Origin: an uncultured Candidatus Saccharibacteria bacterium | GTDB lineage: Bacteria > Patescibacteriota > Doudnabacteria > UBA920 | Assembly: GCA_964483665.1 (NCBI GenBank) | Contig: CAZACP010000004.1 | Coordinates: 7,399 to 71,398, forward strand | Direction of reading: 5' to 3' | DNA length: 64,000 nt | In this document: positions 1 to 64,000 of the stretch, one piece after another | Layout of the letters: the number at the start of each line of letters is the position of its first letter | How positions within the stretch are numbered: the stretch's first letter is position 1 | Notes under the pieces: model-generated | What the model was told of the DNA's origin: nothing | What the model saw: the letters and a program-made list of their open reading frames with translations, nothing else | Databases searched by the model: none | Made by a program: the position numbers and the translations under genes

Positions 1-974
1 CCGCTCGCGTAGGCTTTAAAGTGTTTGCGCATTATGAAAAAAGATTTTTGGCCGCCCAGCTTTTCCTGAAACAATTTAGCATGCTCAAGAGCAACCGTTA
101 GTCGTTCCTTTACTGATGGTTGATAGTTGTCTTCGCGGAACATCCAGGGAAAGCCAAAAGCGCCTCTTGCTATCATAACTCCGTCGCAGCCTGTTTCTGC
201 CATTCGCGACAAGCCTTCCGTGCGAGACTTAACATCGCCATTGCCAATAATTAAAGTTTTTGATTGTAAAGTATTTCTAACATTAACAGCTTTTTTTACC
301 TCGACCCAACTAGCAGGCACTTTGCTTTTTTCTTGCTTGGTTCTTGCGTGCAAAGTTATAGCCGCCAAATTATGTTTGAGCAAATGTCCTATCCAGATTT
401 CGGTTTCAGGTTTAGAATATCCGGTTCTTGTTTTTACAGAGACCGGCAAACTACCAGCTCCTTTTATGGTTGCTTCGATGATCTCTGATGCCAAAACTGG
501 ATTGCGAATTAAAGCCGCGCACGCTCCTATGCCAATTTCCTTGTCCTGCGGGCAGCCCATATTTATATCTATGCCGTCAAAACCTAAATTCACCATTAAC
601 TTACTCGCTTCATAAAACTTTTCCGGGTCAGTCCCCCATATTTGCGCAACTATTGGCCTTTGATTTTCCGTGTATTCCAAATCTATTTTAAGCCGCTCAA
701 AACCAGTAGGATGCAGTATGCCATCCACATTTATAAACTCAGTAAACATAACGAACGCATTGCCTTTTTTTGTCTCCTCCTCCCCTGGCGAGGGGAGGAT
801 GCCCGATAGGGCAGGAGAGGTTGCTGTGGTCGTGTTATCGTTATTGTTATGAGTAATAGTTTTTACTCCCCCGCTATACTTAGCAAACATTTCCCTAAAC
901 ACCACGTCTGTAACTTCTTCCATAGGTGCTAGACAAAAAATGGGTCTATTAAGTTGTTGCCAAAAGTTAGACAT
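1..974 (-). CDS. dus: tRNA-dihydrouridine synthase (partial; 3' end beyond window start)
   Basis: The minus-strand frame is open from the window edge to an ATG at 972-974. The N-terminus MSNFWQQLNRPIFCLAPMEEVTDVVFREMF matches the LAPMxxVTDxxFR motif of Dus enzymes. It is absent from the ORF track because it has no in-window stop. It contains a roughly 35-aa low-complexity in-frame insert. Confidence 0.8.
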   Translation of the reverse strand, partial: MSNFWQQLNRPIFCLAPMEEVTDVVFREMFAKYSGGVKTITHNNNDNTTTATSPALSGILPSPGEEETKKGNAFVMFTEFINVDGILHPTGFERLKIDLEYTENQRPIVAQIWGTDPEKFYEASKLMVNLGFDGIDINMGCPQDKEIGIGACAALIRNPVLASEIIEATIKGAGSLPVSVKTRTGYSKPETEIWIGHLLKHNLAAITLHARTKQEKSKVPASWVEVKKAVNVRNTLQSKTLIIGNGDVKSRTEGLSRMAETGCDGVMIARGAFGFPWMFREDNYQPSVKERLTVALEHAKLFQEKLGGQKSFFIMRKHFKAYAS

Positions 975-1004
975 AGATATAATAATACAATAAAAACCGC
1001 CCTT

Positions 1005-1045
1005 GTTCCAGCCCGCAGGCCGGAATCAAGGGCATAGTCTACACG
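1005..1045. repeat. Terminator-like hairpin element (AAAAACCGCCC...TCAAGGGC); related copy at 1505-1550
   Basis: Inverted repeat gcccttg...caagggc with a nested GC palindrome. It lies downstream of minus ORF 1057..1443. Confidence 0.45.
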
Positions 1046-1056
1046 TCAAGAATCCT

Positions 1057-1443
1057 TTAGTCGTCTTCGGATTCGGGTATTAACTCAAATGTCGTATACG
1101 CGCCCTGGCCGCGAATTGCGGGTCGGTTGATCATTAGATACTTTTGTTCTTTGAACCCGTACCTAACTACCAGCACCACTCTTGTAAACCGAAGCGCTCC
1201 TATGGGTGGCTTCTCCGCGTCAACCTCTATTCCTATTGGGTAGGCGTTGACGAGATCGTTTGCTATGGCATACCCACACCAGCTCGTAAGAGCAAGGTTA
1301 TACTGGTTCATCAGGTTTGAAATTCGTGAAATCGCTCCAAACAAATCACTAGTCACCCACATAGTAAAAGCGGCCAAGCCGATACCCAAGACAGTGAACA
1401 AAACCGCGAGCATAAAGGTCGAAACAGACATCATGGAATCCAT
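1057..1443 (-). CDS. Hypothetical small membrane protein (GC-rich orphan ORF)
   Basis: 128-aa ORF with an N-terminal TM helix. The local GC is clearly higher than in the flanks. I recognise no homology. Confidence 0.4.
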   Translation of the reverse strand: MDSMMSVSTFMLAVLFTVLGIGLAAFTMWVTSDLFGAISRISNLMNQYNLALTSWCGYAIANDLVNAYPIGIEVDAEKPPIGALRFTRVVLVVRYGFKEQKYLMINRPAIRGQGAYTTFELIPESEDD

Positions 1444-1504
1444 ATTGCTCCCTCTTGTATCTTTTTTCCCGACTACTCATTTAAGCAGAGAGAGAGAGAG
1501 ATTT

Positions 1505-1550
1505 GTCAATCCAAAAAACCGCCCCTCCGCCAGTTGGCGGATCAAGGGAC
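1505..1550. terminator. Bidirectional rho-independent terminator-like hairpin containing CCGCCAGTTGGCGG palindrome
   Basis: The sequence is aaaaaaccgcccctccgccagttggcggatcaagggacggttttt: a stem with an A-run before it and a T-run after it. It is downstream of the rplJ-rplL unit on the minus strand. Confidence 0.5.
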
Positions 1551-1726
1551 GGTTTTTATGTTCGGATCATTCGGATGCGTTCGCAAGTTCGGATCGCAAA
1601 ATTATTTAGTAGATCCTTCGGCTCGTAAACGAGCCTCAGGATGAACCTTAAATAACTGTTACTTGAGGGATCCTTCATCCCAATAAATTGGGACTCAGGA
1701 TCAACTTAAAATAATTAAGTCTAAAA

Positions 1727-2137
1727 TTATTTTAAGTTGACTTTTGCACCGGCTTCTTCCATTTTCTTCTTCATTTCTTCAGCCTGGGCTTTGGCAACAT
1801 TTTCCTTAACTACTTTAGGAGCGCCGTCTACAATGTCCTTGGCTTCTTTAAGGCCAAGACCGGTAATTTCGCGCACAACTTTAATCACATTAATTTTGTT
1901 CGCTCCGGCTTCGGCTAGTTCTACGTTGAATTCAGTTTTTTCTTCAGCTGCAGCCGCACCAGCGCCTGCTCCGGCGGCCGGCATTGCACCCATCATCATG
2001 GGAGCAGCGGCAGAAACGCCGAACTTACCTTCTAAAACTTTTACTAACTCGGAAAGTTCCAAAACAGAAAGCTTTTCAATTTGTTCTACCAAAGCTTTGA
2101 ATTTTTCCGGAACTTCTACTTTATTTTCTTCTGACAT
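1727..2137 (-). CDS. rplL: 50S ribosomal protein L7/L12
   Basis: 136 aa with an N-terminal dimerisation helix, an Ala/Gly-rich hinge ([13 protein letters not shown]) and a C-terminal domain ending [24 protein letters not shown]...KVNLK. Confidence 0.95.
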
Positions 2138-2259
2138 ATGTTTTCTTAAATATATTAATTAATAAATTTTGTAATTTTTTTAATTTTATTAATAATTTTC
2201 TAATGTATAATTTTTGAATTAAAACATTATTTAAAAATTATAAAATTAAAAATTGGGAA

Positions 2260-2787
2260 TTATGCTTTTTGCGTAACCGCGTTAAGCACATTTATTAAGC
2301 TTCTTATGTTGCCGGCAAGTACGTTTACAAAACCGGAAACCGGAGCGTTAATTGTGCCAACAAGCATGCCTCGGAGCTGGTCTTTGCTTGGCAAGTCGGC
2401 CAATGCCTCAACCTGAGTTTTAGCAATAACCGCTTTGTCGACCACACCTTCCAAAACTTTTATGGTCTTAATTTCTTTAGCCAGACTTTTTATAACCCTA
2501 GCCGGCGAAGTCTCGTCTTCGTTAGACATAGACAAAATTACCGGGGTTTTATAGTCCGCAATATTACCGCTAACTCCTGCTTCTGACAAAGCTTTTTTTA
2601 CTAGGCTTAATTTGTAAACCTTGGAAAAAACATTTTCCTTGCGCAAAGCGCTGCGGAATTTGGTAATATCTTTAACTGTTGTGCCTTTATAGTCGGTAAA
2701 GACTATAGACTTTGCGGTTTTAACCTTTTCTGTTAATTCCTGCAAATCAGTCTGTTTTTGAGATTTTGATTTAGACATAGTTTGCAA
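2260..2787 (-). CDS. rplJ: 50S ribosomal protein L10
   Basis: 175-aa ORF immediately upstream of rplL with an L10-like sequence (SIVFTDYKGTTVKDITKFRSALRKENV). Confidence 0.9.
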   Translation of the reverse strand: MQTMSKSKSQKQTDLQELTEKVKTAKSIVFTDYKGTTVKDITKFRSALRKENVFSKVYKLSLVKKALSEAGVSGNIADYKTPVILSMSNEDETSPARVIKSLAKEIKTIKVLEGVVDKAVIAKTQVEALADLPSKDQLRGMLVGTINAPVSGFVNVLAGNIRSLINVLNAVTQKA

Positions 2788-2877
2788 TAACTAATAATTG
2801 TTAATTGATAATTAATAACTTTAGGTACAGTTATGAGATATCAATTATTAGTTATAAATTCTTTCTTCTTTTCGACC

Positions 2878-2940
2878 TTTACCCTGTTAAATAACTCGCT
2901 AAAGGCGAGTTGCCGCTAAGCGGCATTTAACAGGGTTAAT
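2878..2940. repeat. Structured multi-hairpin element (copy 1), about 90 nt upstream of the rplJ start; possible L10 leader or repeat
   Basis: The sequence is ccctgttaaataactcgctaaaggcgagttgccgctaagcggcatttaacaggg: an outer 11-bp stem with two nested hairpins. The copy at 17005-17078 is about 80% identical and has compensatory stem changes. Confidence 0.5.
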
Positions 2941-3221
2941 CGTTAAATATCGTAGACAAATTCCGCCTTCGCCAAGGCTATGGCGGATTGTTCTCTATAA
3001 AAATAAATTTATGGGAACAAAAAACTCGGGCTTAGCCGAGTGAAATACTTATAAGCTTACCAGCTTACGCGCTGATTTGCTTTTATATATTCCTCGGTGG
3101 GCTCCTGTTTAGGAATTAACCCCACTTCTCCTAAGAGGCGGGGACCAACTGTCAATGGATATTAAACTTAATATATAATATAATAAACTAGCTAGAATGT
3201 CAAGGAATGAAAGGGGGGTCT

Positions 3222-3401
3222 ATGGACTCCGAATCTATTAGGTCACTGGGCCAATTTCTGTTTTTGGTGGGCTTCTTAGGCAGTCCCATCTGCCTAATCG
3301 AAATTGACCAGGAAGAAACCCCGTTGACATGGGGAATTATTGGTGCGGTTTTGATAGGCAAACTGCTGAGTTTTTTTGCCAACCTGGCGGGCGGATCGTG
3401 A
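3222..3401 (+). CDS. Putative small two-TM membrane protein (59 aa)
   Basis: There is a G-rich RBS (aaagggggg) 3 nt before an ATG at 3222, followed by two hydrophobic segments. A hairpin plus T-run terminator (ggcggatcgtgagatccgcc then tcttctttt) sits at 3394-3425. It lies in an otherwise unexplained 650-bp gap. Confidence 0.3.
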   Translation: MDSESIRSLGQFLFLVGFLGSPICLIEIDQEETPLTWGIIGAVLIGKLLSFFANLAGGS

Positions 3402-3434
3402 GATCCGCCTCTTCTTTTACCTAATTTAAAGTAT

Positions 3435-4013
3435 TTACTTAAACAAAAACTTCGGCACATAGCTTACCATTGCCGCCATTTCCCTTACGTAATAAAAACT
3501 AAGCTCCTTAAATTTAAAATACCCGCTGTCCGGTGCGCTATAGTAAACTTTTTTAAAACCCAAAGACTTGGCCATTATAACGCTTCTGGCCAAATGAAAT
3601 TTGTCTGAGACCACAATTACAGACTCTGCCTGGGGCAATTTTTCCCGCGCATTTTTTATATTTTCGTAAGTATTAGAAGCATTTTCGTCTAAAATTACAT
3701 TTAAAGTCTTATTGGTATTTTTTTGCAGTATTCGCTGCATATTGGTAGCTTCGGAAATATATTTTTCATTTATCCTGCCTCCGGAAAGCACCATTACCGG
3801 GGCCATTTCCTGCTCATAAAGCTTTAGGGCTTCTAAAGTCCTATTTTGCAAAGCCGGCGTGTTTATAGCAGCGCCCATAACTATTATGGCATCGGCTTTT
3901 TGCACTTGCGGCGAACTTAAGGCATAGCCAAAAACCAACCCGGCATCTAAAACAAGCGCCGCAGCAACGGCATATAGCCCTACTTTTATGGAACTAACAA
4001 CTCTTTTCCTCAT
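3435..4013 (-). CDS. DUF218 (YdcF/SanA/ElyC-like) family protein
   Basis: 192 aa with an N-terminal TM helix and the DUF218 pattern VLSGGR...ASNTYENIKNAREKL...VVSDKFHLARS. Confidence 0.7.
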   Translation of the reverse strand: MRKRVVSSIKVGLYAVAAALVLDAGLVFGYALSSPQVQKADAIIVMGAAINTPALQNRTLEALKLYEQEMAPVMVLSGGRINEKYISEATNMQRILQKNTNKTLNVILDENASNTYENIKNAREKLPQAESVIVVSDKFHLARSVIMAKSLGFKKVYYSAPDSGYFKFKELSFYYVREMAAMVSYVPKFLFK

Positions 4014-4185
4014 TCTTTAATTTTAGCATAATTGAAATAAAAATCCTTATTTACTGTATAATATTGTAACTATACCCCGTAATACAACTTTCTATATTAC
4101 CTTAGGGTATGGGTTATGTTTTAGGGCAAAATATTCTACATAAATATTGTGAGCATTAATAAAATGGAAAGATGATATACGGGGT

Positions 4186-4752
4186 ATGACCGAAACGCCA
4201 AAAACCGACGAAGAGTTAGCCAAACAAACACAAAACGGCAATACGGAAAGCTTTGGTGAGCTGGTGGCCAGATTTGAAAAAAAACTTACGCGTTACGCGA
4301 AAAAATTCCTGTTCGATTACTCCGAAGCCGAGGACTTAGTCCAGGAAGTTTTTTTAAAAGCCTACCAGAATATACAAAGCTTTGACGTAAAGCGTTCTTT
4401 TAATGCCTGGATATACCGGATTGCCCATAACTTGTTTATTAACGAAATAAAAAGAAAGGGCAAAGAACCGCTACCCTTTTTTGACCCTGACACGCTCTTT
4501 CCCCACCCCGTAGACAACCATAAAGCCGACGACGAAGTAAAAGAAAAAGAACTAAAGGAAATGATGGACAAATGCTTAAGCAAGCTAAAACCCAATTACC
4601 GTGAGGCAATGGTTTTGTACTATTACGAAGACCTAGACTACCAAAAAATTTCCGATGTCTTGCAAATTCCGGTTTCCACTGTGGGAGTAAGGCTGAACAG
4701 GGCAAAAAAAGAATTAAGAGAAATTTACCTAAAACTTTACCAGCCCGCCTAA
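4186..4752 (+). CDS. RNA polymerase sigma factor, ECF (sigma-70 family) type
   Basis: 188 aa with region 2 (LVQEVFLKAYQNIQSF...FNAWIYRIAHNLFINEIKRK) and region 4 (YREAMVLYYYEDLDYQKISDVLQIPVSTVGVRLNRAKKELRE). Confidence 0.85.
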   Translation: MTETPKTDEELAKQTQNGNTESFGELVARFEKKLTRYAKKFLFDYSEAEDLVQEVFLKAYQNIQSFDVKRSFNAWIYRIAHNLFINEIKRKGKEPLPFFDPDTLFPHPVDNHKADDEVKEKELKEMMDKCLSKLKPNYREAMVLYYYEDLDYQKISDVLQIPVSTVGVRLNRAKKELREIYLKLYQPA

Positions 4753-4776
4753 TAACTAAATGCTAATTGTTAAACC

Positions 4777-5535
4777 ATGAACGAATTACATCAAACATTA
4801 CAGGAAAAAGTTTTAAGCGCTATTAAGTCCGGAGAAGTTAAGCCGAAATCCAAATGGTACTTCTACGCTCAAAGCGCCGGTTTGTCTTTTGTCTTAATTT
4901 TCCTGGGACTCCTAGTTTTGTTTGTAGGCAGCTTAATTATATTCAGTTTAAAACAAAACGGCGCCTGGTACGCCCCGGGTTTCGGCTTTTACGGCCTTAA
5001 AATTTTTGTTTTGTCTCTCCCCTGGCTTTTAATTTTAGCGGTCGCAGGCTTATTAGTTTTGCTGGAACGACTTTTAAAGCACTACAAATTCAGCTATAAG
5101 CAGCCAATGCTGTATTCTTTTGTCGGGGTCGGGCTTTTGTTTGTTTTAGGTACAATTTTAGTTTCACAAATCCATATTCACGAAGAAATTTTTAACCAAA
5201 CCAGGCAAAACAAACTTATGTTTGGAAAAGGCGTTTATAAGTACTACGGAATGCCTGCAAAAGGCAATGTAACGCGAGGAATAATTTTAGAAAAAAATAC
5301 GGAAGGATGTAAAATAAGCACTTTGTCGGAAGAAATTTTGCAGGTTTTAGTTACGCCCAATACCCGCTTGCCTTACGCCTATGATTTTGTTTCCGGGGAC
5401 GAAATTATGGTACTAGGCCCCAGGGACGACCAAACCATTCGGGCAGTTGGCATAGTTAAGCTCGGCAGCATGCCTGAAATTTTTATAACCCCGACTTCAC
5501 CCCCTGTTATGCTAATGCCTCAATTTACGCAGTAA
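4777..5535 (+). CDS. Membrane protein, putative anti-sigma factor partner
   Basis: 252 aa with several TM helices. It follows the ECF sigma gene by 25 nt in the same orientation. Confidence 0.4.
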   Translation: MNELHQTLQEKVLSAIKSGEVKPKSKWYFYAQSAGLSFVLIFLGLLVLFVGSLIIFSLKQNGAWYAPGFGFYGLKIFVLSLPWLLILAVAGLLVLLERLLKHYKFSYKQPMLYSFVGVGLLFVLGTILVSQIHIHEEIFNQTRQNKLMFGKGVYKYYGMPAKGNVTRGIILEKNTEGCKISTLSEEILQVLVTPNTRLPYAYDFVSGDEIMVLGPRDDQTIRAVGIVKLGSMPEIFITPTSPPVMLMPQFTQ

Positions 5536-5595
5536 CCAAAACCATTCCGAGCCTTTGCGAGGAATCCCTTCTTTTTTCACTAACTTATAACAAAA

Positions 5596-5630
5596 ATCCC
5601 GAGTAAAAACGGGGTTTTTATTTTTTTTCT
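5596..5630 (+). terminator. Rho-independent terminator
   Basis: Stem tcccg...cgggg followed by tttttatttttttt after the 4777..5535 gene. Confidence 0.5.
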
Positions 5631-5719
5631 CTTATTTTAATTTTTTTGAAATATTTTTTTTGCGGTAAAGTAGTAATGTGTGAGCAGCTCAAAAAAATTA
5701 ACTTAAGAAAGGACAACCT

Positions 5720-6187
5720 ATGGAAACAAACCTCCAAAAATCTACTTGGATGAAGAAAAAATATTTAGCTTACGGCATTATTCCGGCTTTTGCTTTAGCC
5801 TTAGCCGGGGCGGGCGTAGCCTCCGCCCATGGATTTGGTTTTGGTATGAGTAATTTAACTCCGCAGCAAATTGCGCAAAACCAAACTGACCGCTTCACTA
5901 AACAGGCCGCGCTTTTAGGAGTCAGCGTGGACGAAGTAAAAACGGCTTGGGCCAAAGGCCAGACCTTGCAGGAACTGGCAAATTCCAAAGGCATAACCGC
6001 CGAGCAACTAAAAGCTAAAATGCAGGCGCAAATGCAGGAACAACAAAAAGCGCATTTGCAGGCTTTGGTTGACCAAGGCGTAATAACCCAAGACCAAATG
6101 AACCAACGCCTTGAATTTGAAAAAAACAACCAGGGCAAAGGCTTTGGCAAGCGCGGTATGCGCGGAATGGGTATGATGGGCTTTTAG
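5720..6187 (+). CDS. Secreted Gln/Ala-rich protein (signal peptide)
   Basis: RBS aaagga 8 nt upstream. The signal peptide is LAYGIIPAFALALAGAGVASA, the body is a helical Q-rich region and the C-terminus is Gly/Met-rich. It is part of the ECF sigma neighbourhood. Confidence 0.5.
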   Translation: METNLQKSTWMKKKYLAYGIIPAFALALAGAGVASAHGFGFGMSNLTPQQIAQNQTDRFTKQAALLGVSVDEVKTAWAKGQTLQELANSKGITAEQLKAKMQAQMQEQQKAHLQALVDQGVITQDQMNQRLEFEKNNQGKGFGKRGMRGMGMMGF

Positions 6188-6203
6188 ATTTAAACAATAT
6201 TAA

Positions 6204-6241
6204 CTCTCTCTCCAAGACTTGGAGAGAGCCGGAGAGAGATT
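6204..6241. repeat. Family A palindromic element (CTCTCTCCAAGACTTGGAGAGAG core)
   Basis: It shares its core with the copies at 24627, 45092, 45512 and 63043 and with the intragenic copies. Confidence 0.7.
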
Positions 6242-6353
6242 AATTCGCCTCTGTCATCCCGGCCCCCGACCGCGTCCTCCATAGCTTTATACGAAGGATG
6301 GAGCCGGAATCCAGTAACTCACTTAACAACTATCTCGAGCAACTAATTATAAA

Positions 6354-6392
6354 CAAAAACCCTTAAGATTTATGACCTTAGGGGTTTTTGTT
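6354..6392 (+). terminator. Rho-independent terminator-like hairpin
   Basis: aaaaacccttaag-atttatgac-cttaggggtttttgtttt. Confidence 0.45.
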
Positions 6393-6459
6393 TTGACTAT
6401 TAATAAGTTGATTGCTAAACTCCTTGCATGCTCGCACCTAGCGGGCTGAAGGAGGTTCA

Positions 6460-6846
6460 ATGTTTTGGTTAGTTGCCATGCTCCTAATGGAGAGTCCACC
6501 CAGCTGGAAGGAGCAACCGAAAAATCACTTCGAGCTGGAAAACTCAACCGACAAGTGCTGGGTCGAAGTGAAGGACTCCAGTTTGGTAGGACGAGTCATG
6601 CATTTGAAAGAAGGTGACGTAGAATATTGGCACTACGTCATTATCTCGGGTTCAAAGCTCAGTCACGAGAACTGGCTTATGAACCCCAAAAGCGGTTTAA
6701 CCTACCAATACGGCGCCGGTGAGCCTTTTCGCAGATGGGCGTTTCAGCAGTTATGCGGCAGGCATCTACGCATGCTGCCAAAAGAAATACAGAAAAGGTT
6801 TAAGAAAGTTGGGTACAAATCCCAACGCCCTCCGCCCCATCCCTAG
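6460..6846 (+). CDS. Hypothetical protein (GC-rich orphan ORF)
   Basis: 128 aa with a strong RBS (gaaggagg 6 nt before the ATG). There is a possible promoter TTGACT-N17-TAAACT at 6392-6420. The local GC is elevated. Confidence 0.45.
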   Translation: MFWLVAMLLMESPPSWKEQPKNHFELENSTDKCWVEVKDSSLVGRVMHLKEGDVEYWHYVIISGSKLSHENWLMNPKSGLTYQYGAGEPFRRWAFQQLCGRHLRMLPKEIQKRFKKVGYKSQRPPPHP

Positions 6847-6924
6847 TCCGTCACACGACGACAACATAAGGCATTAGCTAATTTGGACTGTACATCCAAA
6901 AAGCTAATGCCTTTGCTTTTTTGA

Positions 6925-6960
6925 TTCGCACCCTATTGCACTACTGTACTAGTACGATGA
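6925..6960. repeat. Family E element (GCACTACTGTACTAGTAC palindrome core)
   Basis: It matches the repeats at 12631-12665 and 13570-13627. Confidence 0.6.
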
Positions 6961-6970
6961 AACAAAAAAA

Positions 6971-7231
6971 TTATTTTTTTATTAAAGGCAAAGGTTTATA
7001 CAACCCCCAGGGCTTAGTCCAGCCTTTGGTTTTGTAATGAAAGAAAAAATGTACTACCAAAGAAACAATAAAAGAAATAAGTAAAGTAAAAAGAGTAAAT
7101 TCCAAATCCTTCCAAAAATATAAACCTACAAATATCGGAGTGACTATAGAATACTTAAGAATTCTAAACTTACGCGACTGTCCATGCACCACCACATATT
7201 TTTCTTTTTGTAAGATTTCTTTAAAAGACAT
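6971..7231 (-). CDS. Hypothetical small membrane protein
   Basis: 86 aa with two hydrophobic helices. Its end is 3 nt from the start of the upstream gene (stop 7231-7233, start 7234). Confidence 0.35.
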   Translation of the reverse strand: MSFKEILQKEKYVVVHGQSRKFRILKYSIVTPIFVGLYFWKDLEFTLFTLLISFIVSLVVHFFFHYKTKGWTKPWGLYKPLPLIKK

Positions 7232-7233
7232 AA

Positions 7234-7800
7234 CTACACTTTAATTTCACTTAATATTTTACTTGCTACTTCGGCAATGTCTTTGTTTGAATCAATGGGA
7301 ATAGCACCTCTCTTAATCATTCTGATTTCAAACTCCCTACGTCCACTTAAAGCAAATTCTCTTTCCTCATCGTATTTCCCAAAAGCATTTTCTCCAGGGT
7401 TCATATGGCGTGCCTCCATTCTCTGCGCTAGAATGTTGTCTGGCGATTGAAGTAAAAAGATTTTATCAAATAAATGTAAAAACTCATCTTGATTACCGGT
7501 AATACCTGTTGCGATTAACAAACCTTGATTATTTTTTAATATTTTCTGCAAACTTTCAAAATTACAAACCCAATCATGGTCTTTTAGCCAAGTCATTGTT
7601 GGGCTGTAGTCGTCGGCCTTTTCTTTTGTATTTTTATCTATCCAATAACACAAGTCCTCAATTTCTTCTATATCAAACGCAAAAACACCCCTACTTTTAA
7701 ACTCCTTAGCAATTGCCGATTTACCACTACCAGATATGCCGGTAACATAAATTTTCATATACTGCAATTTTAACACAAAATCGGCTTTGTCAGATAGCAA
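7234..7800 (-). CDS. P-loop NTPase, nucleotide/nucleoside kinase-like
   Basis: Walker A GISGSGKS lies near a probable start at MKIYVTG (about 7758). The overall layout resembles AAA_33-type kinases. Confidence 0.55.
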   Translation of the reverse strand: MLSDKADFVLKLQYMKIYVTGISGSGKSAIAKEFKSRGVFAFDIEEIEDLCYWIDKNTKEKADDYSPTMTWLKDHDWVCNFESLQKILKNNQGLLIATGITGNQDEFLHLFDKIFLLQSPDNILAQRMEARHMNPGENAFGKYDEEREFALSGRREFEIRMIKRGAIPIDSNKDIAEVASKILSEIKV

Positions 7801-7856
7801 ATACTAGATTTTTTTTGTTAAATATCATATAATGTATGAAGTTTTTACCACTCTAT

Positions 7857-7931
7857 TGGGGTGTCGCCAAGTGGTAAGGCAGCGCCCTTTGGAGGCGCCA
7901 TTCGTAGGTTCGAATCCTACCACCCCAGCCA
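7857..7931 (+). tRNA. tRNA-Gln (anticodon UUG)
   Basis: Cloverleaf with acceptor stem TGGGGTG/CACCCCA, a 3-bp D stem GCC...GGC, anticodon stem GCGCC/GGCGC with loop CTTTGGA, T arm GTAGG-TTCGAAT-CCTAC, discriminator G and encoded CCA. A TATAAT box sits at 7828-7833. Confidence 0.85.
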
Positions 7932-8025
7932 CGAAAAATGACTTTGTCATCTCGTGGCAGGCCAGCATACGCTTTTGGTATGATGATCTGCTATGAGAAA
8001 ATGATGAGGTCATTTTTCGTGAGCC
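7931..8025. repeat. 95-bp element bounded by perfect 13-bp inverted repeats CACGAAAAATGAC / GTCATTTTTCGTG, immediately 3' of tRNA-Gln
   Basis: The terminal inverted repeats are read directly from the sequence, and the internal sequence is unique. It lies at the tRNA / GIY-YIG junction. Confidence 0.5.
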
Positions 8026-8083
8026 CCGAGATTATCCACCCATGGTGGAGAATTTTTCGGGGCCACGGTATAATATAACTATG

Positions 8084-8341
8084 CATTATGTATATTTATT
8101 GGAATCCCAACAAGATAAATCATGGTATATAGGCCAAACGGATGACTTAAAAGCAAGAGTAGCCAGGCACAATGCGGGTAATGGAGCCAGAACCACCAGC
8201 CTTAAAACAAATTGGGAACTTATATACTATGAAGCCTATAAGACTAAGGCAGACGCCTTGGGTAGAGAGAAATTTTTGAAAAGTGGATCTGGCTACAAGT
8301 ATTTAAAAAAACAGTTAAAAAATTATTTAGAAATCAAATAA
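8084..8341 (+). CDS. GIY-YIG nuclease family protein (UPF0213/YhbQ-like, about 85 aa)
   Basis: MHYVYLLESQQDKSWYIGQTDDLKARVARHNAG...WELIYYEAYKTKADALGREKFLKSGSG. A TATAAT box is at 8069-8074. The start is moved to 8084 from the ORF-track start of 8042. Confidence 0.8.
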   Translation, partial: HYVYLLESQQDKSWYIGQTDDLKARVARHNAGNGARTTSLKTNWELIYYEAYKTKADALGREKFLKSGSGYKYLKKQLKNYLEIK

Positions 8342-8426
8342 TATAAGCAATAAACGGGTATGGGTCCCGCAAGGAACCAGCTGGCGTGGGGCTTTGTGTT
8401 TATAAAATTAATTTAACAAAAAAATT

Positions 8427-8678
8427 ATGGCTAATTCCTTAATACTAAACATATCTAAAAATCCTTCGTATACAACCCAGTCGTTACAAAACCCGGCAGC
8501 AAGTTATGACAAAACATTAGACTATTTGAATATTGCTTTGGCAGTAGCCGTAGCAATCGTTATATTTTTAATAATGCGTTTTATATTGCTTTGGTACTGG
8601 AAAATCAATGAAATTGTTAGTTTATTAACAGATATTAGAAATAACACCAATAAAAATGAACAAAAAACACAGTCTTAG
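8427..8678 (+). CDS. Hypothetical small membrane protein
   Basis: 83 aa with a single TM helix (LNIALAVAVAIVIFLIMRFILLWYW). Confidence 0.4.
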   Translation: MANSLILNISKNPSYTTQSLQNPAASYDKTLDYLNIALAVAVAIVIFLIMRFILLWYWKINEIVSLLTDIRNNTNKNEQKTQS

Positions 8679-8692
8679 GCTGTGTTTTTTTA
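8664..8692 (+). terminator. Rho-independent terminator
   Basis: acacag-tcttagg-ctgtgt followed by ttttttt. The stop codon lies in the loop. Confidence 0.55.
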
Positions 8693-8744
8693 AATTGACT
8701 TTATTTATGCAAAGTTTTAAACTAGTAGTGTAATTTATTTAGAT

Positions 8745-9410
8745 ATGAAACTAGAAAAAATCGTTATTGAATTAAGGTACAAAGATATAAACCCAATTTT
8801 TAATTGGAGGTCTTCTTTGTTTAAAGCATTAACAGGGACCAGGCCAACACAGGATGTTAGTTTAAATGAAGGTTTCGAATTAAAAATAGAAGATAAAAAA
8901 GCTTTACTGATTTTAGAACAAAGGAGGTGGGCTGTTGCTGTCGAAAATACAAGCAATGTTGAAGATGTTAAAAAATTTTTATACGAGCTATTTACTAAGA
9001 TTCATTCCGTAATTAACTGGGGTACAGGTTGTAGAATCGGTGTAAGAACAGTCTGGGTAAAAGAGTATGTTGGAACTCTGGAAAATCTAGTAAATAAAAT
9101 AAAAGAAGAAGTTTACAAAAACATTCCTATAGTTGATTCAGCTAAGGATATTGCTTTAAACTTGAGCCTTTCAAATCGTGAACATAAGGTAAATTATATT
9201 TTGGGACCAATGGAAAAGAAAGAGCCTACACACCAATATTTTCAAAATAAATCATTCGAAGAATTACCAAACGTATTTTTACTGCTTGACTTAGACTATT
9301 TTTTTGTTAAAAACCAAATTTATACCAAAAAATACTTTAAAGAGTTCGTCGAGGAAGCTATGAATTTTGCCTTGATTAAATCAAATGAAAGTGAGGGTTT
9401 GATTTTATGA
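8745..9410 (+). CDS. Hypothetical soluble protein (first gene of a 4-gene coupled cluster)
   Basis: 221 aa with no motif I recognise. Its stop overlaps the next start (ATGA at 9407-9410). Confidence 0.55.
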   Translation: MKLEKIVIELRYKDINPIFNWRSSLFKALTGTRPTQDVSLNEGFELKIEDKKALLILEQRRWAVAVENTSNVEDVKKFLYELFTKIHSVINWGTGCRIGVRTVWVKEYVGTLENLVNKIKEEVYKNIPIVDSAKDIALNLSLSNREHKVNYILGPMEKKEPTHQYFQNKSFEELPNVFLLLDLDYFFVKNQIYTKKYFKEFVEEAMNFALIKSNESEGLIL

Positions 9411-9730
9411 CAATGTATGGAACAACAACTTTTGAAGATTCTTTTATGGGTAGTACAGGAACCTCGCTCAAACTCCCAAAGAGAAAACAGTTCCAAGTTA
9501 AGAGTATAGATTTAGCTCTTAGATCAAGCAAAAGGGCATCCATAAGACCTTTGATAATTTTTAATTATTCAATGGTTGTTTTTTCAGTGTTCTTTGCAGT
9601 TGAATTTATTTTAGTTTTTTTTAGTAAAAGCATTATAAACGGATTTGTATCACTAAGCGCTTTAACAACAAGCTTGGGTTTATTTTGGGTTTTCAGAACT
9701 CTTCAAGCTGACTATGAAAAAAATGCGTAA
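9407..9730 (+). CDS. Hypothetical two-TM membrane protein
   Basis: 107 aa with overlapping, translationally coupled starts. Confidence 0.5.
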   Translation: MTMYGTTTFEDSFMGSTGTSLKLPKRKQFQVKSIDLALRSSKRASIRPLIIFNYSMVVFSVFFAVEFILVFFSKSIINGFVSLSALTTSLGLFWVFRTLQADYEKNA

Positions 9731-10028
9731 TTGGATTCCTAAAATTATTCGCGAATCAATTAAAGTGGAAAAAGAGACAAAGTACGGGCAGATGAATCAA
9801 AAGGCCGTATCGGCTGTAATTGTAGTTGTAATTATTTCATTAGTAGCTGGAATAACTTTCTCGTACACACCACTAAAAAACATAAATCCTCTAAATGGAT
9901 TTTCTTTTGCTTTAAATAGCGGAACACCATACGTGCTGGTAGCAATAATCCTAGTTTCAGCTTTTGTCTGTATGGGATTTCTTATGTACTGTAAAAATAA
10001 AGGTTGGATTAGCTCAAAAGATTTTTAG
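9714..10028 (+). CDS. Hypothetical two-TM membrane protein
   Basis: 104 aa overlapping the previous ORF by 17 nt. Confidence 0.5.
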   Translation: MKKMRNWIPKIIRESIKVEKETKYGQMNQKAVSAVIVVVIISLVAGITFSYTPLKNINPLNGFSFALNSGTPYVLVAIILVSAFVCMGFLMYCKNKGWISSKDF

Positions 10029-10060
10029 AATTAACAAGGATAAGAAAGTAAAGTGTTCTT

Positions 10061-10303
10061 ATGCAAAAATATTATATTGCTATTATAATAATTTTACTCC
10101 TTGGTTCTTTTTATTGGTTTGAATATAGACCAAATAAGATTAGAAAAGATTGTTTTGTCGTTGCCAAAGATTATAAAAATTCCATTACTAGGACTGAAAG
10201 TGATTTAATAATGGAAGGGTTTACAATAACTAAAAGAGCTGACTATGAGAAATTATTTGATGATAAATTTAAGGAATGTAAACTAGAACACGGGATTCAA
10301 TAA
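10061..10303 (+). CDS. Hypothetical single-TM membrane protein
   Basis: 80 aa with an N-terminal TM helix. Confidence 0.45.
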   Translation: MQKYYIAIIIILLLGSFYWFEYRPNKIRKDCFVVAKDYKNSITRTESDLIMEGFTITKRADYEKLFDDKFKECKLEHGIQ

Positions 10304-10397
10304 ATTATAAACCTTAAAAAGAACCATACTTTGACTAAAAATCATCAAAATAAAGGTGATTTTTTGTTTTATTTAAGAGGAATTTCATACATAGTAA

Positions 10398-10428
10398 TTG
10401 ACAAATAAGGCTAAATATGATATAATAT
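10398..10428 (+). promoter_or_regulatory. Consensus sigma-70 promoter TTGACA-N17-TATAAT
   Basis: ttgaca aataaggctaaatatga tataat. It drives the GC-rich ORF that starts at 10542. Confidence 0.55.
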
Positions 10429-10541
10429 TATGGTTATATAGACATTTTGTGGCACTTCTACCGGAGAGGGTTAATAAATCTTTTGCGGTGGGAGCGATAC
10501 AAAGTCCCAAAAATCAAAAACCATTCTATAGGAGAGATCCA

Positions 10542-10838
10542 ATGATCTATACGCCCCGTAGTGAAAGCACGAATCAGACTTGCACGATCATCAGATTCCG
10601 TGGCTTTATAATTTCTATTGCCATGGACGACCGTTCTCGTGGGGGCACAACTCCACTTACCCGATCTTCTCTGGCAGTCATCGAAGGCAAGGAGATCGTC
10701 ACGCACAGATTTGCAGGTCGTCATAACACCAATGACGGCTACATCGAAGAAGTGGAAGGCGAAACGCTGTTTGAAATTATGGCAGCGATTGCCGCAGTGA
10801 CGCAGCCCGAATCGGAGTTGGTCGCCAAGACTTCGTAA
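10542..10838 (+). CDS. Hypothetical protein (GC-rich orphan ORF, about 55% GC)
   Basis: RBS aggaga 7 nt before an ATG at 10542. The ORF-track start at 10398 coincides with the promoter -35 box, so I trimmed it. A hairpin gggcaag...cttgccc at 10886-10908 follows the gene. Confidence 0.4.
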   Translation: MIYTPRSESTNQTCTIIRFRGFIISIAMDDRSRGGTTPLTRSSLAVIEGKEIVTHRFAGRHNTNDGYIEEVEGETLFEIMAAIAAVTQPESELVAKTS

Positions 10839-11100
10839 AGAAATACAATCAGGCGTATCGCACATAAATCCAGTGACGAACTGGTGGGCAAGATGAACTT
10901 CTTGCCCCTTTACCTTAATTCATTAATAATTGTGGTTTGAGGTAAAGTTTTAAGCAAAACTGTTCCAACTTCGTCAAACAAGGCCAGCCAAAGAAAAGAC
11001 AGTAATCAATGATTGCAGTCTTTTCTTTGTTTATGACCGACTTGTACTTAAGCCTTGCTTTTAGAGCAATATTTTTTTGCCATATGTTATAATTAACACT

Positions 11101-12198
11101 ATGAAAAAACATCAAATAGCCATTTTTTTATTTATTGTCCAAGGAATTTTGTTTCTTGGGCACTATTTTGTTTATAAAATTTTTACTTTGGTTTTTGGCA
11201 TAACTTCCCCACAAAGCCTGTTTTGGACACGGCTAATATTTTTTATTATGTCCGTAAGCTTTCTTTTTGCAACGCTTTTTAATTACAAATTCTACGGCTT
11301 CTTTGGCCGCTTTATATATAGAACTGCGGCTATTTCACTTGGAACCTTTTATTGGCTATTTTTTGCCGCTTTATTAAGCGGAGCCCTTTATATATTAAAC
11401 CTAAGCTTAGCGCCTGTTTTAAGCCAAATTTTAATGTTTAGCGCGGTTTTAGTAAGCCTATACGGCATTATAAATAGCCACAATACCAAAATCACCCAAA
11501 TAAAGGTAACTTTGCCAAACTTGCCTAAAACCTGGTTAAATAAAAAAGCTGTATTGGTGGCAGACACGCACTTTGGCAGTTACTGGAATATAAATTTTGC
11601 CAAAAAAATAGTTAGGCTGATACAAAAACAAAATCCGGATATAGTATTTTTTTCCGGCGACTTTTTCGACGGTCCGCCGGCTTACTTTGACCGTTTAGCC
11701 AAACCCTTTGCGGAATTAAAAATAAAAAACGGCATCTGGTTTGCCCCGGGAAACCACGAGGAATTTTCCGACCCCAAACCTTTTTTTGACGCACTAAATA
11801 AAGCCGGAATAAAAGTTTTAAACAACGAACTTGTAGAAATAGAAGGCGTGCAAATAATTGGCGTGGGTTTTGGCGCGGCTCATAGAGCTGAGCAGGAAAT
11901 GGGCGTGCTGGAAAATTTAAAGATTGATAAAATAAAGCCAAGCATTCTAATTAAGCACGAACCCTCGCATATTAATGTAGCCGAAAAATTCAATATTTCC
12001 CTACAGCTTTCAGGCCATACGCACTCAGGCCAAGTCTGGCCGCTTAACTACATTACCAAAAAAGTTTACGGCAAATTCCACACGGGGCTTAACAATTTAG
12101 GCCAAACTCAAGTATATACAACCACCGGCGCAGGCTCCTGGGGCCCGCCCCAAAGAATTGGCAACCGCCCGGAAATTGTGATAATTAATTTTAAATAA
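11101..12198 (+). CDS. Membrane-anchored metallophosphoesterase (calcineurin-like)
   Basis: N-terminal TM helices, then the motifs LVADTHFG, FFSGDFFDG and GNHE. The start is moved to 11101 because a TATAAT box at 11085-11090 overlaps the ORF-track start. Confidence 0.75.
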   Translation: MKKHQIAIFLFIVQGILFLGHYFVYKIFTLVFGITSPQSLFWTRLIFFIMSVSFLFATLFNYKFYGFFGRFIYRTAAISLGTFYWLFFAALLSGALYILNLSLAPVLSQILMFSAVLVSLYGIINSHNTKITQIKVTLPNLPKTWLNKKAVLVADTHFGSYWNINFAKKIVRLIQKQNPDIVFFSGDFFDGPPAYFDRLAKPFAELKIKNGIWFAPGNHEEFSDPKPFFDALNKAGIKVLNNELVEIEGVQIIGVGFGAAHRAEQEMGVLENLKIDKIKPSILIKHEPSHINVAEKFNISLQLSGHTHSGQVWPLNYITKKVYGKFHTGLNNLGQTQVYTTTGAGSWGPPQRIGNRPEIVIINFK

Positions 12199-12199
12199 C

Positions 12200-12628
12200 A
12201 TGGAAAGATTTAAAATTATCCCAACTGTGCATTTATTTTTAATAAAGGATGAAAAAATCCTCTTACTTAAACGAGCCAATACGGGTTACGAAGATGGTAG
12301 TTATAGCGTTCCGGCCGGGCATTTAGACGGAAATGAAACCGCTAGCTCCGGCATGCTGCGTGAAGCCAAAGAAGAAATTTGCGTTATTATTCAAGAAAAA
12401 AATATAAAATTAGTTCATTTAATGCACAGAAAAAACGAAAGAGAACAATTAGATTTATTCTTTTTATGTAAAAATTGGTTTGGGGAACCAAAAATTGGGG
12501 AACCTGATAAATGCAGCGAACTAAAATGGTTCGAGTTAAATAAATTACCTTCAAATACTATTCCTTACATACAAAAAGCTATTTACAATTATCAAAAGAG
12601 TGTTATTTATTCCGAATTCGGCTGGTAG
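12200..12628 (+). CDS. NUDIX hydrolase
   Basis: Nudix box GHLDGNETASSGMLREAKEEICV. Confidence 0.8.
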   Translation: MERFKIIPTVHLFLIKDEKILLLKRANTGYEDGSYSVPAGHLDGNETASSGMLREAKEEICVIIQEKNIKLVHLMHRKNEREQLDLFFLCKNWFGEPKIGEPDKCSELKWFELNKLPSNTIPYIQKAIYNYQKSVIYSEFGW

Positions 12629-12630
12629 CT

Positions 12631-12665
12631 TTCGCCTGGCCATTTGCATTAGCGTACTAGTACGC
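12631..12665. repeat. Family E element (TTCGCCTGGCC...GCGTACTAGTACGC)
   Basis: A direct-repeat partner is at 13570-13627. Confidence 0.6.
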
Positions 12666-12675
12666 TTATAAAGTT

Positions 12676-13548
12676 ATGACTGAAACAAAAAAAGGCGAGA
12701 TTTATATTTTTTTAGAAACCCTGCTTTGGGCGCTTTTCCCAGTTATTACTCTGCTAAGCTTTTCGAGCTTAAAACCTTTAGCTTCATTAGCTTTAAGCAC
12801 GCTAAGCGCCTCTGTATTCTTTGGGTTTGTTATAACCAAAAAGAAACTCTGGAAAGAAGTTTTCAGCAAAACCGCCAGAAAAGAAATACTGCTCGGCACT
12901 TTGTTTGTCGGGGTAATTTTTTATTTGTTGCAATTTTTCGGCATAAGCCATACCACAGCCGGCAACGCGGCATTAATTTCGCAAATGGAAATATTTTTCA
13001 GTTTTTTAGTTTTTAATGTATATAAAAAAGAATATTTCGATACAAGCCACATTTTTGGAGCTCTGTTAATGCTTTTAGGAGCCTTAATTATACTATTGCC
13101 TAAAAGTTCGCAAATAAACCCGGGCGATATTTTTATTTTGCTTTCAACTGTTGCGGCCCCATTAGGCAATGTCTTTCAACAAAAAGCCATGAAAAAGGTC
13201 AGTAGCTTTAACATTATGTTTTGGCGAAACACCCTAAGCTTTCCTATATTTTTTTTGTTGATGTTTATTTATGGCCAAAACTTTTCTGGTGCGGATTTGC
13301 AAAAAAGTTTGTGGCTTGTAATATTTAGCGGCGTATTTTTGTTCGGTATTTCCAAAATTCTTTGGCTGGAAGCTATACATAGAATACCGGTTGTAAAAGC
13401 CAACGCGCTTAACTGCATAGGGCCTTTATTCACCATAATTTTCGCTTATTTTTTACTCAAACAATCCCCTACCATTTGGCAGCTTTTAGCGGTTTTGCCT
13501 TTAAGTCTAGGGATACTAATTCTCACCAAGCCTTCAAAAAAACATTAA
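12676..13548 (+). CDS. EamA/DMT-family membrane transporter
   Basis: 290 aa with about 10 TM helices in two similar halves. Confidence 0.6.
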   Translation: MTETKKGEIYIFLETLLWALFPVITLLSFSSLKPLASLALSTLSASVFFGFVITKKKLWKEVFSKTARKEILLGTLFVGVIFYLLQFFGISHTTAGNAALISQMEIFFSFLVFNVYKKEYFDTSHIFGALLMLLGALIILLPKSSQINPGDIFILLSTVAAPLGNVFQQKAMKKVSSFNIMFWRNTLSFPIFFLLMFIYGQNFSGADLQKSLWLVIFSGVFLFGISKILWLEAIHRIPVVKANALNCIGPLFTIIFAYFLLKQSPTIWQLLAVLPLSLGILILTKPSKKH

Positions 13549-13569
13549 AAAAACAAAAGCTACTAGCTT

Positions 13570-13627
13570 TTGCCTTAAAATTTTCGCCTGGCCCTTTTGC
13601 ACTACTGTACTAGTACAGTAGTGCAAA
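13570..13627. repeat. Family E element with perfect 38-bp palindrome CCTTTTGCACTACTGTACTAGTACAGTAGTGCAAAAGG
   Basis: Read directly from the sequence. It shares the TTTTCGCCTGGCCC leader with 12631. Confidence 0.65.
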
Positions 13628-13631
13628 AGGT

Positions 13632-14675
13632 TTATCGTATAAAACTCGCTTCAAATGCCCATTTGGTGCACTGGTCTAACTGGCTTTGTGTTAGAATTCC
13701 ATTTTTCCTTAAAAATTCTTCTTCGTGCACAATATTACTTTTGTACATTTCCGGCCCGTCGGTATTTATGGTAAATTTTACACCGTGCTTTATAAGCGTA
13801 TGAATAATATTTTTTAAATCTGAAACATTTTTAACCACGCTATTGCGTAAATTCGACGTCGGACAAATTTCCAAAGTAATATTATTTTTTACCATAGCTT
13901 CCATAATTTTTTTGTCTTTTACGCACAAAATTCCGTGTCCTATTCTGTTTGGCTTAATTTCATTAACTACATATTTTAACTCTTCTAAACTCCCCGCTTC
14001 TCCGGTATGAATGGTTATGCCCAAGCCGGCTTCCCTTGCTCTTTTAAAAAGCGGCGCATGCTTTTTCATTGAAAAAGTTTTTCTTTCAGGGTCGGCAATA
14101 TCAAGGCCAATAACGCCCTCATTTTTATACTTAATGGCTTTGTTGGCAATTATTTCATTTTGCGTAAAACTTAAAGACCTGCCCATCATTAAAATAATTC
14201 CGGCTCTAACTTGAGGGTATTCAAGCATGGCACGCTCAGTGCCCCAAAGCGCGGAATATATAGTGTGGTCCAAATCCCGCTCGCCGCTTCTGTTGCGCTT
14301 CATGGGGTTAAACCTCAATTCATGCAGCACAATATTGCTTTTCCTAAATCCTCCGGCAATAGTTCCCTTTACCGACTCTTCTATCGCTTCGGGCGAAGAC
14401 TGTATTAGTTCGGTCCAATGGAAAAAATTCTTGTCCATTTGGTCAAGGTTTTTGTTTTTTTCCTCACCCGTCATAGTTATCATGTCTTCAAACTCCCAGT
14501 AACTTTTGGTGGGAAGCTTTATGCCTTGCCTGTGCGAAATCGCCCATAAAATGGAAGGGTGTACAGCCGAGCCCAAATGCGAATGAAGCTCTACGTGTTG
14601 TTTAAAAATTTTTTGAGGCACTTTAAATACGTTTAATATAAAACTAATAATAACAAATTTCAGGGATTCTGACAA
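13632..14675 (-). CDS. add: Adenosine deaminase family protein
   Basis: The motifs HSHLGSAV, TIHTGEAG, RIGHG and FTINTDGP are typical of the adenosine/AMP deaminase fold. Confidence 0.75.
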   Translation of the reverse strand: MSESLKFVIISFILNVFKVPQKIFKQHVELHSHLGSAVHPSILWAISHRQGIKLPTKSYWEFEDMITMTGEEKNKNLDQMDKNFFHWTELIQSSPEAIEESVKGTIAGGFRKSNIVLHELRFNPMKRNRSGERDLDHTIYSALWGTERAMLEYPQVRAGIILMMGRSLSFTQNEIIANKAIKYKNEGVIGLDIADPERKTFSMKKHAPLFKRAREAGLGITIHTGEAGSLEELKYVVNEIKPNRIGHGILCVKDKKIMEAMVKNNITLEICPTSNLRNSVVKNVSDLKNIIHTLIKHGVKFTINTDGPEMYKSNIVHEEEFLRKNGILTQSQLDQCTKWAFEASFIR

Positions 14676-14789
14676 CGTCCTGGTATTTTTAAAAAATACG
14701 AAATACGAAACAAACTAAAAATTCTAATTTATGAATTTTAAAAACTAAAATTTTTCGAATTTCGGATTTAGTGCTTCGAATTTTTAGCT

Positions 14790-16523
14790 TTATCTTGTTT
14801 CTCTTGTCGGAGGGATTTGGAAATAATTAACCAAATACTGCGCCAGCTGGCCAAAAGCCGGTGCCGCGGTGCTTTCCGCAAACTTTACTGTTTTTGGCTT
14901 GTCTATACGAACAAGCATTAAAAATTTTGGGTCTTCCACGGGACCAAAGCCAATAAAGGTGCCTATGTTTACATTTTCTTCATATCCAAGGCCGTTAATT
15001 TTAGGAACCTGGGCTGTGCCGGTCTTCCCCGCAATATAGTAGCCAGGAACACCAGCTCTTTTTCCGTGTCCGTTTTCCACGACATTTACCATCATGGCGG
15101 TTACGGTATTGGCGGTTTGAGCAGAAATTATTTGCCTTACTTCCTTAACTTTGGTGTCAGTTCTTTGGCCTTCCGGAGAAATTCTACTGGCAACAATATA
15201 TGGCTTAAGCATCTTGCCTGAATTTGGAAATGCGGTAAAGGCTTGTATGAGCTGTATGGGCGTTACTGTTAAACCCTGGCCAAAACTGGCTGTTGCGAAG
15301 TTTACATTAATATTTGCCTTTAGGTTGTCTAAATTACCTTTTCTCTCCATTAACTCAATCCCGGTTTTTTCACCAAAACCAAATTTTTTTACGTATTCTA
15401 AAAATTTTTGATTCCCGATTTGGTCTTTAACAAAAATCAAGCCCGTATTTAAAGATTCTTCCAGTACTTGTGTCATTGTCTGCAGGCCCCTTGGTTTTGG
15501 GTCAGAATTTTTTATAGTTTTGTCATCTATTTTTACAAACCCCTCGTCCACAAAAGTCGTATCCGGAGTTATTTTGCCTTCGTTTAAAGCCGCGGCCATG
15601 GTTAAAGGTTTAAATACGCTTCCTGGTTCATAAGAACCTATGGTGGCTTCGTTGTTAAAAGCGGCCGGGTCAGTTACTTCGCTGTATTTATTTGGGTCAA
15701 AATCTGGGAAACCGGCCATAGCCAAAATTTTTCCGGTTTTTGGGTCAGCGATTATTACCGTCCCGCTAGTCGCCTCATTTTTTTCCACCGTTTCTTTTAA
15801 AACTTTTTGAGCCTCGTACTGGATATTTTTGTCTATGGTTAAAATTAGAGAGTCACCGTCTTTTGCGGCATCCAGCTGCCTATTGCCGCCAAAAATCCAG
15901 GCTCCGCTTATATCGCCCTCCTGTTTTAAAACTCCTTCTTTTCCGGCTAATTCACTTTCAAAAAAACTTTCAAGCCCGTAAACCCCTTGCTTTGTATCGC
16001 CCTTATAGCCAACAAATCCCAGCACCTGGGAAAGTAAGGATCCTTGCGGATAGTACCTAAAACCTTCGTGGTCAAAATATATACCGCTTAACTTTATTTC
16101 CTTAATTTTATTTACTTCTTCATCGCTGAGCTGTTTTTTTAAAACCACATATTTTTTTTGCTTGTTTGCCAGCTTGTTTAAAAGCTCGTTATGTTCTAAA
16201 GACAAGACCGAAGAAAGACTGGCTGCTGCTAAAACCGGATTTTGAATCTCGCCCGGTACGGCATAAACCAGCGGTTTTTGAATATTGGTAGCCACAGGCA
16301 AAAGCTGGTCGGTCGAGTTTTCAATTAAATTTATTTCCCCCCTTGTGGGCAAAAGTTTTAAAACCATATTCCTTTGCGCTTCCGCCCTGGCTTTACTCTC
16401 CTTGCCGCGAACTATTTGCAAATATCCAAGCCGTAAAACAATTATAAAAAAACATACTATAAAAAAAGCAGCCAATAAACTGCTTCTTAGGTCTAATGGA
16501 TTTTTAACCTTTCTCTGCACCAT
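14790..16523 (-). CDS. ftsI: Penicillin-binding protein (FtsI/PBP2-type transpeptidase)
   Basis: N-terminal TM helix. The motifs are SVFKP (SxxK) and KTGTAQ (KTG). It is positioned after ftsL in the dcw cluster. Confidence 0.85.
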   Translation of the reverse strand: MVQRKVKNPLDLRSSLLAAFFIVCFFIIVLRLGYLQIVRGKESKARAEAQRNMVLKLLPTRGEINLIENSTDQLLPVATNIQKPLVYAVPGEIQNPVLAAASLSSVLSLEHNELLNKLANKQKKYVVLKKQLSDEEVNKIKEIKLSGIYFDHEGFRYYPQGSLLSQVLGFVGYKGDTKQGVYGLESFFESELAGKEGVLKQEGDISGAWIFGGNRQLDAAKDGDSLILTIDKNIQYEAQKVLKETVEKNEATSGTVIIADPKTGKILAMAGFPDFDPNKYSEVTDPAAFNNEATIGSYEPGSVFKPLTMAAALNEGKITPDTTFVDEGFVKIDDKTIKNSDPKPRGLQTMTQVLEESLNTGLIFVKDQIGNQKFLEYVKKFGFGEKTGIELMERKGNLDNLKANINVNFATASFGQGLTVTPIQLIQAFTAFPNSGKMLKPYIVASRISPEGQRTDTKVKEVRQIISAQTANTVTAMMVNVVENGHGKRAGVPGYYIAGKTGTAQVPKINGLGYEENVNIGTFIGFGPVEDPKFLMLVRIDKPKTVKFAESTAAPAFGQLAQYLVNYFQIPPTRETR

Positions 16524-16632
16524 AGTTTAGTAAAATTGACGTTGCTAGATTCTGTAGTTTTCCCCGCCTACAACGCATATGTCGTAGCATTTCGGGCAGG
16601 TGTAGTGTATTTCTATTTGTTATTCTGTAGCT

Positions 16633-16998
16633 TTACTTTAATGCCGTAGCCGGCGCTTGTAAAGTTACAAAAGTCGGCGCCCCTGCCTGGACAAAACCGC
16701 TTTTGGAAAAATCGTCCGTTAAAACTGAAATAGCTGTTGCTTCAGACATTTTTAAATTTAAAGCTTTTTGGGTTTCATTCAATTTTTGGGCTTGTTTCTG
16801 CAACTCCTTTATTTCATAGCCGGTAGAGGCTCTGGCGTTTACTCCGAGCAAATAGCTTAAAAGCAAGGCCGCGTTAACCGCAATTATGGCATAAAGCAGC
16901 CATGGCCTTTGTTGCTCTACTCCAAAATTTCGCCTGGCAGCGGAAATTTGCGGGCGAGCGCTGAAAAATAAATTTTGTAATATGTCGGTTTTTATCAT
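16633..16998 (-). CDS. ftsL: Cell division protein FtsL-like
   Basis: Single TM helix plus coiled coil, sitting between rsmH and ftsI. The start is trimmed to MIKTD at 16998. Confidence 0.5.
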   Translation of the reverse strand: MIKTDILQNLFFSARPQISAARRNFGVEQQRPWLLYAIIAVNAALLLSYLLGVNARASTGYEIKELQKQAQKLNETQKALNLKMSEATAISVLTDDFSKSGFVQAGAPTFVTLQAPATALK

Positions 16999-17004
16999 AT
17001 GTTT

Positions 17005-17078
17005 TTTTGCTTGCCCCGTTAAATAATTCGCTTGTCGAATTGCCGTCAGAGGCGGCATTTAACAGGGTGAATTTTTTG
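17005..17078. repeat. Structured multi-hairpin element (copy 2)
   Basis: ccccgttaaataattcgcttgtcgaattgccgtcagaggcggcatttaacaggg. The stems are conserved relative to 2878-2940 with compensatory substitutions. Confidence 0.5.
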
Positions 17079-17175
17079 TTTTAATTTTTGCTTGTCCGTC
17101 TAAATGTCCCGCCCAGGCGGGACTTTTGACGAGCTTTTGTTTTTTAGTTAATTGTTAATCGTCAATTGTTAATTG

Positions 17176-18153
17176 TTACAGCTTCACTATTGCCCTTAAT
17201 TTAGCGGGCTTTGAGCGAGGATTATTTTTTAATTCGTTTTCAGAAGCAGTTACTATTTTTTTGGTTAATATTTTTCCTTGAGGATTTTTGCCACACACAC
17301 ATTGAGGGAAATCTATTGGGCATACGCAGCCTTTACTTAAGCTATTAAAGTATTGTTTTACTATTCTGTCTTCAAGCGAATGGAAGCTTACTATTACTAG
17401 CCTGCCGCCCGGGTTTAAAAGGTCAAAACTTTTTGGCAAAAACTCTTCTAAGGCTTCCAGCTCATGGTTAACCGCTATTCTTAAGGCTTGAAATATTCTT
17501 CTGGCTGAATCATCGGCGCGATGTTTTACAGGCTTAGGAAGTGAATCATGGATTATTTGATAGAGTTCTGTTGTATAGCGGATTTGGCTCTTAGATCTTG
17601 ATTCTTGGATCTTCCTTGCTATCTGGCGGCTAAACTTTTCCTCACCGTAATCGCTAAATATTTTACTAAGCTCCTGTTCGCTTCTGTTATTTAGTAAAAA
17701 ACTTGCGTCTTCGGGTTTAGTTTGATCAAACCGCATGTCTAGCGGCTCTTTTTTCTGAAAGCTAAATCCCCGCCCAGACTGGTCAAGTTCATATGACGAA
17801 AGTCCCAAATCTGCAACAATGCCTGAAATATTATTAAACTCATGTTCTTTTGTTATTTTGTTTATGTTTTGAAAATTGCCGTGCACCGCTATCACTCCCT
17901 CTCCCTCTGGGAGAGGGCCGGGGTGAGGGTGTTTGATATTTGTCCGCCAGTTTGCGGATTGAAATTTGAAATTCTCAATCGCATCCTTGTCCAAATCTAT
18001 AACCAACAACTTGCCGCCCGGAGATATTTTTTGCAAGATCGTCTTACTATACCCTCCTCCGCCTAGCGTCGCGTCGACAAAATTCTCACCGGGCTTAGGG
18101 TTAAGAAAGTAAATAACTTCCTCAAGTAATACTGGAATATGTTCATAATTCAT
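17176..18153 (-). CDS. rsmH: 16S rRNA (cytosine1402-N4)-methyltransferase RsmH/MraW
   Basis: MNYEHIPVLLEEV...DATLGGGGYS and a C-terminal FHSLEDRIVK. It contains an in-frame repeat-derived insert. Confidence 0.85.
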   Translation of the reverse strand: MNYEHIPVLLEEVIYFLNPKPGENFVDATLGGGGYSKTILQKISPGGKLLVIDLDKDAIENFKFQSANWRTNIKHPHPGPLPEGEGVIAVHGNFQNINKITKEHEFNNISGIVADLGLSSYELDQSGRGFSFQKKEPLDMRFDQTKPEDASFLLNNRSEQELSKIFSDYGEEKFSRQIARKIQESRSKSQIRYTTELYQIIHDSLPKPVKHRADDSARRIFQALRIAVNHELEALEEFLPKSFDLLNPGGRLVIVSFHSLEDRIVKQYFNSLSKGCVCPIDFPQCVCGKNPQGKILTKKIVTASENELKNNPRSKPAKLRAIVKL

Positions 18154-18585
18154 TTAAACTCCTAGGCTCCCTAATTGTTCTGCTATTTGATTACTCGCGG
18201 CTTCGGTTTGCTGTTTGTACGCTTTCCACAGTTCTTCGCTCCAAATTTCTATGCGGTTATACAGTCCGGCAATTACTGCTTTTTTCCCAATTTTTGCAAA
18301 TTCCTTTAAATAGGTCGGTAAAATTATTCTGCCTTGCTTGTCTATTTCACAGTCCATAGCCCCGGCTAACATTAAACGGCTAAAGGCTCTGGTATTTGCC
18401 GTGGCAATTGGCAAGCTGGAAAGTTTTTCCGCCAATTTCTTCCATTCTTCCATTGAGTAAAGAAACAACGAATTGTCTAAACCCCTGGTAACAACGACTT
18501 TTCTTTTAAGTTCTGCTCTAAATTTGGCCGGAACTGAAATTCTGCCCTTTTCATCTATACTTGCTTGATATTCACCTATGAACAT
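18154..18585 (-). CDS. mraZ: Transcriptional regulator MraZ
   Basis: 143 aa, two-domain MraZ with DEKGRISVP and DKQGRIILP motifs. Confidence 0.85.
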   Translation of the reverse strand: MFIGEYQASIDEKGRISVPAKFRAELKRKVVVTRGLDNSLFLYSMEEWKKLAEKLSSLPIATANTRAFSRLMLAGAMDCEIDKQGRIILPTYLKEFAKIGKKAVIAGLYNRIEIWSEELWKAYKQQTEAASNQIAEQLGSLGV

Positions 18586-18769
18586 ATGAGCCGCTGTTTT
18601 CTCGCTGATCGGAACGCTGAGAGATCGCCGATGCTGTTTTTTCAGTGTCAGTTCAGCGTTTCTTTCTTCTGCGACAAATCCGCGTTTTAAGGAGAGACCA
18701 GCCCCGGTTTTCTTAAAAAGCCAGAGCTGGAAGCCGTAAATGACTTACAATTTAAGATGTTTTAGTTTT

Positions 18770-18806
18770 TCCACTTTACTTCCCACTTTTTCCCACCAAA
18801 ACCCAC
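18770..18806 (-). promoter_or_regulatory. MraZ operator: GTGGG direct repeats at exact 10-bp spacing
   Basis: Plus-strand CCCAC at 18782, 18792 and 18802, with a degenerate copy at 18771. On the mraZ strand this reads GTGGG-N5-GTGGG-N5-GTGGG, immediately 3' of the -10 box. Confidence 0.6.
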
Positions 18807-18824
18807 TTTTTAACATCTAAAGCA

Positions 18825-18853
18825 ATTATACCCCACCTTTTAACACCAGTCAA
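18825..18853 (-). promoter_or_regulatory. Consensus sigma-70 promoter for the dcw cluster (TTGACT-N17-TATAAT)
   Basis: On the minus strand: ttgact ggtgttaaaaggtgggg tataat. Confidence 0.55.
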
Positions 18854-19039
18854 AACTATTTGAGCATAAAAAAACAGCCGTTTCATTGGCTATTTCTAAT
18901 ATCTACCTTCCAATATTTAATATCTTCTTAATCTATCCACAGAACAAATAAAAAAACCTAAGAGAATCTCTGGGGTTAAATAACAAACATTTGATTACAA
19001 CATATTTGTTTGTTTTTAGGAAATTTTAAAAATTTTCAA

Positions 19040-19078
19040 ATAAAAACGGCGTGCTATTCCTCCATATAGCACGCGCGT
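19040..19078 (-). terminator. Rho-independent terminator
   Basis: On the minus strand: gcgtgctat-atggaggaat-agcacgc followed by a U-run. Confidence 0.55.
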
Positions 19079-19091
19079 TTCGCTGGTTAGT

Positions 19092-19871
19092 TCAGTCTTT
19101 TGGATTGAACGGGGCCAAAAACGCGGCAAGCTGTTCAAGCTTCCTAGCCAGTACAATATTCTCACCTTGAAGCCTGACGATGGCAGCCTGGTTTTCTTCT
19201 CTCTCACGCCGAAGAGCATCTAGAAACCCAGGTAAGGTCTCTGAAAGCTGGGTCAACAACCTAAGAAAGGCATTGACCTGAGGCGCTTCAAAACATTCGA
19301 CAGAGCCTGAATTCGCACGTTTTTTCCCCCGAAGAGACTGTTTGACAACACCCCTGTTTTTACAGAATTGGTAATAGTAGGTCGAAACCCCACTGTACGT
19401 TGCCCCAGTAAACCCATTTGAGATGGCAAGCATAACAAGCCTGTTAATCTCTGGGGGTGATTCCGCGTCTGGATTGCCGTTTTGGTACACAAACGCTTTC
19501 AGCGTTAGTCTGACTCCATTTCCCACACCGGGTGGCTGAACCGGCTTTACTGCAAGGGGCTCGGGTTCGGCCAAACCCAAGACCCTATGTAGCTTCGTCT
19601 CAAAATCGTTCTGCGCTTCAACCTTCACATACACGCAGCCTTCAATCTCGCCCGCACCTTTTATGACCAAAGCGGTCGCGTTCTCTCTAATTGCAGATTC
19701 GCAGCACAGAACGTGGGTTGTGTTCGAAGGAAACCGGAAAGGGTTTCTTATATCTGCTGTCAAAACTACACCAATTCTCGTGTCATCTGTGACCAGTAGA
19801 GCCAACTCGTTGCTAGCCGTAGTGATGTTAAAACCCACCAACCAGATGCTTGCCCCACTCCCTTTCTCCAT
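19092..19871 (-). CDS. Hypothetical protein (GC-rich orphan ORF, about 50% GC)
   Basis: 259 aa. The C-terminal 60 aa form a heptad leucine zipper ending LEQLAAFLAP. Confidence 0.4.
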   Translation of the reverse strand: MEKGSGASIWLVGFNITTASNELALLVTDDTRIGVVLTADIRNPFRFPSNTTHVLCCESAIRENATALVIKGAGEIEGCVYVKVEAQNDFETKLHRVLGLAEPEPLAVKPVQPPGVGNGVRLTLKAFVYQNGNPDAESPPEINRLVMLAISNGFTGATYSGVSTYYYQFCKNRGVVKQSLRGKKRANSGSVECFEAPQVNAFLRLLTQLSETLPGFLDALRREREENQAAIVRLQGENIVLARKLEQLAAFLAPFNPKD

Positions 19872-20087
19872 GTGTATGCCCGCCTTTCGCTCAAAATCTC
19901 CGGGAAGTTTAACTAATTTTCATTAATCTTCCTCCCTGGAATATGTTTGTAATTCTACATTAAAAAAAGCCCTATTTCAAGGCTTAAAATATACCTAGCA
20001 AGCTAAACTGAATAGTGAACAAAAACAAATAGATTCCGGATAAATTTAACAGCAAAATAAATTTTCCGGAATGACATACTAAAAAAA

Positions 20088-20561
20088 TTATTTATACTTT
20101 GAAATCTCGTATGCTGCAACTCCGAACGCCACAGACACATTCAGACTTTCTTTTTGTCCAAACATAGGGATTTCTACCACCCTATCACAAAGCTTTAATA
20201 ATGCTTTTTCCACACCCCCAACTTCTTCGCCCAATATTAAAACCAAGGGAAACTTTGGTTTAAACTTGTTCAGCTTTATAGTTTTACCTTTTATATTGTT
20301 TTCAAGCGCAACAACCTGAATTTTTGGGTGTTTAAGTTTTAGCTCCTTAACTAACCTAACCGGTGAAATTTTATGTTCCCAAGGCACAAACTCTTCCGCC
20401 CCCAGCGCAGTTTTGCTAATTTTAACTTTATGCTTAAAAAGCTCCGGCGTAGGCGTATAGCCGGTTAAATAAATTTTACTTACAGAAAAAGCATCGGCAG
20501 TTCTAAACAGCGAACCAACGTTAAAAAGTGAGCGAATATTGTGAGCAACCACATAAAACAT
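20088..20561 (-). CDS. SpoU/TrmH-family RNA 2'-O-methyltransferase
   Basis: 157 aa with the C-terminal SpoU motif IPMFGQKESLNVSVAFGVAAYE. Confidence 0.7.
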   Translation of the reverse strand: MFYVVAHNIRSLFNVGSLFRTADAFSVSKIYLTGYTPTPELFKHKVKISKTALGAEEFVPWEHKISPVRLVKELKLKHPKIQVVALENNIKGKTIKLNKFKPKFPLVLILGEEVGGVEKALLKLCDRVVEIPMFGQKESLNVSVAFGVAAYEISKYK

Positions 20562-20579
20562 AACAAAATTATGGAAGTG

Positions 20580-21136
20580 TCAAAGGTCACCTTTGACACT
20601 AAGGGTACTTTCGGCCTTCGATCTACGATTTTTTATTACCCACCAGCTATACCAAACAGCAAAAAAAGTATATTGCGGTATTAGAATTGCCCAATGCGCC
20701 CAACTAAGGCCCCAAGTTAACTTATAGTTAGAGATCGGGAACAAAAACGGGGTGTTGTAAAAATTTGGATGCGTCGGCATATCGAGCAAAATATGAAAAC
20801 CCCACGCCAGCATAGGAAAATAAACAATTTCCCATCCGCTTTTTTTGTGTTTAATTTTTCTGTACAAAGATGTAATTAAAAAACTACCGAAAAAACCACT
20901 AAGGAATGGGTAAAATTGTAAGCAAACGGCGCCCAATTTAAAGTCCAGTGGCTAAAATTCCAATTTTCAGGCCCGCCAAATCTGCCGGTTAAAAACGTAT
21001 ATATAAACAAAGGGGCAAATGGAATTAAGTCAGGCAAAACGCCAAAAGCCACCGCCACCCAGCGCATTTTGCTGTTATGCGGGTATTTTTTATAAACAAT
21101 AATATTACTCCAAAGACCGTGGGCTAAAACATCCAT
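20580..21136 (-). pseudogene. Membrane-bound metal-dependent hydrolase (YdjM/DUF457-like), frameshifted
   Basis: Two overlapping ORFs in different frames cover the N-half (LPDLI...FTHSL) and the C-half (HILLDMPTHP) of a single protein. The shift falls in an A6/T6 homopolymer near 20885-20895. Confidence 0.55.
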
Positions 21137-21148
21137 AATTAGGTTACC

Positions 21149-21568
21149 TTACTCCAAGAGCTTTAAATTAAATTCTTCGTTATTCGTTCTGCTAATTTGC
21201 CCGTCCAGTTTTATTAAAAACATCTCACAAGTTACGGAAACGGTTAATTTAAAAACATGACCGCCAACAGTGGTAAAGTCATTGCGGCCAAACATACCAT
21301 GAGCGTGAATAAAAGGCTTACCATCAACCACACTGCCGTTGCCATTTAAAGAAACCATTTCAAATTCTTCCAAAAATATTTTTTTTCTGTAGTCTTTTAC
21401 ATGAACATTAAAGAAGCCCATTTCCAAGTCTATAACAGCTCCTACCGCGCTAAAAGTACAAGCTCCTATTTGCTCGCTTTGTAAAAATTCTCCCAACTTG
21501 CTTAAAACTTCTTCGCCTTTGTCAAAACGAAGAATATAACGACGGCCGTCTTTAAGAATGGTTTTCAT
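21149..21568 (-). CDS. PPC/DUF296-domain protein (predicted DNA-binding)
   Basis: 139 aa with a PPC-domain-like beta-rich sequence. Confidence 0.45.
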   Translation of the reverse strand: MKTILKDGRRYILRFDKGEEVLSKLGEFLQSEQIGACTFSAVGAVIDLEMGFFNVHVKDYRKKIFLEEFEMVSLNGNGSVVDGKPFIHAHGMFGRNDFTTVGGHVFKLTVSVTCEMFLIKLDGQISRTNNEEFNLKLLE

Positions 21569-21666
21569 AGTAAGCGATCCTAACCTACGAATGCATCCGA
21601 ATTATCCGAATACTTAATTATTTAGACTTCGGGTCATTCGGATAAAGTTCGGATTGTTAGCGTCGG

Positions 21667-22050
21667 TTAATTAAGCTTCACGTCCCTGCTTAAAACGTCT
21701 CTAACTTTTTTCATTACTTCGTCTATAGACTGGTCGCTTTTAAGCAAATAGTCAGTAGCGCCGGCTTCCAAAATTTTGCTTATAGTCTCCATATCGCCCA
21801 TATTAGTCAAAACCACAACCGCGGTTTTTTTTGTTTCTTCGTTACTCCTAAGCTCCCACAATACCGAAATGCCGTCTAACTTAGGCATCATTATGTCTAA
21901 AAGCAAAAGGTCAGGCTTTATTTCCTTGGCTTTTGCCACAGCCTCTTCACCGTCATACGCCGGCGTGGCGTCGTAGCCGTTTTGTTTAAGCGCATCGCAC
22001 AAAGACGCGGAAATGAGTTTATCGTCTTCGGCAACCAAGATTTTGATCAT
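21667..22050 (-). CDS. Response regulator, receiver domain only (CheY-like)
   Basis: MIKILVAEDDKLI...LLLLDIMMPKLDG...TNMGD...ATDYLLK. Confidence 0.85.
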   Translation of the reverse strand: MIKILVAEDDKLISASLCDALKQNGYDATPAYDGEEAVAKAKEIKPDLLLLDIMMPKLDGISVLWELRSNEETKKTAVVVLTNMGDMETISKILEAGATDYLLKSDQSIDEVMKKVRDVLSRDVKLN

Positions 22051-22179
22051 AAATTTGTCTTTTATTTAAGGTTAATTTGTTGACATTATTATAGCAAAAA
22101 ACAAAAAAAATCAACACTATCTAGTAAAATCCCTTTAGTACTTTCGTATATTTTCGCACTTTAGTAGCCAATAGCCAAT

Positions 22180-23853
22180 TTACTCCAAAGGCAACGAAAA
22201 ATAAAAAGTGCTACCCAAATTTTCACCCGGGCTTTCCGCCCAAACTTGGCCGCCATGGGATTCCACAATGCCTTTTGTAACAACCAAACCAAGTCCGGTG
22301 CCTTTACGACTCCTGTCGCCGCTTTTAAGCTGTTTAAATTTCGAAAACAACACGGGCAAATCTTCCGGCGAAATGCCTATACCGGTGTCTTTAACCCCCA
22401 CGACAACGCGCTTTTTTTCCGGCTCGGTATTTACGTTAACGACTATTTCGCCCGTGTCCGAATATTTTATTGCGTTGCTAATTAAATTGCCTAACACCTG
22501 AGCCACCCTAACTCTGTCAAATTTGCACTTAAATTTTTCAGGCGAAGTGAACTTTATAGACAAATGTTTGGCTTCGGCCTGGGGTTTAAATGCGTCCACC
22601 TGCTGTTTTAACACTTCGACCAAATCATACTCCTGGGCATTTAACTCAAACTTCCCGGCTTCTATTTTTGCCACGTCAAGCAGGTCGTTAACCAACTCCA
22701 GCATATTGTTAGAAGCCGTTTCTATGGTTAAGAAGGTATCTTTTACCTTGGTTTGGTCGGTACCTTGAGCCGCGGCCAAAGTTTTTATCATTGATTCGCT
22801 TGACCAACGAACCGCGGTCAAAGGAGCCCTAAGCTCGTGCACCATCATGGCGGTAAATTCCTGACGCAATTTTTCCAAAGATTTTTCCGTGGTAATGTCG
22901 TGAAAAACCACGTTGGTGCCTATTTTTTCACCTGCATCGGTTTTAACCGGCGTAATGGTAATTTCTAAAGCTTTGTTTTTCAACACTACATCCGGCACAA
23001 AAACAGTTTTGTCTTCACTCAGTGCCTGGTCTATTTTAGTTCTCAAGTCCGTCTTGCCGGCAAGCGCGTCAACTATGTCGAACATCGTTAAAGCCTGACC
23101 CGGCTTAAGGCCCGTAATTTCTAAAATTTCCTTTACCGAATGATTAGCAATTAACAATTGGTGGTTTAAGTCCACGTTAATTATACCGTCGGCAATTGAG
23201 TCAATAACTGCTTCTAACTTCCCTTTTTCGCTATGCAAAACGGCCTGCAGTTTAGTAACCGCGGTTGCTGCCTGGTTGGTAATAGCATACAAAATAGATG
23301 CCTGTTCGTCGCCATAACGGCCCGCTTCCGAAGAAGCCACGTTTATAAGGCCGATTAACTTTTCTCCAATAACCACAGGTAAGTTGAAATAAGATTTTAC
23401 ATTTACGTTTATATTGTCGTCTAAAATATTTCCGGTTACGCTTTCATCAACTTTTTGAGGCTTTATATCCTCGTTTAAAATAGCCGCAAAAGCCTGGAGC
23501 ATTTTTTCTTTTACTTCCGAAATAAACTCGTGGTTAACCGTATTTTCTACATGGCATTTAAACACCACTTTATGGTCGTCGGTTAAAACCATATACGAAA
23601 CTGTGTCGTACTCCAGCAAATTACCAAGCGAATTGGTAATAATTTCCACCACTTTGTTGGTGTCTAAGCTATAGCCAATACGTTCGCTTATTTCTTTTAA
23701 CACCTGGGCTTGATAGACTTTTTGTTGCAGCTGCAGGCTCTGGCTTAAGCGTTTTCTTAAAACATTACGCTCTTTTAAAGAGCGAAAAACATACCATGTT
23801 ACAACAATGGCAAGGATAATAAAATCTACTACTAATAAAATATTGATGATCAT
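22180..23853 (-). CDS. Sensor histidine kinase (TM, GAF/PAS-like, HisKA, HATPase)
   Basis: H-box MMVHELRAPLTAV, N-box LISNAIKYS and G-boxes VKDTGIGI and GTGLGLVVTKGIV. Confidence 0.85.
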   Translation of the reverse strand: MIINILLVVDFIILAIVVTWYVFRSLKERNVLRKRLSQSLQLQQKVYQAQVLKEISERIGYSLDTNKVVEIITNSLGNLLEYDTVSYMVLTDDHKVVFKCHVENTVNHEFISEVKEKMLQAFAAILNEDIKPQKVDESVTGNILDDNINVNVKSYFNLPVVIGEKLIGLINVASSEAGRYGDEQASILYAITNQAATAVTKLQAVLHSEKGKLEAVIDSIADGIINVDLNHQLLIANHSVKEILEITGLKPGQALTMFDIVDALAGKTDLRTKIDQALSEDKTVFVPDVVLKNKALEITITPVKTDAGEKIGTNVVFHDITTEKSLEKLRQEFTAMMVHELRAPLTAVRWSSESMIKTLAAAQGTDQTKVKDTFLTIETASNNMLELVNDLLDVAKIEAGKFELNAQEYDLVEVLKQQVDAFKPQAEAKHLSIKFTSPEKFKCKFDRVRVAQVLGNLISNAIKYSDTGEIVVNVNTEPEKKRVVVGVKDTGIGISPEDLPVLFSKFKQLKSGDRSRKGTGLGLVVTKGIVESHGGQVWAESPGENLGSTFYFSLPLE

Positions 23854-23860
23854 TTTTGTT

Positions 23861-23905
23861 TTTGCTACAGAAACCTACTAAAACACACTACGTAAAACTA
23901 CAGAA
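23861..23905. repeat. Family F element (CTACAGA tandem motifs)
   Basis: gctacagaaacctactaaaacacactacgtaaaactacagaagc. The inverted partner is at 24289-24330. Confidence 0.55.
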
Positions 23906-24035
23906 GCTATTTAAAGTTATTTTGATTAAGCACCCTTTTTGGTGCTAAATATTTAGTTCGAAAGTTAACTAAAATACCAAGCTTAAAATTAGTTATATCC
24001 AAGTATCTTTTTATTTGTTCGAAATGTTCTTTTAT

Positions 24036-24314
24036 TTAAAACCGAACAGCCTTTAGCTCCAATATTAATGCATTGTCAATAATAAAATCCACAATATTTC
24101 CTGTGTCCCCGATTATTACTTCTTTCTTATACTTAATACCATTTTCTGAAAATTTTTTCTCTAGCAACTTACTATATTGTTTCTCCTTAGCATATGGACC
24201 TAATTCTTTATAAACTTCAATCAATAAACCGTTTATTTTATAGCTCAAATCCCCGTACAAAAAATCTACCTTCAGTTTCTTCGTTTCTGTAGTTTTCTGT
24301 AGGTTATTACTCAT
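24036..24314 (-). CDS. GxxExxY family protein (PD-(D/E)XK-like), C-terminally truncated paralogue
   Basis: FLYGDLSYKINGLLIEVYKELGPYAKEKQYSKLLEKKF is about 60% identical to the 39534..39923 protein, but it stops at LKAVRF and lacks the last 35 aa. Confidence 0.65.
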   Translation of the reverse strand: MSNNLQKTTETKKLKVDFLYGDLSYKINGLLIEVYKELGPYAKEKQYSKLLEKKFSENGIKYKKEVIIGDTGNIVDFIIDNALILELKAVRF

Positions 24315-24328
24315 TCGTAGTTCTGTAG

Positions 24329-24595
24329 CTACAATGCTTTTATTGAAGGGTATTTTTCGAGCAATGAATTTAATGTCATTTGCGCGATTTGTCCGGAAAG
24401 CGCCATATATTCGTTGGCCACGCCTTTTAAAACCATAGGCGGGTTGCCGTCCATGTCCAAAACCGTTCCGTCGTCGGCTATTTTTACCCCCGGCACTTTG
24501 CGGGCTTTATCGAGTGCAATATTGGGGCCTAACACAACCATTTGCTTTTGGATCAAATCCGTAAGCATTTTTTTGTATTCTGCTTGGTCTTGCAT
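24329..24595 (-). CDS. Hypothetical protein
   Basis: 88-aa ORF with no motif I recognise. Confidence 0.35.
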   Translation of the reverse strand: MQDQAEYKKMLTDLIQKQMVVLGPNIALDKARKVPGVKIADDGTVLDMDGNPPMVLKGVANEYMALSGQIAQMTLNSLLEKYPSIKAL

Positions 24596-24626
24596 ATTTT
24601 TGTTTCCTTAGCTCTTTCCTTATTTT

Positions 24627-24670
24627 TTCCCTCTCCAAGACTTGGAGAGGGTTAGGGAAAGGTTGATGAT
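24627..24670. repeat. Family A element (CCCTCTCCAAGACTTGGAGAGGG TTAGGGAAAGGTTG)
   Basis: Matches the cores at 63043 and 6204. Confidence 0.7.
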
Positions 24671-24763
24671 TTGTAAACTGAGGTAAGTTAACTTATTATA
24701 CCATAAAAAATACAAACACGCCTCTTAAGAGAAAACTCCACTGAGGCGTGCTTAGCAAAAATT

Positions 24764-25429
24764 TCAGCTTTGGAACGCGAGCCGTGCCCGCATGATCAAC
24801 TGTTTTTGAACCGCGGGAAAACCTTTCAACTCAGACAGGCGCATACTCACCGCACCACCCATAAGAATTTGGACTTTCAACTCATGGGGCTTATAAGGCA
24901 CTGAGTCGCGTGTTTGAAACTGAGCTATCTTGAGGTCAAAGGTTGGGCCGATCACATTCGAAACCTTACGCTGCGGTTCGTAGTAGACCACACCAAGGCC
25001 CAATCGACCTGAAAAAACCTTGGTACAGCCTTTGCCCCTAAGCATGTTGTTGAAACTTCGACCGTTCGTCCACGACCATGCACTGTAACAACGGACGGGG
25101 CTGTTTTCAGGCCAATCTCTAGGCTGAATTTGCCCGGGCCCTTCCACCATGAGGCAAGTGTGGAAAGCGTAGCCTGATCCGTCGATCGGTCTTAGTTGTC
25201 CCGCTTCAAGAAGAATCTCGGTTTGCTCCCACTTGGCAGCCATTTGCGACAACCAAGACAGCGAGAACATCTCGGGAGCAAACCGTGGCACGTAGGTGGT
25301 ATTTCCCGGCGAAAAATTATTCCAACCAGTTCCGGGTTTCCCAACCTGATACTTGTAACAATCATCCTCGAAGCGAAACCCGTAGCAAGGCACCAAAAAG
25401 CTGTTGTCGTTCTTTTCAACGTCTTTCAC
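24764..25429 (-). CDS. Hypothetical protein (GC-rich orphan ORF; GTG start)
   Basis: 221 aa, Trp/Gly-rich, with elevated GC and no match I recognise. Confidence 0.4.
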   Translation of the reverse strand: MKDVEKNDNSFLVPCYGFRFEDDCYKYQVGKPGTGWNNFSPGNTTYVPRFAPEMFSLSWLSQMAAKWEQTEILLEAGQLRPIDGSGYAFHTCLMVEGPGQIQPRDWPENSPVRCYSAWSWTNGRSFNNMLRGKGCTKVFSGRLGLGVVYYEPQRKVSNVIGPTFDLKIAQFQTRDSVPYKPHELKVQILMGGAVSMRLSELKGFPAVQKQLIMRARLAFQS

Positions 25430-25534
25430 TTTAACCTACTTTTCCCTTCTTTAACTTGGTTTTGTCGCCTTGGTAGAAAGGAACACCAATACAAGCGACA
25501 ATATTTTATAGCACTTTCAACAGCAATGGTCAAC

Positions 25535-26968
25535 TTACCTTTTAAAACTCTTCCCCGGCCTTATGGAAATATCACCATCGTTATCAACTTCCTTAACTCT
25601 CCCAAAACCTACGCTGTCCCTAAATACTTTCCCTGCCTTTAAAACCGGGGCGTAAGACAAAGTAAATTTGCCGTATTTGGCGTTTACAACATCTATCGCG
25701 CGAGTAAGCGAAGCTTTGGCCGTTTGTTTTTTAAACAAAGACTGCTGAAGAATAAAAGGCTTAAGGCCTGCTACGGTAACGCCTATTAATTTACAATTGG
25801 CGATGATTTTATGTATATCGGTATAATTCTTTATAATATGCCTGGCTTCCCAAAATAAATCCCTTGCGTCAAAAATATCGGTAGACAATTTTGCAGAATG
25901 CCCGTAACTGTTATAATCGCCGTCGCGCACATACGCCACCACAATATTGCCCATTAATTTTTTGCGCCTAAGCCTCTCCCCCACCATTTCGCAAAGCTTG
26001 TATAAAACCGGCTCAAAAAATTCCGGCTTTCTGTATTCCTTAGGCAGAGTATACATATGGCCGATTGATTTTATACTTTCATCAAAATTCACTTTTGCTT
26101 TCCAGCTACCGCTTAACTGTCCCATATGGTGAAGGTGATAGCCGTTAATGCCAAACACTCGCACCAGTTTGCTTAAGGGGTAATCGCGCAGCTCTTTTAA
26201 AGTTTTTATGCCAAGTTCGTTTAACCTTTTTTCCTGCCTTTTGGCTATACCCGGTATGTCGGTAAGTTTAAGACGAGTATAAAGATCTTCTTTGGTTAGA
26301 TTTAAAACCCCATTTGATATTTGAAATTTGATATTTGAAATTAGCACTATTCCATCCGGCTTTTTTAAATCACTCGCAATTTTTGCTAGGAGTTTGTTCT
26401 CCGCAATACCTATGCTGCAAGTTAAATAATCCCCCACTTCTTTTTTCATTCGTTTTTTTATTTCCACAGCTACCCTAACCGCTTCTTGCCAAGGATTGGC
26501 CAATAAATAATCTTTAATTTCTGCCATATAAAAATATGGGTGTTCTATATTTTGAAATTTGGATTTTAAAATTTGTCCGCCAGCTGGCGGATTATTTAAA
26601 AATTTAAAATTTAAAATTGGAAATTTAACATTACAGCTTGCTGTAATGTCCACATACGCTTCATCTATGCTGGCCGGCTCAACAAAATTGCTGTAGTCCC
26701 TTAAAACTTTTAAAAACCGGCGATGATACTCCCTGTAAGCATCGGCCCTTGTATGCACCAAAATAATTTTAGGATACAGCTTTTTAGCTTCCCAGACCGG
26801 CGTGCCGGTCTTTATGCCCCAGCGCTTGGCTTCTATGCTGGCGGCAATAATAATGCCGCCCAAATGTTCGCACACGCCTAAAACCTTGCCGCGGTACTCT
26901 TTATTGTCTTGCTGCTCCACCGAGGCAAAATAGCTGTTCATATCTAAATGCAAAATTACATTTTGCAT
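25535..26968 (-). CDS. dinB: DNA polymerase IV (Y-family)
   Basis: MQNVILHLDMNSYFASVE...SIDEAYVDIT...CSIGIAENKLLAKIAS. It carries two in-frame repeat-derived inserts. Confidence 0.85.
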   Translation of the reverse strand: MQNVILHLDMNSYFASVEQQDNKEYRGKVLGVCEHLGGIIIAASIEAKRWGIKTGTPVWEAKKLYPKIILVHTRADAYREYHRRFLKVLRDYSNFVEPASIDEAYVDITASCNVKFPILNFKFLNNPPAGGQILKSKFQNIEHPYFYMAEIKDYLLANPWQEAVRVAVEIKKRMKKEVGDYLTCSIGIAENKLLAKIASDLKKPDGIVLISNIKFQISNGVLNLTKEDLYTRLKLTDIPGIAKRQEKRLNELGIKTLKELRDYPLSKLVRVFGINGYHLHHMGQLSGSWKAKVNFDESIKSIGHMYTLPKEYRKPEFFEPVLYKLCEMVGERLRRKKLMGNIVVAYVRDGDYNSYGHSAKLSTDIFDARDLFWEARHIIKNYTDIHKIIANCKLIGVTVAGLKPFILQQSLFKKQTAKASLTRAIDVVNAKYGKFTLSYAPVLKAGKVFRDSVGFGRVKEVDNDGDISIRPGKSFKR

Positions 26969-26984
26969 AACTAATAATAATTAA

Positions 26985-27105
26985 TTTAGGACTTAGGCGC
27001 TCGTCATTGCGAGCCCCGAGTCCTCGAGGGGCGAAGCAATCTTTTAATATAAACAAGCCTTATTAATAACAGATTGCTTCGTCCCAAAACCTCCTCGCAA
27101 TGACG
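26985..27105. repeat. Approximately 120-bp imperfect palindrome (CGTCATTGCGAG...GAAGCAATC // GATTGCTTC...CTCGCAATGACG)
   Basis: 12-bp and 9-bp complementary arms surround a 31-bp AT-rich centre. It lies between the dinB start and the upstream gene. Confidence 0.5.
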
Positions 27106-27204
27106 AAAAACCATACTTTGCTTTGTCTCAAATATATTTTTATAGTAAACGATAGTTCACCCAAAGTCAACAAAAACAAACGCCGCGGGGGTATGGAAAA
27201 CCCC

Positions 27205-27471
27205 TCACGGCGCGTCTTTCCTAGACGGTCCAATTACCATTATTGCCCTTGCCGGTAAAAGCGGTTGAAAGTTTAATCTCGCGAGTGGATGAATAATAAA
27301 TATGTCAGGGGGGTCATCAATCAAAAAGTCTCTTACGACCCTTAATTGATTAATATGGGCAACCCAAATCACTTGATGGCATTTAATATCATTCACTGAT
27401 TGGACAAGAGCGTCTCTCCTGTCATAACCAAAAAACCCAACCTTCAATGGCTCTTTATGAGAATGCCACAT
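27205..27471 (-). CDS. Hypothetical small protein (GC-rich)
   Basis: RBS aaggagaagg before MWHSHKEP. The start is trimmed from 27537. Confidence 0.35.
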   Translation of the reverse strand: MWHSHKEPLKVGFFGYDRRDALVQSVNDIKCHQVIWVAHINQLRVVRDFLIDDPPDIFIIHPLARLNFQPLLPARAIMVIGPSRKDAP

Positions 27472-27720
27472 TTTTTCCTTCTCCTTGTTGTACGATACAA
27501 AACCCGTCCCAAAGAATAACAAAAAAGTTATTCTCAAGGACGGGTTGATGAAGTTTCATCAGTTTGCCGCGGTACCACCTTGCTTTCCTAAAACTTAGGA
27601 CTCTTTTTACCGGATTTTACGGCTCGGGCAACCGTGCGGGATATTCCCCCGCCAGCGTTTTGGTGTGCGAAACCAAATCTTTAACTGCTTTATACTATTA
27701 TTCCGCCAAAGGCGGATCCG
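27472..27720 (-). promoter_or_regulatory. Putative structured 5' leader with terminator/attenuator hairpin (riboswitch-like arrangement, class unknown)
   Basis: On the minus strand the hairpin is cccgtccttgagaataac-tttttt-gttattctttgggacggg followed by ttttg, 25 nt before the RBS. The GC-rich upstream segment has several short hairpins. Confidence 0.3.
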
Positions 27721-27788
27721 CCTTTGGCGGAATTTTAGCTTAGTTTACCACTTACAAAAATTCTGTCAATAACTTTGAATAACCAAAG

Positions 27789-27880
27789 ACAAAATTTTAG
27801 TGTTCGACTTCATGGAGAACCTAAAATTTTATCTTAAATACTCAATATTGTTCTCCACGAGGTCGAACAATATTCCGGTT
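27789..27880. repeat. Family H element (AAAATTTTAGTGTTCGACTTCATGGAGAACC + inverted partial copy)
   Basis: Same family as 42511-42552 and 42893-42964. No gene is enclosed. Confidence 0.6.
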
Positions 27881-27903
27881 TCATGATTCAAAGTCAAGAA
27901 AAA

Positions 27904-28281
27904 CTAATGGTGAGCATGCATTTTTTTCCTGGTTTCTATATAACGCTTTTTGTGCAGCAAAAAAACCACGCCGCACATAATTAAATGCCCCAACCAAAAC
28001 TCCCAGGAACGAAAAATAACCGTGCCTAAAATAGCTGAAGTAATTAACAAATCTAAAAACAAAAAAACAACAAACCAAAAAAAAGCTACAAAAGCAGCTT
28101 CTAAAAAAGTTATAGCGCCCAAGCGGCGGCTTAAAACCAAACTCACAAAACCTACCGACCCTAAATAAACATAGTAGCCGGTTTCGCCGCTGCCTAAATT
28201 CCCGTTAAAATAAAAATACCTTAGGGCAAACAGACTTAAGCCGGAAATAAAAGTTATTAAAAAAAAGCTTTTTAGGGTCAT
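27904..28281 (-). CDS. Hypothetical multi-TM membrane protein
   Basis: 125 aa with about 4 TM helices. I reject the antisense Lys-rich ORF on the plus strand. Confidence 0.4.
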   Translation of the reverse strand: MTLKSFFLITFISGLSLFALRYFYFNGNLGSGETGYYVYLGSVGFVSLVLSRRLGAITFLEAAFVAFFWFVVFLFLDLLITSAILGTVIFRSWEFWLGHLIMCGVVFLLHKKRYIETRKKMHAHH

Positions 28282-28323
28282 TGTGGTAAATCTGAAACTT
28301 ACCTTTTACAAAAGCCGATTGTC

Positions 28324-28830
28324 TTAAGCTTTAGGTTTGGAAGTTTTTTTAGTCTTAGTAGTTCGTTTAGCCGCCGGCTTTTTTGCGGAAACCGTACTTC
28401 TTTTTATAACCCGTTTGGGTTTTAAAGCAACCGGAAAATTATTTTCCAAGTTTTCCAATTTTAACAAATCTGCTTCTATTTTTTGTGTGGCTTCCTGAAG
28501 CTTATGTTTGTAAACCTCAACCTTAACAGGCTTGTCGTCCCATATCCAGGCATTTAAGTAGGAAACCAGCCCTCCGTGAGCAGCTTCATGGTATACGGAT
28601 TTGTACCAATACTTGCCTAGCCATAAACCGTAACAACCGCCAATCACTAATACAACACTTAACGTCGCATAGTCCCAAAAAACAAACCTATAGTATTCAA
28701 AGCCCACATCAGCATAAGTAGCAAAAAGCAAGTAAAAAAATACGGCTATTCTATGGAGGATAAAAAACAACAGCAGCCCCATAAGGCCCGCCATAAACAA
28801 ATACGCCGATCTCCTAAAAGCATGTATCAT
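28324..28830 (-). CDS. Hypothetical membrane protein with coiled-coil and Lys-rich tail
   Basis: 168 aa with 3 TM helices. It is downstream of mreB but does not resemble MreC. Confidence 0.4.
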   Translation of the reverse strand: MIHAFRRSAYLFMAGLMGLLLFFILHRIAVFFYLLFATYADVGFEYYRFVFWDYATLSVVLVIGGCYGLWLGKYWYKSVYHEAAHGGLVSYLNAWIWDDKPVKVEVYKHKLQEATQKIEADLLKLENLENNFPVALKPKRVIKRSTVSAKKPAAKRTTKTKKTSKPKA

Positions 28831-28924
28831 TTTGTTTTGATTTTTAGTTTAAAATCTAATTTATTATAAAATAGATTTAACCTTTAAGCAAGATACTTGC
28901 GCTGTGGAAAAGTAAAATAAAATA

Positions 28925-28985
28925 AATGAGCAAAAATGACAAAAATATAAGTACAGATGCATCTAAGTTTTTGTCATTTATTTTA
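28925..28985. repeat. Family G element (AAATGACAAAAAT ... TTTTTGTCATTT inverted repeat)
   Basis: Read directly from the sequence. Related copies occur at 29995-30130 and 53238-53285. Confidence 0.5.
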
Positions 28986-29990
28986 TCTGACGCTCAATAT
29001 ACTTCTCTTATAGCTGTCTAAATTATCTAAAGCAACGCCGGTTCCTTTTGCAACGCAAAGCAGCGCTTCTTCAGCCACATAGCACGGTACACCCACGCTT
29101 TGGCTAATATACTTATCTAAGTTTCTTAAAAGCGCGCTGCCGCCCGTCATAACCATACCTTTTTCTATAATGTCCGAAGCCAGCTCCGGCGGCGTGTCCT
29201 GCAAAACTATTTTTACAGCTTTGGCTATTTCATATAATTCCTCTCCTAACGCGTCAACAATCTCGTTGGTAGAAACATTTACAGTTTTGGGGAGTCCGGT
29301 TACCATATCGCGCCCTTTTATTTCCATAATTTCTTCTTCTTTAACCGGCAAAGCGCTGCCAATATTTATTTTTATTTCTTCGGCGGTTCGGTCGCCAATA
29401 GCTATGCCCTGTTTTTTTCTAACATATTCCACAATCGCCTGGTCGAGCTTGCTGCCCGCAACTCTGACCGAGGTAGAATTCACTATCCCGCCCAAAGACA
29501 AAACAGCCACGTCAGTAGTACCGCCGCCAATGTCTATAATTAAATTTCCTCTTGCTTCAGAAATAGGAATACCCGCGCCAATGGCCGCGGCAACTGTTTC
29601 CTTAATAACATACGCAGCCCTAGCCCCGGCCGCCTGCGCTGCTTCTATAACCGCTCTTCGTTCTGTAGAGGTAATGCCTCCGGGAACCGATATCATAACT
29701 TCGGGTCTGAAAAACCTTACCTTGCCCAAAGCCTTGTTTATAAAATAGCGCAGCATAGCCTCGGTTACCCTATAGTCGGCAATAACCCCGTCTTTCATAG
29801 GCCTGGACGCAACTATGGTTTCCGGCGTTCTGCCAAGCATGTCTTTTGCTTCCTGGCCCACTGCCAAAACCTTATTGTCAGCCAAAGAAATTGCCACAAC
29901 TGTTGGTTCGTTTATAATTATGCCTTTTTTGGGCAAATAAACGAGGGTATTTGCAGTTCCCAAGTCTATGCCGATTTTTGATTCAAACAT
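28983..29990 (-). CDS. mreB: Rod shape-determining protein MreB (actin-like ATPase)
   Basis: MFESKIGIDLGTANTLVY... and the overall actin-fold motifs. Confidence 0.9.
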   Translation of the reverse strand: MFESKIGIDLGTANTLVYLPKKGIIINEPTVVAISLADNKVLAVGQEAKDMLGRTPETIVASRPMKDGVIADYRVTEAMLRYFINKALGKVRFFRPEVMISVPGGITSTERRAVIEAAQAAGARAAYVIKETVAAAIGAGIPISEARGNLIIDIGGGTTDVAVLSLGGIVNSTSVRVAGSKLDQAIVEYVRKKQGIAIGDRTAEEIKINIGSALPVKEEEIMEIKGRDMVTGLPKTVNVSTNEIVDALGEELYEIAKAVKIVLQDTPPELASDIIEKGMVMTGGSALLRNLDKYISQSVGVPCYVAEEALLCVAKGTGVALDNLDSYKRSILSVR

Positions 29991-29994
29991 AAGT

Positions 29995-30130
29995 TAAATG
30001 ACAAAAATGACATAAATGAGCAAAACGGCATTCTCTGAAACACTTTATAGTATGCCTTCCCGAATGAAATGAGGGATCCCTCGCTGTGCTCGGGACGATA
30101 CTTAGTACCGTTTTTTTGCTCAATTTTGTC
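29995..30130. repeat. MITE-like element, about 135 bp, with imperfect terminal inverted repeats AATGACATAAATGAGCAAAACGG / CCGTTTTTTTGCTCAATTTTGTCATT
   Basis: Read directly from the sequence. The internal GGGATCCCTCGCTGTGCTCGGGAC segment is related to the 1611 and 47539 motifs. Confidence 0.5.
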
Positions 30131-30207
30131 ATTACTCTGACTATCGTACCATATAATACAAAAACTCGGCAATTGATACAACTAAGCACTTAATGTAGAA
30201 TATTCTT

Positions 30208-31497
30208 ATGACAAAACGTTCCCGATATTTGCTAATTGTCTTTTGTGTTGTTTTGTTTGCAATTTTGGCCCCATTAACTATTTTTTATAGTATGGGTCTT
30301 AGTTTTGATTGGCAAAAAAAATCTTTAACTAAAACCGGAATTTTGGCTTTTTTCACAGAGCCCAAAGAGCCAAAAGTTTTTCTTGACGGCAAGGAAGTAG
30401 AACAGCCCGTAAGCACCTTACGCTTTTTAAAACCCAAAGATTATACATTAAAATTTGAATTACCCGGGTACTGCTCTTGGCAAAAACGGCTGCCGGTTAA
30501 TCCGGAACAAGTCACCTGGGTAAGTCCGTTTGATAGCAAAATTTATTTGCTCAAATCTGCGCCCAACACAAATGTTTTAGCCACAGGTACGGAAGATTTT
30601 TTTTACAAAGAAAATTACGTTTTTGCAGCAAAAACAAATTCATTAAGCGTTATTTCAACAAAAAATTTTGCAGAAAAAAAATTCCCGCTTGAAGGAAAAT
30701 TGCGCTATATAACTCCCTTAAACACCAGCTCTGACTTTTTATTGGAACTTAAGTTAACCGCTTCAACTTCAACTTTTTCTGTATTTAACCAAACCTTGGG
30801 CACTCTAAACAAAATACCAGGTGACTTTTCTACGGAAACCAAAATTTTTACCCATAACAACGACTATTTAGTTTTTGAAAAAAATATTCTTTATAGCTTA
30901 GAACCCAAAAGCGGAGAAAAAAAAGTTTTGTTAAAAAATGTTTTAGATTTCGTAATCTTATTTTCAGACGGTTACATTTTAACTAAAGGAGATAATTCTT
31001 CAGTATTATATAATTTTCCCCTAAACAACATTGGTCAAATAAACGAACTGGCAAAACTTCAGTCTTTTTCAAAAGCGAAAATTTTTGTAACTGAAGAAAA
31101 ACAAATTTTTATTTTGGCTGACAAAAAACTTTACGAGTTAGGTTTACAAATAAAAAATATAGGCTCCGCTGAATTTGCCTATTTTGAACAAACAAGCCCA
31201 AACTTAATATATTTTGGACAAGGTGAAACTTTTTTCTTTGACTTTTCCTCAAACCAGCAAAAACTGATTTCAAGGACAAGTGAAAAAATCACCAACCTGT
31301 TACTAGCTAGCAATTTGGGTTATGCTATTTTACAAAAAGGACAAAAAATTGAAGCCTTAGAGTTAGATACCCGTGACGCGCAAAATAACTGTGTTTTGTA
31401 CCAGGGGCAAAATATAATAAAAATATTTCCCGACGAAGACAATCACCGCTTATTTGTATTGGACGGGAACGAATTAAAAATGCTGGAAATAAGATGA
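30208..31497 (+). CDS. Membrane-anchored PEGA-domain protein
   Basis: N-terminal TM helix, then a PEGA-like segment (PKVFLDGKEV...YTLKFELPGY). Confidence 0.45.
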   Translation: MTKRSRYLLIVFCVVLFAILAPLTIFYSMGLSFDWQKKSLTKTGILAFFTEPKEPKVFLDGKEVEQPVSTLRFLKPKDYTLKFELPGYCSWQKRLPVNPEQVTWVSPFDSKIYLLKSAPNTNVLATGTEDFFYKENYVFAAKTNSLSVISTKNFAEKKFPLEGKLRYITPLNTSSDFLLELKLTASTSTFSVFNQTLGTLNKIPGDFSTETKIFTHNNDYLVFEKNILYSLEPKSGEKKVLLKNVLDFVILFSDGYILTKGDNSSVLYNFPLNNIGQINELAKLQSFSKAKIFVTEEKQIFILADKKLYELGLQIKNIGSAEFAYFEQTSPNLIYFGQGETFFFDFSSNQQKLISRTSEKITNLLLASNLGYAILQKGQKIEALELDTRDAQNNCVLYQGQNIIKIFPDEDNHRLFVLDGNELKMLEIR

Positions 31498-31502
31498 GTC
31501 AG

Positions 31503-31943
31503 CTAATTTAATTTTGTCATTTCAAGGTCTATTGCTTCATTTACTAGTCTGTCGGCGTCTGAATTTTGGACTCTAGGAACGTGGATGAAATTTACGTTTG
31601 CAAAATTTTTACAAAGTTTTAATACCGTTTCAGCCAGGGGTTTAAGCCCCTGGTCTTTTATTTTATAACGGCCCTGCATTTGCCTGACTATTAACTCACT
31701 ATCCATTCGGATTTCTAGGCTCGCCTTTTCGTTTGAAATTTGAAACTTGTCATTTGAAATTTTAATTGCTTCTTCCAACGCCAAAATCAGAGCCCTATAT
31801 TCCGCCTGGTTATTGGTAGTTTCTCCGATATATTTTTTAAATTCAGCGGTTATTAACCCTTGTTCATTTTTAAAAACCACACCGATCCCCGAAGGGCCTG
31901 GATTCCCCCTAGAGCCGCCATCTGTGTTGATTATTAGTTTCAT
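31503..31943 (-). CDS. rnhA: Ribonuclease HI
   Basis: INTDGGSRGNPGPSGIGVV...TNNQAEYRALILALE...HVPRVQNSDADRLVNEA. It contains an in-frame KISNDKFQISNEK insert. Confidence 0.8.
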   Translation of the reverse strand: MKLIINTDGGSRGNPGPSGIGVVFKNEQGLITAEFKKYIGETTNNQAEYRALILALEEAIKISNDKFQISNEKASLEIRMDSELIVRQMQGRYKIKDQGLKPLAETVLKLCKNFANVNFIHVPRVQNSDADRLVNEAIDLEMTKLN

Positions 31944-32018
31944 AAAATTTATTTGTATATACTAACATTCTATCATCCTAACACAAGCAAAATACCCCGT
32001 TGTTAAAATGTTAAAAAG

Positions 32019-33746
32019 TTAAGATGATAACTGCCTAATATCTATAATTCTTAACTTTAATTGCTTATTCCCGTTCCATTCATCTTGCAATAATTCACAG
32101 GCTAAATCTAACTCTTGGCCTATTTGTAAACTGCTGTCTTTAGGCCCAAAATTAAAAGCGATGCAGGAAATTTGTCTGTTGCCTAAAGAAATTTTCATTT
32201 GCAAATGCTGTGCTTTTTGTCCCACAGCCCGCTTACTTAATATTTTAGCATTTTTCAGCAAAAATTTTGGTTTCGGGTTGCCAACCCCAAAAGGCTCTAA
32301 GGAAGCAATCAAGTTGTAAGTTGTAAGTTGTAAGTCTTCGGAGGAAAGTTCTGCGTCAATATTTAAAACAGGCCCGTCATCTTCTTCCATATTCTTTTCC
32401 GCAAAATCCAAAACGCTTTGGTAAAATATTTCAAAATTTTCCGTTTGCAAGGTAAGCCCCGCCGCCTGCTTATGCCCGCCATAGCGGATTAAATGCTGGC
32501 CGGAATATTTTAAAGCCTCAACTACATTAAATTCCCCCGCGCTTCTGGCCGACCCGGTCGCTTCAAACTCCCCCTTCTCCAGCACAATTGTGGGTTTATA
32601 AAATTCTTCGGCTAATTTGCCCGCAACTAACCCCACAACGCCTTTATGCCAACTTTCCCCCATTAACACCAAAACCTTCCTGTGAAGTATTCCTTGGGCT
32701 TTTTCTCTCGCTTCGCTCATTATCCGCGCTGTTATTTCCTGCCTTCGCAAATTTATTTCTTCAATATTTTGAGCTTGAATTTTTGCCTTTAAGGGATCGT
32801 TTTCTAACAAAAGTTCCAGGGCAACATTAGCGTGTTCAAGCCTTCCAGCCGCGTTTATCCTTGGTGCAATTACAAAACCTAAGGAATAAGTATCCAGCGG
32901 CTGCTTTGCAGGATCCAGCTTTGCTAAATCCATTAAAGCCCTAAGCCCAACCCACTTTGTTTTAGCTAAAACTTTAAGGCCATACTTAACAAAAATTCTA
33001 TTCTCGCCTATAAGCTTATGACAGTCAGCCACTGTGCCTATAGCCACAAGGTCTAATAGCCACTTTTCCCACCCTTGGGATGATTTCGGATTTCGTCCGC
33101 CAGCTGGCGGATCGGATTTCGGATTTTGCAGCAATGCCTGAGCGAGTTTAAAAGCCACGCCGACCCCAACAATTTGGTCATCCGGATAATTATCGTCTTG
33201 ATTTTTAGGGTTTATAAGCGCTAAAGCGTTTGGTAAATTTCCAATAATTTCATGGTGGTCGGTAATAATTAAGTCTATGTTATTTTCCTTGCACCATTCT
33301 GCGGCATCTACAGAATTTGTGCCGCAGTCCACGGTAATTATTACTTTTGAACCATGTTCTTTAATTTTTTTTAAGGCGTCTAAATTTACCCCGTACCCTT
33401 CCAAAAAACGGTCGGGTATATAACTTTCACAGTCCGCGCCCAAATAATTAAAGGCTTGGCGCAAAACCGCATTAGCGGTTATGGCGTCTGCGTCATAGTC
33501 GCCGTAAATAGTAATTTTTTCTTTATTCTCTATTGCCTGCCATATCCTGTTAACGGCTTTTTCCATATCGCGGAATAAAAACGGGCTATTAAGCCCTGTA
33601 GTATAGTCCGCGTTAATAAATTTTTTTATTTCTTCCGGTTCCTTAAGGCCGCGATCAAAAAGCAATTGCCTTAAAAGGACCGGGTAATCTTTATAAACTT
33701 CTTCCAGTTCTGTCGGAATATTGGGTTTTAATTTCCAAATTTTCAT
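32019..33746 (-). CDS. recJ: Single-stranded-DNA-specific exonuclease RecJ
   Basis: DHH motifs (YGDYDADAITANAVL and IITDHHE) and a DHHA1 domain. It has two in-frame repeat inserts. Confidence 0.85.
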   Translation of the reverse strand: MKIWKLKPNIPTELEEVYKDYPVLLRQLLFDRGLKEPEEIKKFINADYTTGLNSPFLFRDMEKAVNRIWQAIENKEKITIYGDYDADAITANAVLRQAFNYLGADCESYIPDRFLEGYGVNLDALKKIKEHGSKVIITVDCGTNSVDAAEWCKENNIDLIITDHHEIIGNLPNALALINPKNQDDNYPDDQIVGVGVAFKLAQALLQNPKSDPPAGGRNPKSSQGWEKWLLDLVAIGTVADCHKLIGENRIFVKYGLKVLAKTKWVGLRALMDLAKLDPAKQPLDTYSLGFVIAPRINAAGRLEHANVALELLLENDPLKAKIQAQNIEEINLRRQEITARIMSEAREKAQGILHRKVLVLMGESWHKGVVGLVAGKLAEEFYKPTIVLEKGEFEATGSARSAGEFNVVEALKYSGQHLIRYGGHKQAAGLTLQTENFEIFYQSVLDFAEKNMEEDDGPVLNIDAELSSEDLQLTTYNLIASLEPFGVGNPKPKFLLKNAKILSKRAVGQKAQHLQMKISLGNRQISCIAFNFGPKDSSLQIGQELDLACELLQDEWNGNKQLKLRIIDIRQLSS

Positions 33747-33749
33747 TGA

Positions 33750-33830
33750 GTAGTTGGTAGTTGGTAGTTGGTAGTTGGTAGCCCAAATTGCTCCGGCTAC
33801 TTACTACTTTACTACCTACTACTTACTAAA
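33750..33830. repeat. Family D element: (TAGTTGG)4 array - spacer - (CTACTTA)n array
   Basis: Read directly from the sequence. The second copy is at 62515-62590. Confidence 0.65.
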
Positions 33831-35745
33831 GTATTTCCAATAAATTTATGCCTGTCATTTCTTCCGGCTTAGGCAAGTCAAATAAAGCTAAAATAGTGGG
33901 CGCTACGTCTGAAATAACGCCATTTGGCATTTCGCCTGAGAGGCTTTCAAAATTAATCCCTAAGGGATTTTTAAACTTTAGACTATTACTTACAAAAAGG
34001 CAAGGCACCGGATTAGTGGTGTGGTCTTTGTCTATTTCCCCGGTTTGCGAAGAAATCATTTCTTCCACGTTGCCATGGTCAGCGGTTATTATTAAAGTTG
34101 CGTTACTTAAAAGCGCTGCGTCCATAACTTGCCGAAGAGATTGGTCAATAAACTCAACTGCTTTAATTGAGGCCTGTAAATTTCCGGTATGCCCTACCAT
34201 ATCGCAGTTAGCGTAATTGGCAACAAAAAAATTAGTGTTGGTTCCGGTAATTTTTTGGGTCAGTATGTCTGTTAACTCTTCCGCGGACATTTGCGGGCTG
34301 TCGGTATAGTTGCGGGCGTTGTTTGGACTGGTTACAATATGCCGCTCTTCTCCCGGGTAGGGGTCTGTTTTGCCGCAATTAAAAAAAGAAGTAACGTGGG
34401 CGTATTTTTCGCTTTCTGAAATATGAAACTGGGTATAACCGCTGTTAGACAATACTTCGGCTAAATTATTTTTTAAATCCATTGGGGGAAATGCAACATG
34501 GACCCCTTTTAAATTTTGGGAATATTCGGTCATTGTACAAAAGTACAAATTCTGCAAAACCGGGTGCCTAAATTCCGCCGGCACGTTTTGCGGCGCCACA
34601 AACATTTCGGTTAATTGGAGTGCTCTATCTTGGCGGAAATTAAAGAAAATAACCGCGTCATTTTCTTCTATTGTGGCCAACGGTTTTTGGTCAAAATTTG
34701 TTATTACCGTAGGCAGTATCATTTCATCAAAAATTTGCTTTTGGTAGCTTTGAGTAATTACATCTTCCGCTGAGGCGGCCATGGGACCCTTGCCATTGAC
34801 CAAAGCTTGATAGGTCATTTCAGTTTGGTTATAGTGCCCGCCTCTGTCCATGGTGTAAAACCTGCCGCCTAACGTGGCAACAGTTCCGACACCTATTCTG
34901 TTAATGCGCTCTTTAACTTTTTTAAGCTCATCCATCGCAACTCTTTCGGGCGTGTCGCGGCCGTCGGTAAACATATGTATAAAGACCCTATTTAAAACCA
35001 TTTCCGAACAGAGTCCCAAAATAGCGAACATATGTTCATCTAAGCTATGCACCCCGCCGTCTGAAACCAGTCCGAGCAAATGGAGTTTGGAATTATTTTT
35101 TTTGGCGTGCTCAACCGCACCCCGCAAAATGGGATTTTTAAAAAAATCGCCGTTTTGTATAGCCATGGTTATGCGGGGCAAATCTTCGCCCACAATCCTG
35201 CCGGCTCCAATATTTAAATGCCCGCTCTCGCTGTTGCCCATTTGTCCCCAAGGCAGGCCAACCAAGGGTCCGCTAGCCTGCAAGGTCAACGAAGGGAAAT
35301 TATTTACAATATGGTTTAAGGTTGGTGTTCTGGCCCTAAAAATCGCATTGCCGGTTGCGGGAGGAGCTACGCCAAAACCGTCTAAAATTACCAGAACAAC
35401 TTTTTTTAATTCTTTCTTATTCGAAGATGTTTGTTCTGGTTGCTGCTTTGTAAAAATTTCAGGTTCCTTTTGTAAGTTATGAGGGCGAGGTATCGGGGCA
35501 TTTGGCATGTTTGCAGCTAAAAAATTTTGGTCGTTATTGGCCTTTGGCCGCAATATTCTTTGTGGAATATTCGGAGCAATCACAGGTTTAAAAGGCTTGC
35601 TGCTTGGGGTTTGTAAATTTTTTTGAGGCAAAATGCCGGCCGGATTTTTCTTTTCCGCCTGTTTTTCTTCGCCATTCTTTGCAACAGAAAAAGGTAATCC
35701 CCCAATTTTATGCGGCCTTGGAATTTGTAAGCTGTCGTCAGACAT
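33826..35745 (-). CDS. gpmI: 2,3-bisphosphoglycerate-independent phosphoglycerate mutase with Pro-rich N-terminal extension
   Basis: The core VVLVILDGFGV...GNSESGHLNIGAGRIV matches iPGM. It is preceded by about 110 aa of low-complexity sequence. Confidence 0.8.
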   Translation of the reverse strand: MSDDSLQIPRPHKIGGLPFSVAKNGEEKQAEKKNPAGILPQKNLQTPSSKPFKPVIAPNIPQRILRPKANNDQNFLAANMPNAPIPRPHNLQKEPEIFTKQQPEQTSSNKKELKKVVLVILDGFGVAPPATGNAIFRARTPTLNHIVNNFPSLTLQASGPLVGLPWGQMGNSESGHLNIGAGRIVGEDLPRITMAIQNGDFFKNPILRGAVEHAKKNNSKLHLLGLVSDGGVHSLDEHMFAILGLCSEMVLNRVFIHMFTDGRDTPERVAMDELKKVKERINRIGVGTVATLGGRFYTMDRGGHYNQTEMTYQALVNGKGPMAASAEDVITQSYQKQIFDEMILPTVITNFDQKPLATIEENDAVIFFNFRQDRALQLTEMFVAPQNVPAEFRHPVLQNLYFCTMTEYSQNLKGVHVAFPPMDLKNNLAEVLSNSGYTQFHISESEKYAHVTSFFNCGKTDPYPGEERHIVTSPNNARNYTDSPQMSAEELTDILTQKITGTNTNFFVANYANCDMVGHTGNLQASIKAVEFIDQSLRQVMDAALLSNATLIITADHGNVEEMISSQTGEIDKDHTTNPVPCLFVSNSLKFKNPLGINFESLSGEMPNGVISDVAPTILALFDLPKPEEMTGINLLEIL

Positions 35746-35753
35746 TTTTTAGG

Positions 35754-37454
35754 CTATTTGCTTTTATTACTATTGCTTATAAAAAAGAGAGTTATTAACA
35801 AAATGCCGCCGTACAAGCCAATTTGGGCAATTGTCCACCCAAAAACTTTAGGCTGGCTCCCAGCCTGGTATAACAAAGCCGAAGCTAAGACAATAGCACC
35901 CAAAAGAGTACCGTAGCTATTAATTTTTGAATTCGCATTTAAAAGCCTTTCGTAATCAACAAGCTGCTGGGTATTAATTTCCATCCCAAAGCGCCCTCTT
36001 TCTATATTACTTATAATAGAAGACGAACTCGATGGCAGCCTTTTTATTAGATCTTCAATAATGATTGCCATATTTTGAGATTTGGATTGTAAATTCTTTA
36101 AAGAAAGCTTTCTTTTCACAATTCGCTGAAGAGTCGGTTTTTCCCATTCTTCCATTTTGAAATCATTACTCAGCTGTTTTACAACCACATCTAAAGTAAC
36201 AATTGCCTTACCCATCATAGTTAAATCTGTCGGTACTCTAATCCCATTCATAACTGCTATGTTCAACATTTGCGAAAAAAGTTTGGTAAAATTTCCCGAC
36301 TGACCAGACATGCCCGAAGACCACTGTAATATTAAAATATTCAGCTCTTTCCTTAAATTATTTATATTAACTAAATCTCCAACATTCTGTTCTTTTAAGC
36401 GTTCGTCATAATTTTCTTCCATTTTGATAAATAATTCCACCAGATTCTGGGTATCTTTTTGAATTAACGCCAAAAACATAGCTGACCCCAAAGCCGTTAA
36501 GCTTTCATCTAAAAATCCAACCATACCAAAATCTAAAAACAAAATCTTTTTATCGGGTAAAATAAAAATATTACCCGGATGCGGGTCTGCGTGAAAATAG
36601 CCATATTCAAAAAATTGTCTAATAAATGCGTCGGCAATATGTCTGGCAAGAAGTGTTTTTTCGTTTTGGGGATACTCACCATCTTTTATAACCTCAGACA
36701 ACTGCTTGCCCTCAACAAACTCCAAACAAAGCACGCTTGAAGAAGAATAATCCCAAAAAACTTTAGGGCCGTAAATATTTTTGTCTTTTTTAAAAAAATT
36801 GGAAAATATCTCGCAATTTGTAGCTTCTTTTCTGTAGTCAAGTTCATTTAGAGTCCAGCGCCTAAACTCCTGTACTGTTTCCATAATGTTAAAATTTTTT
36901 GCTTCCACGCTATACTTTTCCGCCAGGTGAGCCAAAGTTAATAGCACTTCGGTATCTAACATTATTTGCTCTTTAGCTTTTGGTCTTTGTACTTTTATCG
37001 CAACAATTTCTCCGGTATGTAACTGTGCCTTATATACCTGGCCCAAAGAAGCAGAGGCGAAAGGCTTTTCATCAAACTTTTTAAAAAGTTTTGTTAAAGG
37101 CTTTTCAAACTCCCTCTCAATAATTTCCACGGCTTTTTCATAAGCAAAAGGCGGAACTTTTGCCTGCAATTTTTCCAGCTGTTTAATAAAACTTTTAGGC
37201 AAAAAGTCAGAACGGGTACTTAAAATTTGCCCAAATTTAACAAATACTGGACCCAATGACTCCAATGCCAATCTAAAGTTTAAGGCCAAAACCAATTCTT
37301 CCTCTTCTTCTTTACCCCTAAACTTTTTTAAAGGATTTATGTGCTTTTTAAAACCGTAAGCGGAAATAACTCCTGCAAACCCTGCCTTAAAAAACACAAA
37401 AATTATGTGGTTTAACCTGACAATAACTCTTATTTTTTTAAAAAATTTAAACAT
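35754..37454 (-). CDS. ABC1/UbiB-family atypical kinase
   Basis: LGQVYKAQLHTGEIVAIKVQRP...HADPHPGNIFI, with C-terminal TM helices. Confidence 0.75.
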   Translation of the reverse strand: MFKFFKKIRVIVRLNHIIFVFFKAGFAGVISAYGFKKHINPLKKFRGKEEEEELVLALNFRLALESLGPVFVKFGQILSTRSDFLPKSFIKQLEKLQAKVPPFAYEKAVEIIEREFEKPLTKLFKKFDEKPFASASLGQVYKAQLHTGEIVAIKVQRPKAKEQIMLDTEVLLTLAHLAEKYSVEAKNFNIMETVQEFRRWTLNELDYRKEATNCEIFSNFFKKDKNIYGPKVFWDYSSSSVLCLEFVEGKQLSEVIKDGEYPQNEKTLLARHIADAFIRQFFEYGYFHADPHPGNIFILPDKKILFLDFGMVGFLDESLTALGSAMFLALIQKDTQNLVELFIKMEENYDERLKEQNVGDLVNINNLRKELNILILQWSSGMSGQSGNFTKLFSQMLNIAVMNGIRVPTDLTMMGKAIVTLDVVVKQLSNDFKMEEWEKPTLQRIVKRKLSLKNLQSKSQNMAIIIEDLIKRLPSSSSSIISNIERGRFGMEINTQQLVDYERLLNANSKINSYGTLLGAIVLASALLYQAGSQPKVFGWTIAQIGLYGGILLITLFFISNSNKSK

Positions 37455-37455
37455 G

Positions 37456-38235
37456 TTACTTGAACAAAAAAATTGTTATGCCGTAAATTGCCCAGAAATA
37501 AAACCCCAATATGGAAAAAGGTATTATTACCAGAGGGGTAAAATGCCCGCCGTCAAAAGAAAAGGGCTTGTATTTCCAAAATTTTGTCCCCAAATTTCGC
37601 TCCAAAATTTTACCATAAAGGTATTCAAAAAAGCTGGCACTGATTCCTATTATTAACGCAAGCAGGATTAACCCCTCGGTAAAAAGAATTCCACTTACTG
37701 TTAACGCAAACATAAAAGGGAACAAAAATAACAGCTGATTTAACGGTCTTACTGTTTTAAATTTAAAGCTTCTTGGATGTAAAAACTCCATAACAACTCT
37801 CACCATAAATTGAAACGCTAGTCCGGCAAAAAAACATAAAATAAATATGTAGTAAAATATATCTGAGTTTAGACCGTTTAAACTAATTCCATATTGCGGA
37901 AAAATTTTTGAAAAAATGCTTATTACCCATAAACAAAAAAGACCTCCGGCACCCCATGGAATATAATTAATTCTTGCGGAATACGAATGGACAATACCCT
38001 GGACAGAATATTTATAAAGCGGCTGCTCATAAAAACTCATCCACCATTCCAAAAAAATTATTTCACCAAGCATACCAAACACACCAAAAAGACAAAAATA
38101 AACCATTGGCCAAATAGTTTTAGAGTCTATTGTCCACCAAATCGGAAAAATTAAAAGCAAGCTAACCAGCTTATAATACTTATTAACTGAAAAATTTTTG
38201 TGTTTATTTTGAATTGGCATTTTTATTTGTGTCAA
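37456..38235 (-). CDS. Hypothetical multi-TM membrane protein
   Basis: 259 aa with 6-7 TM helices. Confidence 0.4.
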   Translation of the reverse strand: MTQIKMPIQNKHKNFSVNKYYKLVSLLLIFPIWWTIDSKTIWPMVYFCLFGVFGMLGEIIFLEWWMSFYEQPLYKYSVQGIVHSYSARINYIPWGAGGLFCLWVISIFSKIFPQYGISLNGLNSDIFYYIFILCFFAGLAFQFMVRVVMEFLHPRSFKFKTVRPLNQLLFLFPFMFALTVSGILFTEGLILLALIIGISASFFEYLYGKILERNLGTKFWKYKPFSFDGGHFTPLVIIPFSILGFYFWAIYGITIFLFK

Positions 38236-38260
38236 GTTGTGTCAAGGGTCACCTTTGACA

Positions 38261-39478
38261 TTATTTTAATGCTTCTATTCCCGGCAGTTTTTTGCCGGCT
38301 AAGTATTCTAGCATAGCTCCGCCGCCTGTTGAGACGTGGTCTATATTTTCAAATTGGTGCGCTTGTCTTATAGCATCTACCGTATCTCCCCCGCCAGCGA
38401 CCACAAACGCTTTGCCTTTACCCCGACCACCAATAAGCCTAGCTAAAGCAAAAGTTGCATGGTGAAAAGGCTTTTTTTCAAAAAGCCCTAAGGGCCCGCT
38501 CCAAACTATGGTTTTAGCCGCTTTTATGTGTTTAGAAAACTCCAAAATAGTTTTTGGGCCGGCATCTAAAATTTGCTCATTTTCTCTTACCTCGTATGGG
38601 GCGCAGGAACGAATATTTTTTAATTCTTTATTTGCCACCACAACATCTACGGGTAAAACCAATTTGTTTTTATAATTCTTTGCTATTTGCATAGCGGTTT
38701 TCCTTTCGCCTTCCTCTACGCGGGAAATCCCTATTTCAAAACCCTTGGTTTGAAAAATTAAATTTGCCACTCCCCCGGAAACTAAAATTTTATCTGCCTT
38801 TTTGCCTAAATTTTCGAGTGCTCCCACTTTTTCTGAAAGTTTTATACCGCCGGTCATAACCACAAAGGGGCTTTTTGGGTGCCTAATAAGAGCGTCCAAA
38901 GACTTAATTTCCTTTTCTAAAAGAAGCCCGCAATATGAATTTAAATATTTTGTCACGCCCACTATAGAAGCCGCAGACCTATGGTCAACGCCAAAAGCGT
39001 CGTTTACATATACATCCGCTAAATTTGAAAGTTTTTTAGAAAATACCGGGTCGTTCTCTTCTTCCCCTTTATAAAATCTTAAGTTTTCTAAAAATACAAT
39101 GTCTTTTTCAGAAATTGCCTTTATTTGTTTTTGATGCTTGTCTTCCGTGATTTTTCCGGTGTAAAAAATTAAATGCCGTGCATGGTAATCCGGAACCCTA
39201 TGGTCTGTTTCAATGAATTTAAGTTCCAAAAAATCCGCCATTAGCTTTGCCGCCGGTTTTAGGCTGAATTCTTCATTCCATTTGCCCTTTGGCCTGCCCA
39301 AATGCCCGCAAACTATAACTTTATTTTTATTTTTTAGCAAATGTTTTATGGTTGGCACAACCTGCTCAATTCTAAAAGCGTCGGAAACTTTGCCGTTTTC
39401 TATAGGCACGTTAACGTCTACGCGCAAAAGAACAGTTTTGTTTTTAAGTGTTGATGTTTTAAGATATTTAATAGCCAT
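38261..39478 (-). CDS. pgk: Phosphoglycerate kinase
   Basis: LLRVDVNVP...VIVCGHLGRPKG...GGGA. Confidence 0.9.
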   Translation of the reverse strand: MAIKYLKTSTLKNKTVLLRVDVNVPIENGKVSDAFRIEQVVPTIKHLLKNKNKVIVCGHLGRPKGKWNEEFSLKPAAKLMADFLELKFIETDHRVPDYHARHLIFYTGKITEDKHQKQIKAISEKDIVFLENLRFYKGEEENDPVFSKKLSNLADVYVNDAFGVDHRSAASIVGVTKYLNSYCGLLLEKEIKSLDALIRHPKSPFVVMTGGIKLSEKVGALENLGKKADKILVSGGVANLIFQTKGFEIGISRVEEGERKTAMQIAKNYKNKLVLPVDVVVANKELKNIRSCAPYEVRENEQILDAGPKTILEFSKHIKAAKTIVWSGPLGLFEKKPFHHATFALARLIGGRGKGKAFVVAGGGDTVDAIRQAHQFENIDHVSTGGGAMLEYLAGKKLPGIEALK

Positions 39479-39480
39479 AA

Positions 39481-39533
39481 AACTACAAAACTACAGACAT
39501 ATACGAATCTACAGATACCTACAGAATCGTATA
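39481..39533. repeat. Family F element (CTACAGA motifs)
   Basis: aaactacaaaactacagacatatacgaatctacagatacctacagaatcg. The inverted partner is at 39925-39960. Confidence 0.55.
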
Positions 39534-39923
39534 TTAAATATTATTTGGATTTAAAACTCTCTTTATTTGTAATCTGGGGACGCGGAAGTTTACTAATAGA
39601 CCTAATTTTAAATTCGTTTGAATTAAATAACGCTTTAACTGATCATATGTTTCTTGTATTAAAAAAGGTACTGTTTTTAATTCTAGAATAATTCTATTTT
39701 CAATAATGAAGTCAGCAATATTACCAGAATCCCCTATCCTAACCTCTCTCTTATAATTCACGGCTCTGTTTTTAAATATAATTTCTATTTTATCGGCTAC
39801 TTGTTTTTCTCTAGCATATGGCCCCAGTTCTTTATGAACCTCAATTAAAATGCCATTGATCTTGTAAGTAAGATCGCCGTACAAAAATTCTGACATCTTT
39901 TTAAACTTAGTTTCTGTAGGCAT
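39534..39923 (-). CDS. GxxExxY family protein (PD-(D/E)XK-like), full length
   Basis: FLYGDLTYKINGILIEVHKELGPYAREKQ....ELKTVPFLIQETYDQLKRYL. Confidence 0.7.
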   Translation of the reverse strand: MPTETKFKKMSEFLYGDLTYKINGILIEVHKELGPYAREKQVADKIEIIFKNRAVNYKREVRIGDSGNIADFIIENRIILELKTVPFLIQETYDQLKRYLIQTNLKLGLLVNFRVPRLQIKRVLNPNNI

Positions 39924-39956
39924 CTGTAGTACATTTAATTCTGTAGTTCTGGTAGT

Positions 39957-40976
39957 TTACTTTCCCACTAACACAACTTCCTCCACCAGCCTGTTTGAAT
40001 ACCCAAACTCGTTGTCGTACCAGGCAATAACTTTTACAAAATTACCGTCTATAACCTGGGTTAGCGACAAATCTACTATGCTTGATGCCGGGTTGCCGAC
40101 TATGTCTTGCAAAACCAATTGTTCACGCGAAGCAATGAGTATATTTTTATAATGCGGAAGCTTTGCCGCGTCTTCAAAGGCCTCGTTAACTTCTTCTTTG
40201 GTGGTTTTCTTTTTAAGCAGTAAAGTAAAATCAGAAAGGCTGCCAACAGGGGTCGGTACCCTAAAAGCAATGCCGTCAAATTTGCCTTTTAGCTCTGGTA
40301 TTGCCTGAGTTGCGGAAATGGCCGCGCCGGTTGAAGTGGGAATTATATTTACTGCCGCTGCACGGGCACGACGGAGGTCAGTTGATTTTCCGCCTGGCGG
40401 AGGCCCGTCTACCAAGTTTTGCTCGGCTGTATAACTATGAATAGTAGACATAAACGCCTTTTCCACGCCAAATTTTTTGTGCAGCACATCTAAAACCGGT
40501 GCTATGCAGTTTGTGGTACAAGAAGCATTGCTAATAATATTTTGCTTATGGTACTCTTCCTGGTTAACGCCAAGGACTATGGTGGGGGTTATGCCTTCGT
40601 CTTTAGCCGGCGCGGAAATAATAACTTTTTTTGCTCCGGCTTTTATATGCGCGCTTGCTTTTTCACTGTCTGTAAAACGACCGGTGGATTCTATAACCAC
40701 GTCCACATTCAGCCTGCCCCAAGGCAGAGCTTGCGGCTCTTTTTCCGTAAACACCGGATATTTTTTTCCGTCCGCAATAATATGATTTTGGTCAAAAGAA
40801 ACTTTATGTTTAAACTTACCGTAATTGCTATCATATTGTAATAAATGCGCTAACACTTCTGTGGAAGTTAAATCATTTATACCCACAACCTCTATTTCCG
40901 GTTTTTCTATGGCAATTTTAAAAGCCTGCCTGCCAATCCTCCCAAAACCGTTTATTGCTAATTTAATTTTTTGCAT
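39957..40976 (-). CDS. gap: Glyceraldehyde-3-phosphate dehydrogenase
   Basis: INGFGRIGR and ASCTTNC. Confidence 0.9.
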   Translation of the reverse strand: MQKIKLAINGFGRIGRQAFKIAIEKPEIEVVGINDLTSTEVLAHLLQYDSNYGKFKHKVSFDQNHIIADGKKYPVFTEKEPQALPWGRLNVDVVIESTGRFTDSEKASAHIKAGAKKVIISAPAKDEGITPTIVLGVNQEEYHKQNIISNASCTTNCIAPVLDVLHKKFGVEKAFMSTIHSYTAEQNLVDGPPPGGKSTDLRRARAAAVNIIPTSTGAAISATQAIPELKGKFDGIAFRVPTPVGSLSDFTLLLKKKTTKEEVNEAFEDAAKLPHYKNILIASREQLVLQDIVGNPASSIVDLSLTQVIDGNFVKVIAWYDNEFGYSNRLVEEVVLVGK

Positions 40977-41094
40977 TTGATTAATTTAAATTCGAAGCAT
41001 CAAATACGAAATTCGAAACAAATTCAAATAAAAAATTTTTAAATATTAAACTGTAACTATTTTTCGGATTTCGATATTCGGATTTCGAATTTTG

Positions 41095-42111
41095 CTAGTC
41101 TTTTTTCCTTCCCACTATCTCCATTACCTTTTGTTTTATTTTGTCGTTTGTAATGGCAATTGGCTTAAAACTCTTTAGTTTTTTTAATTTGGTTTCTATT
41201 TCGCGCCTTGTTAAAAGCCCGGCCTGCGGCCCTACTTTTTGCACCACGCTGCCGGCATTGACCGGCCCCCACATGAGCGCATCATGGTGCGAAAGACCAT
41301 GGCTTAAAGCCGCAATATAAGCGGTGGTAAAACTGTCGCCCGCTCCGGTGGCTTCCACACGCTCGCCCGGGTATTCGGGGCAATAGTAAAACCCTTCCGC
41401 GCTATAACTATACGCACCCCGCCTACCGTCTGTAAGCGCTATTGCCTTGGGGCCTAACTTACCAAGCCTTCTGCAAAGTTCTTCCGGATCCCTACCGCAG
41501 TCGCCCACCCACGCCTGGCTTTCCTCTATATTTAATGATAGCACACTGGTACGCTTAAGCATTATTTCATTGGTCTTAGGACCTGCCCTTAGCATAAAGG
41601 TCCCCGGATTAAAGCCTAATTTTACTTTGTATTTGTCTAAATATTTTGCCAAATCTTTATAAATTTTTTCAAAACCTTCACCCATACTGGTTAAATACAC
41701 CCAAGCAGAGGCGGGAAATTTGGGTAGTTTGTAGTTACGGTGCTGATGATAAACAAAAATTGTTCGTTCGCCCTTAAAACTTAAAACATAAGAAGCGTTA
41801 GTGCCGTGCTTGTCATCTATTACAATAAACCTGTCAGAAACGCCCTCTTTTCTCATTTTATGCACAATTTCCCTTCCGCCTGTGTCATGAGCGAGTACCG
41901 TATAAAAAGCCGCTTTAAGGCCAAGCCTTGAGCTTCCAACAGCGTTATTAGCAGCATTGCCGGCTACCGACTTATATAATTCATCTACCGGCAATTTGTC
42001 TCCCCAATTCAAAAGGGCTTTTTGTTTGCCGTCGATTTCTTTAACCTCAACGTCATGAACAAATAAAAAGGTGTCTATTGTGGCATCGCCGATGGATATT
42101 ATGTCAAACAT
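41095..42111 (-). CDS. PfkB-family carbohydrate kinase
   Basis: C-terminal GAGDSFTTAYIAAL motif within a ribokinase-like fold. Confidence 0.7.
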   Translation of the reverse strand: MFDIISIGDATIDTFLFVHDVEVKEIDGKQKALLNWGDKLPVDELYKSVAGNAANNAVGSSRLGLKAAFYTVLAHDTGGREIVHKMRKEGVSDRFIVIDDKHGTNASYVLSFKGERTIFVYHQHRNYKLPKFPASAWVYLTSMGEGFEKIYKDLAKYLDKYKVKLGFNPGTFMLRAGPKTNEIMLKRTSVLSLNIEESQAWVGDCGRDPEELCRRLGKLGPKAIALTDGRRGAYSYSAEGFYYCPEYPGERVEATGAGDSFTTAYIAALSHGLSHHDALMWGPVNAGSVVQKVGPQAGLLTRREIETKLKKLKSFKPIAITNDKIKQKVMEIVGRKKD

Positions 42112-42166
42112 ATATTCTTAGATACACAAATAAAATGCAGGTTACACAGATTTCAATCTGTTTCCT

Positions 42167-42472
42167 TTATAAAACCATAGAAACTATATAAACCACCATA
42201 AATATAAATATTAACAATGAAATCAGTTTAATTGCACTTAATAACTTTGTTTGTTTTGGAAAAAATATCTTTATAAGAAGATGTAAACATAAACATAAAA
42301 ATAAAACTCCTATAAATGGAATAGCGAGTACTGCAGCAAAAAATAGTATCCCTTCGGAATTTGAAAATTCTAATGGCCACAAAGCCAGGCCAATTTCTGG
42401 CAACAACATAAATATGAAGAGCGCAAAGAACCAAACTAACTGTTTTTTGATTTGTAAAGAAAAAATAGACAT
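42167..42472 (-). CDS. Hypothetical small membrane protein
   Basis: 101 aa with 3 TM helices. Confidence 0.35.
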   Translation of the reverse strand: MSIFSLQIKKQLVWFFALFIFMLLPEIGLALWPLEFSNSEGILFFAAVLAIPFIGVLFLCLCLHLLIKIFFPKQTKLLSAIKLISLLIFIFMVVYIVSMVL

Positions 42473-42510
42473 TGTGTTTTTGTGTCATCCAAAGCCTGTG
42501 TAAATGGGTG

Positions 42511-42552
42511 GCAAATAATAGTGTTCGACCTTGTGGAGAACCTATTATTTGC
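42511..42552. repeat. Family H element (solo unit GCAAATAATAGTGTTCGACCTTGTGGAGAACCTATTATTTGC)
   Basis: 10-bp flanking stem around the conserved core. Confidence 0.6.
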
Positions 42553-42603
42553 TTTCATCAGTCTAGCAAAATATCTTCTCCATAAAGTCGAAGAATATTT
42601 TGC

Positions 42604-42879
42604 TTACACCCATTTACCCCACTCTCCGCTAATTAATTTTCTTTTCTTTTTCTGGCCCCAACCTTTAACTTGCTTTTCTCTAAGTCTTGCTTCTTCCAAA
42701 TTTTCAAATTCTTCAATATAAACTATATTTTTAACTCCGTGCTTCTTGGTATACTCCGAACCTTCTCCAAGCAAATGCTGATTTCCGCGAATATCGTGGT
42801 TCCAAGTCATTCCGGTATAAAAAGTATCGTCCAGGCACTCCACAATATACACATACCATTTCCAGTTTTCTTTGGTCAT
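42604..42879 (-). CDS. GIY-YIG nuclease family protein (second copy)
   Basis: WYVYIVECLDDTFYTGMTWNHDIRGNQHLLGEG...IVYIEEFENLEEARLREKQVKGW. Confidence 0.75.
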   Translation of the reverse strand: MTKENWKWYVYIVECLDDTFYTGMTWNHDIRGNQHLLGEGSEYTKKHGVKNIVYIEEFENLEEARLREKQVKGWGQKKKRKLISGEWGKWV

Positions 42880-42892
42880 TGCTTAAAAATTT

Positions 42893-42964
42893 TAGTGTTC
42901 GAGCTTGTCGAGAACCCAAAATTTTACGTACTTAATAGTATCACAAGGTCGAATAATATTAAGT
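42893..42964. repeat. Family H element (direct copy plus inverted partial copy)
   Basis: ttttagtgttcgagcttgtcgagaacccaaaatttt ... tcacaaggtcgaataatatt. Confidence 0.6.
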
Positions 42965-42978
42965 GCTCCTACGTGCAT

Positions 42979-43956
42979 CTACCCAGCTTTCCTCTTTACC
43001 ACCCTCCTAACCGCTTCTATTACCGCTTTTTTCCCCATCCCGTACTTTTCAATTAATTCTTCAGGCTGGCCGCTTTCGCCAAAACTGTTAGGCATACCAA
43101 CCATTTCAACCGGCACGGGGTAGTTCATAGCTAAAACCTCACACACAGCCGAGCCGCAGCCGCCCATAATTTGGTGTTCTTCCAAAGTTACCACTGCTCC
43201 GCATTTTTTTGCGGAAGCTATTATAGTAGCCGAATCAATGGGCTTAATAGTGTGATTGTTAATAACTTCTACGCTTACGCCTTCTTTTTCTAGTTCCATT
43301 GCCGCCAAAAGCCCGTTATATAAAACAGGACCGCTGGCAATTATAGAAACATCTTTTCCTTCCTTAAATATTTCCGCTTTGCCTACTTTAAAAGGGGTCT
43401 TTTCAGTGGTTATAACCGGAGTTTTTGAACGGCCTAAACGAAAATAGGCCGGACCCTTTATAATCCCTAGCGCTATTGTACATTTACGCGCTTCTATAGA
43501 ATCGCACGGCACGACTACGGTTAAATTTGGTAATACCCTTGTCATAGCCACGTCCTCTAAAGCCTGGTGCGTTGCGCCGTCAGGACCCACGGTTACACCC
43601 GTATGTGCTCCGGCAACTTTTACATTAGCCATACTGTAACAAACACTAACGCGTAATTGGTCCCAGCTTCGCCCCGGGCTAAACGTGGCATAACTAGACA
43701 CAAACGGAGTTTTGCCGTACAAAGCAAGTCCGGCTGCCACGCCCATCATATTTTGTTCTGCCACGCCGCATTCTATAAACCTTTCAGGATATTTTTTGGC
43801 AAAATCTAAAACCATTGTGCTTTCCGCCAAATCAGCAGTAAGCACAACCACGTTTTCATTTTCCGCTCCCAAATCCAAAGCCCCTAAGCCATACCCTTTG
43901 CGTGTTGGTTCTTGTTCAATATCGGTTTGTCCGATTTTTGGATTTAATAATTTCAT
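42979..43956 (-). CDS. tkt: Transketolase, C-terminal (pyrimidine-binding) subunit
   Basis: 325 aa, transketolase C-half (GVAEQNMMGVAAGLA...). Confidence 0.85.
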   Translation of the reverse strand: MKLLNPKIGQTDIEQEPTRKGYGLGALDLGAENENVVVLTADLAESTMVLDFAKKYPERFIECGVAEQNMMGVAAGLALYGKTPFVSSYATFSPGRSWDQLRVSVCYSMANVKVAGAHTGVTVGPDGATHQALEDVAMTRVLPNLTVVVPCDSIEARKCTIALGIIKGPAYFRLGRSKTPVITTEKTPFKVGKAEIFKEGKDVSIIASGPVLYNGLLAAMELEKEGVSVEVINNHTIKPIDSATIIASAKKCGAVVTLEEHQIMGGCGSAVCEVLAMNYPVPVEMVGMPNSFGESGQPEELIEKYGMGKKAVIEAVRRVVKRKAG

Positions 43957-43959
43957 CTT

Positions 43960-44211
43960 TTATTTTTTTCTTTCTACCCAGGTTTTTTGAATCTCCAATC
44001 TTCTTCTTAAAATTCCTTTTTCTAAATCACCTTGTTTCATTGCTAAGTCTGTTGCCAGCTGCTCAAAATCATCATAAGTTTTACAGTTACCAATTTTTTT
44101 CATCCAGCGTTCAACTGAAGGACGATGATCTTTATATATCTTATGGATTCTTTCAGTCAAAACGGTTTCAGCTAAATGAATATCAAAATTTTTTTCGTTC
44201 ATAATTAACAC
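43960..44211 (-). CDS. Hypothetical 83-aa protein interposed between the two transketolase subunit genes
   Basis: AT-rich ORF fitted between them with 4-nt and 10-nt gaps. Confidence 0.4.
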   Translation of the reverse strand: MLIMNEKNFDIHLAETVLTERIHKIYKDHRPSVERWMKKIGNCKTYDDFEQLATDLAMKQGDLEKGILRRRLEIQKTWVERKK

Positions 44212-44220
44212 TTGAATATT

Positions 44221-45075
44221 TTATTGATGCTCGCTTGTTATTTGTCCTCGTAGAGTTCTTAGCTCGTCTAATGCTAATTTTGCCTGTTCTTTGTTTGGCG
44301 GGTTGCCGTGCCACTTATAGTCGTATTCCATAAAATCTACACCCTTGCCCGGTATTGTATGCGCAATTATTAAAGTCGGCTTTTCGTATATAGCTTTTGC
44401 TTCAAAACAGGCGTCTATAATTTGCTGGTGGTTGTGTCCATCTACTTCAAGCACATGCCAATTAAAGGCTTCATACTTTTGGCGTAGATTCTCCAAAGGC
44501 ATAACTTCTTCTGTATAACCGTCTATTTGAATATTGTTCCTGTCCATAATAGCGGTAATATTATGCAAGCGGTATTTGCCGGCAAACATAACCGCTTCCC
44601 AGGTTTGGCCTTCCTGCTGCTCTCCGTCAGACATAATTAAATACACTCTTTGGGATTTTTTCCTGTCCATAAGCAAACCGTAAGCCATGCCGCAGGCCTG
44701 GCTGGTGCCTTGAGCAAGCGGTCCGCTCGAAGTTTCAATGCCGGGCAAAGCTAAATTATGCGGATGTCCATGAAGCCTGGTGCCAAACTTTCGTAAAGTA
44801 AGCAGTTCTTCTTTTCTAAAATACCCCGCCTCGGCCAAAGTCGCGTACAAAACCGGATTTATATGGCCGCAGGAAAGTATGAGGCGGTCGCGAGTTTCCA
44901 TTTTAGGATCCCTCGGATCGTGTTCTAAAACATTAAAATAAAGGCAAGCAAAAACATCTGCCATACCTAAAGGACCCGCGCTATGTCCGCTTCCGGCTGC
45001 TAGCAGCATTTCTATTATGTCCTGGCGTATATCGTTTGATTTGTATTTTAGTTCGTTGACCGATAGTTTTTGCAT
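44221..45075 (-). CDS. tkt: Transketolase, N-terminal (TPP-binding) subunit
   Basis: GSGHSAGPLGMADV...GHP...DGEQQEG. Confidence 0.85.
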   Translation of the reverse strand: MQKLSVNELKYKSNDIRQDIIEMLLAAGSGHSAGPLGMADVFACLYFNVLEHDPRDPKMETRDRLILSCGHINPVLYATLAEAGYFRKEELLTLRKFGTRLHGHPHNLALPGIETSSGPLAQGTSQACGMAYGLLMDRKKSQRVYLIMSDGEQQEGQTWEAVMFAGKYRLHNITAIMDRNNIQIDGYTEEVMPLENLRQKYEAFNWHVLEVDGHNHQQIIDACFEAKAIYEKPTLIIAHTIPGKGVDFMEYDYKWHGNPPNKEQAKLALDELRTLRGQITSEHQ

Positions 45076-45091
45076 TTTGTTTTTGCGGTAT

Positions 45092-45131
45092 TTCCCTCCC
45101 CTCCTAAGGGGAGGGATTAAGGGAGAGGTTG
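45092..45131. repeat. Family A element (CCCTCCCCTCCTAAGGGGAGGG ATTAAGGGAGAGGTTG)
   Basis: Read directly from the sequence. Confidence 0.65.
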
Positions 45132-45135
45132 TATT

Positions 45136-45501
45136 TTAAAACCCGCATGCTTCTTTTATTTTACTTAAAACTCCTTGAATATTTGTGTCTATTTCATTAT
45201 TCCAAAATCTTAAAACTTTGTAGCCTATTTTTTCTGCGTACTGTTGTTTTCGCTTATCGTAAGCCGATATTTCTTGCTCGCTGTGCTGTCCTCCGTCTGC
45301 CTCCACTAAGAGCATTTTCTCTTTACAACTAAAATCATAAATATACTGTCCAATTTGCATTTGACGCTTAAATTTTAACCCATAAAACCTACCAGCTCTT
45401 AAATAATACCAAAGCTTGCTTTCCCAAGGAGTCTGATTTTTTCTTAGGCTTCGGGAATTGGTTAAATATGGCTCTGGTATAACTCTTTTGGCAGTATCCA
45501 T
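45136..45501 (-). CDS. DUF559 endonuclease-domain protein (Vsr-like fold)
   Basis: YGLKFKRQMQIGQYIYDFSCKEKMLLVEADGGQHS...YKVLRFWNNEI. Confidence 0.75.
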   Translation of the reverse strand: MDTAKRVIPEPYLTNSRSLRKNQTPWESKLWYYLRAGRFYGLKFKRQMQIGQYIYDFSCKEKMLLVEADGGQHSEQEISAYDKRKQQYAEKIGYKVLRFWNNEIDTNIQGVLSKIKEACGF

Positions 45502-45511
45502 ATGTTTTTAG

Positions 45512-45620
45512 TCTCTCCCCTTTTAAGGGGAGATGTCACGAGTGTATCCGAGTGACAAAGAGGTTGTATACTACATCTACTGCAACCTCTCCCTAACCCT
45601 CTCCTTAAAAGGAGAGGGTA
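45512..45620. repeat. Family A composite element (4 hairpins: CTCCCC/GGGGAG, GTCAC/GTGAC, GAGGTTG/CAACCTC, CCCTCTCC/GGAGAGGG)
   Basis: Same stem set as 63043-63138 in inverted orientation, but with different loops. Confidence 0.7.
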
Positions 45621-45645
45621 CCTGTAAAGATATCGTACGTTTCTT

Positions 45646-46284
45646 TCAATTTATCTCCTTCTGCAATTTTTCATACGCCACGTTTAAATTGTCCGCTTTT
45701 ACCAAAGCGCTGCCTACGCATATTAAATCCGCGCCGGCATCTTTTAGGCTTTTTATATTGCTTTCTCCTACTCCGCCGTCCACTTCTATTATAGCATGGG
45801 GCATAAGAGCGCGCAGTTGAGCTATTTTGTCTGGGGTGGATTCTATAAAAGCTTGTCCCTGTTTGCCCGGCACCACGCTCATAACTAAATATTGATCGGC
45901 AGTAATGTCTTTTAAGACATTTACTTCCGTATCCGGATTTATAGCCACACCGGTCTTAAAACCCATACTTTTTATTGAAGCAAGCGATTCTTTAAGTTCT
46001 TTTGCCGATGAAAAAGCCTCATAATGCACAATTAAAGTTTTAAACCCGCAAATTTGATAGTCTAAAAAGTCATTTGGCGCTTTTACCATTAAGTGTGCTT
46101 CCCATTCAAAGGCCGGGTTTAAAGTATCCATTTCTCCTGCTTCTAAAAGCTTATTTTCTATAAATTCCCCGTCCCCAAAATCTACCTGTATTTTACTCAG
46201 ACCGGGAATTTTACATACCAAATTCAGCCTTTCGTTAAAAGCTTCCTTAGTTTTTTCCAAAATTGCGGGAATTATAATAGCCAT
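45646..46284 (-). CDS. rpe: Ribulose-phosphate 3-epimerase
   Basis: SKIQVDFGDGEF...HLMV...IEVDGGV. Confidence 0.85.
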   Translation of the reverse strand: MAIIIPAILEKTKEAFNERLNLVCKIPGLSKIQVDFGDGEFIENKLLEAGEMDTLNPAFEWEAHLMVKAPNDFLDYQICGFKTLIVHYEAFSSAKELKESLASIKSMGFKTGVAINPDTEVNVLKDITADQYLVMSVVPGKQGQAFIESTPDKIAQLRALMPHAIIEVDGGVGESNIKSLKDAGADLICVGSALVKADNLNVAYEKLQKEIN

Positions 46285-46285
46285 A

Positions 46286-46516
46286 TTACTTTTGTCCTAA
46301 AAAATATTGACGTGCTTTTTTGTATGTGTGGGGGTACAAATTATAGCGCGGATGATTACTAAAATTTGAATCTTTTTGGATTGTGCGAACATTTTCCAAA
46401 ACAAATAGTCTTTTAACAACTTCTTCCCATATCTTATCAGCAATAACTTCTTGCTTACCAGACTCCACGTGTAGGGCATCAAAAAATTCTTTCCTAATTC
46501 TTTTAATTTCGTTCAT
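46286..46516 (-). CDS. Hypothetical 76-aa protein
   Basis: Its start overlaps the upstream nucleotidyltransferase stop (ATGA). Confidence 0.35.
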   Translation of the reverse strand: MNEIKRIRKEFFDALHVESGKQEVIADKIWEEVVKRLFVLENVRTIQKDSNFSNHPRYNLYPHTYKKARQYFLGQK

Positions 46517-47028
46517 ATCCCAATATAGGGCAAAAACAACCTAACATATCCATCCAAAATTATAGTCCTTAAATCATCATCTCTCTTATCGGTTAAATTT
46601 TTAGACAAATCAGACATATCCCTGGATAAACGCGCGCCATCATATACTGAAAACTTAACTTCGGGATAACTATAGTCTTTACCAAAAACAATATTTTTTT
46701 TATCAGAGAATTCTTCAAACGCCCTGTTGACCGGAGTAAGTGAATCACTAATATCAGAATACTGTTTTTTTCCTTCGTCAAATAATAAATTTAAATCCCA
46801 GTCACTATCAGGTTTAGCATAGCCTTTAATCTGAGAACCAAGGAACCCTACCCCAATAAATTCAGGGTATAACCTGTGCTGTTCTGTGAAGAGTTCCCTA
46901 ATTGCATCGCGAACATCTTTTCCTTCTTTTACTAAACGAAAACGGTGCCCCAACAATTTTTCTTGAGTAAAATGCCCCAGCTCTCTAGTTATTTTTTCAT
47001 TCTCAACCTTTTCAAAACCCTTATTCAT
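46513..47028 (-). CDS. Nucleotidyltransferase-fold protein
   Basis: GVGFLGSQIKGYAKPDSDWDLNLLF (GS...DxD pol-beta-like motif). Confidence 0.5.
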   Translation of the reverse strand: MNKGFEKVENEKITRELGHFTQEKLLGHRFRLVKEGKDVRDAIRELFTEQHRLYPEFIGVGFLGSQIKGYAKPDSDWDLNLLFDEGKKQYSDISDSLTPVNRAFEEFSDKKNIVFGKDYSYPEVKFSVYDGARLSRDMSDLSKNLTDKRDDDLRTIILDGYVRLFLPYIGI

Positions 47029-47467
47029 TTTCTAAATTATTAATTTTTTTTACTCTCCGCTCATGCCTTCCACCTTCAAATTCAGTATTTAAAAATAAAT
47101 CTATTGCTTTTTTTGCTTCTTCAAAACTTAAAAATTTAGCGCCCAAGGCAAGTACATTTGCGTTATTATGTTTGCGCGCAAGCAAAATAATTTCTTCGTG
47201 GCCACCATAATAATGTGCGGCCCTAACGCCCTTTGCCTTGTTAGCAACTATACCTTCCCCGTTTCCTGACATACCCAAAACTATACCCATACTTCCCGGA
47301 TTCTTGCCTACCTTTTCTGCTGCTAGATAACAAAAATCCGGATAATCATCGTCTTTATCAAAAACAAACGCTCCACAATCTTCAACTTCCAAACTTTTTG
47401 ATTTTAAATATTCAATAATTTGGTTTTTAAGTTCAAACCCTGCGTGGTCAGATGCGATAAATATCAT
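47021..47467 (-). CDS. rpiB: Ribose-5-phosphate isomerase B
   Basis: MIFIASDHAGFELK...GIVLGMSGNGEGIVANK. Confidence 0.85.
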   Translation of the reverse strand: MIFIASDHAGFELKNQIIEYLKSKSLEVEDCGAFVFDKDDDYPDFCYLAAEKVGKNPGSMGIVLGMSGNGEGIVANKAKGVRAAHYYGGHEEIILLARKHNNANVLALGAKFLSFEEAKKAIDLFLNTEFEGGRHERRVKKINNLENE

Positions 47468-47578
47468 ATGTAGCGCTGATTGGCGCGGAACTTTACGCGA
47501 GACAACGCGGAAAGAACTGCGTGTTAATTTTATATTTTCTTAAAAAGGATCCTTCGCTTCGCTCAGGACGACATGTTA

Positions 47579-48262
47579 TCACATGTCGATTATTTCGTTA
47601 AAGTAACTAGGGATCAAACTGGCACCGCCAACCAAAAGCCCGTCTACATTTCTTTGTTCCAAAAATCCTTTGGCATTTGTAGGACTTACGCTGCCACCAT
47701 ATAAAACTTTTTTTACACCATAACGATTTTTTATAAAAAGGCCAATTGTCTCTGCGTGTTCAGGGCTAGCCACTTTGCCTGTGCCAATTGCCCAAACCGG
47801 CTCATAAGCGACCACAACTTTAGAAACTTCTATTCCTTTTAAATCCGTATCTAGTTGCTGTTTTATTACATCGGTTACTTCTAAATCGTCCTGCTCAACT
47901 TTTGTTCCAAAACCAACGCATACTACCGGCGTAATCGCATTGGCCAACGCCGCCTTCGTTTTGGCATTTATCATTTCGTCAGTTTCGCCGGTCGCTCTTT
48001 TCTCGCTATGACCTATTATGCTGTATTTAATTTTCAAAGACTTTAATTGTAAAGGGGAAACTTGTCCGGTAAAAGCACCCTTCTCCTCCCAAAAACAGTC
48101 TTGGGAACCTAAGTTAGGATATTGGATATTAGATACGTAGATGGTAGGCGGGCACAAAACCACGGTATTTTTTTTTGTGCGGGATATAGCAGCCGCAAGC
48201 TTCTGCGCTTCCTTTAAAGTGGTTGGGTTTAATTTCCAGTTGGCGATAATTAGTTTTTTCAT
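47579..48262 (-). CDS. tpiA: Triosephosphate isomerase
   Basis: IIANWKLN...IGHSEKR...GGSV. Confidence 0.9.
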   Translation of the reverse strand: MKKLIIANWKLNPTTLKEAQKLAAAISRTKKNTVVLCPPTIYVSNIQYPNLGSQDCFWEEKGAFTGQVSPLQLKSLKIKYSIIGHSEKRATGETDEMINAKTKAALANAITPVVCVGFGTKVEQDDLEVTDVIKQQLDTDLKGIEVSKVVVAYEPVWAIGTGKVASPEHAETIGLFIKNRYGVKKVLYGGSVSPTNAKGFLEQRNVDGLLVGGASLIPSYFNEIIDM

Positions 48263-48269
48263 AAAAAAT

Positions 48270-49283
48270 TTATGTATTGCTTTTTAAAAACTTTGCAGTA
48301 ACTTCCGGCGGGATCGGGTTTACAGGTATGCCGGTGGCAAATTCAAACCCTGCCCACATTGTAATTCTAGGAAAAATTGTTAAGTGCCAGCGATATGCTT
48401 TTTCATTGTAAGTTTTGCTTTCACGCCTAAGCGGCATATTGTGAATATAAAAATTTAGGGGCGGGTCGGAAAGCTTAGTGTATAGCTGGCCTAAAGTAAC
48501 TTTTAACACAAAAGACAAGTGCTTTATTTCGTCTTCCGTCATTTCCTCAAAACGAGCAGACTGGCGTTTTGGAATAATCCAAGTTTCAAAAGGCTGGCGG
48601 GAGGCGTATGCGGACAAAACCACAAAATGATCGCTCTCATACAAAATTCTGTCTTTTACTTTTAACTCCTCTTTCAACATATCGCCGTAAATGTCCGTGC
48701 CATGAACGCCAAAATAATGCTGGCAACCCACAATTTCGTTATGAATGTGCGAAGGTACTATAGGAGTTGCCATTAATTGGTAATGCGGGTGGATTATGCT
48801 TGCTCCGGCATCACGCCCGTGGTTGTGGAATATTTGAATGTACGCCAGCTCCTTATGTTTGTCCAGTTCGTTTATTCTTCTGACAAAAACTTTTAAAGTG
48901 CTCTCAACTAAGCCTATGGACTGCAAAGAAACAGGCTCGTTGTGCTTTCTGGTAATAATTACTTCGTGGTCGCCGTCTCCCGAATGAGAAACATAAAATT
49001 CTTTATGGCTGTAGCTGGCTGAATGTTCTAAACTGGCAAATTTGTTTGGAATGATTCTTATATCCCAGTCAGGACTGTTCTTTTCTATCAGTTTACCATA
49101 ATAATCAAACCTCTCTATTTCCGGGTTTAAATTTTCGTTGCCCGGACAAAACACGCATTTTTCGTCATGCTCCGGCACGCCGTGCATAACGCTGTAGGTC
49201 TTGTACTCATCCGGCCGTTTGTTCCGCCCCGGAGCTACAAGTACCCAAGACTTTGTTATGGGATTTTGTCGAAACTCACTCAT
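48270..49283 (-). CDS. galT: Galactose-1-phosphate uridylyltransferase-family (HIT-like) protein
   Basis: Zinc-knuckle CVFCPGNE and HIT-like HPHYQL. Confidence 0.7.
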   Translation of the reverse strand: MSEFRQNPITKSWVLVAPGRNKRPDEYKTYSVMHGVPEHDEKCVFCPGNENLNPEIERFDYYGKLIEKNSPDWDIRIIPNKFASLEHSASYSHKEFYVSHSGDGDHEVIITRKHNEPVSLQSIGLVESTLKVFVRRINELDKHKELAYIQIFHNHGRDAGASIIHPHYQLMATPIVPSHIHNEIVGCQHYFGVHGTDIYGDMLKEELKVKDRILYESDHFVVLSAYASRQPFETWIIPKRQSARFEEMTEDEIKHLSFVLKVTLGQLYTKLSDPPLNFYIHNMPLRRESKTYNEKAYRWHLTIFPRITMWAGFEFATGIPVNPIPPEVTAKFLKSNT

Positions 49284-49371
49284 AAAACTTAACAGTGGTT
49301 GGATTAAATTTACTTATTATTGACAATCTACCGACAAAATTATTAATATAAAATCTGAAAAGAGGGCTCAA

Positions 49372-49473
49372 ATGGATCAAGGTACCGGTTTTGTGTTGTT
49401 TTTGCTGATCGTTTTTGTTGTCGGAGCTTTCTACCTCGGGGGCACTGACGACGGGAGTTGTGACAGAGATTAG
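49372..49473 (+). CDS. Putative 33-aa hydrophobic peptide (MDQGTGFVLFLLIVFVVGAFYLGGTDDGSCDRD)
   Basis: RBS agaggg 8 nt upstream, a single TM segment, and a terminator immediately after. It is too short to appear in the ORF track. Confidence 0.3.
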   Translation: MDQGTGFVLFLLIVFVVGAFYLGGTDDGSCDRD

Positions 49474-49480
49474 CTTCCTG

Positions 49481-49520
49481 GGCTCGGGCGGTTCAAAACT
49501 GCCCGAGTTCTATTGTTTTT
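49481..49520 (+). terminator. Rho-independent terminator
   Basis: ggctcgggc-ggttcaaaact-gcccgag followed by ttctattgttttt. Confidence 0.5.
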
Positions 49521-49589
49521 ACTCCACCCCCGAACTATGCATTATATTGGAATTATAAATTTAAAACCATAATTCCTAATTCCAGACCG

Positions 49590-49973
49590 CTAATTCTTTT
49601 TCTTATCTAAATAATTTTGTAAAAGTATTTGCGCGGCAAGGCTGTCTAAATCTTTTTTACTTCCGCTTATATTTTTTGCCATAACAGATGTTAATCGCTC
49701 GTCTATAGTTTCTACCGGCAAACCTGTCTTTTTTGTAATTTGCAATTTGAAACCGGAAATTTCTTCCGTCTTTTTTGTCATTTCCCCGCTCATATTTAGC
49801 GGCCAGCCCAAAACAATTTGGGTAATTTGATGTTCCTCGATAACTCCCGTAATTTTCTCCCAAAATTCCTTTGGCGACAAAATAGTTAACTCCCGCGCAA
49901 AAGTTTTTGTCTCATCAGAAATTGCCAAACCAATCCTCTTTGAGCCATAGTCGATCCCTAGGATTTTAGACAT
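49590..49973 (-). CDS. ruvX: Holliday-junction resolvase-like protein RuvX/YqgF
   Basis: ILGIDYGSKRIGLAISD... Confidence 0.85.
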   Translation of the reverse strand: MSKILGIDYGSKRIGLAISDETKTFARELTILSPKEFWEKITGVIEEHQITQIVLGWPLNMSGEMTKKTEEISGFKLQITKKTGLPVETIDERLTSVMAKNISGSKKDLDSLAAQILLQNYLDKKKN

Positions 49974-50025
49974 TAGAAATTAGAATTAGAAATTATTTAG
50001 TATAATTAGGTTAATTAGAATAATT

Positions 50026-51300
50026 TTATTTGCTATCCTCAAGCCTCACCTTAACCGTCTTCTCATCCCCTTTATGATAAATTTTTAAACTGACTTCGTC
50101 GCCGGTGTTAAAATTCTTAAGAAGCTTGGCTAAAGTATTTTCACCTTCAACCTTCTGTCCTTCTACCTCTAAAATTATGTCATTCTCACCCAAACCCGCC
50201 TTGTCAGCCGGGCTGCCGGGTAAAACAGCAAAATCCGTAACTTTTTCACCCCTTACTATTAAAGCGCCAAAATTCTTAGGTAGTTTTTGAGAGTCCGCAA
50301 GCGCCTGGTTTATCATTATATACCTGACCCCAAGCATAGGACGGCTAATTTTGCCGTTTTTTTGAAAGCTGGCTAAATCTTTTTGCGCGTCGTTAGAAGG
50401 TATGGCAAATCCGACAAGCTGACCCTGCATATCTACCGCGGTATTAATTCCAACCACTTGGCCTTCCAAATTTAATAGCGGTCCTCCGCTGTTGCCCGGG
50501 TTTATGGCTGCGTCAGTTTGAATAACCCCTTCAAGGCTTTCTGAGCCGCCCGTTCCGCCCGCTGTTATGCTACGCCCTATTCCGCTTACAATTCCGCTGG
50601 TAACGGAATTCTGGTATTCGCCCAGCGCGTTGCCTATAGCAATAACGTACTGGCCGACCTGCAATTTTGAAGAGTCTGCCAATTGTAAAAAAGGCGCGTT
50701 GCTTATTTCTATTTTTACTATGGCTAAATCATTAAGCGGGTCTCTCGCCAGTACTTTTGCATCGTATTTTTTTCCGTCATTGGTTAAAACAGTATAGCTG
50801 GCTGACGTGTCGTCGACCACATGCTTGTTGGTTAAAATAAGCCCGTCTGCTGAAACTAAAAACCCGCTACCCGCGCCGACTTGCTGAATATCCGGACCAC
50901 CGGAATTACCGGCGGATGGAAACCCAAAAAATGGGGAAAAAAAGTCATCGCCAAAAGGACTAATGCCATAACCGGGAAGTTTACTTAAGTCTTTACTGAC
51001 CACGATTGAAACCACGGCAGGACGGGATTTTTTTACAACGTCAATTATTACTGAATCTTCTGCTAGAGTAATTTTTTTACTGCTTAAAATTCCAGGCTTA
51101 TTTGAAGTGTTTAAACTGCCGTTTTTTAACAAATAAGAAGTAGCCGCGCTGCCTCCCAGTGCCCCAAAAACTAAGCTTAAAACTATTACCGCTATAAACA
51201 GCGAGCTGTGGTGCTTAGGTTCTAAATTATCTGATTGAAGAGCCGGATGAGGCGGTTCTTTTAATTCTCCTAATGGTTTATTTTCCTTTGTATTCTCCAT
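50026..51300 (-). CDS. htrA: HtrA/DegP-family serine protease with PDZ domain
   Basis: N-terminal TM helix, then GSGFLVSADGLILTNKHVV, GNSGGPL and a C-terminal PDZ domain. Confidence 0.85.
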   Translation of the reverse strand: MENTKENKPLGELKEPPHPALQSDNLEPKHHSSLFIAVIVLSLVFGALGGSAATSYLLKNGSLNTSNKPGILSSKKITLAEDSVIIDVVKKSRPAVVSIVVSKDLSKLPGYGISPFGDDFFSPFFGFPSAGNSGGPDIQQVGAGSGFLVSADGLILTNKHVVDDTSASYTVLTNDGKKYDAKVLARDPLNDLAIVKIEISNAPFLQLADSSKLQVGQYVIAIGNALGEYQNSVTSGIVSGIGRSITAGGTGGSESLEGVIQTDAAINPGNSGGPLLNLEGQVVGINTAVDMQGQLVGFAIPSNDAQKDLASFQKNGKISRPMLGVRYIMINQALADSQKLPKNFGALIVRGEKVTDFAVLPGSPADKAGLGENDIILEVEGQKVEGENTLAKLLKNFNTGDEVSLKIYHKGDEKTVKVRLEDSK

Positions 51301-51380
51301 ATTTTTTTAAATTTAATTGTTGTATTTTCTAATACAACATTCTATTCCCTGTATTTCAAAATTTCATATATTATAACACA

Positions 51381-51410
51381 AAAAACCGCCTTTTTAAAGC
51401 GGTTTTTAAG
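51381..51410. terminator. Bidirectional terminator hairpin
   Basis: aaaaaaccgcc-tttttaaa-gcggttttt. Confidence 0.5.
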
Positions 51411-51421
51411 GATTTGTATTT

Positions 51422-53086
51422 TTAGCGTGGCAAACACGACACATCGGAAGGATTTTGCTGGCAATAAACTTCGTCTACAGTCGGAGGAGGAGGTGGTTGT
51501 ATATATTGCGTCTGATCTAAAGCTAAAATTGGCTGAATTTGAGCAACCGCAACGCAAGTTGCCTGCTCTTTAAGAACCCCAACACCTCCGGCGGGCCCGC
51601 CGGTTACGCCTTTAAATACAAAGTTATTTATTAAAGTTTGGGTTAACTGCGAAACAAAGCCGCTAATCATGCCTTCCGCGTTCTGAGCGCCAAGTTGTAA
51701 AAGAGCTGAAAAACTTGCCCGCTGCGCGCTTACTATGCTGCCCACCGACTTTGCCAAACCACTCTTAGCGGTATCGCGCGCTGCCTTAAGACCCTCGCTG
51801 CTTAACTCTCTGTCTGCATTTTTCTCTGCTTCACTTTTTGCCTGGTCGGCAATATCCTGATAATAAACCTGCCAACCTGTTGGGGAAGCCATAAAATCAC
51901 CCACTTTTGCCATTTTGGAATAGTAGTCAGGGTCGTTAGGGCTAATATTTTCAGGGGTAAAACCCAAATAGTCTTTTGCTTTAGCTTCAAAAACAGGCCT
52001 TAAATCTGCGGTATTTCTTCCACAGGAAAGCTGCGGTATAAACCGCTTTATAATTTGCCTGTCGGACTGCAATTGAACATACTTATTTAAGTAGTCGTCG
52101 GTGTATTGCCCGGCAACAAGCGCATCCGAGTAGTACAAAAAATTGGCGATCATATAATTACTCTCAATTTTGGCAATGAGCTTATTTAGCATTGTTCCCA
52201 TAAAAGAAACAAATGCGCTACGCAGACCTTCTTTTATAGCGTCCATAATAATTCTTGGTATATCACCCACTGTAATAGTTACGTCGCCGATTCCTAAAAA
52301 CGCATGCGCGGTTTTTACAAAGGGAATTTTTGACCTCTGGGAAGCGGCAAAATTTTTGGGCAAGCTAATACTTGCTATTTTATATTTGCCTGTCAGCTTA
52401 GTTAACTCGCTTGAATAATTCTTTGTGGCTTCGTTTATTGCGGTGTAATTTTGGTAGACATTTGGCCAAAGCTCGTCATTTTTTGTGTAATCCGAGGCGT
52501 CGTAATTTTCCGATACGTTTAAAAGCCTGCCGTAACTTTCTACGGCTAACACTATGTCTTTATGCAGACTTTCCGCTTCCTTTGGAACCAAAACAGCTAA
52601 AAGTTGGTCTTTGTAATTACTATAAAACTCCTGCGCTTTTTTAAGGCTATCTTTGTCACCGGTAAATAAAGTCGTCTGAAACTGAGCTGATTTGTTGTTA
52701 AAATCTATTGCCTGACCCACAGTTTCACTCAAGTATTTTTCCACCGCCGGTTTACCTGAGTCCTCCGAAATTTTTATACTGCCTTCGGTTATTTGGGTAA
52801 GTTGTAACGGCTGGTTGGATTTTAAAGCATTTTCAACTTCCTGTTTTATTTCCTGGTCAGTAATAATAGTCTGAAATAAATCTTTACTCGCCGCTTTGTC
52901 TATGGGAAGGCTGTTTACGTAAGCTAAATATTTTCTTGCAAGTTCTACATCGGTATTATTTTGAGTGTATTTTTTTTCGTCGGTAAATTTAAAAGACGTG
53001 CGGTTCCAGAAAGAAACGCCGATTAAAGAAAGTATTAACACAATTACTATTCCAAAATATTGTTTTTGTTCTTTTGTTTCTAGCAC
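51422..53086 (-). CDS. Hypothetical large membrane-anchored extracytoplasmic protein
   Basis: 554 aa with an N-terminal TM helix, no motif I recognise, and a C-terminal PPPPPT...C...C. Confidence 0.45.
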   Translation of the reverse strand: MLETKEQKQYFGIVIVLILSLIGVSFWNRTSFKFTDEKKYTQNNTDVELARKYLAYVNSLPIDKAASKDLFQTIITDQEIKQEVENALKSNQPLQLTQITEGSIKISEDSGKPAVEKYLSETVGQAIDFNNKSAQFQTTLFTGDKDSLKKAQEFYSNYKDQLLAVLVPKEAESLHKDIVLAVESYGRLLNVSENYDASDYTKNDELWPNVYQNYTAINEATKNYSSELTKLTGKYKIASISLPKNFAASQRSKIPFVKTAHAFLGIGDVTITVGDIPRIIMDAIKEGLRSAFVSFMGTMLNKLIAKIESNYMIANFLYYSDALVAGQYTDDYLNKYVQLQSDRQIIKRFIPQLSCGRNTADLRPVFEAKAKDYLGFTPENISPNDPDYYSKMAKVGDFMASPTGWQVYYQDIADQAKSEAEKNADRELSSEGLKAARDTAKSGLAKSVGSIVSAQRASFSALLQLGAQNAEGMISGFVSQLTQTLINNFVFKGVTGGPAGGVGVLKEQATCVAVAQIQPILALDQTQYIQPPPPPTVDEVYCQQNPSDVSCLPR

Positions 53087-53237
53087 AGTTTAATTGACAA
53101 GATTTACCTGCCCGCCAAAATTAATGTTTAGAATAAAAACAAAACAGATATTTATCAACAAAAAGCTAGTCGTTGGCAGGCGGGAAAGATTGAACAATAT
53201 TGACAAAAATAACACCGAACTATGCCTTTAGTGTATT

Positions 53238-53285
53238 TCATTTTTGTCATTTTTGTCAATTATTTAATTTTTGTCATTGGTTTTA
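53238..53285. repeat. Family G tandem TTTTGTCATT motifs
   Basis: tcatttttgtcatttttgtcaattatttaatttttgtcatt. Confidence 0.5.
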
Positions 53286-54857
53286 TTCAATTATTTCCCC
53301 GCCAAAAATTTTCAGCGCGTCACTTAAAACCGCAACTGGGTTTTGCCCTTCCGTAATTTTGTCAGGCAATTCTCCAACAATGCCCAAATTTTTACCGCTA
53401 ACCTCTGTTATTTCCTGGGTAATAAAATTTAAGTTTTTTTCAATAGTTTTTTTATCAAACTGATATTTTACGCTTATTACAATTTTTCCGTTATTTACGC
53501 CAATTATTTGGGCTGCCTTAAGCATACTACCTAGGGGGCCGTTTTTGTCTTTAATTCTAAGAACGACTTTTGGCCAAAAATCTAAAACTTCTTTCAAACT
53601 AACATTTTGGTCAAGCCGGCTTAAAATTTCGCTTTGCGGTTCTAAATCAGGCTTTATAGACTCTTGATTTTGCACTTTGATAATCGGCTGTTCGGTTACT
53701 TCTGTTTTTTCCCTTTGTGGTGCTGGAATTATATTATTTGGCTTTTTTTTTAAAGCCCCTTCAATCGCGGCAAGCAAAAGGGGTATTTCAGGACTGGGAG
53801 CGCCTTGCAGATCTTTAAACGACTTTAAAAACAGCCGGATTATAAAAATAATCTCGCTAATGCTTAAATTCTGTAAAACCCCCTCATTCTGCCCTGTAAT
53901 TTTTTTAACCATTAAGACTCTTAAGTGTTCTAAGAAATCTTTGTTAAAAGCGTTAAAATCAACTCCGGCTTCCAGCAAACGGTCAAAATATTCCGGAATT
54001 TCATTGGCCTTTCCTTCAGAAATAAGCTCTGTAAGTTCAGCTAACAGTGCTGTGTCCGTGATTCCTAAAATTGTTCTAATGTCGCCCAACGAAGTGCTGT
54101 TCCCCAGAGTTGAAATCTTGTCTAAAATAGAAAGCGCGTCGCGCATTCCGCCGCCCGCGTTTTGGGCGACTAAATCTAAAACTTCTTCCGGGTAGCTTAA
54201 ATTCTCTTTGTTTACAATATTTTTTAAATGCTCTTTAATATCTGCCGCTGAATATGCTTTAAAATCAAACCGCTGGGTGCGGGAAATTATAGTAGCCGGA
54301 ACTTTTTGAATTTCCGTGGTAGCCAGAATAAATATAGCGTGTTTGGGAGGTTCTTCTAAAGTTTTTAAAAGCGCGTTAAAAGCGCCTTTGGAAAGCATAT
54401 GCACTTCGTCTATTATAAATACTTTATATTTGCCTAAGGTTGGAGAAAATTTAACGTGGTCAATAATATCCCTGACATTGTCTACCCCGGTATTGGAAGC
54501 CGCGTCTATTTCTATTAGGTCAATAAAGTTGTTGTTTTCAATTGCCTTGCAAACACTGCACTCCCCGCACGCATCCCCCAAAGCACCAGGCGAAGCCTGT
54601 ACATTATTTTTCTCCCCATCTGGGGGGAGATGTCCGGCCGACAGGGCGGATAGAGAGGGTTGATTATTCAGACAGTTAACGCTTTTTGCGAATATCCTAG
54701 CCACGCTGGTTTTTCCAACTCCTCTGCTGCCAATAAATAAATAAGCATGGGCAAAAGCACCCCCGGCGATTTGGTTTTTAAGGGTTTTAATTATTGCTTT
54801 TTGACCAACAACCTGAGCAAAAGTTTGAGGTCTATATTTTCGGTAAAGTACAGCCAT
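53283..54857 (-). CDS. dnaX: DNA polymerase III subunit gamma/tau
   Basis: MAVLYRKYRPQTF...GSRGVGKTS...DEVHML and a zinc module CGECSVC. A repeat-derived insert sits next to the zinc module. Confidence 0.85.
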   Translation of the reverse strand: MAVLYRKYRPQTFAQVVGQKAIIKTLKNQIAGGAFAHAYLFIGSRGVGKTSVARIFAKSVNCLNNQPSLSALSAGHLPPDGEKNNVQASPGALGDACGECSVCKAIENNNFIDLIEIDAASNTGVDNVRDIIDHVKFSPTLGKYKVFIIDEVHMLSKGAFNALLKTLEEPPKHAIFILATTEIQKVPATIISRTQRFDFKAYSAADIKEHLKNIVNKENLSYPEEVLDLVAQNAGGGMRDALSILDKISTLGNSTSLGDIRTILGITDTALLAELTELISEGKANEIPEYFDRLLEAGVDFNAFNKDFLEHLRVLMVKKITGQNEGVLQNLSISEIIFIIRLFLKSFKDLQGAPSPEIPLLLAAIEGALKKKPNNIIPAPQREKTEVTEQPIIKVQNQESIKPDLEPQSEILSRLDQNVSLKEVLDFWPKVVLRIKDKNGPLGSMLKAAQIIGVNNGKIVISVKYQFDKKTIEKNLNFITQEITEVSGKNLGIVGELPDKITEGQNPVAVLSDALKIFGGEIIE

Positions 54858-55012
54858 AAGAAAGATACTCGGATATTCATTGATATTACATATTAAGTGG
54901 GAAAGATTAATATCCCAATATCTAATATCCTTATTGGATTATACCACCGTCTTACATAAAAACAAAAAACCCATACTTCTGGGTTTATAATATCAAAATA
55001 TCCAATATATAT

Positions 55013-55681
55013 TTACTTCCGAAACACAATAACTTTATAACCCGTAAAATTCCAAAATAAAGAGACGCCGGTGGCCAGAGCCGCGGCTATATTTTTGTCC
55101 AAGTCTGAACCGGTTAGACGCAAATTTTCCGATATAAAGGATATTAGAGAAAAATTTATGCCTAGTCCAATTAAAGTGACAATAAAAAACACAACAAAAG
55201 AATGCCCTTCATGATCCCAATCCGACAAATGAAAACCAAAAACCTTCCACAAAACGCTTTCAAAAATTAAATAAACAATTAGAGCAAGAGCAAAAAAAAT
55301 AGCAGGGGCTGAAAAACGAGACCCGATTAAAACAAAAATTATTCCTATAACCCCAAGAGCTCCGACCAAAATAAGCCTGGTAACATTTTTCCAGAGCGTT
55401 ACACCCATTTCATTGCCAAAAGTCCAAGTTCTGTTCCAAAGATAACTTTGAATTACCGCGGCGCAAAAGGATATTACCGAAACACCTCCCAAAGACCAAC
55501 CTCGATCTATATTTAAAAATTTAGAAATCGAATTTAGTATTAAAAAATTAAGAGCGGTATTCAAAAAACCTATACAGACGAAACGGAAAAATTGATAAAT
55601 TACCGGCTTTTTTTCCAAAAAAGCAGTTATTTTTAATTTTAGCGTGTTCGATTGAACTTGATTATCTATTAGATTTTCCAT
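55013..55681 (-). CDS. GtrA-family membrane protein (duplicated GtrA-like fold)
   Basis: FFRFVCIGFLNTALNFLIL...SYLWNRTWTF. Confidence 0.55.
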   Translation of the reverse strand: MENLIDNQVQSNTLKLKITAFLEKKPVIYQFFRFVCIGFLNTALNFLILNSISKFLNIDRGWSLGGVSVISFCAAVIQSYLWNRTWTFGNEMGVTLWKNVTRLILVGALGVIGIIFVLIGSRFSAPAIFFALALIVYLIFESVLWKVFGFHLSDWDHEGHSFVVFFIVTLIGLGINFSLISFISENLRLTGSDLDKNIAAALATGVSLFWNFTGYKVIVFRK

Positions 55682-55891
55682 CTAGTTTTGGACCCCTTAA
55701 TACACCTTGTGGGATGGATTGCTTAGATTTGTTGTTGGTGAACTGATTATATGAGTAAAAAAGCGCTCAGCCGAATATTAATCGAATATTAATCCTGTAA
55801 TAAACAATAAAAAAAAATTAAATTGTTGAGACATTTTTTATAAATTTTGTTTATATCTGTGTAATCTGCATTTTATCAGTGCATCTGTGAT

Positions 55892-56506
55892 TTACATTTC
55901 TTCGTCTTCGTCTAACTTAACTTTCCTTCCACTTACCCCCATTTCCATATCGGTATGCGACGTCCCAGCGCCTTTCTTTATAACATTTTCCACGGCTGCC
56001 CAGTCTGAATCGTGCTCCTCGGGCACTATAATAGTTACTTCATCTCCCGGTTCTGACTTAAAGTAAGTTAAAGAAGCGAGCAAAACTTTATACGGCTTGC
56101 CCTCGGCCATAACTCTAAAATCACCTTTGTCGTCTAGCATTAAAATGCCGAGCATTTTCTTTCGTTCAACCGGACCAATTTGCTTGTATATAAAAGAGCC
56201 GTCGTCAGAGATGGTTAATTTCAGCACGTCGCCTTCCACTAATTTAGATTTGGAGGCATAGTTAGCCGGTACCGGATATTGTTTTTTGTCCGGACCTATC
56301 ATATTTTGTCCGTCAAACACGCCTTCTATAACCTTGCCGCCTTCGGACACGCTTAAAGTCCCCGCCTTGCTGGCTATATTTTCTAAGGTAGCCTTGGCGT
56401 TTGGCATACCCATTACATCACGCAACAAATTCTTGGCGGTTTGAATATTTTTTTCCGCCGACTCTATTGCCTGCACTATTAAAGCTAGGTTCGAAATTTG
56501 GTCCAT
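55892..56506 (-). CDS. Hypothetical acidic protein
   Basis: 204 aa with no motif I recognise. It is flanked by ATCTGTG repeat clusters at 55840-55890 and 56520-56630. Confidence 0.4.
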   Translation of the reverse strand: MDQISNLALIVQAIESAEKNIQTAKNLLRDVMGMPNAKATLENIASKAGTLSVSEGGKVIEGVFDGQNMIGPDKKQYPVPANYASKSKLVEGDVLKLTISDDGSFIYKQIGPVERKKMLGILMLDDKGDFRVMAEGKPYKVLLASLTYFKSEPGDEVTIIVPEEHDSDWAAVENVIKKGAGTSHTDMEMGVSGRKVKLDEDEEM

Positions 56507-56688
56507 ATTATATTCACTGACGCACGGATCACACGGATATCACTAATGCCCTAAAATTCAAACTACCTGTTTAAATAGGTGTCTGCGGCATCTGTGCAAT
56601 CTGTGTATCTGTGATTTTATTTTTTGTTTCAAATAGTTTTTCCTATTTAATACATTATAACACAAGTAAAAATTTATGCAAAAGTGGA

Positions 56689-56964
56689 TTAATGATGTTT
56701 AGGCGCTTCTCCACCTTCAGAAATATCTGCAATCCCCCCCAAGACAGCCCCACCAATTCCCTTAACAACTTTATGACCAGCTTCCAGATCAGCCCCAGCC
56801 TGCGACGCGACTTCAGCAATTCCATGATGCCCAAAAAGCAGTTCCTCTATATTTGGTACTGGGCTTACTGCTTTTGCGACATCTTTTAAAAATCCCCCGC
56901 CCTTACCTCCACCATGATCTCCTGAATGAGATGACTCATGTTCATGACCATGTCCGCCTGACAT
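56689..56964 (-). CDS. His/Gly-rich small protein (possible metal-binding)
   Basis: MSGGHGHEHESSHSGDHGGGKGGG...PKHH. I reject the antisense plus-strand ORF. Confidence 0.4.
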   Translation of the reverse strand: MSGGHGHEHESSHSGDHGGGKGGGFLKDVAKAVSPVPNIEELLFGHHGIAEVASQAGADLEAGHKVVKGIGGAVLGGIADISEGGEAPKHH

Positions 56965-57059
56965 AAAATTCCCTTTCTTAAATATAAGCTAAATATTTCG
57001 CTTATATTATACCATTTATTAATATATTCTACAAGCCTAATTAGGTTTTATTTCAAATG

Positions 57060-57110
57060 TAGCGCAGGCCCGTGGCCTGCTGTTTGCAGGGCAAGGCCCT
57101 GCGCTACGTT
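57060..57110. other. Perfect 10-bp-stem palindrome GTAGCGCAGG...CCTGCGCTAC with nested hairpin
   Basis: Read directly from the sequence. It is immediately 3' of the ATPase gene and has no flanking U-run. Confidence 0.4.
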
Positions 57111-57112
57111 AA

Positions 57113-59665
57113 TTAGAGCCCTCTTTCTACATCGGGCAAACCTTCGCTCATACTTTCCGCCACATTGCCGGCTTCCAACATTTCCGCCTCAACCTCGGAT
57201 CTGGGTCTGCCAAATTTAAGCCTCGAAAGTTGGCGGATGCTTTGCGCCAATTCCTCTGTGCCTGATTTTTGCGGCGGCATAGTTGCCATATTAAAGGGCT
57301 TGCTGGCCGTGCCGTTTACCATAAGCCTGACATAGGCGTTGTAACGGTCTATATTCACCAAATCAAACTGGTTAAAGGTAGGCGCAAACTCTTTACCCAA
57401 AACTTCGCTGTCTTCGGCGCCGGTTCTAAACACCACCATTGTCCCAACATTGCCGAACACTGCGTTTCGCAAGTCTTTACTGGCCGCGCCTTGAGCTCCG
57501 GCCTGAGTTTCCAGTTGCCCCAAATATTGGTGTGCGATGATGAGATTTAACTTATACTTTCTGGCCTCAGAAAGTATGGAAGCAAAGGCATCGGTTATAA
57601 AATTCTGGAACTCGTCTACATATAAATAAAAATCTTTTCTTTTTTCCTCCGGCACATCTGCGCGGGAAAGCGCGGCCATTTGGATTTTAGAAACTAGTAT
57701 AAGCCCGAGCAGCTTGGCGTTTATTTCACCCGTGCGGCCCTTAGACAAATTCACCAGCAAAACTTTGCCCTCGTCCATAACTTTCCTAAAATTAAAGCCG
57801 CTCTTGCTTTGGCCGACTATGTTGCGCATCATGGTATTTTCCACAAAACGCCCGACTTTGGAAATTAAATAGCCAAGCATTTCGCTTCTATGGAAGTCGG
57901 AGGTTTTTGCCATTTCCTTTTCCCAAAAAAGTTTTACCACCGGATCTTTTAGCTTTTCCACCTTATATTTCTGAAAATCTGTGTCCGTAAATATCCTCGG
58001 GATATCTGTAATAGTGCCGGGATGCTCTTCGTCCGCCATAAGCGTGAGCATTGCGTTGCGCATATTGTGTTCAAACATAGGACCAAGCATAGCAGGATCA
58101 GTAACTAATTTATAAAATATAGATATCATTTCCTGCACCGCAAAATCTTTTTGCTCTTCGCTGTCCACTTCCAGCATATTTAAGCCGAGTGGCCTGTCCA
58201 TATCAAACGGCTCAAAGACTATAATGTCCTCCGCCCGTTCTTTAGGCACATTTTGTAAAATATCCTGTATTAAATCCCCGTGAGGGTCAACCACGCACAA
58301 ACCTTCCCCATTTTTTATATCCTGAATGGCCATATTGGCAAGCAATACAGACTTGCCGCTGCCCGTGCGACCTAGCACGTAGGTGTGGCGCCTACGGTCT
58401 TCCCTGCCCATAAAAATTGGGGTCTCCACGCCTCTATAAATATTTTTACCAATTAACAAACCCTCTTTGTGAATATTTAAAGGCGGCGGGGCTTTTTTAG
58501 AAACCAGCCACTTAATGTTTGGCGTTTCAATATACGGCGTTGGCAAATGCCACAGGCTTGCCAGCTCTTCGGTATTTAAAACGGTTTTTAAGCCATAATC
58601 CCTAAAAACTCTAAAAATATAATCTTTAACTATTTCTTCCTTATTTCTTTTTTTGTGTTTAAAACCGTTAAATGGGGGCATATTATACTGCAAAAATGCG
58701 CCCATTAAATTACGCATATGGCTCTGAGCCTGGCCGGGTGTGGCAGATGAAGTTATAAGTCTGACATTAACTTTATACCCCGGACGGCTGGCTTTTTCTT
58801 CAAGTTTCTTTACTATTTCCTGCTGCATTGGGGTAAGCTGAATTGGCGAATAGTATCCGCTTAAATCTTTATGCTTATGCGACTGATTTTGTCCCCCGCC
58901 TTTTACCCCCGCGGCCATTCCGCCAAAGCCTTTAAGCAACCCCATAACCGCTCTGTAAAAATGCCCTTTTTCAACCAACTCCGGATTTTTCCCTTGCTGG
59001 ACTTCTAAAGCCATGTGCCTGGGTTTTCCCTGCCAGGCTGTGCCGGCCGGACTTAAAATAAACTGTACCGCTGCGCCCTCGTTTTCCAAAAGTTTACTCA
59101 TTGCATTGGTTATGGCATTAAGCGGGTCTGACTCCATAGTTTTGTAAGTACGGAAAGGATAAAAATATTTTTTGTTTAAAACTAATTCTTCCGCTTCCAC
59201 CTGCCCGCCTTTTTGGAATGGATTATAACCTTTTACCGCTTCTACAAAAGCATGCGGGTATTGTGCCTGCAATTGCTTTTCTACCAATTCCTGCAAATGC
59301 TTGGGGCAATTTATATAAAAGCTTATTTTTTTGTCTGTGCAAGCTATTTCAAAACTATAGTAGTCCTTACCCAAAAGCCAGCCTTTGCTGTGTCCGCTTT
59401 CAGAAAGCGTGGTAAACAGCTGTTCAGCTATGCCAATTAAATGTTTTTTTTCTTCTTCTGTCTTGGGCTTTTGCTGGTCTTTGTCTTCAGAGGATTCTTT
59501 AGGCATCTGAATTTCCAAAAACACCCACTCCATAGTCCTGGGAATAACATGGCCTAAGTGATAACGGTGGCGCTTGTAAAAATAAAAAAACACGGCCCCA
59601 AAGACAAACAAAAGGCCGACAAATACCAAAAGCACTATATTAAAAGTATTTATTTCAAAAGGCAT
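57113..59665 (-). CDS. TraD/TraG/VirD4-like (DUF87-type) membrane-anchored P-loop ATPase
   Basis: 850 aa with an N-terminal TM helix. Walker A GRTGSGKS is followed by CVVDPHGD. Walker B-like LYVDEFQNF is present. The long N-terminal domain is atypical. Confidence 0.5.
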   Translation of the reverse strand: MPFEINTFNIVLLVFVGLLFVFGAVFFYFYKRHRYHLGHVIPRTMEWVFLEIQMPKESSEDKDQQKPKTEEEKKHLIGIAEQLFTTLSESGHSKGWLLGKDYYSFEIACTDKKISFYINCPKHLQELVEKQLQAQYPHAFVEAVKGYNPFQKGGQVEAEELVLNKKYFYPFRTYKTMESDPLNAITNAMSKLLENEGAAVQFILSPAGTAWQGKPRHMALEVQQGKNPELVEKGHFYRAVMGLLKGFGGMAAGVKGGGQNQSHKHKDLSGYYSPIQLTPMQQEIVKKLEEKASRPGYKVNVRLITSSATPGQAQSHMRNLMGAFLQYNMPPFNGFKHKKRNKEEIVKDYIFRVFRDYGLKTVLNTEELASLWHLPTPYIETPNIKWLVSKKAPPPLNIHKEGLLIGKNIYRGVETPIFMGREDRRRHTYVLGRTGSGKSVLLANMAIQDIKNGEGLCVVDPHGDLIQDILQNVPKERAEDIIVFEPFDMDRPLGLNMLEVDSEEQKDFAVQEMISIFYKLVTDPAMLGPMFEHNMRNAMLTLMADEEHPGTITDIPRIFTDTDFQKYKVEKLKDPVVKLFWEKEMAKTSDFHRSEMLGYLISKVGRFVENTMMRNIVGQSKSGFNFRKVMDEGKVLLVNLSKGRTGEINAKLLGLILVSKIQMAALSRADVPEEKRKDFYLYVDEFQNFITDAFASILSEARKYKLNLIIAHQYLGQLETQAGAQGAASKDLRNAVFGNVGTMVVFRTGAEDSEVLGKEFAPTFNQFDLVNIDRYNAYVRLMVNGTASKPFNMATMPPQKSGTEELAQSIRQLSRLKFGRPRSEVEAEMLEAGNVAESMSEGLPDVERGL

Positions 59666-59697
59666 TTATTTTTGTTTTCAGAATTCTTTTAGTTTAA

Positions 59698-60048
59698 CTA
59701 CTGCTTTGTAACAAAGTTAGTCAATTCATAAGGGTCACCACCACTATTTTGAAGTTTGTGTAACAAATCATTAATTTTTTCTTTTGGGTCAGCAGCACTC
59801 ATAATAGCCGGATCAACATAACCCTCGGGCATATTAAGAATTTTCTCCCTTACTTCTACGGGCAAAACCCCGTTTGGCTGAGTTCCGCCTGTTTCCAACG
59901 ATAAATTTCCCTCTGATATCTTACTGGTTTCAGGGGAATTTTTCGCAGCCACTCTTTCCAAACTATCCTGATTGCCAACACCAAGCTTTTTTCTTACCTC
60001 CGGACTTAATCCACTTATTTCTTCCGGAGTTAAATTTAATTCAGCCAT
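59698..60048 (-). CDS. Hypothetical protein
   Basis: 116-aa hydrophilic ORF. Confidence 0.35.
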   Translation of the reverse strand: MAELNLTPEEISGLSPEVRKKLGVGNQDSLERVAAKNSPETSKISEGNLSLETGGTQPNGVLPVEVREKILNMPEGYVDPAIMSAADPKEKINDLLHKLQNSGGDPYELTNFVTKQ

Positions 60049-60137
60049 AAAATAATTTTATTATACTTATTTATTATACCACACATATAAAATGACCTAA
60101 TATTATAATATTTTTTTAGAATATTGTCAACATTAAG

Positions 60138-60527
60138 TTAAATTTTGCCTTCCTTGGCCCATTTTTCTTCTAAACGCCTTACCCCTTCTTCGTCAAAACC
60201 AAAGTGATGTCCGATTTCATGCCAAACTACCCGTCTAACTAAAGACGCGATTTGATCTTCCCCGGCCGTTAAGCCCTGAGCTTGTCGAAGGGCAAATTTC
60301 TCTATTGTGCCTTTATAAATAGTAATTTTGTCCGGTAATGTTGCGCCCATGCCATACGTTGACCCACGCTTTATTTGCGAAACACCATGGTACAAACCAA
60401 ACAAACTATTGTTTGGCGACTCCCCTTCTTCCATGGTTATAGAAACATTGTTTAACTTTTCACGAATATTCTGAGGCAAAGCTGCCACCGCCTCAGTTAT
60501 TAAATTTTCAAATTGTAGATTTTCCAT
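60138..60527 (-). CDS. Putative zinc metallopeptidase (HExxH)
   Basis: WHEIGHHFG motif. Confidence 0.5.
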   Translation of the reverse strand: MENLQFENLITEAVAALPQNIREKLNNVSITMEEGESPNNSLFGLYHGVSQIKRGSTYGMGATLPDKITIYKGTIEKFALRQAQGLTAGEDQIASLVRRVVWHEIGHHFGFDEEGVRRLEEKWAKEGKI

Positions 60528-61134
60528 TTAAAATTTCGTAACTAGTTAATTGCTGTTTAAAGTTTTCAAACGTTGTAAAGAATTCTGCTTTGAAACCAAA
60601 TTCTTTGGCTGAATCAACAAGGTGTTTCTGGTTATCAAAAACTAAAATTTCATCTTTTTTGTAGCCCTGCAATCGTTTAAACACCTCGTGCCAAAAATTT
60701 GGATCTGGTTTTAAGTAACCTGCACCGGCTGAAGAAAAAATCCCGTCTAAAATTTTTCCTAAGCCAACTGTGTTGGTTAAATATTCAACACGATATTTTT
60801 CGTTGTTTGTAGTAAGATAGCATTTAACCCCTTGTTTGCGTAAACTATTTATTTCTTCAACCATAAACTGGTCTTTTTCGGCCTCTCCTTCAAACCAGTA
60901 CTTTAAAACTTCCTCAACTGGCCAGCTTATGTTCCAAATCGGTAATTGTTTTGCGAGCTCTACTTTTAAATCAAGCTTACCGGTTTCGCAAAGTAAAAAA
61001 TCATTCCGAAAAAAATCTGTTGCTACTGCCTCATTAATATTTATACCAAATTCGTCTTTCATCCTATGACGAAAATACTTTTCTCTCTCTTTCACAATCA
61101 CCCCATCACAGTCAAACAAAATAACTTTAATCAT
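60508..61134 (-). CDS. HAD-superfamily hydrolase
   Basis: Motif I MIKVILFDCDGVIV and the overall HAD layout. Confidence 0.75.
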   Translation of the reverse strand: MIKVILFDCDGVIVKEREKYFRHRMKDEFGININEAVATDFFRNDFLLCETGKLDLKVELAKQLPIWNISWPVEEVLKYWFEGEAEKDQFMVEEINSLRKQGVKCYLTTNNEKYRVEYLTNTVGLGKILDGIFSSAGAGYLKPDPNFWHEVFKRLQGYKKDEILVFDNQKHLVDSAKEFGFKAEFFTTFENFKQQLTSYEILNGKSTI

Positions 61135-61220
61135 AAAAATAACTTAAAAACCTGCCGGTATTATAGCAGGTTTTTAGCGTCGATTCAGCGTTTCTTTTTT
61201 CAGCGATTTATTAGCGGCTT

Positions 61221-62510
61221 TTAAAAGCCCTCATAGTCATGCATTGTCAACTGTGCTTCGATTTTCTTGATTATTTCTATAACCACGGACACCACAATCA
61301 ATAACGAAGTACCGCCCAAAGTTAAGGCCTTGGTTCCGGTTAAATTTTGGGCAACTAGAGGCAGAATAGCAATAATTGCTAAAAATACTGCACCGGCTAA
61401 AGTAATGCGGTTAAGCACAGAAGACAAATAGTCAGCAGTTTGAGCTCCGGGCCTAAGTCCCGGAATGAAGCCGCCATTTTTTTGCACATTTTCGGCAATT
61501 TCCTGAGGGTTAAAGACTACGGCAGTATAAAAATAAGTAAAGCCTAGTATCATAAGGAAGTAAACAATGCCGTAAAACCAGGTGCCGGTGTCATTAAACA
61601 AGGCAATGGTTTTTTGCGCATAGTTAGCAATAAGTGCGCTTTTTGCATTTACAAAGAACTGGGCTATCATTGCGGGAAACAGCATTATGGAAATAGCAAA
61701 AATTATAGGAATAACTCCGGCTTGGTTAAGGCGCAAAGGCAAATGGGTATTAACGCCGCCAAAAAGCCTGTTGCCCCTAACGCGCTTAGCGTAAGCAACC
61801 GGGATATTGCGCTGAGCCTCTGTTACCAAAACCACTCCGGCAATAACGGCTAAGAATACCAAGACAAAGCCGACAATAGTAGGAACTGCGTCCGGATTAC
61901 CCTGATAAATTTGGTAAGCTTGGGAAATGGCGCTCGGGACTCTGGATACAATACCGGCAAAAATAACCAAAGAAATTCCATTGCCAATGTCGAATTCAGA
62001 CATAATTTCACCAATCCACATTATTAACATAGTGCCGGCAGTTACAGAAAGCAAAACCAAAAACCATTGAAAAGGAGAAAAAGTTCCTAAAATTGATCCG
62101 GCTCCCTGGCTGGAAAGAAGCCTAATGGTGCCAAAAGCCTGAAGCGGGGCAAGCGGAATGGTTAAATAGCGGGTGTACTGGTTAAGCTGAGCCCTGCCGG
62201 CTTCCCCACCTTCCTTTTGCATTTCAGCAAAAGAAGGAACTATTATGGTTAAAAGCTGCATTATAATGCTGGCAGTAATGTACGGGCCAACGCCAAGCAT
62301 GGCAATAGAAAAATTAGTCAAACCTCCGCCGGAAAAAACATCAAGCAAATTTAAAAACTGACTCTGCTGAAAAAAAGCTTTAAGCCCGGTTGGGTCTATA
62401 CCCGGAATGGGTATGTGAGTTAAAACCCGCGTAACTAACAAAAGACCAAGCACAATTAAAATTTTGTTGCGTAGGTCTTTGGTTTTCCAAATAAGTAGGA
62501 TTTTGTTCAT
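61221..62510 (-). CDS. secY: Preprotein translocase subunit SecY
   Basis: 429 aa with 10 TM helices. It follows rplO. Confidence 0.9.
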   Translation of the reverse strand: MNKILLIWKTKDLRNKILIVLGLLLVTRVLTHIPIPGIDPTGLKAFFQQSQFLNLLDVFSGGGLTNFSIAMLGVGPYITASIIMQLLTIIVPSFAEMQKEGGEAGRAQLNQYTRYLTIPLAPLQAFGTIRLLSSQGAGSILGTFSPFQWFLVLLSVTAGTMLIMWIGEIMSEFDIGNGISLVIFAGIVSRVPSAISQAYQIYQGNPDAVPTIVGFVLVFLAVIAGVVLVTEAQRNIPVAYAKRVRGNRLFGGVNTHLPLRLNQAGVIPIIFAISIMLFPAMIAQFFVNAKSALIANYAQKTIALFNDTGTWFYGIVYFLMILGFTYFYTAVVFNPQEIAENVQKNGGFIPGLRPGAQTADYLSSVLNRITLAGAVFLAIIAILPLVAQNLTGTKALTLGGTSLLIVVSVVIEIIKKIEAQLTMHDYEGF

Positions 62511-62514
62511 TATG

Positions 62515-62590
62515 TAGTTGGTAGTTGGTAGTTGATAGTTGGTAGCCGAACATTGCCTGACTACTTACTACTTACTACTTCACTAATCGC
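62515..62590. repeat. Family D element (TAGTTGG array - spacer - CTACTTA array)
   Basis: It overlaps the last 8 codons of rplO. Confidence 0.65.
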
Positions 62591-63019
62591 TATTACTGTT
62601 CCACCGGCTTTCTCTATAGCTGCTTTAGCCGATGCCGAAACAGGTAATTTTACGTTTAATTTCTTTTTTATTTCGCCGGCCAATATTTTTACCGACTGGC
62701 CTTTCATAATTATACCTTTTTCTTCCAAAGATTTTAAATCTACAGTTGCTCCGTCTGCGAAAATATCTAGTTTAGTAACCGGCAAAGCAAATGGTTTTGA
62801 GCTTAAAGATTTAAAACCGCGTAATTTAGGCAACTGCCTAACAATAGGCTGGCGTCCGCCTTCAAAACCGGCAGGCATTTTGGAGTGACCGGTTCTTGCA
62901 GTCTGACCTTTACCACCGCGGGTGGAATAAGTACCGTGGCCGCTTCCAAGACCGCGTCCCACAACTTTGCGCCTGCGGGTGGATTTCGGATGTTTTTTTA
63001 ATTGATGTAATTTTAACAT
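62561..63019 (-). CDS. rplO: 50S ribosomal protein L15
   Basis: MLKLHQLKKHPKSTRRRKVVGRGLGSGHGTYSTRGGKGQ. Confidence 0.9.
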   Translation of the reverse strand: MLKLHQLKKHPKSTRRRKVVGRGLGSGHGTYSTRGGKGQTARTGHSKMPAGFEGGRQPIVRQLPKLRGFKSLSSKPFALPVTKLDIFADGATVDLKSLEEKGIIMKGQSVKILAGEIKKKLNVKLPVSASAKAAIEKAGGTVIAISEVVSSK

Positions 63020-63042
63020 AAATAGATATATTCCTTATAGTT

Positions 63043-63138
63043 TCCCTCTCCAAGACTTGGAGAGGGTTAGGGAGAGGTTGAAAATTATTAACCTCTCTGT
63101 CACCTTTCGGGTGACATCTCCCCAAGCTTTCGGGAGAA
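63043..63138. repeat. Family A composite element in the rpsE-rplO spacer (where rpmD/L30 would normally be)
   Basis: ccctctccaagacttggagaggg ttag ggagaggttg..aacctctct gtcacctttcgggtgac atctcccc.. Confidence 0.7.
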
Positions 63139-63155
63139 TTATATTGTGCTTCGCG

Positions 63156-63662
63156 CTACTTGCGCATCTTGGCAAGGGCTTCCTTGCTCTTCATTTTGGT
63201 AAAAGCTTCGAAAACCGCCTTAATATTATTTACTTTGTTATTGCTGCCAAGCATTTTTGAAACAACATTTTTAACTCCGGCTAGTTCAAAAACCTGGCGA
63301 ACCGCGCCGCCGGCAATAACACCGGTACCTGGCCTTGCGGGCTTTAGCATTAATTTGGACGATTTATATTTAACATTAATTTCATGCGGTATGGTTTGGT
63401 TTACCAATGGCAAAGTAATCATATTCTTTTTTGCGGCGTTTACTGCTTTGTTTACGCTTTCGGAGACATCTGCGCCTTTTCTTAAGCCCATACCCACTTT
63501 GCCTTTATGGTCACCAATAACTACGAGTGCGCGAAAACGCATTCTTTTTCCGCCGGCCACAACACGAGTAACACGCTTAACCTCTACGGTCTTTTGGTCA
63601 AACTCGCGGGGTTCTCGTTCCTGCCCGTCTCTGGATGTTTTTCGTCTTTTTTCAAATGCCAT
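63156..63662 (-). CDS. rpsE: 30S ribosomal protein S5
   Basis: RVTRVVAGGKRMRFRALVVIGDHKGKVGMG. Confidence 0.9.
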   Translation of the reverse strand: MAFEKRRKTSRDGQEREPREFDQKTVEVKRVTRVVAGGKRMRFRALVVIGDHKGKVGMGLRKGADVSESVNKAVNAAKKNMITLPLVNQTIPHEINVKYKSSKLMLKPARPGTGVIAGGAVRQVFELAGVKNVVSKMLGSNNKVNNIKAVFEAFTKMKSKEALAKMRK

Positions 63663-63684
63663 AAGTGTAAATATAATTAATAAC

Positions 63685-64000
63685 TTAAAACTTTAATCCG
63701 CCTTCTCTTGCACCCTCAGCCAAGGCTTTTACCCTGCCATGATAAGCAAATCCGCCTCTGTCAAAAACACAAGTTGAAATTTTCTTTGCTAAAGCTTTCT
63801 CAGCTAAAAGTTTTCCCACTTCCTTTGAAACATCTGTCTTTTTTGCTTTAGACCCGGCCTTGCCCGTAATATCTTTTGTGGAAGCAAAAACCAAAGTTTT
63901 ACCGGAAGAGTCGTCTATTAGCTGGGCATAAATACCCGCAAGGCTTCTATATACGCTTAAGCGAGGGCGGTCTGATGTGCCTGAAATTTTAGCCCTTACT
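63685..64000 (-). CDS. rplR: 50S ribosomal protein L18 (partial; 5' end beyond window)
   Basis: The frame stays open to the window end, reading ...[31 protein letters not shown]...[27 protein letters not shown]. Confidence 0.85.

What the first reader, a model, noticed from the sequence alone, without database searches (positions are those of the whole stretch)
770..875. In-frame palindromic-element insertion inside tRNA-dihydrouridine synthase
The Dus N-terminus LAPMEEVTDVVFREMFAKYSGG is followed by a roughly 35-aa low-complexity block (VKTITHNNNDNTTTATSPALSGILPSPGEEETKKGN) before the conserved fold resumes at AFVMFTEF. The encoding DNA carries the family A hairpin CTCCCCTGGCGAGGGGAG and a GAGAGGTTG motif. 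The reading frame is preserved. This is what Rickettsia palindromic elements do, and it is not expected in this kind of genome.
Basis: partly seen in the sequence, partly recalled or inferred. Interest (0 to 1): 0.7.

Follow-up and report, generated by a model that had tools for sequence, protein, structure and literature searches.

The report
Repeat hairpin inserted in-frame in Dus
A tRNA-modifying enzyme gene of a tiny-genome (Patescibacteria) bacterium carries, in frame, a copy of a GC-rich hairpin repeat known from E. coli as BoxC or "triplex motif". The same surface loop holds unrelated hairpin inserts in relatives, as Rickettsia palindromic elements do in Rickettsia proteins.

Summary
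The Dus gene lies on the minus strand (ATG at 974). Compared with empty-site orthologues (…YGKPDVMFTEF…) it has a 37-aa, 111-nt in-frame insert at 762-872. The insert is an AT-rich low-complexity tract plus a 51-nt element at 773-823. The element is not a Rickettsia RPE. It is a variant of the BoxC/PIT/"TM" intrastrand-triplex repeat (Holder 2015), which has at least 9 copies in this 64-kb window. Two further copies lie in frame in DnaX and RsmH.

In an AlphaFold model the insert is a disordered α1→β2 loop. The nearest relative (about 90% identical) has an unrelated hairpin insert at the same site. Of 117 homologues, 76 carry diverse inserts there and 41 are empty.

Best reading: a tolerated, selfish or neutral repeat insertion in a permissive loop that has become a turnover hotspot.

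New lead: the window's only DUF559 (Vsr-like) endonuclease gene is bracketed by inverted copies of the element. 64% of 61 metagenomic DUF559 genes are flanked the same way, against 0.2% of control ORFs. This suggests the nuclease mobilises the repeat.

The parts
1..974 (-). tRNA-dihydrouridine synthase (Dus) gene. ATG at 974; it runs off the left end of the window (324 of about 357 codons seen).
   Evidence: AF2 model pLDDT 90, and Foldseek TM 0.74-0.78 to Dus structures 1vhn/3b0u.
762..872 (-). Net in-frame insert (G35-G71, 37 aa, 111 nt) relative to empty-site orthologues YGKPDVMFTEF. It lies between helix α1 (residues 24-34) and strand β2 (74-82).
   Evidence: pLDDT 43-57 across the insert.
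773..823 (-). 51-nt BoxC/TM-type repeat element. On the gene strand it reads CAACCTCTCC + TGCCCtatcGGGCA + TCCTCCCCTcgccAGGGGAGGA + GGAGA, and encodes ATSPALSGILPSPGEEE.
   Evidence: 67% GC against 39% for the window; 5 of 6 frames stop-free.
778..799 (.). Main hairpin: 9-bp stem, 4-nt loop (blocks 1 and 2 of the triplex motif).
800..813 (.). Nested mini-hairpin TGCCC/gata/GGGCA. It occupies 'loop 2', where canonical copies have TTA or CCG.
   Evidence: The same arrangement is seen in L011 Dus, window DnaX and window 45514.
814..823 (.). Third block GGAGAGGTTG (the purine 'tail', mirror-like to the purine arm).
824..869 (-). AT-rich low-complexity tract (GVKTITHNNNDNTTT; ATAACN-like short repeats). 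Probably an older layer of the loop.
   Evidence: For comparison, the tandem-heptamer inserts of P0017 and P0022.
6205..6239 (+). Intergenic family copy (CCG loop 2). It is absent from the orthologous intergenic site of the closest relative, L001.
17897..17929 (+). Canonical type-B copy, CCCTCTCCCtctGGGAGAGGGccgGGGTGAGGG, in frame in RsmH (…HPHPGPLPEGEG…).
24629..24665 (+). Intergenic type-A copy (TTA loop 2).
45093..45131 (+). Type-A copy immediately 3' of the DUF559 gene (stop codon, 4 nt, then the element, same orientation as the gene).
45136..45501 (-). DUF559 / Vsr-like PD-(D/E)xK endonuclease gene (121 aa), inserted between transketolase and ribulose-phosphate 3-epimerase. Candidate mobilising enzyme.
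   Evidence: PF04480, 4e-37.
45514..45566 (+). Family copy with a nested mini-hairpin in loop 2, 5' of the DUF559 gene.
45583..45619 (-). Type-A copy 5' of the DUF559 gene, inverted relative to 45093-45131. Together they bracket the gene as terminal inverted repeats.
54611..54662 (+). Family copy with a nested hairpin, in frame in DnaX (…NNQPSLSALSAGHLPPDGEK…). It is a 27-aa insert relative to E. coli gamma/tau.
63044..63080 (+). Intergenic canonical type-A copy.

Best explanation
SHOWN. A 111-nt insert sits in frame in the α1→β2 loop of an otherwise intact Dus. Its core (773-823) is a copy of a dispersed GC-rich repeat: a pyrimidine arm, a purine arm and a purine tail, which is the BoxC/PIT/'TM' intrastrand-triplex motif. 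This copy has a mini-hairpin nested in loop 2. The family has at least 9 copies in the window. Most are intergenic, and three are in frame in housekeeping genes.

SHOWN. The loop is disordered in the model. α→β loops lie on the face of a TIM barrel opposite the active site (established topology).

SHOWN. The site turns over fast. Strain variants keep the insert. A relative about 90% identical has an unrelated hairpin insert between nearly identical flanks. 76 of 117 homologues carry diverse inserts here and 41 are empty. Other α→β loops of Dus carry the same repeat in other genomes.

INFERRED. The repeat spreads as selfish or unstable DNA. Copies that land in genes survive only if they are a multiple of 3 in length, stop-free, and in a permissive loop of a gene under weak constraint. 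GC-rich purine/pyrimidine runs are stop-free in 5 of 6 frames, and Dus is dispensable in model bacteria (my own knowledge). Once a loop contains junk DNA it becomes a neutral landing pad for slippage, nested palindromes and replacement.

INFERRED, weaker. The DUF559 endonuclease that the repeats bracket as inverted terminal copies provides the DNA break or nick that mobilises them.
For: Insert delimitation and empty sites.

Family membership:
- 6 hits against 0 in 100 shuffles; alignment.
- Holder 2015 consensus CCCTCTCCC-loop-GGGAGAGGG-(TTA|CCG)-GGGTGAGGG. Window copies have exactly these TTA and CCG loop-2 types.

Other in-frame copies.

Structure.

Turnover:
- P0124, in the same 90% cluster, has a different insert.
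- flanks are 83-93% identical at the nucleotide level while the insert cannot be aligned.
- pairs at 94% core identity carry unrelated inserts. In 27 of 117 sequences the nearest neighbour has the other state (empty against occupied).

Other Dus sites.

Hairpin character of other inserts: (MFE down to -83 kcal/mol; the L010 insert has a 37-nt, 94.6% identical copy elsewhere on its contig).

Stop-free property.

Presence/absence and nesting between close genomes.

DUF559 link:
- the gene and its flanking copies in the window.
- read-through termini of homologues translate the element.
- hairpins on both sides of the gene in 43 of 67 loci.
- the upstream flank aligns better to the inverted than to the direct downstream flank in 46 of 67 loci. 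One locus has a 46-nt perfect terminal inverted repeat.
- 95 of 122 DUF559 gene ends carry such a hairpin, against 18 of 830 control ORF ends (p about 1e-86). Both ends: 39 of 61 against 1 of 415.
- the stop codon of E. coli ycjD lies in a degenerate TM, with a canonical TM downstream.
Against: - No target-site duplication or clean empty/filled pair was found for this particular insertion, so the transposition step is unobserved.
- Occupied alleles almost always read S…N-x-F-V where empty ones read G-K-P-D-V. This could mean one ancient insertion followed by internal turnover or recombination, rather than many independent hits. My NJ and nearest-neighbour analysis cannot separate these.
- blastn-short of the insert against the rest of the window found no other copy. 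Family membership rests on architecture and short conserved blocks.
- Loop 2 is 15 nt, outside the 1-6 nt used to define TMs.
- Some inserts at this site (P0017, P0022) are tandem heptamers resembling the native AAGCCGGAT. This points to slippage, not mobile DNA, for part of the variation.
- The large DUF559 control set comes from different genomes than the DUF559 loci. The within-locus control is small (0 of 16 ends).
- Holder et al. reported no association of TMs with mobile elements.
Confidence: 0.8

Rival explanations
1. In-situ origin. The loop grew by slipped-strand expansion of short native repeats and by template-switch events that create palindromes locally. Its resemblance to the dispersed family is convergence of low-complexity purine/pyrimidine runs.
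For: - P0017 and P0022 inserts are tandem AAATCGG-like heptamers resembling the native AAGCCGGAT.
- L018 and L016 inserts are palindromes built from such units.
- The left tract of the window insert is a short-repeat tract.
Against: - The 51-nt core shares the CAACCTCTCC tail, the arm sequence and the nested-hairpin layout with copies at unrelated loci in the same window and with L011 and L025.
- The pattern has 0 hits in 100 shuffles.
- It is GC-rich (67%) in a 39% GC genome.
Confidence: 0.1
2. Functional acquisition. The inserted peptide (or the mRNA hairpin) is selected for a role in Dus, such as tRNA or partner binding, regulation of translation, or mRNA stability.
For: The insert is identical in at least 5 independent assemblies. 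Strain variants differ only by point changes that keep the frame. The site is occupied in 65% of homologues.
Against: - Insert sequences are unrelated between close relatives, and 41 of 117 homologues are empty.
- The segment is predicted disordered.
- It lies on the non-catalytic face (TIM-barrel topology, established knowledge).
- There is no Rfam match.
- The same repeat occurs in unrelated proteins.
Confidence: 0.07
3. Artefact or pseudogene. The segment is a mis-assembly at a repeat, or the gene is decaying.
For: Repeats often break or chimerise metagenome assemblies. Many DUF559/TM contigs are short.
Against: - The exact protein is found on at least 24 contigs from different pipelines, with identical DNA in those checked.
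- The ORF is uninterrupted and all columns invariant across 93 homologues are retained.
- The AF2 model is confident outside the loop.
Confidence: 0.02
4. A true member, by descent, of the Rickettsia RPE families.
For: Same behaviour: palindromic, repeated, in frame, in surface loops.
Against: RPEs are about 100-150 bp elements of AT-rich Rickettsia (PMC10969869). This element is 51 nt and 67% GC, and it matches the BoxC/TM consensus instead.
Confidence: 0.01

Closest known systems
BoxC / PIT / 'TM' intrastrand triplex motif repeats (Bachellier; Hoyne & Maher 2000; Holder et al. 2015, PMC4666352)
   Same: Three-block architecture: C/T arm, loop, G/A arm, short loop 2, then a G/A mirror-like tail. 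The arm sequences are the same (CCCTCTCC / GGAGAGGG). The same two loop-2 types occur, TTA (type A) and CCG (type B). Copies occur as inverted pairs. The family is associated with locally rearranged, hypervariable DNA.
   Different: In E. coli the motif is reported as always intergenic and not linked to mobile elements. Here copies are in frame inside Dus, DnaX and RsmH. The Dus copy has a 15-nt mini-hairpin in place of the 3-nt loop 2. The family brackets a DUF559 nuclease gene.
Rickettsia palindromic elements (RPE; Ogata et al. 2000, 2002, as summarised in PMC10969869)
   Same: A repeated palindromic element inserted in frame in unrelated housekeeping genes, at positions compatible with the fold, adding a peptide segment.
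   Different: The sequence family, size (51 nt against about 100-150 bp), composition and host phylum are all unrelated. Here one loop is hit or replaced repeatedly by several different element families.
REP/REPIN-RAYT systems (REPtrons)
   Same: A single-copy nuclease or transposase-like gene flanked by inverted copies of a short hairpin repeat that is otherwise dispersed as solo or doublet copies.
   Different: The associated protein is a PD-(D/E)xK Vsr-like DUF559, not a Y1 HUH transposase. No GTAG or CGTC tag is present. No activity has been demonstrated.
Cyanobacterial small dispersed repeats and MITEs found inside conserved genes and within heptamer tandem repeats (Elhai et al. 2008; from my own knowledge, not read here)
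   Same: Very small hairpin repeats nested in other repeats and occasionally inside conserved genes. They co-occur with tandem heptamers.
   Different: Different sequences and hosts. No link to a Dus hotspot has been described.

Membership tests
BoxC/PIT/TM intrastrand triplex motif | Three consecutive blocks: a pyrimidine arm, a complementary purine arm, and a third purine block mirror-related to the second. | tested here: met
   The blocks are TCCTCCCCT / AGGGGAGGA / GGAGAGG. The third block matches the mirror of block 2 at 6 of 7 positions (read directly from the sequence).
BoxC/PIT/TM intrastrand triplex motif | Loops of 1-6 nt, with loop 2 being TTA (type A) or CCG (type B) in the conserved G/C-rich TM. 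| tested here: not met
   The Dus copy has a 15-nt loop 2 that forms a mini-hairpin. Sister copies in the window at 63044, 24629, 45093 and 45584 (TTA) and at 17897 and 6206 (CCG) do meet it. The Dus copy is therefore a variant of the family.
BoxC/PIT/TM intrastrand triplex motif | Arm consensus CCCTCTCCC/GGGAGAGGG, G/C-rich. | tested here: met
   (Table 1 of the paper).
BoxC/PIT/TM intrastrand triplex motif | Actually forms an intrastrand triplex. | not testable with these tools
   ViennaRNA models only the hairpins. CD or NMR as in Holder 2015 would be needed.
BoxC/PIT/TM intrastrand triplex motif | Intergenic location (as reported for E. coli). | tested here: not met
   The copy lies inside the Dus ORF. 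Other copies lie inside DnaX and RsmH.
Rickettsia palindromic elements (RPE) | Repeated palindromic element inserted in frame in protein-coding genes. | tested here: met
Rickettsia palindromic elements (RPE) | Insertion at a surface position compatible with the fold. | tested here: met
   AF2 model: a disordered α1→β2 loop with the rest of the barrel confident. The fold matches Dus structures.
Rickettsia palindromic elements (RPE) | Sequence homology to the RPE-1…10 consensus; about 100-150 bp; encodes a conserved peptide. | not tested
   No RPE sequences were available to the tools. Size (51 nt) and composition (67% GC) argue against it.
REPIN-RAYT (REPtron) | Associated gene is a Y1 HUH (IS200/IS605-like) transposase. 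| tested here: not met
   The flanked gene is DUF559 / REase_MTES_1575.
REPIN-RAYT (REPtron) | Gene flanked by inverted copies of the dispersed hairpin repeat. | tested here: met
   In the window, 45093-45131 against 45583-45619. Both ends are flanked in 39 of 61 DUF559 loci, and the inverted alignment beats the direct one in 46 of 67.
MITE | Terminal inverted repeats plus target-site duplication, derived from an IS. | tested here: inconclusive
   The element is itself a palindrome. No TSD is recognisable at the Dus site, and no parent IS is present in the window.
Dus (tRNA-dihydrouridine synthase) host gene | Pfam Dus domain, TIM-barrel fold, conserved catalytic-site columns retained. | tested here: met

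The most novel reading that the evidence does not exclude
BoxC/PIT/TM 'triplex motif' repeats have been known since the 1990s, with no known means of spread. They may be the non-autonomous partners of the DUF559 (Vsr-like PD-(D/E)xK) endonuclease family. The nuclease gene sits between inverted terminal copies of the repeat, like a RAYT in a REPtron, and its nicking or cleavage of the hairpin or triplex drives copying of solo repeats. In Patescibacteria that copying reaches permissive loops of housekeeping proteins, giving an RPE-like layer of protein evolution with Dus as a hotspot.
Probability: 0.35. Interest if true: 0.8.

Novelty: new variant of a known kind. Interest (0 to 1): 0.66.

Why it matters
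- In-frame invasion of proteins by palindromic repeats, treated as a Rickettsia peculiarity, also occurs in Patescibacteria, which have small genomes. The repeat involved is one that E. coli shares.
- It gives a natural map of permissive insertion sites in a TIM-barrel enzyme. All the sites are α→β loops or the interdomain linker.
- It explains part of the unexplained length variation and the 'low-complexity' segments of CPR proteins, which affect annotation, clustering and structure prediction.
- It offers a testable candidate, DUF559/YcjD, for the long-open question of how BoxC/TM repeats spread and why they mark unstable loci.

Tried and rejected
- Rfam (gathering threshold on the whole window, E-value mode on 700-1000): only one tRNA and chance-level hits.
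- blastn-short of each Dus insert against its own contig: informative only for L010. It found nothing for the window, because the loops differ.
- tblastn for further DUF559 genes in the 33 Dus loci: none.
- Literature searches for in-frame palindromic elements in CPR, Patescibacteria or Parcubacteria: nothing relevant. DUF559 papers do not mention the repeat association.
- E. coli ycjD presence/absence (3346 of 5426 genomes have the full region): strains lacking it carry a different gene island, so there is no clean empty site. This was not pursued further.
- NJ tree of masked Dus cores: empty and occupied alleles are interleaved. I do not trust it to count independent gains, given the conserved S…NxFV junctions.
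- The 12-nt inverted repeat 743-754/838-849 was judged to be chance. One arm is conserved coding sequence.
- Intein, intron, DGR and programmed-bypass explanations were considered and dropped. The segment has no stops, no catalytic motifs, and varies in length between relatives.

Full report
**1. What is in the sequence**

The finding's coordinates fall inside a minus-strand ORF that starts at ATG 974 and runs off the left edge of the window. It matches Pfam Dus at 4e-54 and solved Dus structures.

The + strand carries three adjacent pieces:
- a perfect 9-bp hairpin, TCCTCCCCT/ggcg/AGGGGAGGA, at 778-799;
- a mini-hairpin, TGCCC/gata/GGGCA, at 800-813;
- GGAGAGGTTG at 814-823.

As single-stranded DNA or RNA the insert folds far better than shuffled versions (z = -5.2 and -4.4). 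The fold is two adjacent hairpins closed by a short outer stem.

**2. Delimiting the insert**

A search of 5.8 billion proteins returned thousands of Patescibacteria/Doudnabacteria-type Dus proteins. Many read …FREMFAKYGKPDVMFTEF… with nothing between helix α1 and strand β2. Against these, the window protein has 37 extra residues (G35-G71), 111 nt at window 762-872.

Only 773-823 (67% GC) is the repeat element. 824-869 is an AT-rich tract of short repeats.

An AlphaFold2 model built on 93 homologues is confident (pLDDT 90, pTM 0.87) except for residues 36-73, which are coil with pLDDT 43-57. Those residues lie between helix 24-34 and strand 74-82. The model superposes on Dus crystal structures with TM 0.74-0.78. 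α→β loops lie on the face of a TIM barrel opposite the catalytic β→α loops (established topology).

The exact protein occurs on at least 24 contigs from independent assemblies, with identical insert DNA in the five checked. Assembly error is therefore excluded.

**3. The element belongs to a dispersed family**

I scanned for a composite pattern: AACCYTCY, then at most 45 nt, then a perfect C/T-arm hairpin. It finds six sites in the window (778, 24629, 45093, 45584, 54611, 63044) and none in 100 dinucleotide shuffles. Three looser relatives lie at 6206, 17897 and 45514.

Aligned, the copies read CAACCTCTCCC, then TAA, CGG or a nested mini-hairpin, then CCCTCYCC, a loop, and GGRGAGGG. The Dus copy, the DnaX copy, the 45514 copy and the Dus copy of an unrelated genome (L011) share the nested-hairpin variant.

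Twelve of 14 strong GC-rich hairpins in the window are intergenic, although 84% of the window is coding.

**4. It is not the only in-frame copy**

- The DnaX-like ORF (53283..54857) carries a copy that adds 27 residues relative to E. coli γ/τ.
- The RsmH-like ORF (17176..18153) carries a canonical copy that adds about 15 residues relative to T. maritima MraW.
- A second palindrome family (TCCGCCAGYTGGCGGA, translated as (N/D)PPAGG) lies in frame in the DinB-like and RecJ-like ORFs, and again in RsmH.

Coding copies are stop-free in 5 of 6 frames. Intergenic type-A copies, whose loop 2 is TTA/TAA, are open in only 2-4 frames. This is what a selection filter on random insertions would produce.

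**5. The Dus loop is a turnover hotspot**

- Within the same 90%-identity cluster, three strain variants keep the insert with point changes. A fourth member, P0124 (= L001), has the unrelated SGQTVTSYELRVTSAARHPLPVTRNYNPFV.
- At the DNA level the flanks of the window and L001 are 83-93% identical, but the interior cannot be aligned.
- Among 117 homologues, 41 are empty and 76 carry inserts of 8-54 residues of many unrelated kinds. Pairs at 94% core identity carry unrelated inserts. In 27 of 117 sequences the nearest neighbour has the other state, empty against occupied.
- The long inserts are strongly palindromic at the DNA level (MFE down to -83 kcal/mol). One, in L010, has a 37-nt, 94.6% identical copy elsewhere on its contig.
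- Some short inserts are tandem AAATCGG-like heptamers that resemble the native AAGCCGGAT. Slippage therefore contributes as well.
- The same repeat family also sits in other Dus loops in other genomes. It occurs before LPVSVKTR and in the barrel-to-helical-domain linker in L025. It occurs before LIIGNGD in L009, L013, L015, L018 and L022. All of these are α→β loops or linkers.
- In about 445 kb of Patescibacteria sequence, 16 of 34 such hairpins lie inside ORFs. Twelve of the 16 are in Dus genes. Dus is therefore an unusually frequent host. Dus is dispensable in model bacteria (my own knowledge), which would fit relaxed constraint.

An unresolved point: occupied alleles almost always read S…N-x-F-V where empty ones read G-K-P-D-V. 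This may reflect a single ancient event followed by internal replacement or recombination, or co-adaptation of the junction.

**6. What the family is**

A literature search on the arm sequences led to Holder et al. 2015 (PMC4666352). This is the BoxC/PIT/'TM' intrastrand triplex motif. [quoted passage not shown]

In E. coli it is reported as always intergenic, not associated with mobile elements, and as marking loci that are rearranged between strains. The window's copies have exactly these two loop-2 types. The Dus copy is a variant with a mini-hairpin in loop 2.

The MITE review PMC10969869 treats in-frame insertion at high frequency as a Rickettsia RPE speciality. I found nothing on this in CPR or Patescibacteria. 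Rfam has no matching family.

**7. A lead on mobility**

Three family copies surround a 121-aa ORF (45136..45501) that is a DUF559/Vsr-like PD-(D/E)xK endonuclease. It is wedged between transketolase and ribulose-phosphate epimerase. The outer copies are in inverted orientation.

Homologues often have N- or C-terminal read-through extensions that translate the same element, for example …NPSPALPSEGERG and …TLPSPGEGKKEETK. These resemble the Dus inserts.

I analysed 80 metagenomic DUF559 loci:
- C/T-arm GC hairpins lie within about 190 nt of the gene upstream in 60 of 73 loci, downstream in 54 of 74, and on both sides in 43 of 67.
- The upstream flank aligns better to the reverse complement of the downstream flank than to the direct downstream flank in 46 of 67 loci. 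One locus has a 46-nt perfect terminal inverted repeat.
- With a stricter hairpin definition, 95 of 122 DUF559 gene ends carry a hairpin, and both ends do in 39 of 61 loci. Controls are 0 of 16 ends for other ORFs in the same loci, and 18 of 830 ends (both ends in 1 of 415 ORFs) in Patescibacteria loci. Fisher p is about 1e-86 for ends and 1e-40 for both ends.

In E. coli K-12 the stop codon of ycjD (DUF559) lies in a degenerate TM hairpin, with a canonical TM and a partial duplicate of the ycjD 3' end downstream.

This arrangement parallels REP-RAYT 'REPtrons' but with a different nuclease. Any activity is inferred, not shown.

**8. Presence/absence between close genomes**

The window and L001 are syntenic. 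Two differences stand out:
- The TM copy at 6205-6239 is missing from the orthologous spacer of L001.
- A simple terminator hairpin in L001 is duplicated in the window around a 650-nt insertion (1011-1669). Each duplicate has a mini-palindrome nested in its loop.

Palindromes nesting into hairpin loops is the same thing seen in loop 2 of the Dus element.

**9. Verdict**

The element is better named as a BoxC/TM-type repeat than compared with RPEs.

The most likely mechanism is a selfish or unstable repeat that is tolerated because it is stop-free, a multiple of three in length, and located in a disordered loop on the non-catalytic face of a weakly constrained enzyme. That loop then behaves as a neutral landing pad. 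The DUF559 link is a new, testable hypothesis for how the family moves.

Noticed in passing
window 53283-54857 (-), element at 54611-54662: The DnaX-like clamp-loader gene carries an in-frame copy of the same repeat (nested-hairpin variant). It adds about 27 residues (NNQPSLSALSAGHLPPDGEKNNVQASP) between the Walker region 'NC' and the Zn-module CGxCxxC, relative to E. coli gamma/tau.
   Followed up: partly
window 17176-18153 (-), 17897-17959: The RsmH-like gene carries two in-frame elements. One is a canonical type-B triplex motif (CCCTCTCCCtctGGGAGAGGGccgGGGTGAGGG). The other is an adjacent GTCCGCCAGTTTGCGGAT palindrome. Together they give FKFQSANWRTNIKHPHPGPLPEGEGV.
   Followed up: partly
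window 26562-26592 (in ORF 25535-26968, DinB-like), 33082-33112 (in ORF 32019-33746, RecJ-like), and 1528-1545 (intergenic): A second palindrome family, TCCGCCAGYTGGCGGA, occurs in frame in two more housekeeping genes, translated as (N/D)PPAGG. It also occurs nested in the loop of an intergenic terminator hairpin.
   Followed up: partly
window 45093-45619: A DUF559/Vsr-like endonuclease gene is bracketed by inverted copies of the repeat and inserted between transketolase and ribulose-phosphate 3-epimerase. The same bracketing recurs in 64% of 61 metagenomic DUF559 loci.
   Followed up: yes
window 1011-1669 against L001 (reverse complement) 2749-2801: A 650-nt insertion relative to the closest genome. 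It contains ORF 1057-1443 (128 aa, hydrophobic N-terminus, no Pfam hit). It is flanked by duplicated copies of a terminator hairpin, each with a nested mini-palindrome.
   Followed up: partly
L009, L013, L015, L018, L022 (Dus genes, before …LIIGNGD); L025:385-419 and 766-794: Other Patescibacteria Dus genes carry the same triplex-motif repeat in frame at other α→β loops and in the barrel-to-helical-domain linker. L022 has an empty site 1 but an occupied site before LIIGNGD.
   Followed up: partly
L114:35-300 and L116:301-560 (Dus of P0017 and P0022): Short inserts at the Dus hotspot are tandem AAATCGG-like heptamers that look like expansions of the native AAGCCGGAT. Longer inserts (L016, L018) are palindromes built from the same unit.
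   Followed up: partly
window 33742-33809 and 62506-62573: Two copies (84% identical) of a 68-nt element containing a tandem heptamer run (GTAGTTG)n, followed by a complementary CTACTTACTAC segment.
   Followed up: no
window 27791-27831, 42512-42552, 42886-42926; also 13593-13630 and 27700-27733: Further unrelated hairpin or palindrome families. One is AAAATTTTAGTGTTCGA…GAGAACCTAAAATTTTA (3 copies). There are also two very long perfect hairpins, with 17-bp and 15-bp stems, in intergenic DNA.
   Followed up: no
L117 (E. coli K-12 NC_000913.3 1351040-1351830): The stop codon of E. coli ycjD (DUF559) lies inside a degenerate triplex-motif hairpin. About 170 nt downstream there is a canonical TMECO type A and a partial duplicate of the ycjD 3' end. 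2080 of 5426 E. coli genomes lack this arrangement and carry other genes there.
   Followed up: partly
window 974 against database entry P0001: Public gene calls for this Dus start at M18 (MEEVTD…). The conserved N-terminus MSNFWQQLNRPIFCLAP, which includes strand β1, shows the true start is the ATG at 974.
   Followed up: yes

What the first reader, a model, noticed from the sequence alone, without database searches (positions are those of the whole stretch)
1005..1550. Two related terminator-like hairpins with an AAAAACCGCCC...TCAAGGG frame and a swappable inner palindrome
The hairpins at 1005-1045 and 1505-1550 share their outer arms (AAAAACCGCCC / ATCAAGGGNCGG) but carry different GC-rich inner palindromes (CCAGCCCGCAGGCCGG versus CCGCCAGTTGGCGG). 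The inner palindrome of the second one is the same CCGCCAGCTGGCGG unit that is inserted in frame into dinB, recJ and rsmH. This links the intergenic terminator-like elements to the intragenic inserts.
Basis: seen in the sequence. Interest (0 to 1): 0.5.

Follow-up and report, generated by a model that had tools for sequence, protein, structure and literature searches.

The report
Modular terminator hairpins, tiny dispersed palindrome
The two hairpins are sister copies of one transcription terminator in a Doudnabacteria-like (CPR) genome. The tip of one is a 16-base palindrome that also sits in frame inside housekeeping genes, and it recurs in hairpin tips and genes of many other low-GC bacteria, so it behaves like an ultra-small dispersed repeat.

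Summary
Hairpin 1 spans 992-1033 and hairpin 2 spans 1513-1557. ATCAAGGGNCGG occurs only in hairpin 2.

Both hairpins fold best on the minus (sense) strand, at about -31 kcal/mol, and are followed by a U-run. They lie after ORF128 and after rplL.

Related species have a single rplL-dus terminator at this place. It is an empty frame in one species (GAAA loop) and carries TCCGCCAACTGGCGGA in another. ORF128 is an orphan gene, so the window's two hairpins are paralogues created when it was gained.

TCCGCCAGYTGGCGGA occurs four times in the window against 0.1 expected. Three copies are in frame in rsmH, dinB and recJ, at hypervariable sites flanked by heptanucleotide arrays.

The same 18-mer occurs in many Patescibacteria, Bacteroidota and other low-GC genomes. 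There it sits at the tips of unrelated hairpin frames, inside heptamer arrays, or in frame as "PPAGG" in SecA, LeuRS, GluRS, SMC and others.

Best reading: these are intrinsic terminators built from nestable REP/SDR-like hairpin modules. How the modules spread is unknown. No transposase is encoded in the window. I rate it a new variant of a known kind.

The parts
992..1033 (-). Hairpin 1, the intrinsic-terminator-like hairpin after ORF128, about 20 nt upstream of the dus start codon. Outer stem is CCCTTG (1000-1005) with CAAGGG (1027-1032). On the sense strand the U-run corresponds to plus-strand AAAAA at 992-996.
   Evidence: Sequence. Sense-strand fold -31.3 kcal/mol, z -5.7, against -23.2 for the antisense strand. 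Aligns with the rplL-dus terminators of L137 and L138.
1006..1025 (-). Inner palindrome of hairpin 1: TTCCAGCC-CGCA-GGCCGGAA. It is unique to this species. It may be a diverged copy of the TCCGCC/GGCGGA module with one extra base in each arm.
   Evidence: Single match in the window with up to 3 mismatches. Found only in same-species loci.
1513..1557 (-). Hairpin 2, the terminator-like hairpin that closes the rplL downstream region. Outer frame is AAAAAACCG.CCCC / GGG.CGGTTTTT, with an A-run and a T-run, so it has the shape of a bidirectional terminator.
   Evidence: Sequence. Sense-strand fold -31.5 kcal/mol, z -6.0. Invariant in 10 same-species contigs. Orthologue with the same tip in L138.
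1526..1541 (.). Copy 1 of the 16-nt palindromic module, TCCGCCAGTTGGCGGA, at the tip of hairpin 2.
   Evidence: Identical to the tip of the L138 terminator.
1057..1443 (-). ORF128, an orphan small protein with a hydrophobic N-terminal stretch (read from its translation; no topology prediction was run), inserted between rplL and dus. Its gain goes with the duplication of the terminator into hairpins 2 and 1.
   Evidence: The only homologue is a same-species protein at 98% identity. It is absent from the rplL-dus spacer of L137, L138 and L140.
1612..1646 (-). A second hairpin family, with frame GTTCATCCTGAG-X-GAAGGATC on the sense strand. This is an extra copy with inner palindrome GGCTCGTTTACGAGCC.
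   Evidence: Absent from L137 at this position.
1669..1705 (-). The same frame (GTTGATCCTGAG-X-GAAGGATC) just after the rplL stop codon, with inner palindrome TCCCAATTTATTGGGA. The orthologous site keeps the frame but carries a different inner palindrome in L139 and L140.
1561..1594 (-). Degenerate ATCCGAA heptamer motifs (3 copies) around a 10-nt palindrome, TGCGTTCGCA. ATCCGAA is the same heptamer that flanks the palindrome in recJ.
17943..17958 (-). Copy 2, degenerate (TCCGCCAGTTTGCGGA), in frame in rsmH as SANWRT. It is flanked by CAAATTTCAA / CAAATATCAA on the sense strand.
   Evidence: Lies in a 14-residue surplus relative to RsmH structure 1m6y.
26576..26591 (-). Copy 3, exact, in frame in dinB as PPAGG. 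It is flanked by AT-rich heptamer arrays (26549-26575 and 26594-26632).
   Evidence: Lies in about 48 extra residues relative to structure 7yll. Shared with the 95%-identical relative L133 and absent from L135.
33096..33111 (-). Copy 4, exact, in frame in recJ as PPAGG. It replaces 4 nt of an otherwise perfect (AAATCCG)n array (NPKSEIR), which leaves 10-nt direct repeats CGAAATCCGA on both sides.
   Evidence: The site is hypervariable in 120 homologues. There is a 17-residue gap in RecJ structure 8y30.
27700..27733 (.). A perfect 34-nt palindrome built from two TCCGCC-AAA/TTT-GGCGGA units (ATTCCGCCAAAGGCGGATCCGCCTTTGGCGGAAT). It is intergenic and uses the same stem family.
   Evidence: Folds at -31.4 kcal/mol, z -8.5. 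Conserved in L133.

Best explanation
Hairpins 1 and 2 are Rho-independent (intrinsic) terminators read on the minus strand. Hairpin 2 ends the rplL transcript and hairpin 1 ends ORF128.

They are paralogues of one ancestral rplL-dus terminator. That terminator had the form A-run, CCG(Y)CC(C)TT stem, loop, GGGCGG stem, U-run. It was duplicated when the orphan gene ORF128 was gained.

The apex of this terminator is a slot. In one relative it is a bare GAAA loop. In another relative, and in hairpin 2, it holds the 16-nt palindrome TCCGCCA(A/G)CTGGCGGA. That adds about 12 kcal/mol of stem.

The palindrome is a member of a very small dispersed repeat family. It is REP-like, and from memory it also resembles the cyanobacterial small dispersed repeats. 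Its copies sit in three kinds of place:
- the tips of unrelated hairpin frames
- A-rich heptanucleotide arrays
- tolerant surface loops of proteins, in frame, usually read as PPAGG

Copies that strengthen a terminator stem, or that are harmless in a protein loop, are the ones that survive.

Shown:
- the hairpins, their strand preference and their position
- the paralogy and the empty and filled orthologous frames
- over-representation of the palindrome in the window
- in-frame extra residues in the host proteins
- recurrence of the palindrome across phyla in all three contexts

Inferred:
- that transcription actually stops at the hairpins
- that copies arise by insertion (mobility) rather than by recombination between alleles
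- the machinery that spreads them. It is unknown; my preferred guess is insertion into single-stranded loops of extruded hairpins or slipped repeats by a factor acting in trans, encoded outside this window.
For: Position and fold:
- Both hairpins lie downstream of minus-strand genes and are followed by U5-6.
- The sense strand is more stable than the antisense strand, -31.3 and -31.5 against -23.2 and -24.7 kcal/mol.

Paralogy and slot:
- L137 has the empty frame, a 13-bp stem with a GAAA loop and U6, at -18.5 kcal/mol.
- L138 has the frame plus TCCGCCAACTGGCGGA, at -30.8 kcal/mol.
- Both are the only terminator between rplL and dus, and GGGCGGTTTTT is invariant in the 4-way alignment.
- ORF128 has no homologue outside this species.
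- A second frame, YATCCTGAG-X-GAAGGATC, at the orthologous site after rplL carries three different inner palindromes in four species.

Dispersed module:
- 4 copies in the window against 0.1 expected.
- TCCGCC/GGCGGA is the commonest GC-rich hairpin stem in 131 kb of unselected Doudnabacteria DNA, 13 occurrences against at most 4 for any unrelated stem; the next-ranked stems are sub-strings of this palindrome.
Of 125 hits that could be scored, 88 lie in loci below 50% GC, in many Patescibacteria classes, Bacteroidota (including cultured isolates), Cloacimonadota and Elusimicrobia.
- 31% of those hits gain at least 10 kcal/mol from an outer stem, against 10% when flanks are paired with the wrong partner (Mann-Whitney p = 0.0016).
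- 36 of the 88 lie in ORFs of at least 150 aa, mostly in the PPAGG frame. Pfam confirms LeuRS, GluRS, SecA, RecJ (at another site), glutamate dehydrogenase, methionine aminopeptidase, SMC and others.

Turnover:
- The recJ site is hypervariable in 120 homologues.
- A relative with 95% identical RecJ has a (GAGAAAA)n array and no palindrome. A relative at 62% has the palindrome at the same site inside a different array.

Precedent: REPs lie mostly downstream of genes, and intragenic REPs are often in replication and repair genes, including error-prone polymerases (PMC3733652).
Against: - No transcript 3' ends are available. Hairpin 1 has 2-3 unpaired bases (CGG) between its GC stem and the U-run.
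- No empty-versus-filled pair was seen in near-identical backgrounds. All 10 same-species contigs are identical at hairpin 2, and L137 and L138 are different species. Insertion is therefore inferred, not observed.
- No target-site duplication is present, and no transposase, RAYT or integrase was found by Pfam in the window's larger ORFs (about 68 of 80 at least 70 aa long were scanned).
- The replaced patch in recJ is about 60 nt and extends beyond the array. That also fits short-patch recombination with a divergent allele.
- In two Bacteroidota the same 16-mer is an ordinary helix of RNase P RNA. AAACCGCC...GGCGGTTT is a common terminator stem here. Some recurrence could therefore be convergence on a favoured stem.
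- The genome scan was truncated, so genome-wide enrichment across phyla is not quantified.
Confidence: 0.7

Rival explanations
1. Convergence without mobility. TCCGCC-loop-GGCGGA is simply the stem that selection and mutation favour for stable hairpins in these low-GC genomes. The same sequence arises repeatedly, and the similarity between terminator tips and gene inserts is not due to copying.
For: - The 16-mer forms native helices of RNase P RNA in two Bacteroidota. The Rfam consensus for one of these helices already reads CCGCC...GGCGG.
- Other terminators in this clade use AAACCGCC...GGCGGTTT stems.
- Loop variants exist on the same stem: AAA, TTT and T.
Against: - Identity extends through the loop (CAGCTG) and often to flanking bases (RA...GA), in unrelated contexts.
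- There is no reason to select a hairpin inside the coding loops of SecA, LeuRS, GluRS, SMC and the like, yet the identical 18-mer is there in frame.
- 4 copies in 64 kb against 0.1 expected.
- In three independent heptamer arrays the palindrome replaces exactly 4 nt at the same phase.
Confidence: 0.15
2. Recombination cassette shuffling. The modules are not inserted one at a time. Short patches holding arrays and hairpins are exchanged between alleles or between dispersed hairpins, by homologous or microhomology-mediated gene conversion, possibly after DNA uptake. That would give the appearance of swappable tips.
For: - In recJ the 95%-identical relative differs over a patch of about 60 nt that is wider than the array. 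The window's version resembles the version in distant lineages (NPKSE type).
- The palindrome sits at the same recJ site in a relative whose RecJ is 62% identical.
- There is no target-site duplication and no transposase.
Against: - Allelic exchange cannot place the same 16-mer into dozens of unrelated genes and hairpin frames across phyla.
- L137 and L138 differ by a clean loop-for-palindrome replacement inside an otherwise conserved hairpin.
Confidence: 0.12
3. A functional recognition site. The palindrome would be a DNA uptake sequence or a binding site for a dimeric regulator or nucleoid protein. It would be kept in terminators and tolerated in genes, as with Neisseria DUS or Haemophilus USS.
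For: - It is a GC-rich palindromic core with AT-rich periodic flanks.
- It occurs as a terminator stem and in variable parts of DNA-repair genes (dinB, recJ).
- From my own knowledge, not tested here: CPR bacteria are thought to depend on DNA uptake.
Against: - Density is about 1 TCCGCC/GGCGGA-stem hairpin (all loop variants) per 10 kb in Doudnabacteria DNA. DUS and USS occur about once per kb (my own knowledge).
- The identical sequence in many phyla is the opposite of a species-specific uptake tag.
- Copies tolerate mismatches that break the palindrome, as in rsmH.
Confidence: 0.03

Closest known systems
Intrinsic (Rho-independent) transcription terminators
   Same: A GC-rich stem-loop followed by a U-run, directly downstream of genes. 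Hairpin 2 also has the upstream A-run typical of bidirectional terminators. The structure is stronger on the sense strand.
   Different: - The stems are long, composite and bulged, at about -31 kcal/mol.
- The apical third is a separable module that is absent from an orthologue which is still a perfect terminator (L137).
- Termination itself has not been measured.
REP elements (GTAG- and CGTC-tagged repetitive extragenic palindromes; Di Nocera et al. 2013, PMC3733652) and REPINs/RAYTs (PMC3116915)
   Same: - Short GC-rich palindromes, mostly downstream of genes.
- Thought to act as RNA hairpins or terminators.
- Some copies are intragenic, notably in replication and repair genes including error-prone polymerases.
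- Regarded as non-autonomous mobile DNA.
   Different: - Only 16-18 nt, against 20-40 for REPs.
- No GTAG or CGTC tag: 5 of 89 and 8 of 89 copies.
- No RAYT in the window.
- Three of the four window copies are intragenic.
- Copies are nested at the tips of other hairpin families.
- The identical sequence is shared across phyla.
Rickettsia palindromic elements (RPEs)
   Same: Palindromic repeats inserted in frame into unrelated housekeeping genes without destroying them, adding a peptide to the protein (PMC10969869).
   Different: - RPEs are about 150 bp and confined to Rickettsia.
- Here the unit is 16 nt, adding 4-5 residues (PPAGG or SASWR).
- It also serves as a terminator tip.
- It occurs in many phyla.
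Cyanobacterial small dispersed repeats (SDR; Elhai et al. 2008, Genome Res 18:1484) and STRR heptanucleotide repeats. The paper was not available to me, so this comparison is from memory apart from what PMC5861425 says.
   Same: - Very small dispersed repeats with no known transposase.
- Reported as nested in hairpin contexts, in other repeats and in tandem heptamer arrays.
- Heptamer repeats are the over-represented repeat period here as well.
   Different: - SDRs are 21-27 nt and were reported only in Nostocaceae.
- The sequences are unrelated.
- The element here is a perfect palindrome.
- It is widespread in Patescibacteria and Bacteroidota and is frequently in frame in genes.
Pneumococcal SPRITE, BOX and RUP clusters
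   Same: Small repeats that resemble Rho-independent terminators, bunch together in intergenic regions and insert into one another (PMC10969869).
   Different: These are MITE-sized elements of about 100 bp or more, specific to one species. They are not 16-nt modules and are not found in frame in genes.

Membership tests
Intrinsic terminator | A stable GC-rich stem-loop immediately followed by a U-run on the transcribed strand, downstream of a gene | tested here: met
   Hairpin 2 has its stem followed directly by U6. Hairpin 1 has its stem, then CGG, then U5. Both lie downstream of minus-strand ORFs.
Intrinsic terminator | Transcripts end in the U-run | not testable with these tools
   No RNA data are available for this metagenomic organism.
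REP (GTAG/CGTC-tagged) | A GTAG or CGTC tetranucleotide at one end of the palindrome (PMC3733652) | tested here: not met
   CGTC in 8 of 89 and GTAG/CTAC in 5 of 89 low-GC copies. Of the window copies, only recJ reads CGTC.
REP (GTAG/CGTC-tagged) | An imperfect palindrome of 20-40 bp, predominantly extragenic | tested here: not met
   The unit is a 16-nt perfect palindrome. Three of the 4 window copies and 36 of 88 external low-GC copies lie inside long ORFs.
REP (GTAG/CGTC-tagged) | An associated RAYT (IS200/IS605-like Y1 transposase) in the genome | tested here: inconclusive
   No Y1_Tnp or other transposase was found among the window's ORFs. Only 64 kb of the genome was available.
MITE | Terminal inverted repeats flanking a non-coding core of about 50-300 bp, with target-site duplications | tested here: not met
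   The element is 16 nt, with nothing between its two arms. The 10-nt direct repeats beside it are explained by heptamer periodicity, because the palindrome replaces 4 nt of a perfect array. There is no duplication at the terminator slot.
Rickettsia palindromic element | A palindromic element of about 100-150 bp that encodes a conserved peptide and is inserted in frame | tested here: not met
   In-frame insertion is met. Size and sequence are not: 16 nt, 5 residues.
Cyanobacterial SDR | Dispersed repeats of 21-27 nt, nested in hairpins and heptamer arrays, in Nostocaceae | tested here: inconclusive
   The nested and heptamer contexts are met. Size and taxon are not. The defining paper could not be read.
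DNA uptake sequence | A strand-independent motif at about 1 copy per kb, specific to one lineage | tested here: not met
   About 1 copy per 10 kb. The same sequence occurs in many phyla.
Integron attC | A cassette array with conserved R/L core sites (RYYYAAC / GTTRRRY) flanking a variable centre, plus an IntI integrase | tested here: not met
   One cassette-like gene (ORF128) lies between two related hairpins. There are no attC core sites in the sequence, no array, and no integrase in the window.

The most novel reading that the evidence does not exclude
TCCGCCAGCTGGCGGA is an ultra-small mobile element shared across phyla. It is a bare 16-nt palindrome with no coding capacity, no terminal repeats and no target duplication. 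It invades single-stranded loops, such as terminator and RNA-helix tips and slipped heptamer arrays, and also the coding loops of essential proteins, in Patescibacteria, Bacteroidota and other low-GC lineages. It would be spread by a machinery not yet identified, or by DNA uptake followed by microhomology-templated repair. It would be one member of a combinatorial, nestable hairpin module system that continually remodels terminators and protein surface loops in these genomes.
Probability: 0.35. Interest if true: 0.8.

Novelty: new variant of a known kind. Interest (0 to 1): 0.6.

Why it matters
Small palindromic repeats that double as terminators and occasionally sit inside genes are already known. 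REPs and RPEs are the examples.

Three things are unusual here:
- The unit is extremely small.
- It is clearly modular. Orthologous sites show the frame empty, filled, or filled with something else.
- The identical 16-18-mer recurs in many phyla, often in frame in essential genes such as SecA, aminoacyl-tRNA synthetases, SMC and RecJ.

If the module is truly mobile, it would be among the smallest mobile DNAs described. It would also point to an insertion mechanism that is independent of a transposase, or to one whose enzyme is not yet recognised, in the little-studied CPR bacteria.

There are practical consequences too:
- These modules explain many "PPAGG", "NPKSEIR" and "PLPEGEG"-type low-complexity insertions and spurious small ORFs in CPR annotations.
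- They mark hypervariable, insertion-tolerant loops in conserved proteins.
- They offer ready-made natural experiments on terminator strength (-18.5 against -31 kcal/mol at one orthologous site).

Tried and rejected
- **Target-site duplication.** The 10-nt direct repeats flanking the palindrome looked like duplications (recJ CGAAATCCGA x2; L136 CAAGAACCAA x2; L030 CAAAAATCAA x2). They are fully explained if the palindrome replaces 4 nt of a perfect heptamer array, since 10 + 4 = 14 = 2 x 7. No duplication exists at the terminator slot.
- **Crude flank scores.** Hamming-type direct-repeat and inverted-repeat scores on 10-nt flanks, and unconstrained RNAfold pair counts, barely separated real flanks from mismatched-partner controls. 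Only a constrained fold showed the nested-hairpin excess.
- **Rfam.** The only window match at the gathering threshold was one tRNA.
- **Homologues of ORF128.** None outside the species, so its flanks could not be compared directly. I used rplL homologues instead.
- **Metagenome scan.** A search for more orthologous terminators upstream of dus returned a single contig, from the assembly project (JADMIO) that L138 and the L7/L12 hit P0127 came from.
- **Viral contigs.** 26 hits, 20 of them in contigs of at least 50% GC, reading IRQLAD/E in coding sequence. That is chance-like, and there is no sign of a phage vector.
- **Literature.** The exact 14-mer appears in no held paper. A 'nanoMITE' search was useless. 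No paper held both the CPR/Patescibacteria term and the palindromic-repeat terms in the two searches that combined them; two other searches did not require a CPR term. The Elhai 2008 SDR paper is not held.
- **Transposases.** A Pfam scan of the window's larger ORFs (about 68 of 80 at least 70 aa long) found no transposase, RAYT, integrase or standalone reverse transcriptase. It found only small nucleases: PDDEXK_3 twice, DUF559 and GIY-YIG.
- **Assembly artefact.** Rejected, because identical sequence appears in independent ENA, JGI and Logan assemblies.
Full report
**Context**

The window is about 40% GC, and most of its genes are on the minus strand. RecJ and L7/L12 homologues are named Candidatus Doudnabacteria or Patescibacteria by their sources. 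The organism is therefore a CPR bacterium known only from metagenomes. Identical sequence is present in independent ENA, JGI and Logan assemblies.

On the minus strand the local gene order is rplJ, rplL (1727-2137), ORF128 (1057-1443) and dus (2-974, running off the window).

**Checking the observation**

Hairpin 1 is at 992-1033 and hairpin 2 at 1513-1557.

AAAAACCGCCC occurs exactly twice in the window, at these two sites. ATCAAGGGNCGG occurs only in hairpin 2.

Both hairpins fold far better than shuffled sequence, and better on the minus strand than on the plus strand:
- Minus strand: -31.3 and -31.5 kcal/mol.
- Plus strand: -23.2 and -24.7 kcal/mol.

The difference comes from G.U pairs. 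That is what one expects of an RNA structure made from the sense strand.

Each hairpin is followed on that strand by a U-run. Hairpin 2 also has an upstream A-run. The simple terminator scan missed both because their stems are bulged.

The palindrome CCGCCAGCTGGCGG, allowing up to 2 mismatches, occurs four times against 0.1 expected. The three intragenic copies are in frame in an RsmH/MraW methyltransferase, a Y-family polymerase and RecJ. Each lies within residues that are extra relative to solved homologues.

**What the two hairpins are**

ORF128 has no homologue outside this species. I therefore fetched the rplL neighbourhood of related species through L7/L12 homologues. In three relatives rplL is followed directly by dus. 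Two of these carry a single terminator about 20 nt upstream of the dus start codon:
- L137: AAAAACCGTCCTT-GAAA-AAGGGCGGTTTTTT. This is a perfect 13-bp stem with a GNRA loop, at -18.5 kcal/mol.
- L138: AAAACCGCCCTTGA-TCCGCCAACTGGCGGA-AGGGCGGTTTTTT, at -30.8 kcal/mol.

The window's hairpin 2 has the same frame and exactly the same 16-mer tip. Hairpin 1 keeps CCCTTGA...CAAGGGCGGTTTTT and the ancestral position next to dus (alignment).

The two hairpins are therefore paralogues of one terminator, duplicated when ORF128 was gained. The tip is a slot that can be empty or filled.

The tip of hairpin 1 (TTCCGGCC-TGCG-GGCTGGAA on the sense strand) is unique to this species. It can be read in two ways: as a different module, or as the same module with one extra base in each arm, forming a G.U pair. 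I cannot decide between these.

A second frame, YATCCTGAG-X-GAAGGATC, lies just after the rplL stop codon (window 1669-1705, with an extra copy at 1612-1646). It shows the same behaviour. The frame is conserved at the orthologous place in L137, L139 and L140, but X is a different palindrome in L139 and in L140. L138 has a heptamer array there instead.

The whole 250-nt spacer folds into a chain of such hairpins (-88 kcal/mol, z -6.5).

**The intragenic copies**

In recJ the sense strand reads (AAATCCG)2-A-TCCGCCAGCTGGCGGA-CG(AAATCCG)AAATC. If the palindrome is removed and 4 nt (AATC) are restored, the result is a perfect heptamer array encoding NPKSEIRNPK. Many RecJ homologues have exactly that peptide at this site.

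The site is a hot spot. Across 120 homologues it holds different heptamer-array peptides, at least three other hairpin-derived peptide families, and inserts of up to about 45 residues.

Two relatives are informative:
- One with 95% identical RecJ has a (GAGAAAA)n array and no palindrome.
- One at 62% has the palindrome at the same place inside a (CAAGAAC)n array.

dinB and dus show similar hot spots.

Period-7 tandem repeats are the over-represented class in the window. This fits earlier reports that heptamer repeats are over-represented in bacteria (PMC4692102).

The intragenic copies form only a 6-bp hairpin, at -8 to -13 kcal/mol, with no U-run. They are not terminators.

**Distribution beyond this genome**

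I scanned one genome per species for ATCCGCCARCTGGCGGAS.

Hits in GC-rich genomes are coding sequence reading IRQLAE/D, for example in ABC-type ATPases. These look like chance.

However, 88 of the 125 scorable hits are in loci below 50% GC. They come from:
- many Patescibacteria classes
- Bacteroidota, including cultured Mucilaginibacter, Niastella and Chryseosolibacter
- Cloacimonadota, Elusimicrobia and others

In viral contigs the proportions are reversed, with 20 of 26 hits in GC-rich coding sequence. The low-GC excess is therefore a property of cellular genomes.

The low-GC copies fall into the same three contexts seen in the window:
1. **At the tip of longer hairpins with unrelated frames.** Examples are GTCATTGCGA...GCAATC, CATCCTGAGCGA...GAAGGATC and ATCCC-GA...GA-GGGAT. 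An outer stem worth at least 10 kcal/mol is present in 31% of copies, against 10% in controls with mismatched partner flanks (p = 0.0016).
2. **Inside A-rich heptamer arrays, at a fixed phase**.
3. **In frame in long ORFs.** This applies to 36 of 88 copies, mostly read as PPAGG. Pfam confirms LeuRS, GluRS, SecA, RecJ at another site, glutamate dehydrogenase, methionine aminopeptidase, SMC and others.

In two Bacteroidota the 16-mer is a helix of RNase P RNA. One of them has it in two helices.

In 131 kb of Doudnabacteria DNA that was not selected for the motif, TCCGCC/GGCGGA is by far the commonest GC-rich hairpin stem.

**Mechanism**

The terminator role is well supported by anatomy but has not been measured.

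The modular slot is shown by the comparison of orthologous sites.

That the 16-mer spreads by copying is the most economical reading, because the identical sequence, loop included, appears in dozens of unrelated genes and frames. But no insertion polymorphism was seen within a population. There is no target-site duplication; the apparent 10-nt repeats are an effect of heptamer periodicity. No transposase is encoded in the window.

Short-patch recombination, and convergence on a favoured stem, remain partial alternatives. I give them 0.12 and 0.15.

**Comparison with known elements**

The closest described elements are REPs. They are mostly downstream of genes, and their intragenic copies are often in replication and repair genes, including error-prone polymerases (PMC3733652). 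This element fails the REP definition in three ways: it lacks the GTAG/CGTC tag, it is too small, and most window copies are intragenic.

RPEs share the in-frame habit but are about 150 bp and confined to Rickettsia.

From memory, the cyanobacterial SDR and STRR system shares the very small size, the nesting and the link to heptamer arrays. It was reported only in Nostocaceae.

I found no paper describing this palindrome or such modules in CPR bacteria.

**Verdict**

It is a new variant of a known kind, namely REP/SDR-like hairpin repeats that serve as terminator parts and as in-frame inserts.

One aspect is open and interesting: the identical 16-nt module is shared across phyla, and how it spreads is unknown.

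Noticed in passing
window 1479-1509 (minus strand): The ORF128 promoter-like site is TTGACA, a spacer containing (TC)n, then TTAAAT. The (TC)n tract (1487-1501) differs in length between 10 same-species contigs, giving spacers of 19, 17 and 15 nt. This resembles a phase-variable promoter for the orphan small protein ORF128.
   Followed up: partly
window 776-830, 6206-6240, 17893-17933, 24629-24670, 45093-45133, 45514-45571, 45580-45620 (reversed), 63044-63085: A second dispersed hairpin family has the form CCCTCTCC-loop-GGAGAGGG followed by TTAGGGAGAGGTTG. Two copies are identical (24629 and 63044). Copies lie in frame in dus (SPALSGILPSPGEEE) and rsmH (HPHPGPLPEGEGV). The same kind of peptide (PLPKGEG) appears in the RecJ hot spot of other species.
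   Followed up: partly
window 45093-45620: A small DUF559 (Vsr-like endonuclease) gene at 45136-45501 is bracketed by direct copies of the second hairpin family, both ending in AGAGGTTGTAT. This parallels ORF128 sitting between hairpins 2 and 1. Small cassettes seem to sit between duplicated hairpin modules.
   Followed up: no
window 33750-33828 and 62514-62585: Nearly the same structure lies directly upstream of the start codons of recJ and secY. It consists of a (GTAGTTG)4-5 array, a central GGTAGCC...GGCTAC hairpin, and an inverted (CTACTTA)4 array. Together these form a long imperfect hairpin in the 5' leader.
   Followed up: no
window 57059-57107: A REPIN-like pair of inverted GTAG-tagged hairpins (GTAGCGCAGGCC-CGT-GGCCTGC ... 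GCAGGGC-AAG-GCCCTGCGCTAC) lies immediately downstream of the VirD4/TraG-like ATPase gene (57113-59665). It is the only one in the window.
   Followed up: no
window 33081-33126; RecJ residues about 205-228; homologues P0001-P0120: One loop of RecJ is an insertion hot spot across Doudnabacteria. It holds heptamer-array peptides (NPKSEIRNPK, SEKCKVKSEK and others), several hairpin-derived peptides (PPAGG, PLPKGEG, APRLA.ARSGQP, SFRAS..RNPL), and inserts of up to about 45 residues. dinB (two sites) and dus have similar hot spots.
   Followed up: partly
window-wide (for example 17147-17178, 26312-26342, 31732-31762, 32311-32335, 41062-41092, 49966-49995): Tandem repeats of period 7 are the over-represented class. 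There are 13 perfect runs of at least 15 nt, against 2 for period 8 and 1 for period 9, and only period 7 has arrays of 3 or more units. Several of them are in frame inside genes.
   Followed up: partly
L060:4274-4680 and L056:2699-3091: In two Bacteroidota the RNase P RNA gene contains UCCGCCAGCUGGCGGA as a helix. In L060 the identical 16-mer forms both P3 and the ACCG...GGUAAGG helix.
   Followed up: partly
window 8042-8341, 24036-24314, 39534-39923, 45136-45501: There are four small stand-alone nuclease-type genes: GIY-YIG, PD-(D/E)XK_3 twice and DUF559. They are scattered among housekeeping genes. They are candidates for selfish or homing-type genes, and possibly for making the breaks that seed module turnover. 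This was not tested.
   Followed up: no
L044:3985-4030: In a Patescibacteria contig the palindrome directly follows what looks like the 5' part of a tRNA gene (GGGGGTATAGCTCAGCCTGGTAG|ATCCGCCAGCTGGCGGAC). An intact tRNA lies about 100 nt downstream.
   Followed up: no

What the first reader, a model, noticed from the sequence alone, without database searches (positions are those of the whole stretch)
1057..1443. Six GC-rich orphan ORFs scattered in an AT-rich genome
ORFs at 1057-1443, 6460-6846, 10542-10838, 19092-19871, 24764-25429 and 27205-27471 are visibly GC-enriched, at roughly 50-55% against a background of about 35-40%. None has a motif I recognise. Several carry strong RBSs or consensus promoters and their own terminators. 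This pattern is typical of recently acquired DNA. In GC-rich DNA long ORFs also arise by chance on both strands, so the strand and reality of each one needs checking.
Basis: seen in the sequence. Interest (0 to 1): 0.55.

Follow-up and report, generated by a model that had tools for sequence, protein, structure and literature searches.

The report
GC-rich accessory gene cassettes, CPR bacterium
Five of the six flagged ORFs are real, strain- or species-restricted single-gene cassettes of foreign composition in a conserved Candidatus Doudnabacteria chromosome; one has a promoter repeat that changes length between populations and one is a locus with very divergent alleles, but the general pattern is ordinary.

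Summary
The window is a chromosome of a CPR bacterium (Candidatus Doudnabacteria), 39.4% GC.

- **Composition.** Five of the six ORFs (c1 1057-1443, c2 6460-6846, c3 10542-10838, c4 19092-19871, c5 24764-25429) are GC-enriched: 47.5-50.9% GC and GC3 51-60%, against native GC3 of 38.6±5.3%. The sixth (c6, 27205-27471) is not: 41.6% GC, with native codon usage.
- **Coding.** All six are on the stated strands, and the annotated frame is the best of the six frames. Each of the five has its own promoter-like site, Shine-Dalgarno sequence (weak for c4, which follows a short upstream ORF with a strong one) and terminator.
- **Distribution.** They sit in variable slots of a backbone that is syntenic across about 70 related genomes, and they are absent from nearly all of those genomes.
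- **Family size.** The three families searched (c3, c4, c5) have 2-5 members among billions of proteins. None of the five matches Pfam, PHROGs, NCBIfam, PADLOC, or (c2, c4, c5) PDB sequences.
- **Best reading.** These are horizontally exchanged accessory cassettes that evolve faster than core genes.

The c1 promoter spacer holds a (CT)n tract with n = 5, 6 or 7 in 12 otherwise near-identical contigs, which makes it a candidate phase-variable promoter. c4 is one locus with alleles only 20-31% identical between strains of about 96% nucleotide identity, and every allele is GC-rich. Protein functions remain unknown.

The parts
1057..1443 (-). c1: 128-aa ORF with an N-terminal hydrophobic helix (about residues 9-30) and a ~90-aa C-terminal part. 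It lies in a 508-bp insertion (1005-1512) relative to sister L081.
   Evidence: GC 47.5%, GC3 54%. Annotated frame is the best of six. Present in same-species strains L120, L121 and L123 but absent from L081. dN/dS 0.22 against L120. No family hits.
1479..1509 (-). c1 promoter: -35 TTGACA (1504-1509), a spacer containing (CT)7 (1487-1500 on the + strand as (AG)7), and TGn-TTAAAT (1479-1487). Spacer length is 19 nt here and 17 or 15 nt in other contigs. A Shine-Dalgarno AGAGGGAG lies at 1448-1455.
   Evidence: Read from the sequence. n = 7 in 5 contigs, 6 in 6 and 5 in 1, among 12 contigs otherwise almost identical over about 780 nt. It is the longest dinucleotide repeat in the window.
995..1035 (-). 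Terminator hairpin after c1. Its outer stem duplicates that of the rplL terminator at 1515-1557, which is single-copy in L081.
   Evidence: Sequence comparison and folds; alignment to L081.
6460..6846 (+). c2: 128-aa ORF with a promoter-like site at 6393-6421, Shine-Dalgarno GAAGGAGG just upstream, and a terminator hairpin at about 6868-6923.
   Evidence: GC 49.1%, GC3 60%. Promoter scan and sequence. Window 6432-6968 is replaced by an unrelated 720 bp in L081. dN/dS 0.19-0.24. IMG's 'frataxin-like CyaY' label for the cluster is not reproduced by Pfam or NCBIfam.
10542..10838 (+). c3: 98-aa ORF with a perfect TTGACA-17-TATAAT promoter at 10398-10426, Shine-Dalgarno AGGAGAG at 10530-10536 and a terminator at 10886-10907. 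It sits at the right end of a strain-specific block (7941-11081) next to tRNA-Gln.
   Evidence: Homologues P0036-P0038 are 60-69% identical and share the conserved N-terminus MIYTPRS. The forward frame is 64-67% conserved against 36-44% for the reverse frame. The block is absent from L081 and from same-species L120 and L121.
19092..19871 (-). c4: 259-aa ORF. The model shows an N-terminal alpha/beta domain (8-100), a Pro-rich linker, a three-helix unit (124-172) and a long C-terminal helix (197-255). It is the polymorphic allele of a fixed spoU-mraZ locus.
   Evidence: Family limited to P0032, P0033 (= L008), P0035 (= L042) and the L125 allele. AlphaFold2 pLDDT 75. Flanks align to L008 and L125 right up to the ORF ends.
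19909..19980 (-). c4 control region: promoter TTGAAA-17-TAGAAT (19980-19952), strong Shine-Dalgarno GGGAGGAAG (19928-19936) and a 4-codon upstream ORF MKIS* (19909-19923). The terminator is at 19074-19049.
   Evidence: The promoter, Shine-Dalgarno and upstream-ORF start are conserved in L125 and L008 and roughly in L042.
24764..25429 (-). c5: 221-aa ORF (GTG start) with promoter TTGACC-17-TATAAA (25533-25505) and a terminator hairpin at about 24705-24750.
   Evidence: GC 50.9%, GC3 57%; sequence. Absent from all ~70 sister loci. The only relatives are its own cluster and P0031 (42% identity, collinear). dN/dS 0.70 against L125, but variable residues avoid positions shared with P0031.
27205..27537 (-). 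c6: 88-110-aa ORF. It is not GC-rich, has native-like codon usage and is lineage-restricted. It is not part of the GC-rich set.
   Evidence: GC 41.6%, GC3 38%. Codon usage ranks 3rd of 52 under the host model. Homologues in L008 (59%) and L066 (50%).

Best explanation
Five of the six ORFs (c1-c5) are real protein-coding accessory genes. Each is a self-contained cassette of promoter, ribosome-binding site, ORF and terminator. Each sits in an intergenic slot of an otherwise conserved, syntenic Candidatus Doudnabacteria (CPR/Patescibacteria) chromosome.

The cassettes were gained or swapped by horizontal exchange and recombination, not inherited with the core genome. This step is inferred from patchy distribution and foreign composition. 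They evolve faster than core genes.

Two cassettes show features typical of genes involved in conflict or interaction:
- c1 encodes a small membrane-anchored protein. Its promoter spacer contains a (CT)n tract that changes the -35/-10 spacing between 15, 17 and 19 nt. This is a candidate slipped-strand phase-variable promoter.
- c4 is a fixed locus. A conserved promoter, leader ORF and terminator bracket deeply divergent alleles with a hypervariable N-terminal domain and a more conserved helical C-terminal part.

The most likely role of the set is strain-level variation in interaction with hosts, phages or competitors. That role is inference only, and no biochemical function could be assigned. 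The sixth ORF (c6) is an ordinary lineage-restricted small gene.
For: **Organism and backbone.** The core genes are mreB, ftsI, mraZ, rsmH, recJ, dnaX, secY and glycolysis genes. The histidine kinase has relatives in about 70 Doudnabacteria or Patescibacteria genomes with conserved gene order.

**Composition.** GC z = 2.0-2.9 and GC3 z = 2.3-3.9. Synonymous codon log-likelihood is -1.82 to -1.96 bits per codon under the host model, against -1.46 to -1.56 for native genes, and no sister genome's model fits well.

**Coding evidence.**
- The annotated frame is the best of six for all ORFs.
- c3 has homologues at 60-69% identity, and the forward frame is better conserved than the reverse.
- c4 has collinear homologues.
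- c5 has a 42%-identical collinear homologue with strong motifs. Its within-species variable residues avoid conserved positions: 4 of 91 against 22 of 123, p = 0.003.
- c1 and c2 have dN/dS of 0.19-0.24.

**Accessory status.**
- c1 is an insertion relative to L081, and the c2 slot is replaced there.
- The c3 block differs even between strains that are about 97-99.7% identical in the neighbouring 6-7 kb.
- c5 is absent from every sister locus, and the spoU-mraZ spacer is only about 300 bp in most sisters.

**c1 repeat.** n = 5, 6 or 7 in 12 contigs that are otherwise near-identical.

**c4 alleles.**
- The flanks are 96.7% and 98.5% identical to strain L125 right up to the ORF ends, yet the proteins are 20% (N-terminal part) and 31% (C-terminal part) identical.
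- The L125 and L008 alleles are mosaic: 27% in the N-terminal part and 76% in the C-terminal part.

**Independent assemblies.** ENA, JGI, Logan and NCBI assemblies carry the same ORFs in the same flanks, which rules out assembly chimeras.
Against: - No donor lineage was identified.
- No integrase, transposase or other mobility gene adjoins c1, c2, c4 or c5.
- No relatives were found in IMG/VR, although that scan only detects fairly close relatives.
- c4 homologues are GC-rich in three different AT-rich hosts and always in the same slot. This fits a long-resident gene with intrinsic composition at least as well as repeated import.
- The differences in c2 against strain L121 are all in its 3' half and terminator, at the edge of a replaced segment. 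They mark a recombination junction, not c2-specific selection.
- c5 has dN/dS of 0.70 (8 synonymous and 20 nonsynonymous differences), close to neutral, so it could be decaying.
- Expression, translation and the effect of (CT)n on transcription are untested. The -10 element TTAAAT is imperfect.
- No function was found. The AlphaFold2 model of c5 failed (pLDDT 32), and the c4 fold searches gave only generic matches.
Confidence: 0.65

Rival explanations
1. The ORFs are native, vertically inherited genes that evolve very fast. Their GC-richness is an intrinsic property maintained by selection or a local mutational bias, and it is not a mark of foreign origin. Absence from most relatives reflects repeated loss.
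For: c4 homologues occupy the same spoU-mraZ slot in three lineages (histidine kinase identity 93% and 67% to the window) behind a conserved promoter and leader. All are 10-15 GC points above their hosts. GC-rich Doudnabacteria genomes (48-52% GC) have no c4 homologue in that slot, so no GC-rich donor is evident. The c3 homologue in a 41% GC host is also 54% GC.
Against: This reading needs dozens of independent losses across about 55 genomes whose spacer is only about 300 bp. The c3 family sits in unrelated genomic contexts. The c3 block differs between strains about 97-99.7% identical in the neighbouring 6-7 kb. The codon usage of c1-c5 fits no Doudnabacteria model. c1, c2 and c5 have no counterpart at all in genus-level sisters.
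Confidence: 0.2
2. The GC-rich stretches are not protein-coding. They are chance ORFs in GC-rich non-coding DNA, such as structured RNA genes or decaying remnants.
For: GC-rich islands in AT-rich genomes can mark structured RNAs (general knowledge). c5 has dN/dS of 0.70 with substitutions spread evenly over codon positions [10, 9, 9]. Both strands of c3 carry long ORFs. None of the ORFs has a known domain.
Against: Rfam finds only the tRNA at gathering threshold, and nothing credible in the c3 region at E up to 1. Protein-level homologues are collinear over the full length for c3, c4 and c5. The forward frame of c3 is far better conserved than the reverse. c5's variable residues avoid conserved positions. 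There are no indels or stop codons among c5 variants with 28 substitutions. c1 and c2 have dN/dS of about 0.2. A Shine-Dalgarno sequence lies at the right distance for c1, c2, c3 and c5.
Confidence: 0.05
3. The cassettes are remnants of prophages or other integrated mobile elements, left behind after the mobility genes decayed.
For: c3 lies at the end of a strain-specific 3.1-kb block directly next to tRNA-Gln. The first ORF of that block has weak GIY-YIG-like hits. A c3 homologue lies on a 54% GC contig (L127) whose five genes all lack Pfam or PHROG matches. Small nuclease-like accessory genes (PDDEXK_3, DUF559) occur nearby.
Against: No integrase, terminase, capsid or other phage hallmark appears in or near any slot. 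No megablast hit was found to phage or plasmid collections for window 1-25000. No IMG/VR relatives were found. c1, c2, c4 and c5 are single genes with clean boundaries in conserved intergenic DNA.
Confidence: 0.1

Closest known systems
ORFan or accessory genes in chromosomal integration hotspots (the flexible genome between conserved core genes), as described for many bacteria. Horizontal transfer is already reported for Patescibacteria (PMC12455944).
   Same: Patchy, strain- or species-level presence at fixed positions between syntenic core genes. Atypical base composition and codon usage. Tiny families with no annotated function. One block lies next to a tRNA gene.
   Different: Classic bacterial ORFans are described as short and A+T-rich (my own knowledge of the older literature, not checked here), whereas these are GC-rich in an AT-rich host. 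They are single genes, each with its own promoter and terminator, and have no adjacent integrase or transposase. No donor is known.
Simple-sequence-repeat contingency loci with a repeat in the promoter spacer, such as TA repeats between hifA and hifB in Haemophilus influenzae, or poly-G in the porA promoter of Neisseria meningitidis (general knowledge, not checked here).
   Same: A short tandem repeat lies between the -35 and -10 hexamers. The repeat number differs between otherwise identical sequences in steps of one unit, giving spacers of 15, 17 or 19 nt. The downstream gene encodes a small membrane-anchored protein.
   Different: The effect on expression is untested. The repeat is short (5-7 units). 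The organism is a CPR bacterium, for which my one library search found only a coding-repeat hypervariable gene in a Gracilibacterium (PMC6851277) and no promoter example.
Deeply polymorphic allelic loci kept at one chromosomal position between conserved flanks, such as pherotype or immunity-type loci, phage immunity regions and specificity subunits (general knowledge).
   Same: c4 has a conserved promoter, leader and terminator. The coding sequence is replaced cassette-wise. The alleles are too divergent for nucleotide alignment yet homologous as proteins. One domain is hypervariable and one is more conserved, with mosaicism between alleles.
   Different: There is no partner gene (peptide, kinase, toxin or methylase) at the locus and no recognisable domain. 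Only five sequences are known, so allele frequencies and balancing selection cannot be tested.

Membership tests
Horizontally acquired accessory genes / genomic islets | Base composition and codon usage deviate from the host core genes | tested here: met
   c1-c5: GC z = 2.0-2.9 and GC3 z = 2.3-3.9. Their codon score lies below every native gene. c6 does not meet this feature.
Horizontally acquired accessory genes / genomic islets | Patchy distribution: absent from close relatives at a conserved syntenic position | tested here: met
Horizontally acquired accessory genes / genomic islets | Identifiable donor, or gene tree incongruent with the species tree | tested here: inconclusive
   No donor was found. 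The searched families hold 2-5 clusters. No Doudnabacteria codon model fits. c3 homologues lie in unrelated contexts.
Horizontally acquired accessory genes / genomic islets | Association with mobility genes, tRNA genes or flanking repeats | tested here: inconclusive
   Only c3 lies in a tRNA-Gln-adjacent block. c1 is bracketed by a duplicated terminator stem. No integrase or transposase was found.
SSR-mediated phase-variable promoter (contingency locus) | Tandem repeat located between the -35 and -10 elements of the gene's promoter | tested here: met
   TTGACA-AAT(CT)7GC-TTAAAT, with a TGn extension, lies 35 nt upstream of the c1 start. The -10 element matches the consensus at 4 of 6 positions, so the promoter assignment rests on sequence only.
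SSR-mediated phase-variable promoter (contingency locus) | Repeat number varies among otherwise identical genomes | tested here: met
   n = 7 (5 contigs), 6 (6 contigs) and 5 (1 contig). Apart from the divergent strain L120 and a second indel shared by two contigs, it is the only polymorphism over about 780 nt. It is also one of only two places where the window differs from L121 over 6.9 kb.
SSR-mediated phase-variable promoter (contingency locus) | Expression switches with repeat number | not testable with these tools
   Needs reporter assays or paired metagenome and metatranscriptome reads.
Frataxin / CyaY (the name IMG gives the c2 cluster) | Match to the frataxin/CyaY profile | tested here: not met
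   No Pfam family at E up to 1, no NCBIfam family at E up to 0.1, and no PDB sequence at E up to 10.
Structured non-coding RNA | Match to a known RNA family, or conservation without coding signal | tested here: not met
   Rfam finds only the tRNA and nothing credible at 10300-11100. Protein-level conservation is seen instead.
Prophage-derived genes | Similarity to phage protein families or viral contigs | tested here: not met
   PHROGs gave no hit better than E = 0.096 for c1-c6. IMG/VR scans were negative. The BFVD fold search for c4 was not significant. No phage or plasmid megablast hit for window 1-25000.
Known anti-phage defence systems | Match to a PADLOC model | tested here: not met
   No hits for c1-c6 at E up to 0.1.
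Response regulator (receiver domain plus helix-turn-helix), considered for c4 | Receiver domain with conserved acidic pocket and phospho-acceptor Asp | tested here: not met
Integron gene cassette | Promoter-less ORF with an attC site, in an array next to an intI integrase | tested here: not met
   The cassettes are isolated and carry their own promoters and terminators. No integrase appeared among the neighbours scanned. attC sites were not searched for specifically.

The most novel reading that the evidence does not exclude
The GC-rich cassettes are a contingency or conflict gene set of an ultra-small episymbiotic CPR bacterium, drawn from a compositionally distinct, still unsampled mobile pool.

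Under this reading c1 is a phase-variable surface protein switched by a promoter (CT)n tract. c4 is a balanced, trans-species polymorphic specificity locus, with a hypervariable recognition domain on a conserved helical scaffold, that governs host, phage or kin recognition. Its alleles stay GC-rich in AT-rich genomes through a mechanism that is not yet understood.
Probability: 0.2. Interest if true: 0.65.

Novelty: new member of a known kind. Interest (0 to 1): 0.38.

Why it matters
CPR/Patescibacteria are uncultured, reduced-genome bacteria whose interactions with hosts and phages are largely unknown, and most of their strain-specific genes are unannotated.

This window shows in concrete terms where such genes sit: in single-gene slots within a rigid syntenic backbone. 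It shows that they are real and fast-evolving.

It also yields two testable leads. One is a candidate promoter-repeat phase switch. The other is a locus with deeply divergent alleles within a species. If confirmed, they would show that population-level variation mechanisms known from pathogens also operate in CPR bacteria.

The basic observation, compositionally atypical accessory genes, is ordinary.

Tried and rejected
- **Family searches.** Pfam, PHROGs, PADLOC and NCBIfam scans of c1-c6 gave nothing significant. PDB sequence searches of c2, c4, c5 and the c4 profile gave only noise or coiled-coil matches.
- **Mobile-element searches.** Megablast of window 1-25000 against phage and plasmid collections found no match. 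IMG/VR scans for c1-c5 found no relatives.
- **RNA.** Rfam found only the tRNA.
- **Donor search.** Codon-usage comparison with 52 Doudnabacteria loci found no good fit.
- **Hidden families.** An all-against-all phmmer comparison of 41 rare GC-rich ORFs from sister loci plus c1-c3 found only the c4 family and two unrelated pairs.
- **c2-specific diversification, rejected.** The differences in c2 against L121 all lie at the edge of a replaced segment.
- **Repeat elements as cassette boundaries, rejected.** The idea was that the palindromic repeat CTCTCCAAGWCTTGGAGAG, or the TGTCATYCCGG...CCGGAAT element, marks cassette borders. They are separate insertions, divided from c2 by conserved sequence, and the association is not statistically convincing.
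- **Eukaryotic hit for c4, rejected.** The hit to a 2296-aa eukaryotic leucine-rich-repeat protein (P0034) was judged spurious.
Full report
**What the window is.** The 64-kb window is 39.4% GC. It encodes ordinary bacterial core functions:
- rplJ/rplL and an ECF sigma factor;
- the mraZ-rsmH-ftsL-like-ftsI block, mreB, dinB, recJ, dnaX and secY;
- GAPDH, PGK, iPGM and transketolase.

A scan of one genome per species with the histidine kinase (22180-23853) returned about 70 loci. Almost all come from genomes labelled Candidatus Doudnabacteria, Patescibacteria, or (as deposited) Saccharibacteria, at 55-93% identity. Gene order around the kinase is conserved in nearly all of them. The window is therefore a chromosome of a CPR bacterium of the Doudnabacteria group. 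Megablast of window 1-25000 against phage and plasmid collections found nothing.

**The observation.** All six ORFs exist as described.

| ORF | Coordinates | GC | GC3 |
|---|---|---|---|
| c1 | 1057-1443 (-) | 47.5% | 54% |
| c2 | 6460-6846 (+) | 49.1% | 60% |
| c3 | 10542-10838 (+) | 50.5% | 54.5% |
| c4 | 19092-19871 (-) | 49.5% | 51% |
| c5 | 24764-25429 (-) | 50.9% | 57% |
| c6 | 27205-27471 (-) | 41.6% | 38% |

Forty-two native ORFs of at least 150 aa average 40.0±3.8% GC and 38.6±5.3% GC3. So c1-c5 are the GC-richest ORFs in the window (z = 2.0-3.9), and c6 is not enriched. Core genes such as mreB and pfkB also contain 300-nt stretches above 50% GC.

**Are they genes, and on which strand?** With a codon model trained on native genes, the annotated frame is the best of six for every candidate. 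The scores of c1-c5 still fall below every native gene, whereas c6 scores like a native gene.

Each of c1-c5 is a stand-alone unit:
- c3 has a perfect TTGACA-17-TATAAT promoter at 10398-10426, an AGGAG ribosome-binding site and a terminator at 10886-10907.
- c2, c4 and c5 have 9-10 of 12 promoter matches and clear terminator hairpins.
- c1, c2, c3 and c5 have a Shine-Dalgarno sequence at the right distance. c4's own is weak, and it follows a short upstream ORF that has a strong one.

Comparative evidence for coding:
- **c3.** It has three homologues at 60-69% identity with a conserved N-terminus (MIYTPRS), which fixes the 98-aa start. The forward frame is conserved at 64-67%, against 36-44% for the opposite-strand ORF.
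- **c4.** It has collinear homologues.
- **c5.** It has one distant homologue (P0031, 42% identity over the full length) with strongly conserved motifs. Residues that vary within the species avoid positions shared with P0031: 4 of 91 against 22 of 123, Fisher p = 0.003.
- **c1 and c2.** Against a roughly 97%-identical strain they have dN/dS of 0.19-0.24, compared with 0-0.16 for neighbouring core genes.

Rfam finds only tRNA-Gln. The same ORFs in the same flanks occur in independent ENA, JGI, Logan and NCBI assemblies, so they are not chimeras.

**Where they sit.** Each lies in a variable slot of the syntenic backbone.
- **c1.** Window 1005-1512 is an insertion relative to the sister contig L081. 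L081 has a single bidirectional terminator after rplL. The window has two copies of that terminator's outer stem, bracketing c1.
- **c2.** Window 6432-6968 is replaced in L081 by an unrelated 720 bp that encodes a membrane protein on the other strand.
- **c3.** It ends a 3.1-kb block (7941-11081) next to tRNA-Gln. The rest of the block is AT-rich (26-36% GC). The block is missing from L081, and different genes replace it even in same-species strains L120 and L121.
- **c5.** It is absent from all sister loci. The nearest sister (L008) has a different, AT-rich 109-aa ORF in that slot.
- **c4.** Most sisters have only a ~300-bp AT-rich spacer between spoU and mraZ.

Across 65 related loci, 12% of singleton ORFs lie more than 7 GC points above their genome and 12% lie more than 7 points below. 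For widely conserved ORFs the figures are 1-2%. Compositional oddity in both directions is therefore a general mark of the flexible genes in this clade.

**Family sizes and function.** The families that were searched are very small:
- c5: its own cluster plus one other, among 5.8 billion proteins.
- c4: its own cluster plus one by word search. An exhaustive HMMER search of 1.84 billion representatives found only three real relatives, all Doudnabacteria.
- c3: its own cluster plus three other clusters.
Their clusters have four members each.

No Pfam, PHROG, PADLOC, NCBIfam or PDB-sequence match was found. IMG's 'frataxin-like' name for the c2 cluster is not reproduced.

The AlphaFold2 model of c5 failed. 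The c4 model (pLDDT 75) shows a small alpha/beta domain, a Pro-rich linker, a three-helix unit and a long helix. Fold searches gave only generic Rossmann-like and coiled-coil matches. Function is unknown.

**c1: a repeat in the promoter.** Upstream of c1 the sequence reads TTGACA-AAT(CT)nGC-TTAAAT, with a TGn extension before the -10 element. This lies 35 nt before the start codon. Among 12 contigs from different samples and assemblers, n is 7 in five, 6 in six and 5 in one, giving spacers of 19, 17 and 15 nt. Apart from the divergent strain L120 and a second indel in two contigs, this is the only polymorphism in about 780 nt. It is also one of only two places where the window differs from strain L121 over 6.9 kb, and it is the longest dinucleotide repeat in the window.

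This is the sequence signature of a slipped-strand, phase-variable promoter. The effect on expression is inferred, not shown. The c1 product has one N-terminal hydrophobic helix, read directly from the sequence.

**c4: one locus, very different alleles.**
- Against L008 (about 80% nucleotide identity overall), the flanks align at 85% right up to the ORF ends: window 19987-19893, which holds the promoter and a 4-codon upstream ORF with a strong ribosome-binding site, and 19091-18767, which holds the terminator. The ORF itself has no nucleotide similarity and only about 29-31% protein identity.
- In strain L125 the aligned segments are 94-98.5% identical and the immediate flanks are 96.7% and 98.5% identical. 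The slot nevertheless holds a 271-aa allele that is only 20% (N-terminal domain) and 31% (C-terminal part) identical to the window's.
- The L125 allele matches L008's at 76% in the C-terminal part but 27% in the N-terminal domain, so the alleles are mosaic.
- A third type lies in the same slot in the more distant L042.
- All alleles are 50-56% GC in hosts of 39-44% GC.
- GC-rich Doudnabacteria genomes lack the gene in this slot.

This is not a simple recent acquisition. It looks like an old, cassette-exchanged polymorphic locus. Why it stays GC-rich is unexplained.

**c5 and c2 in more detail.**
- c5 differs from the L125 allele by 28 substitutions spread evenly over codon positions [10, 9, 9], with no indels. 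NG86 counts 8 synonymous and 20 nonsynonymous differences, giving dN/dS of 0.70. The neighbouring kinase shows 20 synonymous and 0 nonsynonymous changes. Together with the site pattern, this suggests relaxed or diversifying selection on a still-constrained core.
- The c2 differences against L121 all fall in its 3' half and terminator, at the edge of a replaced segment. They mark a recombination junction.
- The region from 6.6 to 13.6 kb is mosaic within the species: identity steps from 99.7% to non-homologous, then 96%, non-homologous, 89%, and a break over the EamA gene (69% to strain L120).

**Origin.** No donor was found.
- The synonymous codon usage of c1-c5 is nearly flat and fits none of 52 Doudnabacteria models well.
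- IMG/VR scans found no relatives.
- c3 homologues occur in other genomic contexts. One lies between nusA and an H+-pyrophosphatase gene in a 41% GC genome, where the gene is 54% GC. Another lies on a 54% GC contig of entirely unknown genes.
- Horizontal transfer among Patescibacteria, mostly within the group, has been reported (PMC12455944).

**Verdict.** The 'recently acquired' reading is partly right: the genes are accessory and compositionally foreign. However, no donor or mobility signature was found, one locus is an old polymorphism, and one ORF does not belong in the set.

The phenomenon is a known kind, namely flexible-genome ORFans in slots between core genes. Two specific, testable leads come out of it: the c1 promoter repeat and the c4 alleles.

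Noticed in passing
window 6208-6226, 24631-24649, 63046-63064: A palindromic repeat with core CTCTCCAAGWCTTGGAGAG, about 45 nt conserved between two of the copies, occurs three times against 0 expected by chance. It is found only in this species and in L008. Extra copies near mraZ occur in strains L121, L122 and L125 but not in the window, so its presence varies between strains. Two of the three window copies lie next to the c2 and c5 slots.
   Followed up: partly
window 6252-6310 and 20033-20076: A second small inverted-repeat element, TGTCATYCCGG...CCGGAAT, occurs exactly twice, upstream of c2 and upstream of the c4 promoter. A related copy replaces the window's sequence upstream of c2 in strain L120. 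It may be a MITE-like element or a terminator.
   Followed up: partly
window 7941-11081: A strain-specific block next to tRNA-Gln (7857-7931) carries six compact AT-rich ORFs on the + strand (8042-10303, 26-36% GC) before c3. The first ORF has weak GIY-YIG nuclease-like hits. No integrase was found. Strains L120 and L121 carry DUF2000 and two other genes there instead.
   Followed up: partly
window 33750-33777, 62514-62534, 62560-62580, 32311-32331: Heptamer tandem repeats: GTAGTTG x4 lies immediately 5' of the recJ start and x3 immediately 5' of the secY start (both genes on the - strand). ACTACTT x3 and AAGTTGT x3 lie nearby. Their function is unknown.
   Followed up: no
window 11077-13548: There is a mosaic within the species. 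The metallophosphatase gene is 89% and the EamA transporter gene 69% identical in nucleotides to strain L120, while the upstream 5 kb is 97% identical. This indicates recombination with divergent lineages.
   Followed up: no
window 19909-19936: A 4-codon upstream ORF (MKIS*) with a strong Shine-Dalgarno sequence GGGAGGAAG precedes c4, whose own ribosome-binding site is weak. The Shine-Dalgarno and the ATG are conserved in L125 and L008 (where the upstream ORFs are longer) and are fused to the main ORF in L042. This suggests translational coupling.
   Followed up: partly
window 24036-24314; L125 13748-14095: Small nuclease-like accessory genes occur here. A PDDEXK_3 gene is present in only 9 of about 70 related loci, and a DUF559 gene sits in strain L125 where the window has other small ORFs.
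   Followed up: no
window 57113-59665: An 850-aa protein has type IV secretion coupling-protein-like (TraG/TrwB) domains, within an otherwise core-gene region.
   Followed up: no
L009 9014-9538; L014 7376-8439; L042 6894-7907 and other sister loci: Unrelated GC-rich singleton ORFs, 10-12 GC points above their genomes, occupy the slots flanking dinB in several other Doudnabacteria. These slots are therefore recurrent landing places for odd-composition genes.
   Followed up: partly
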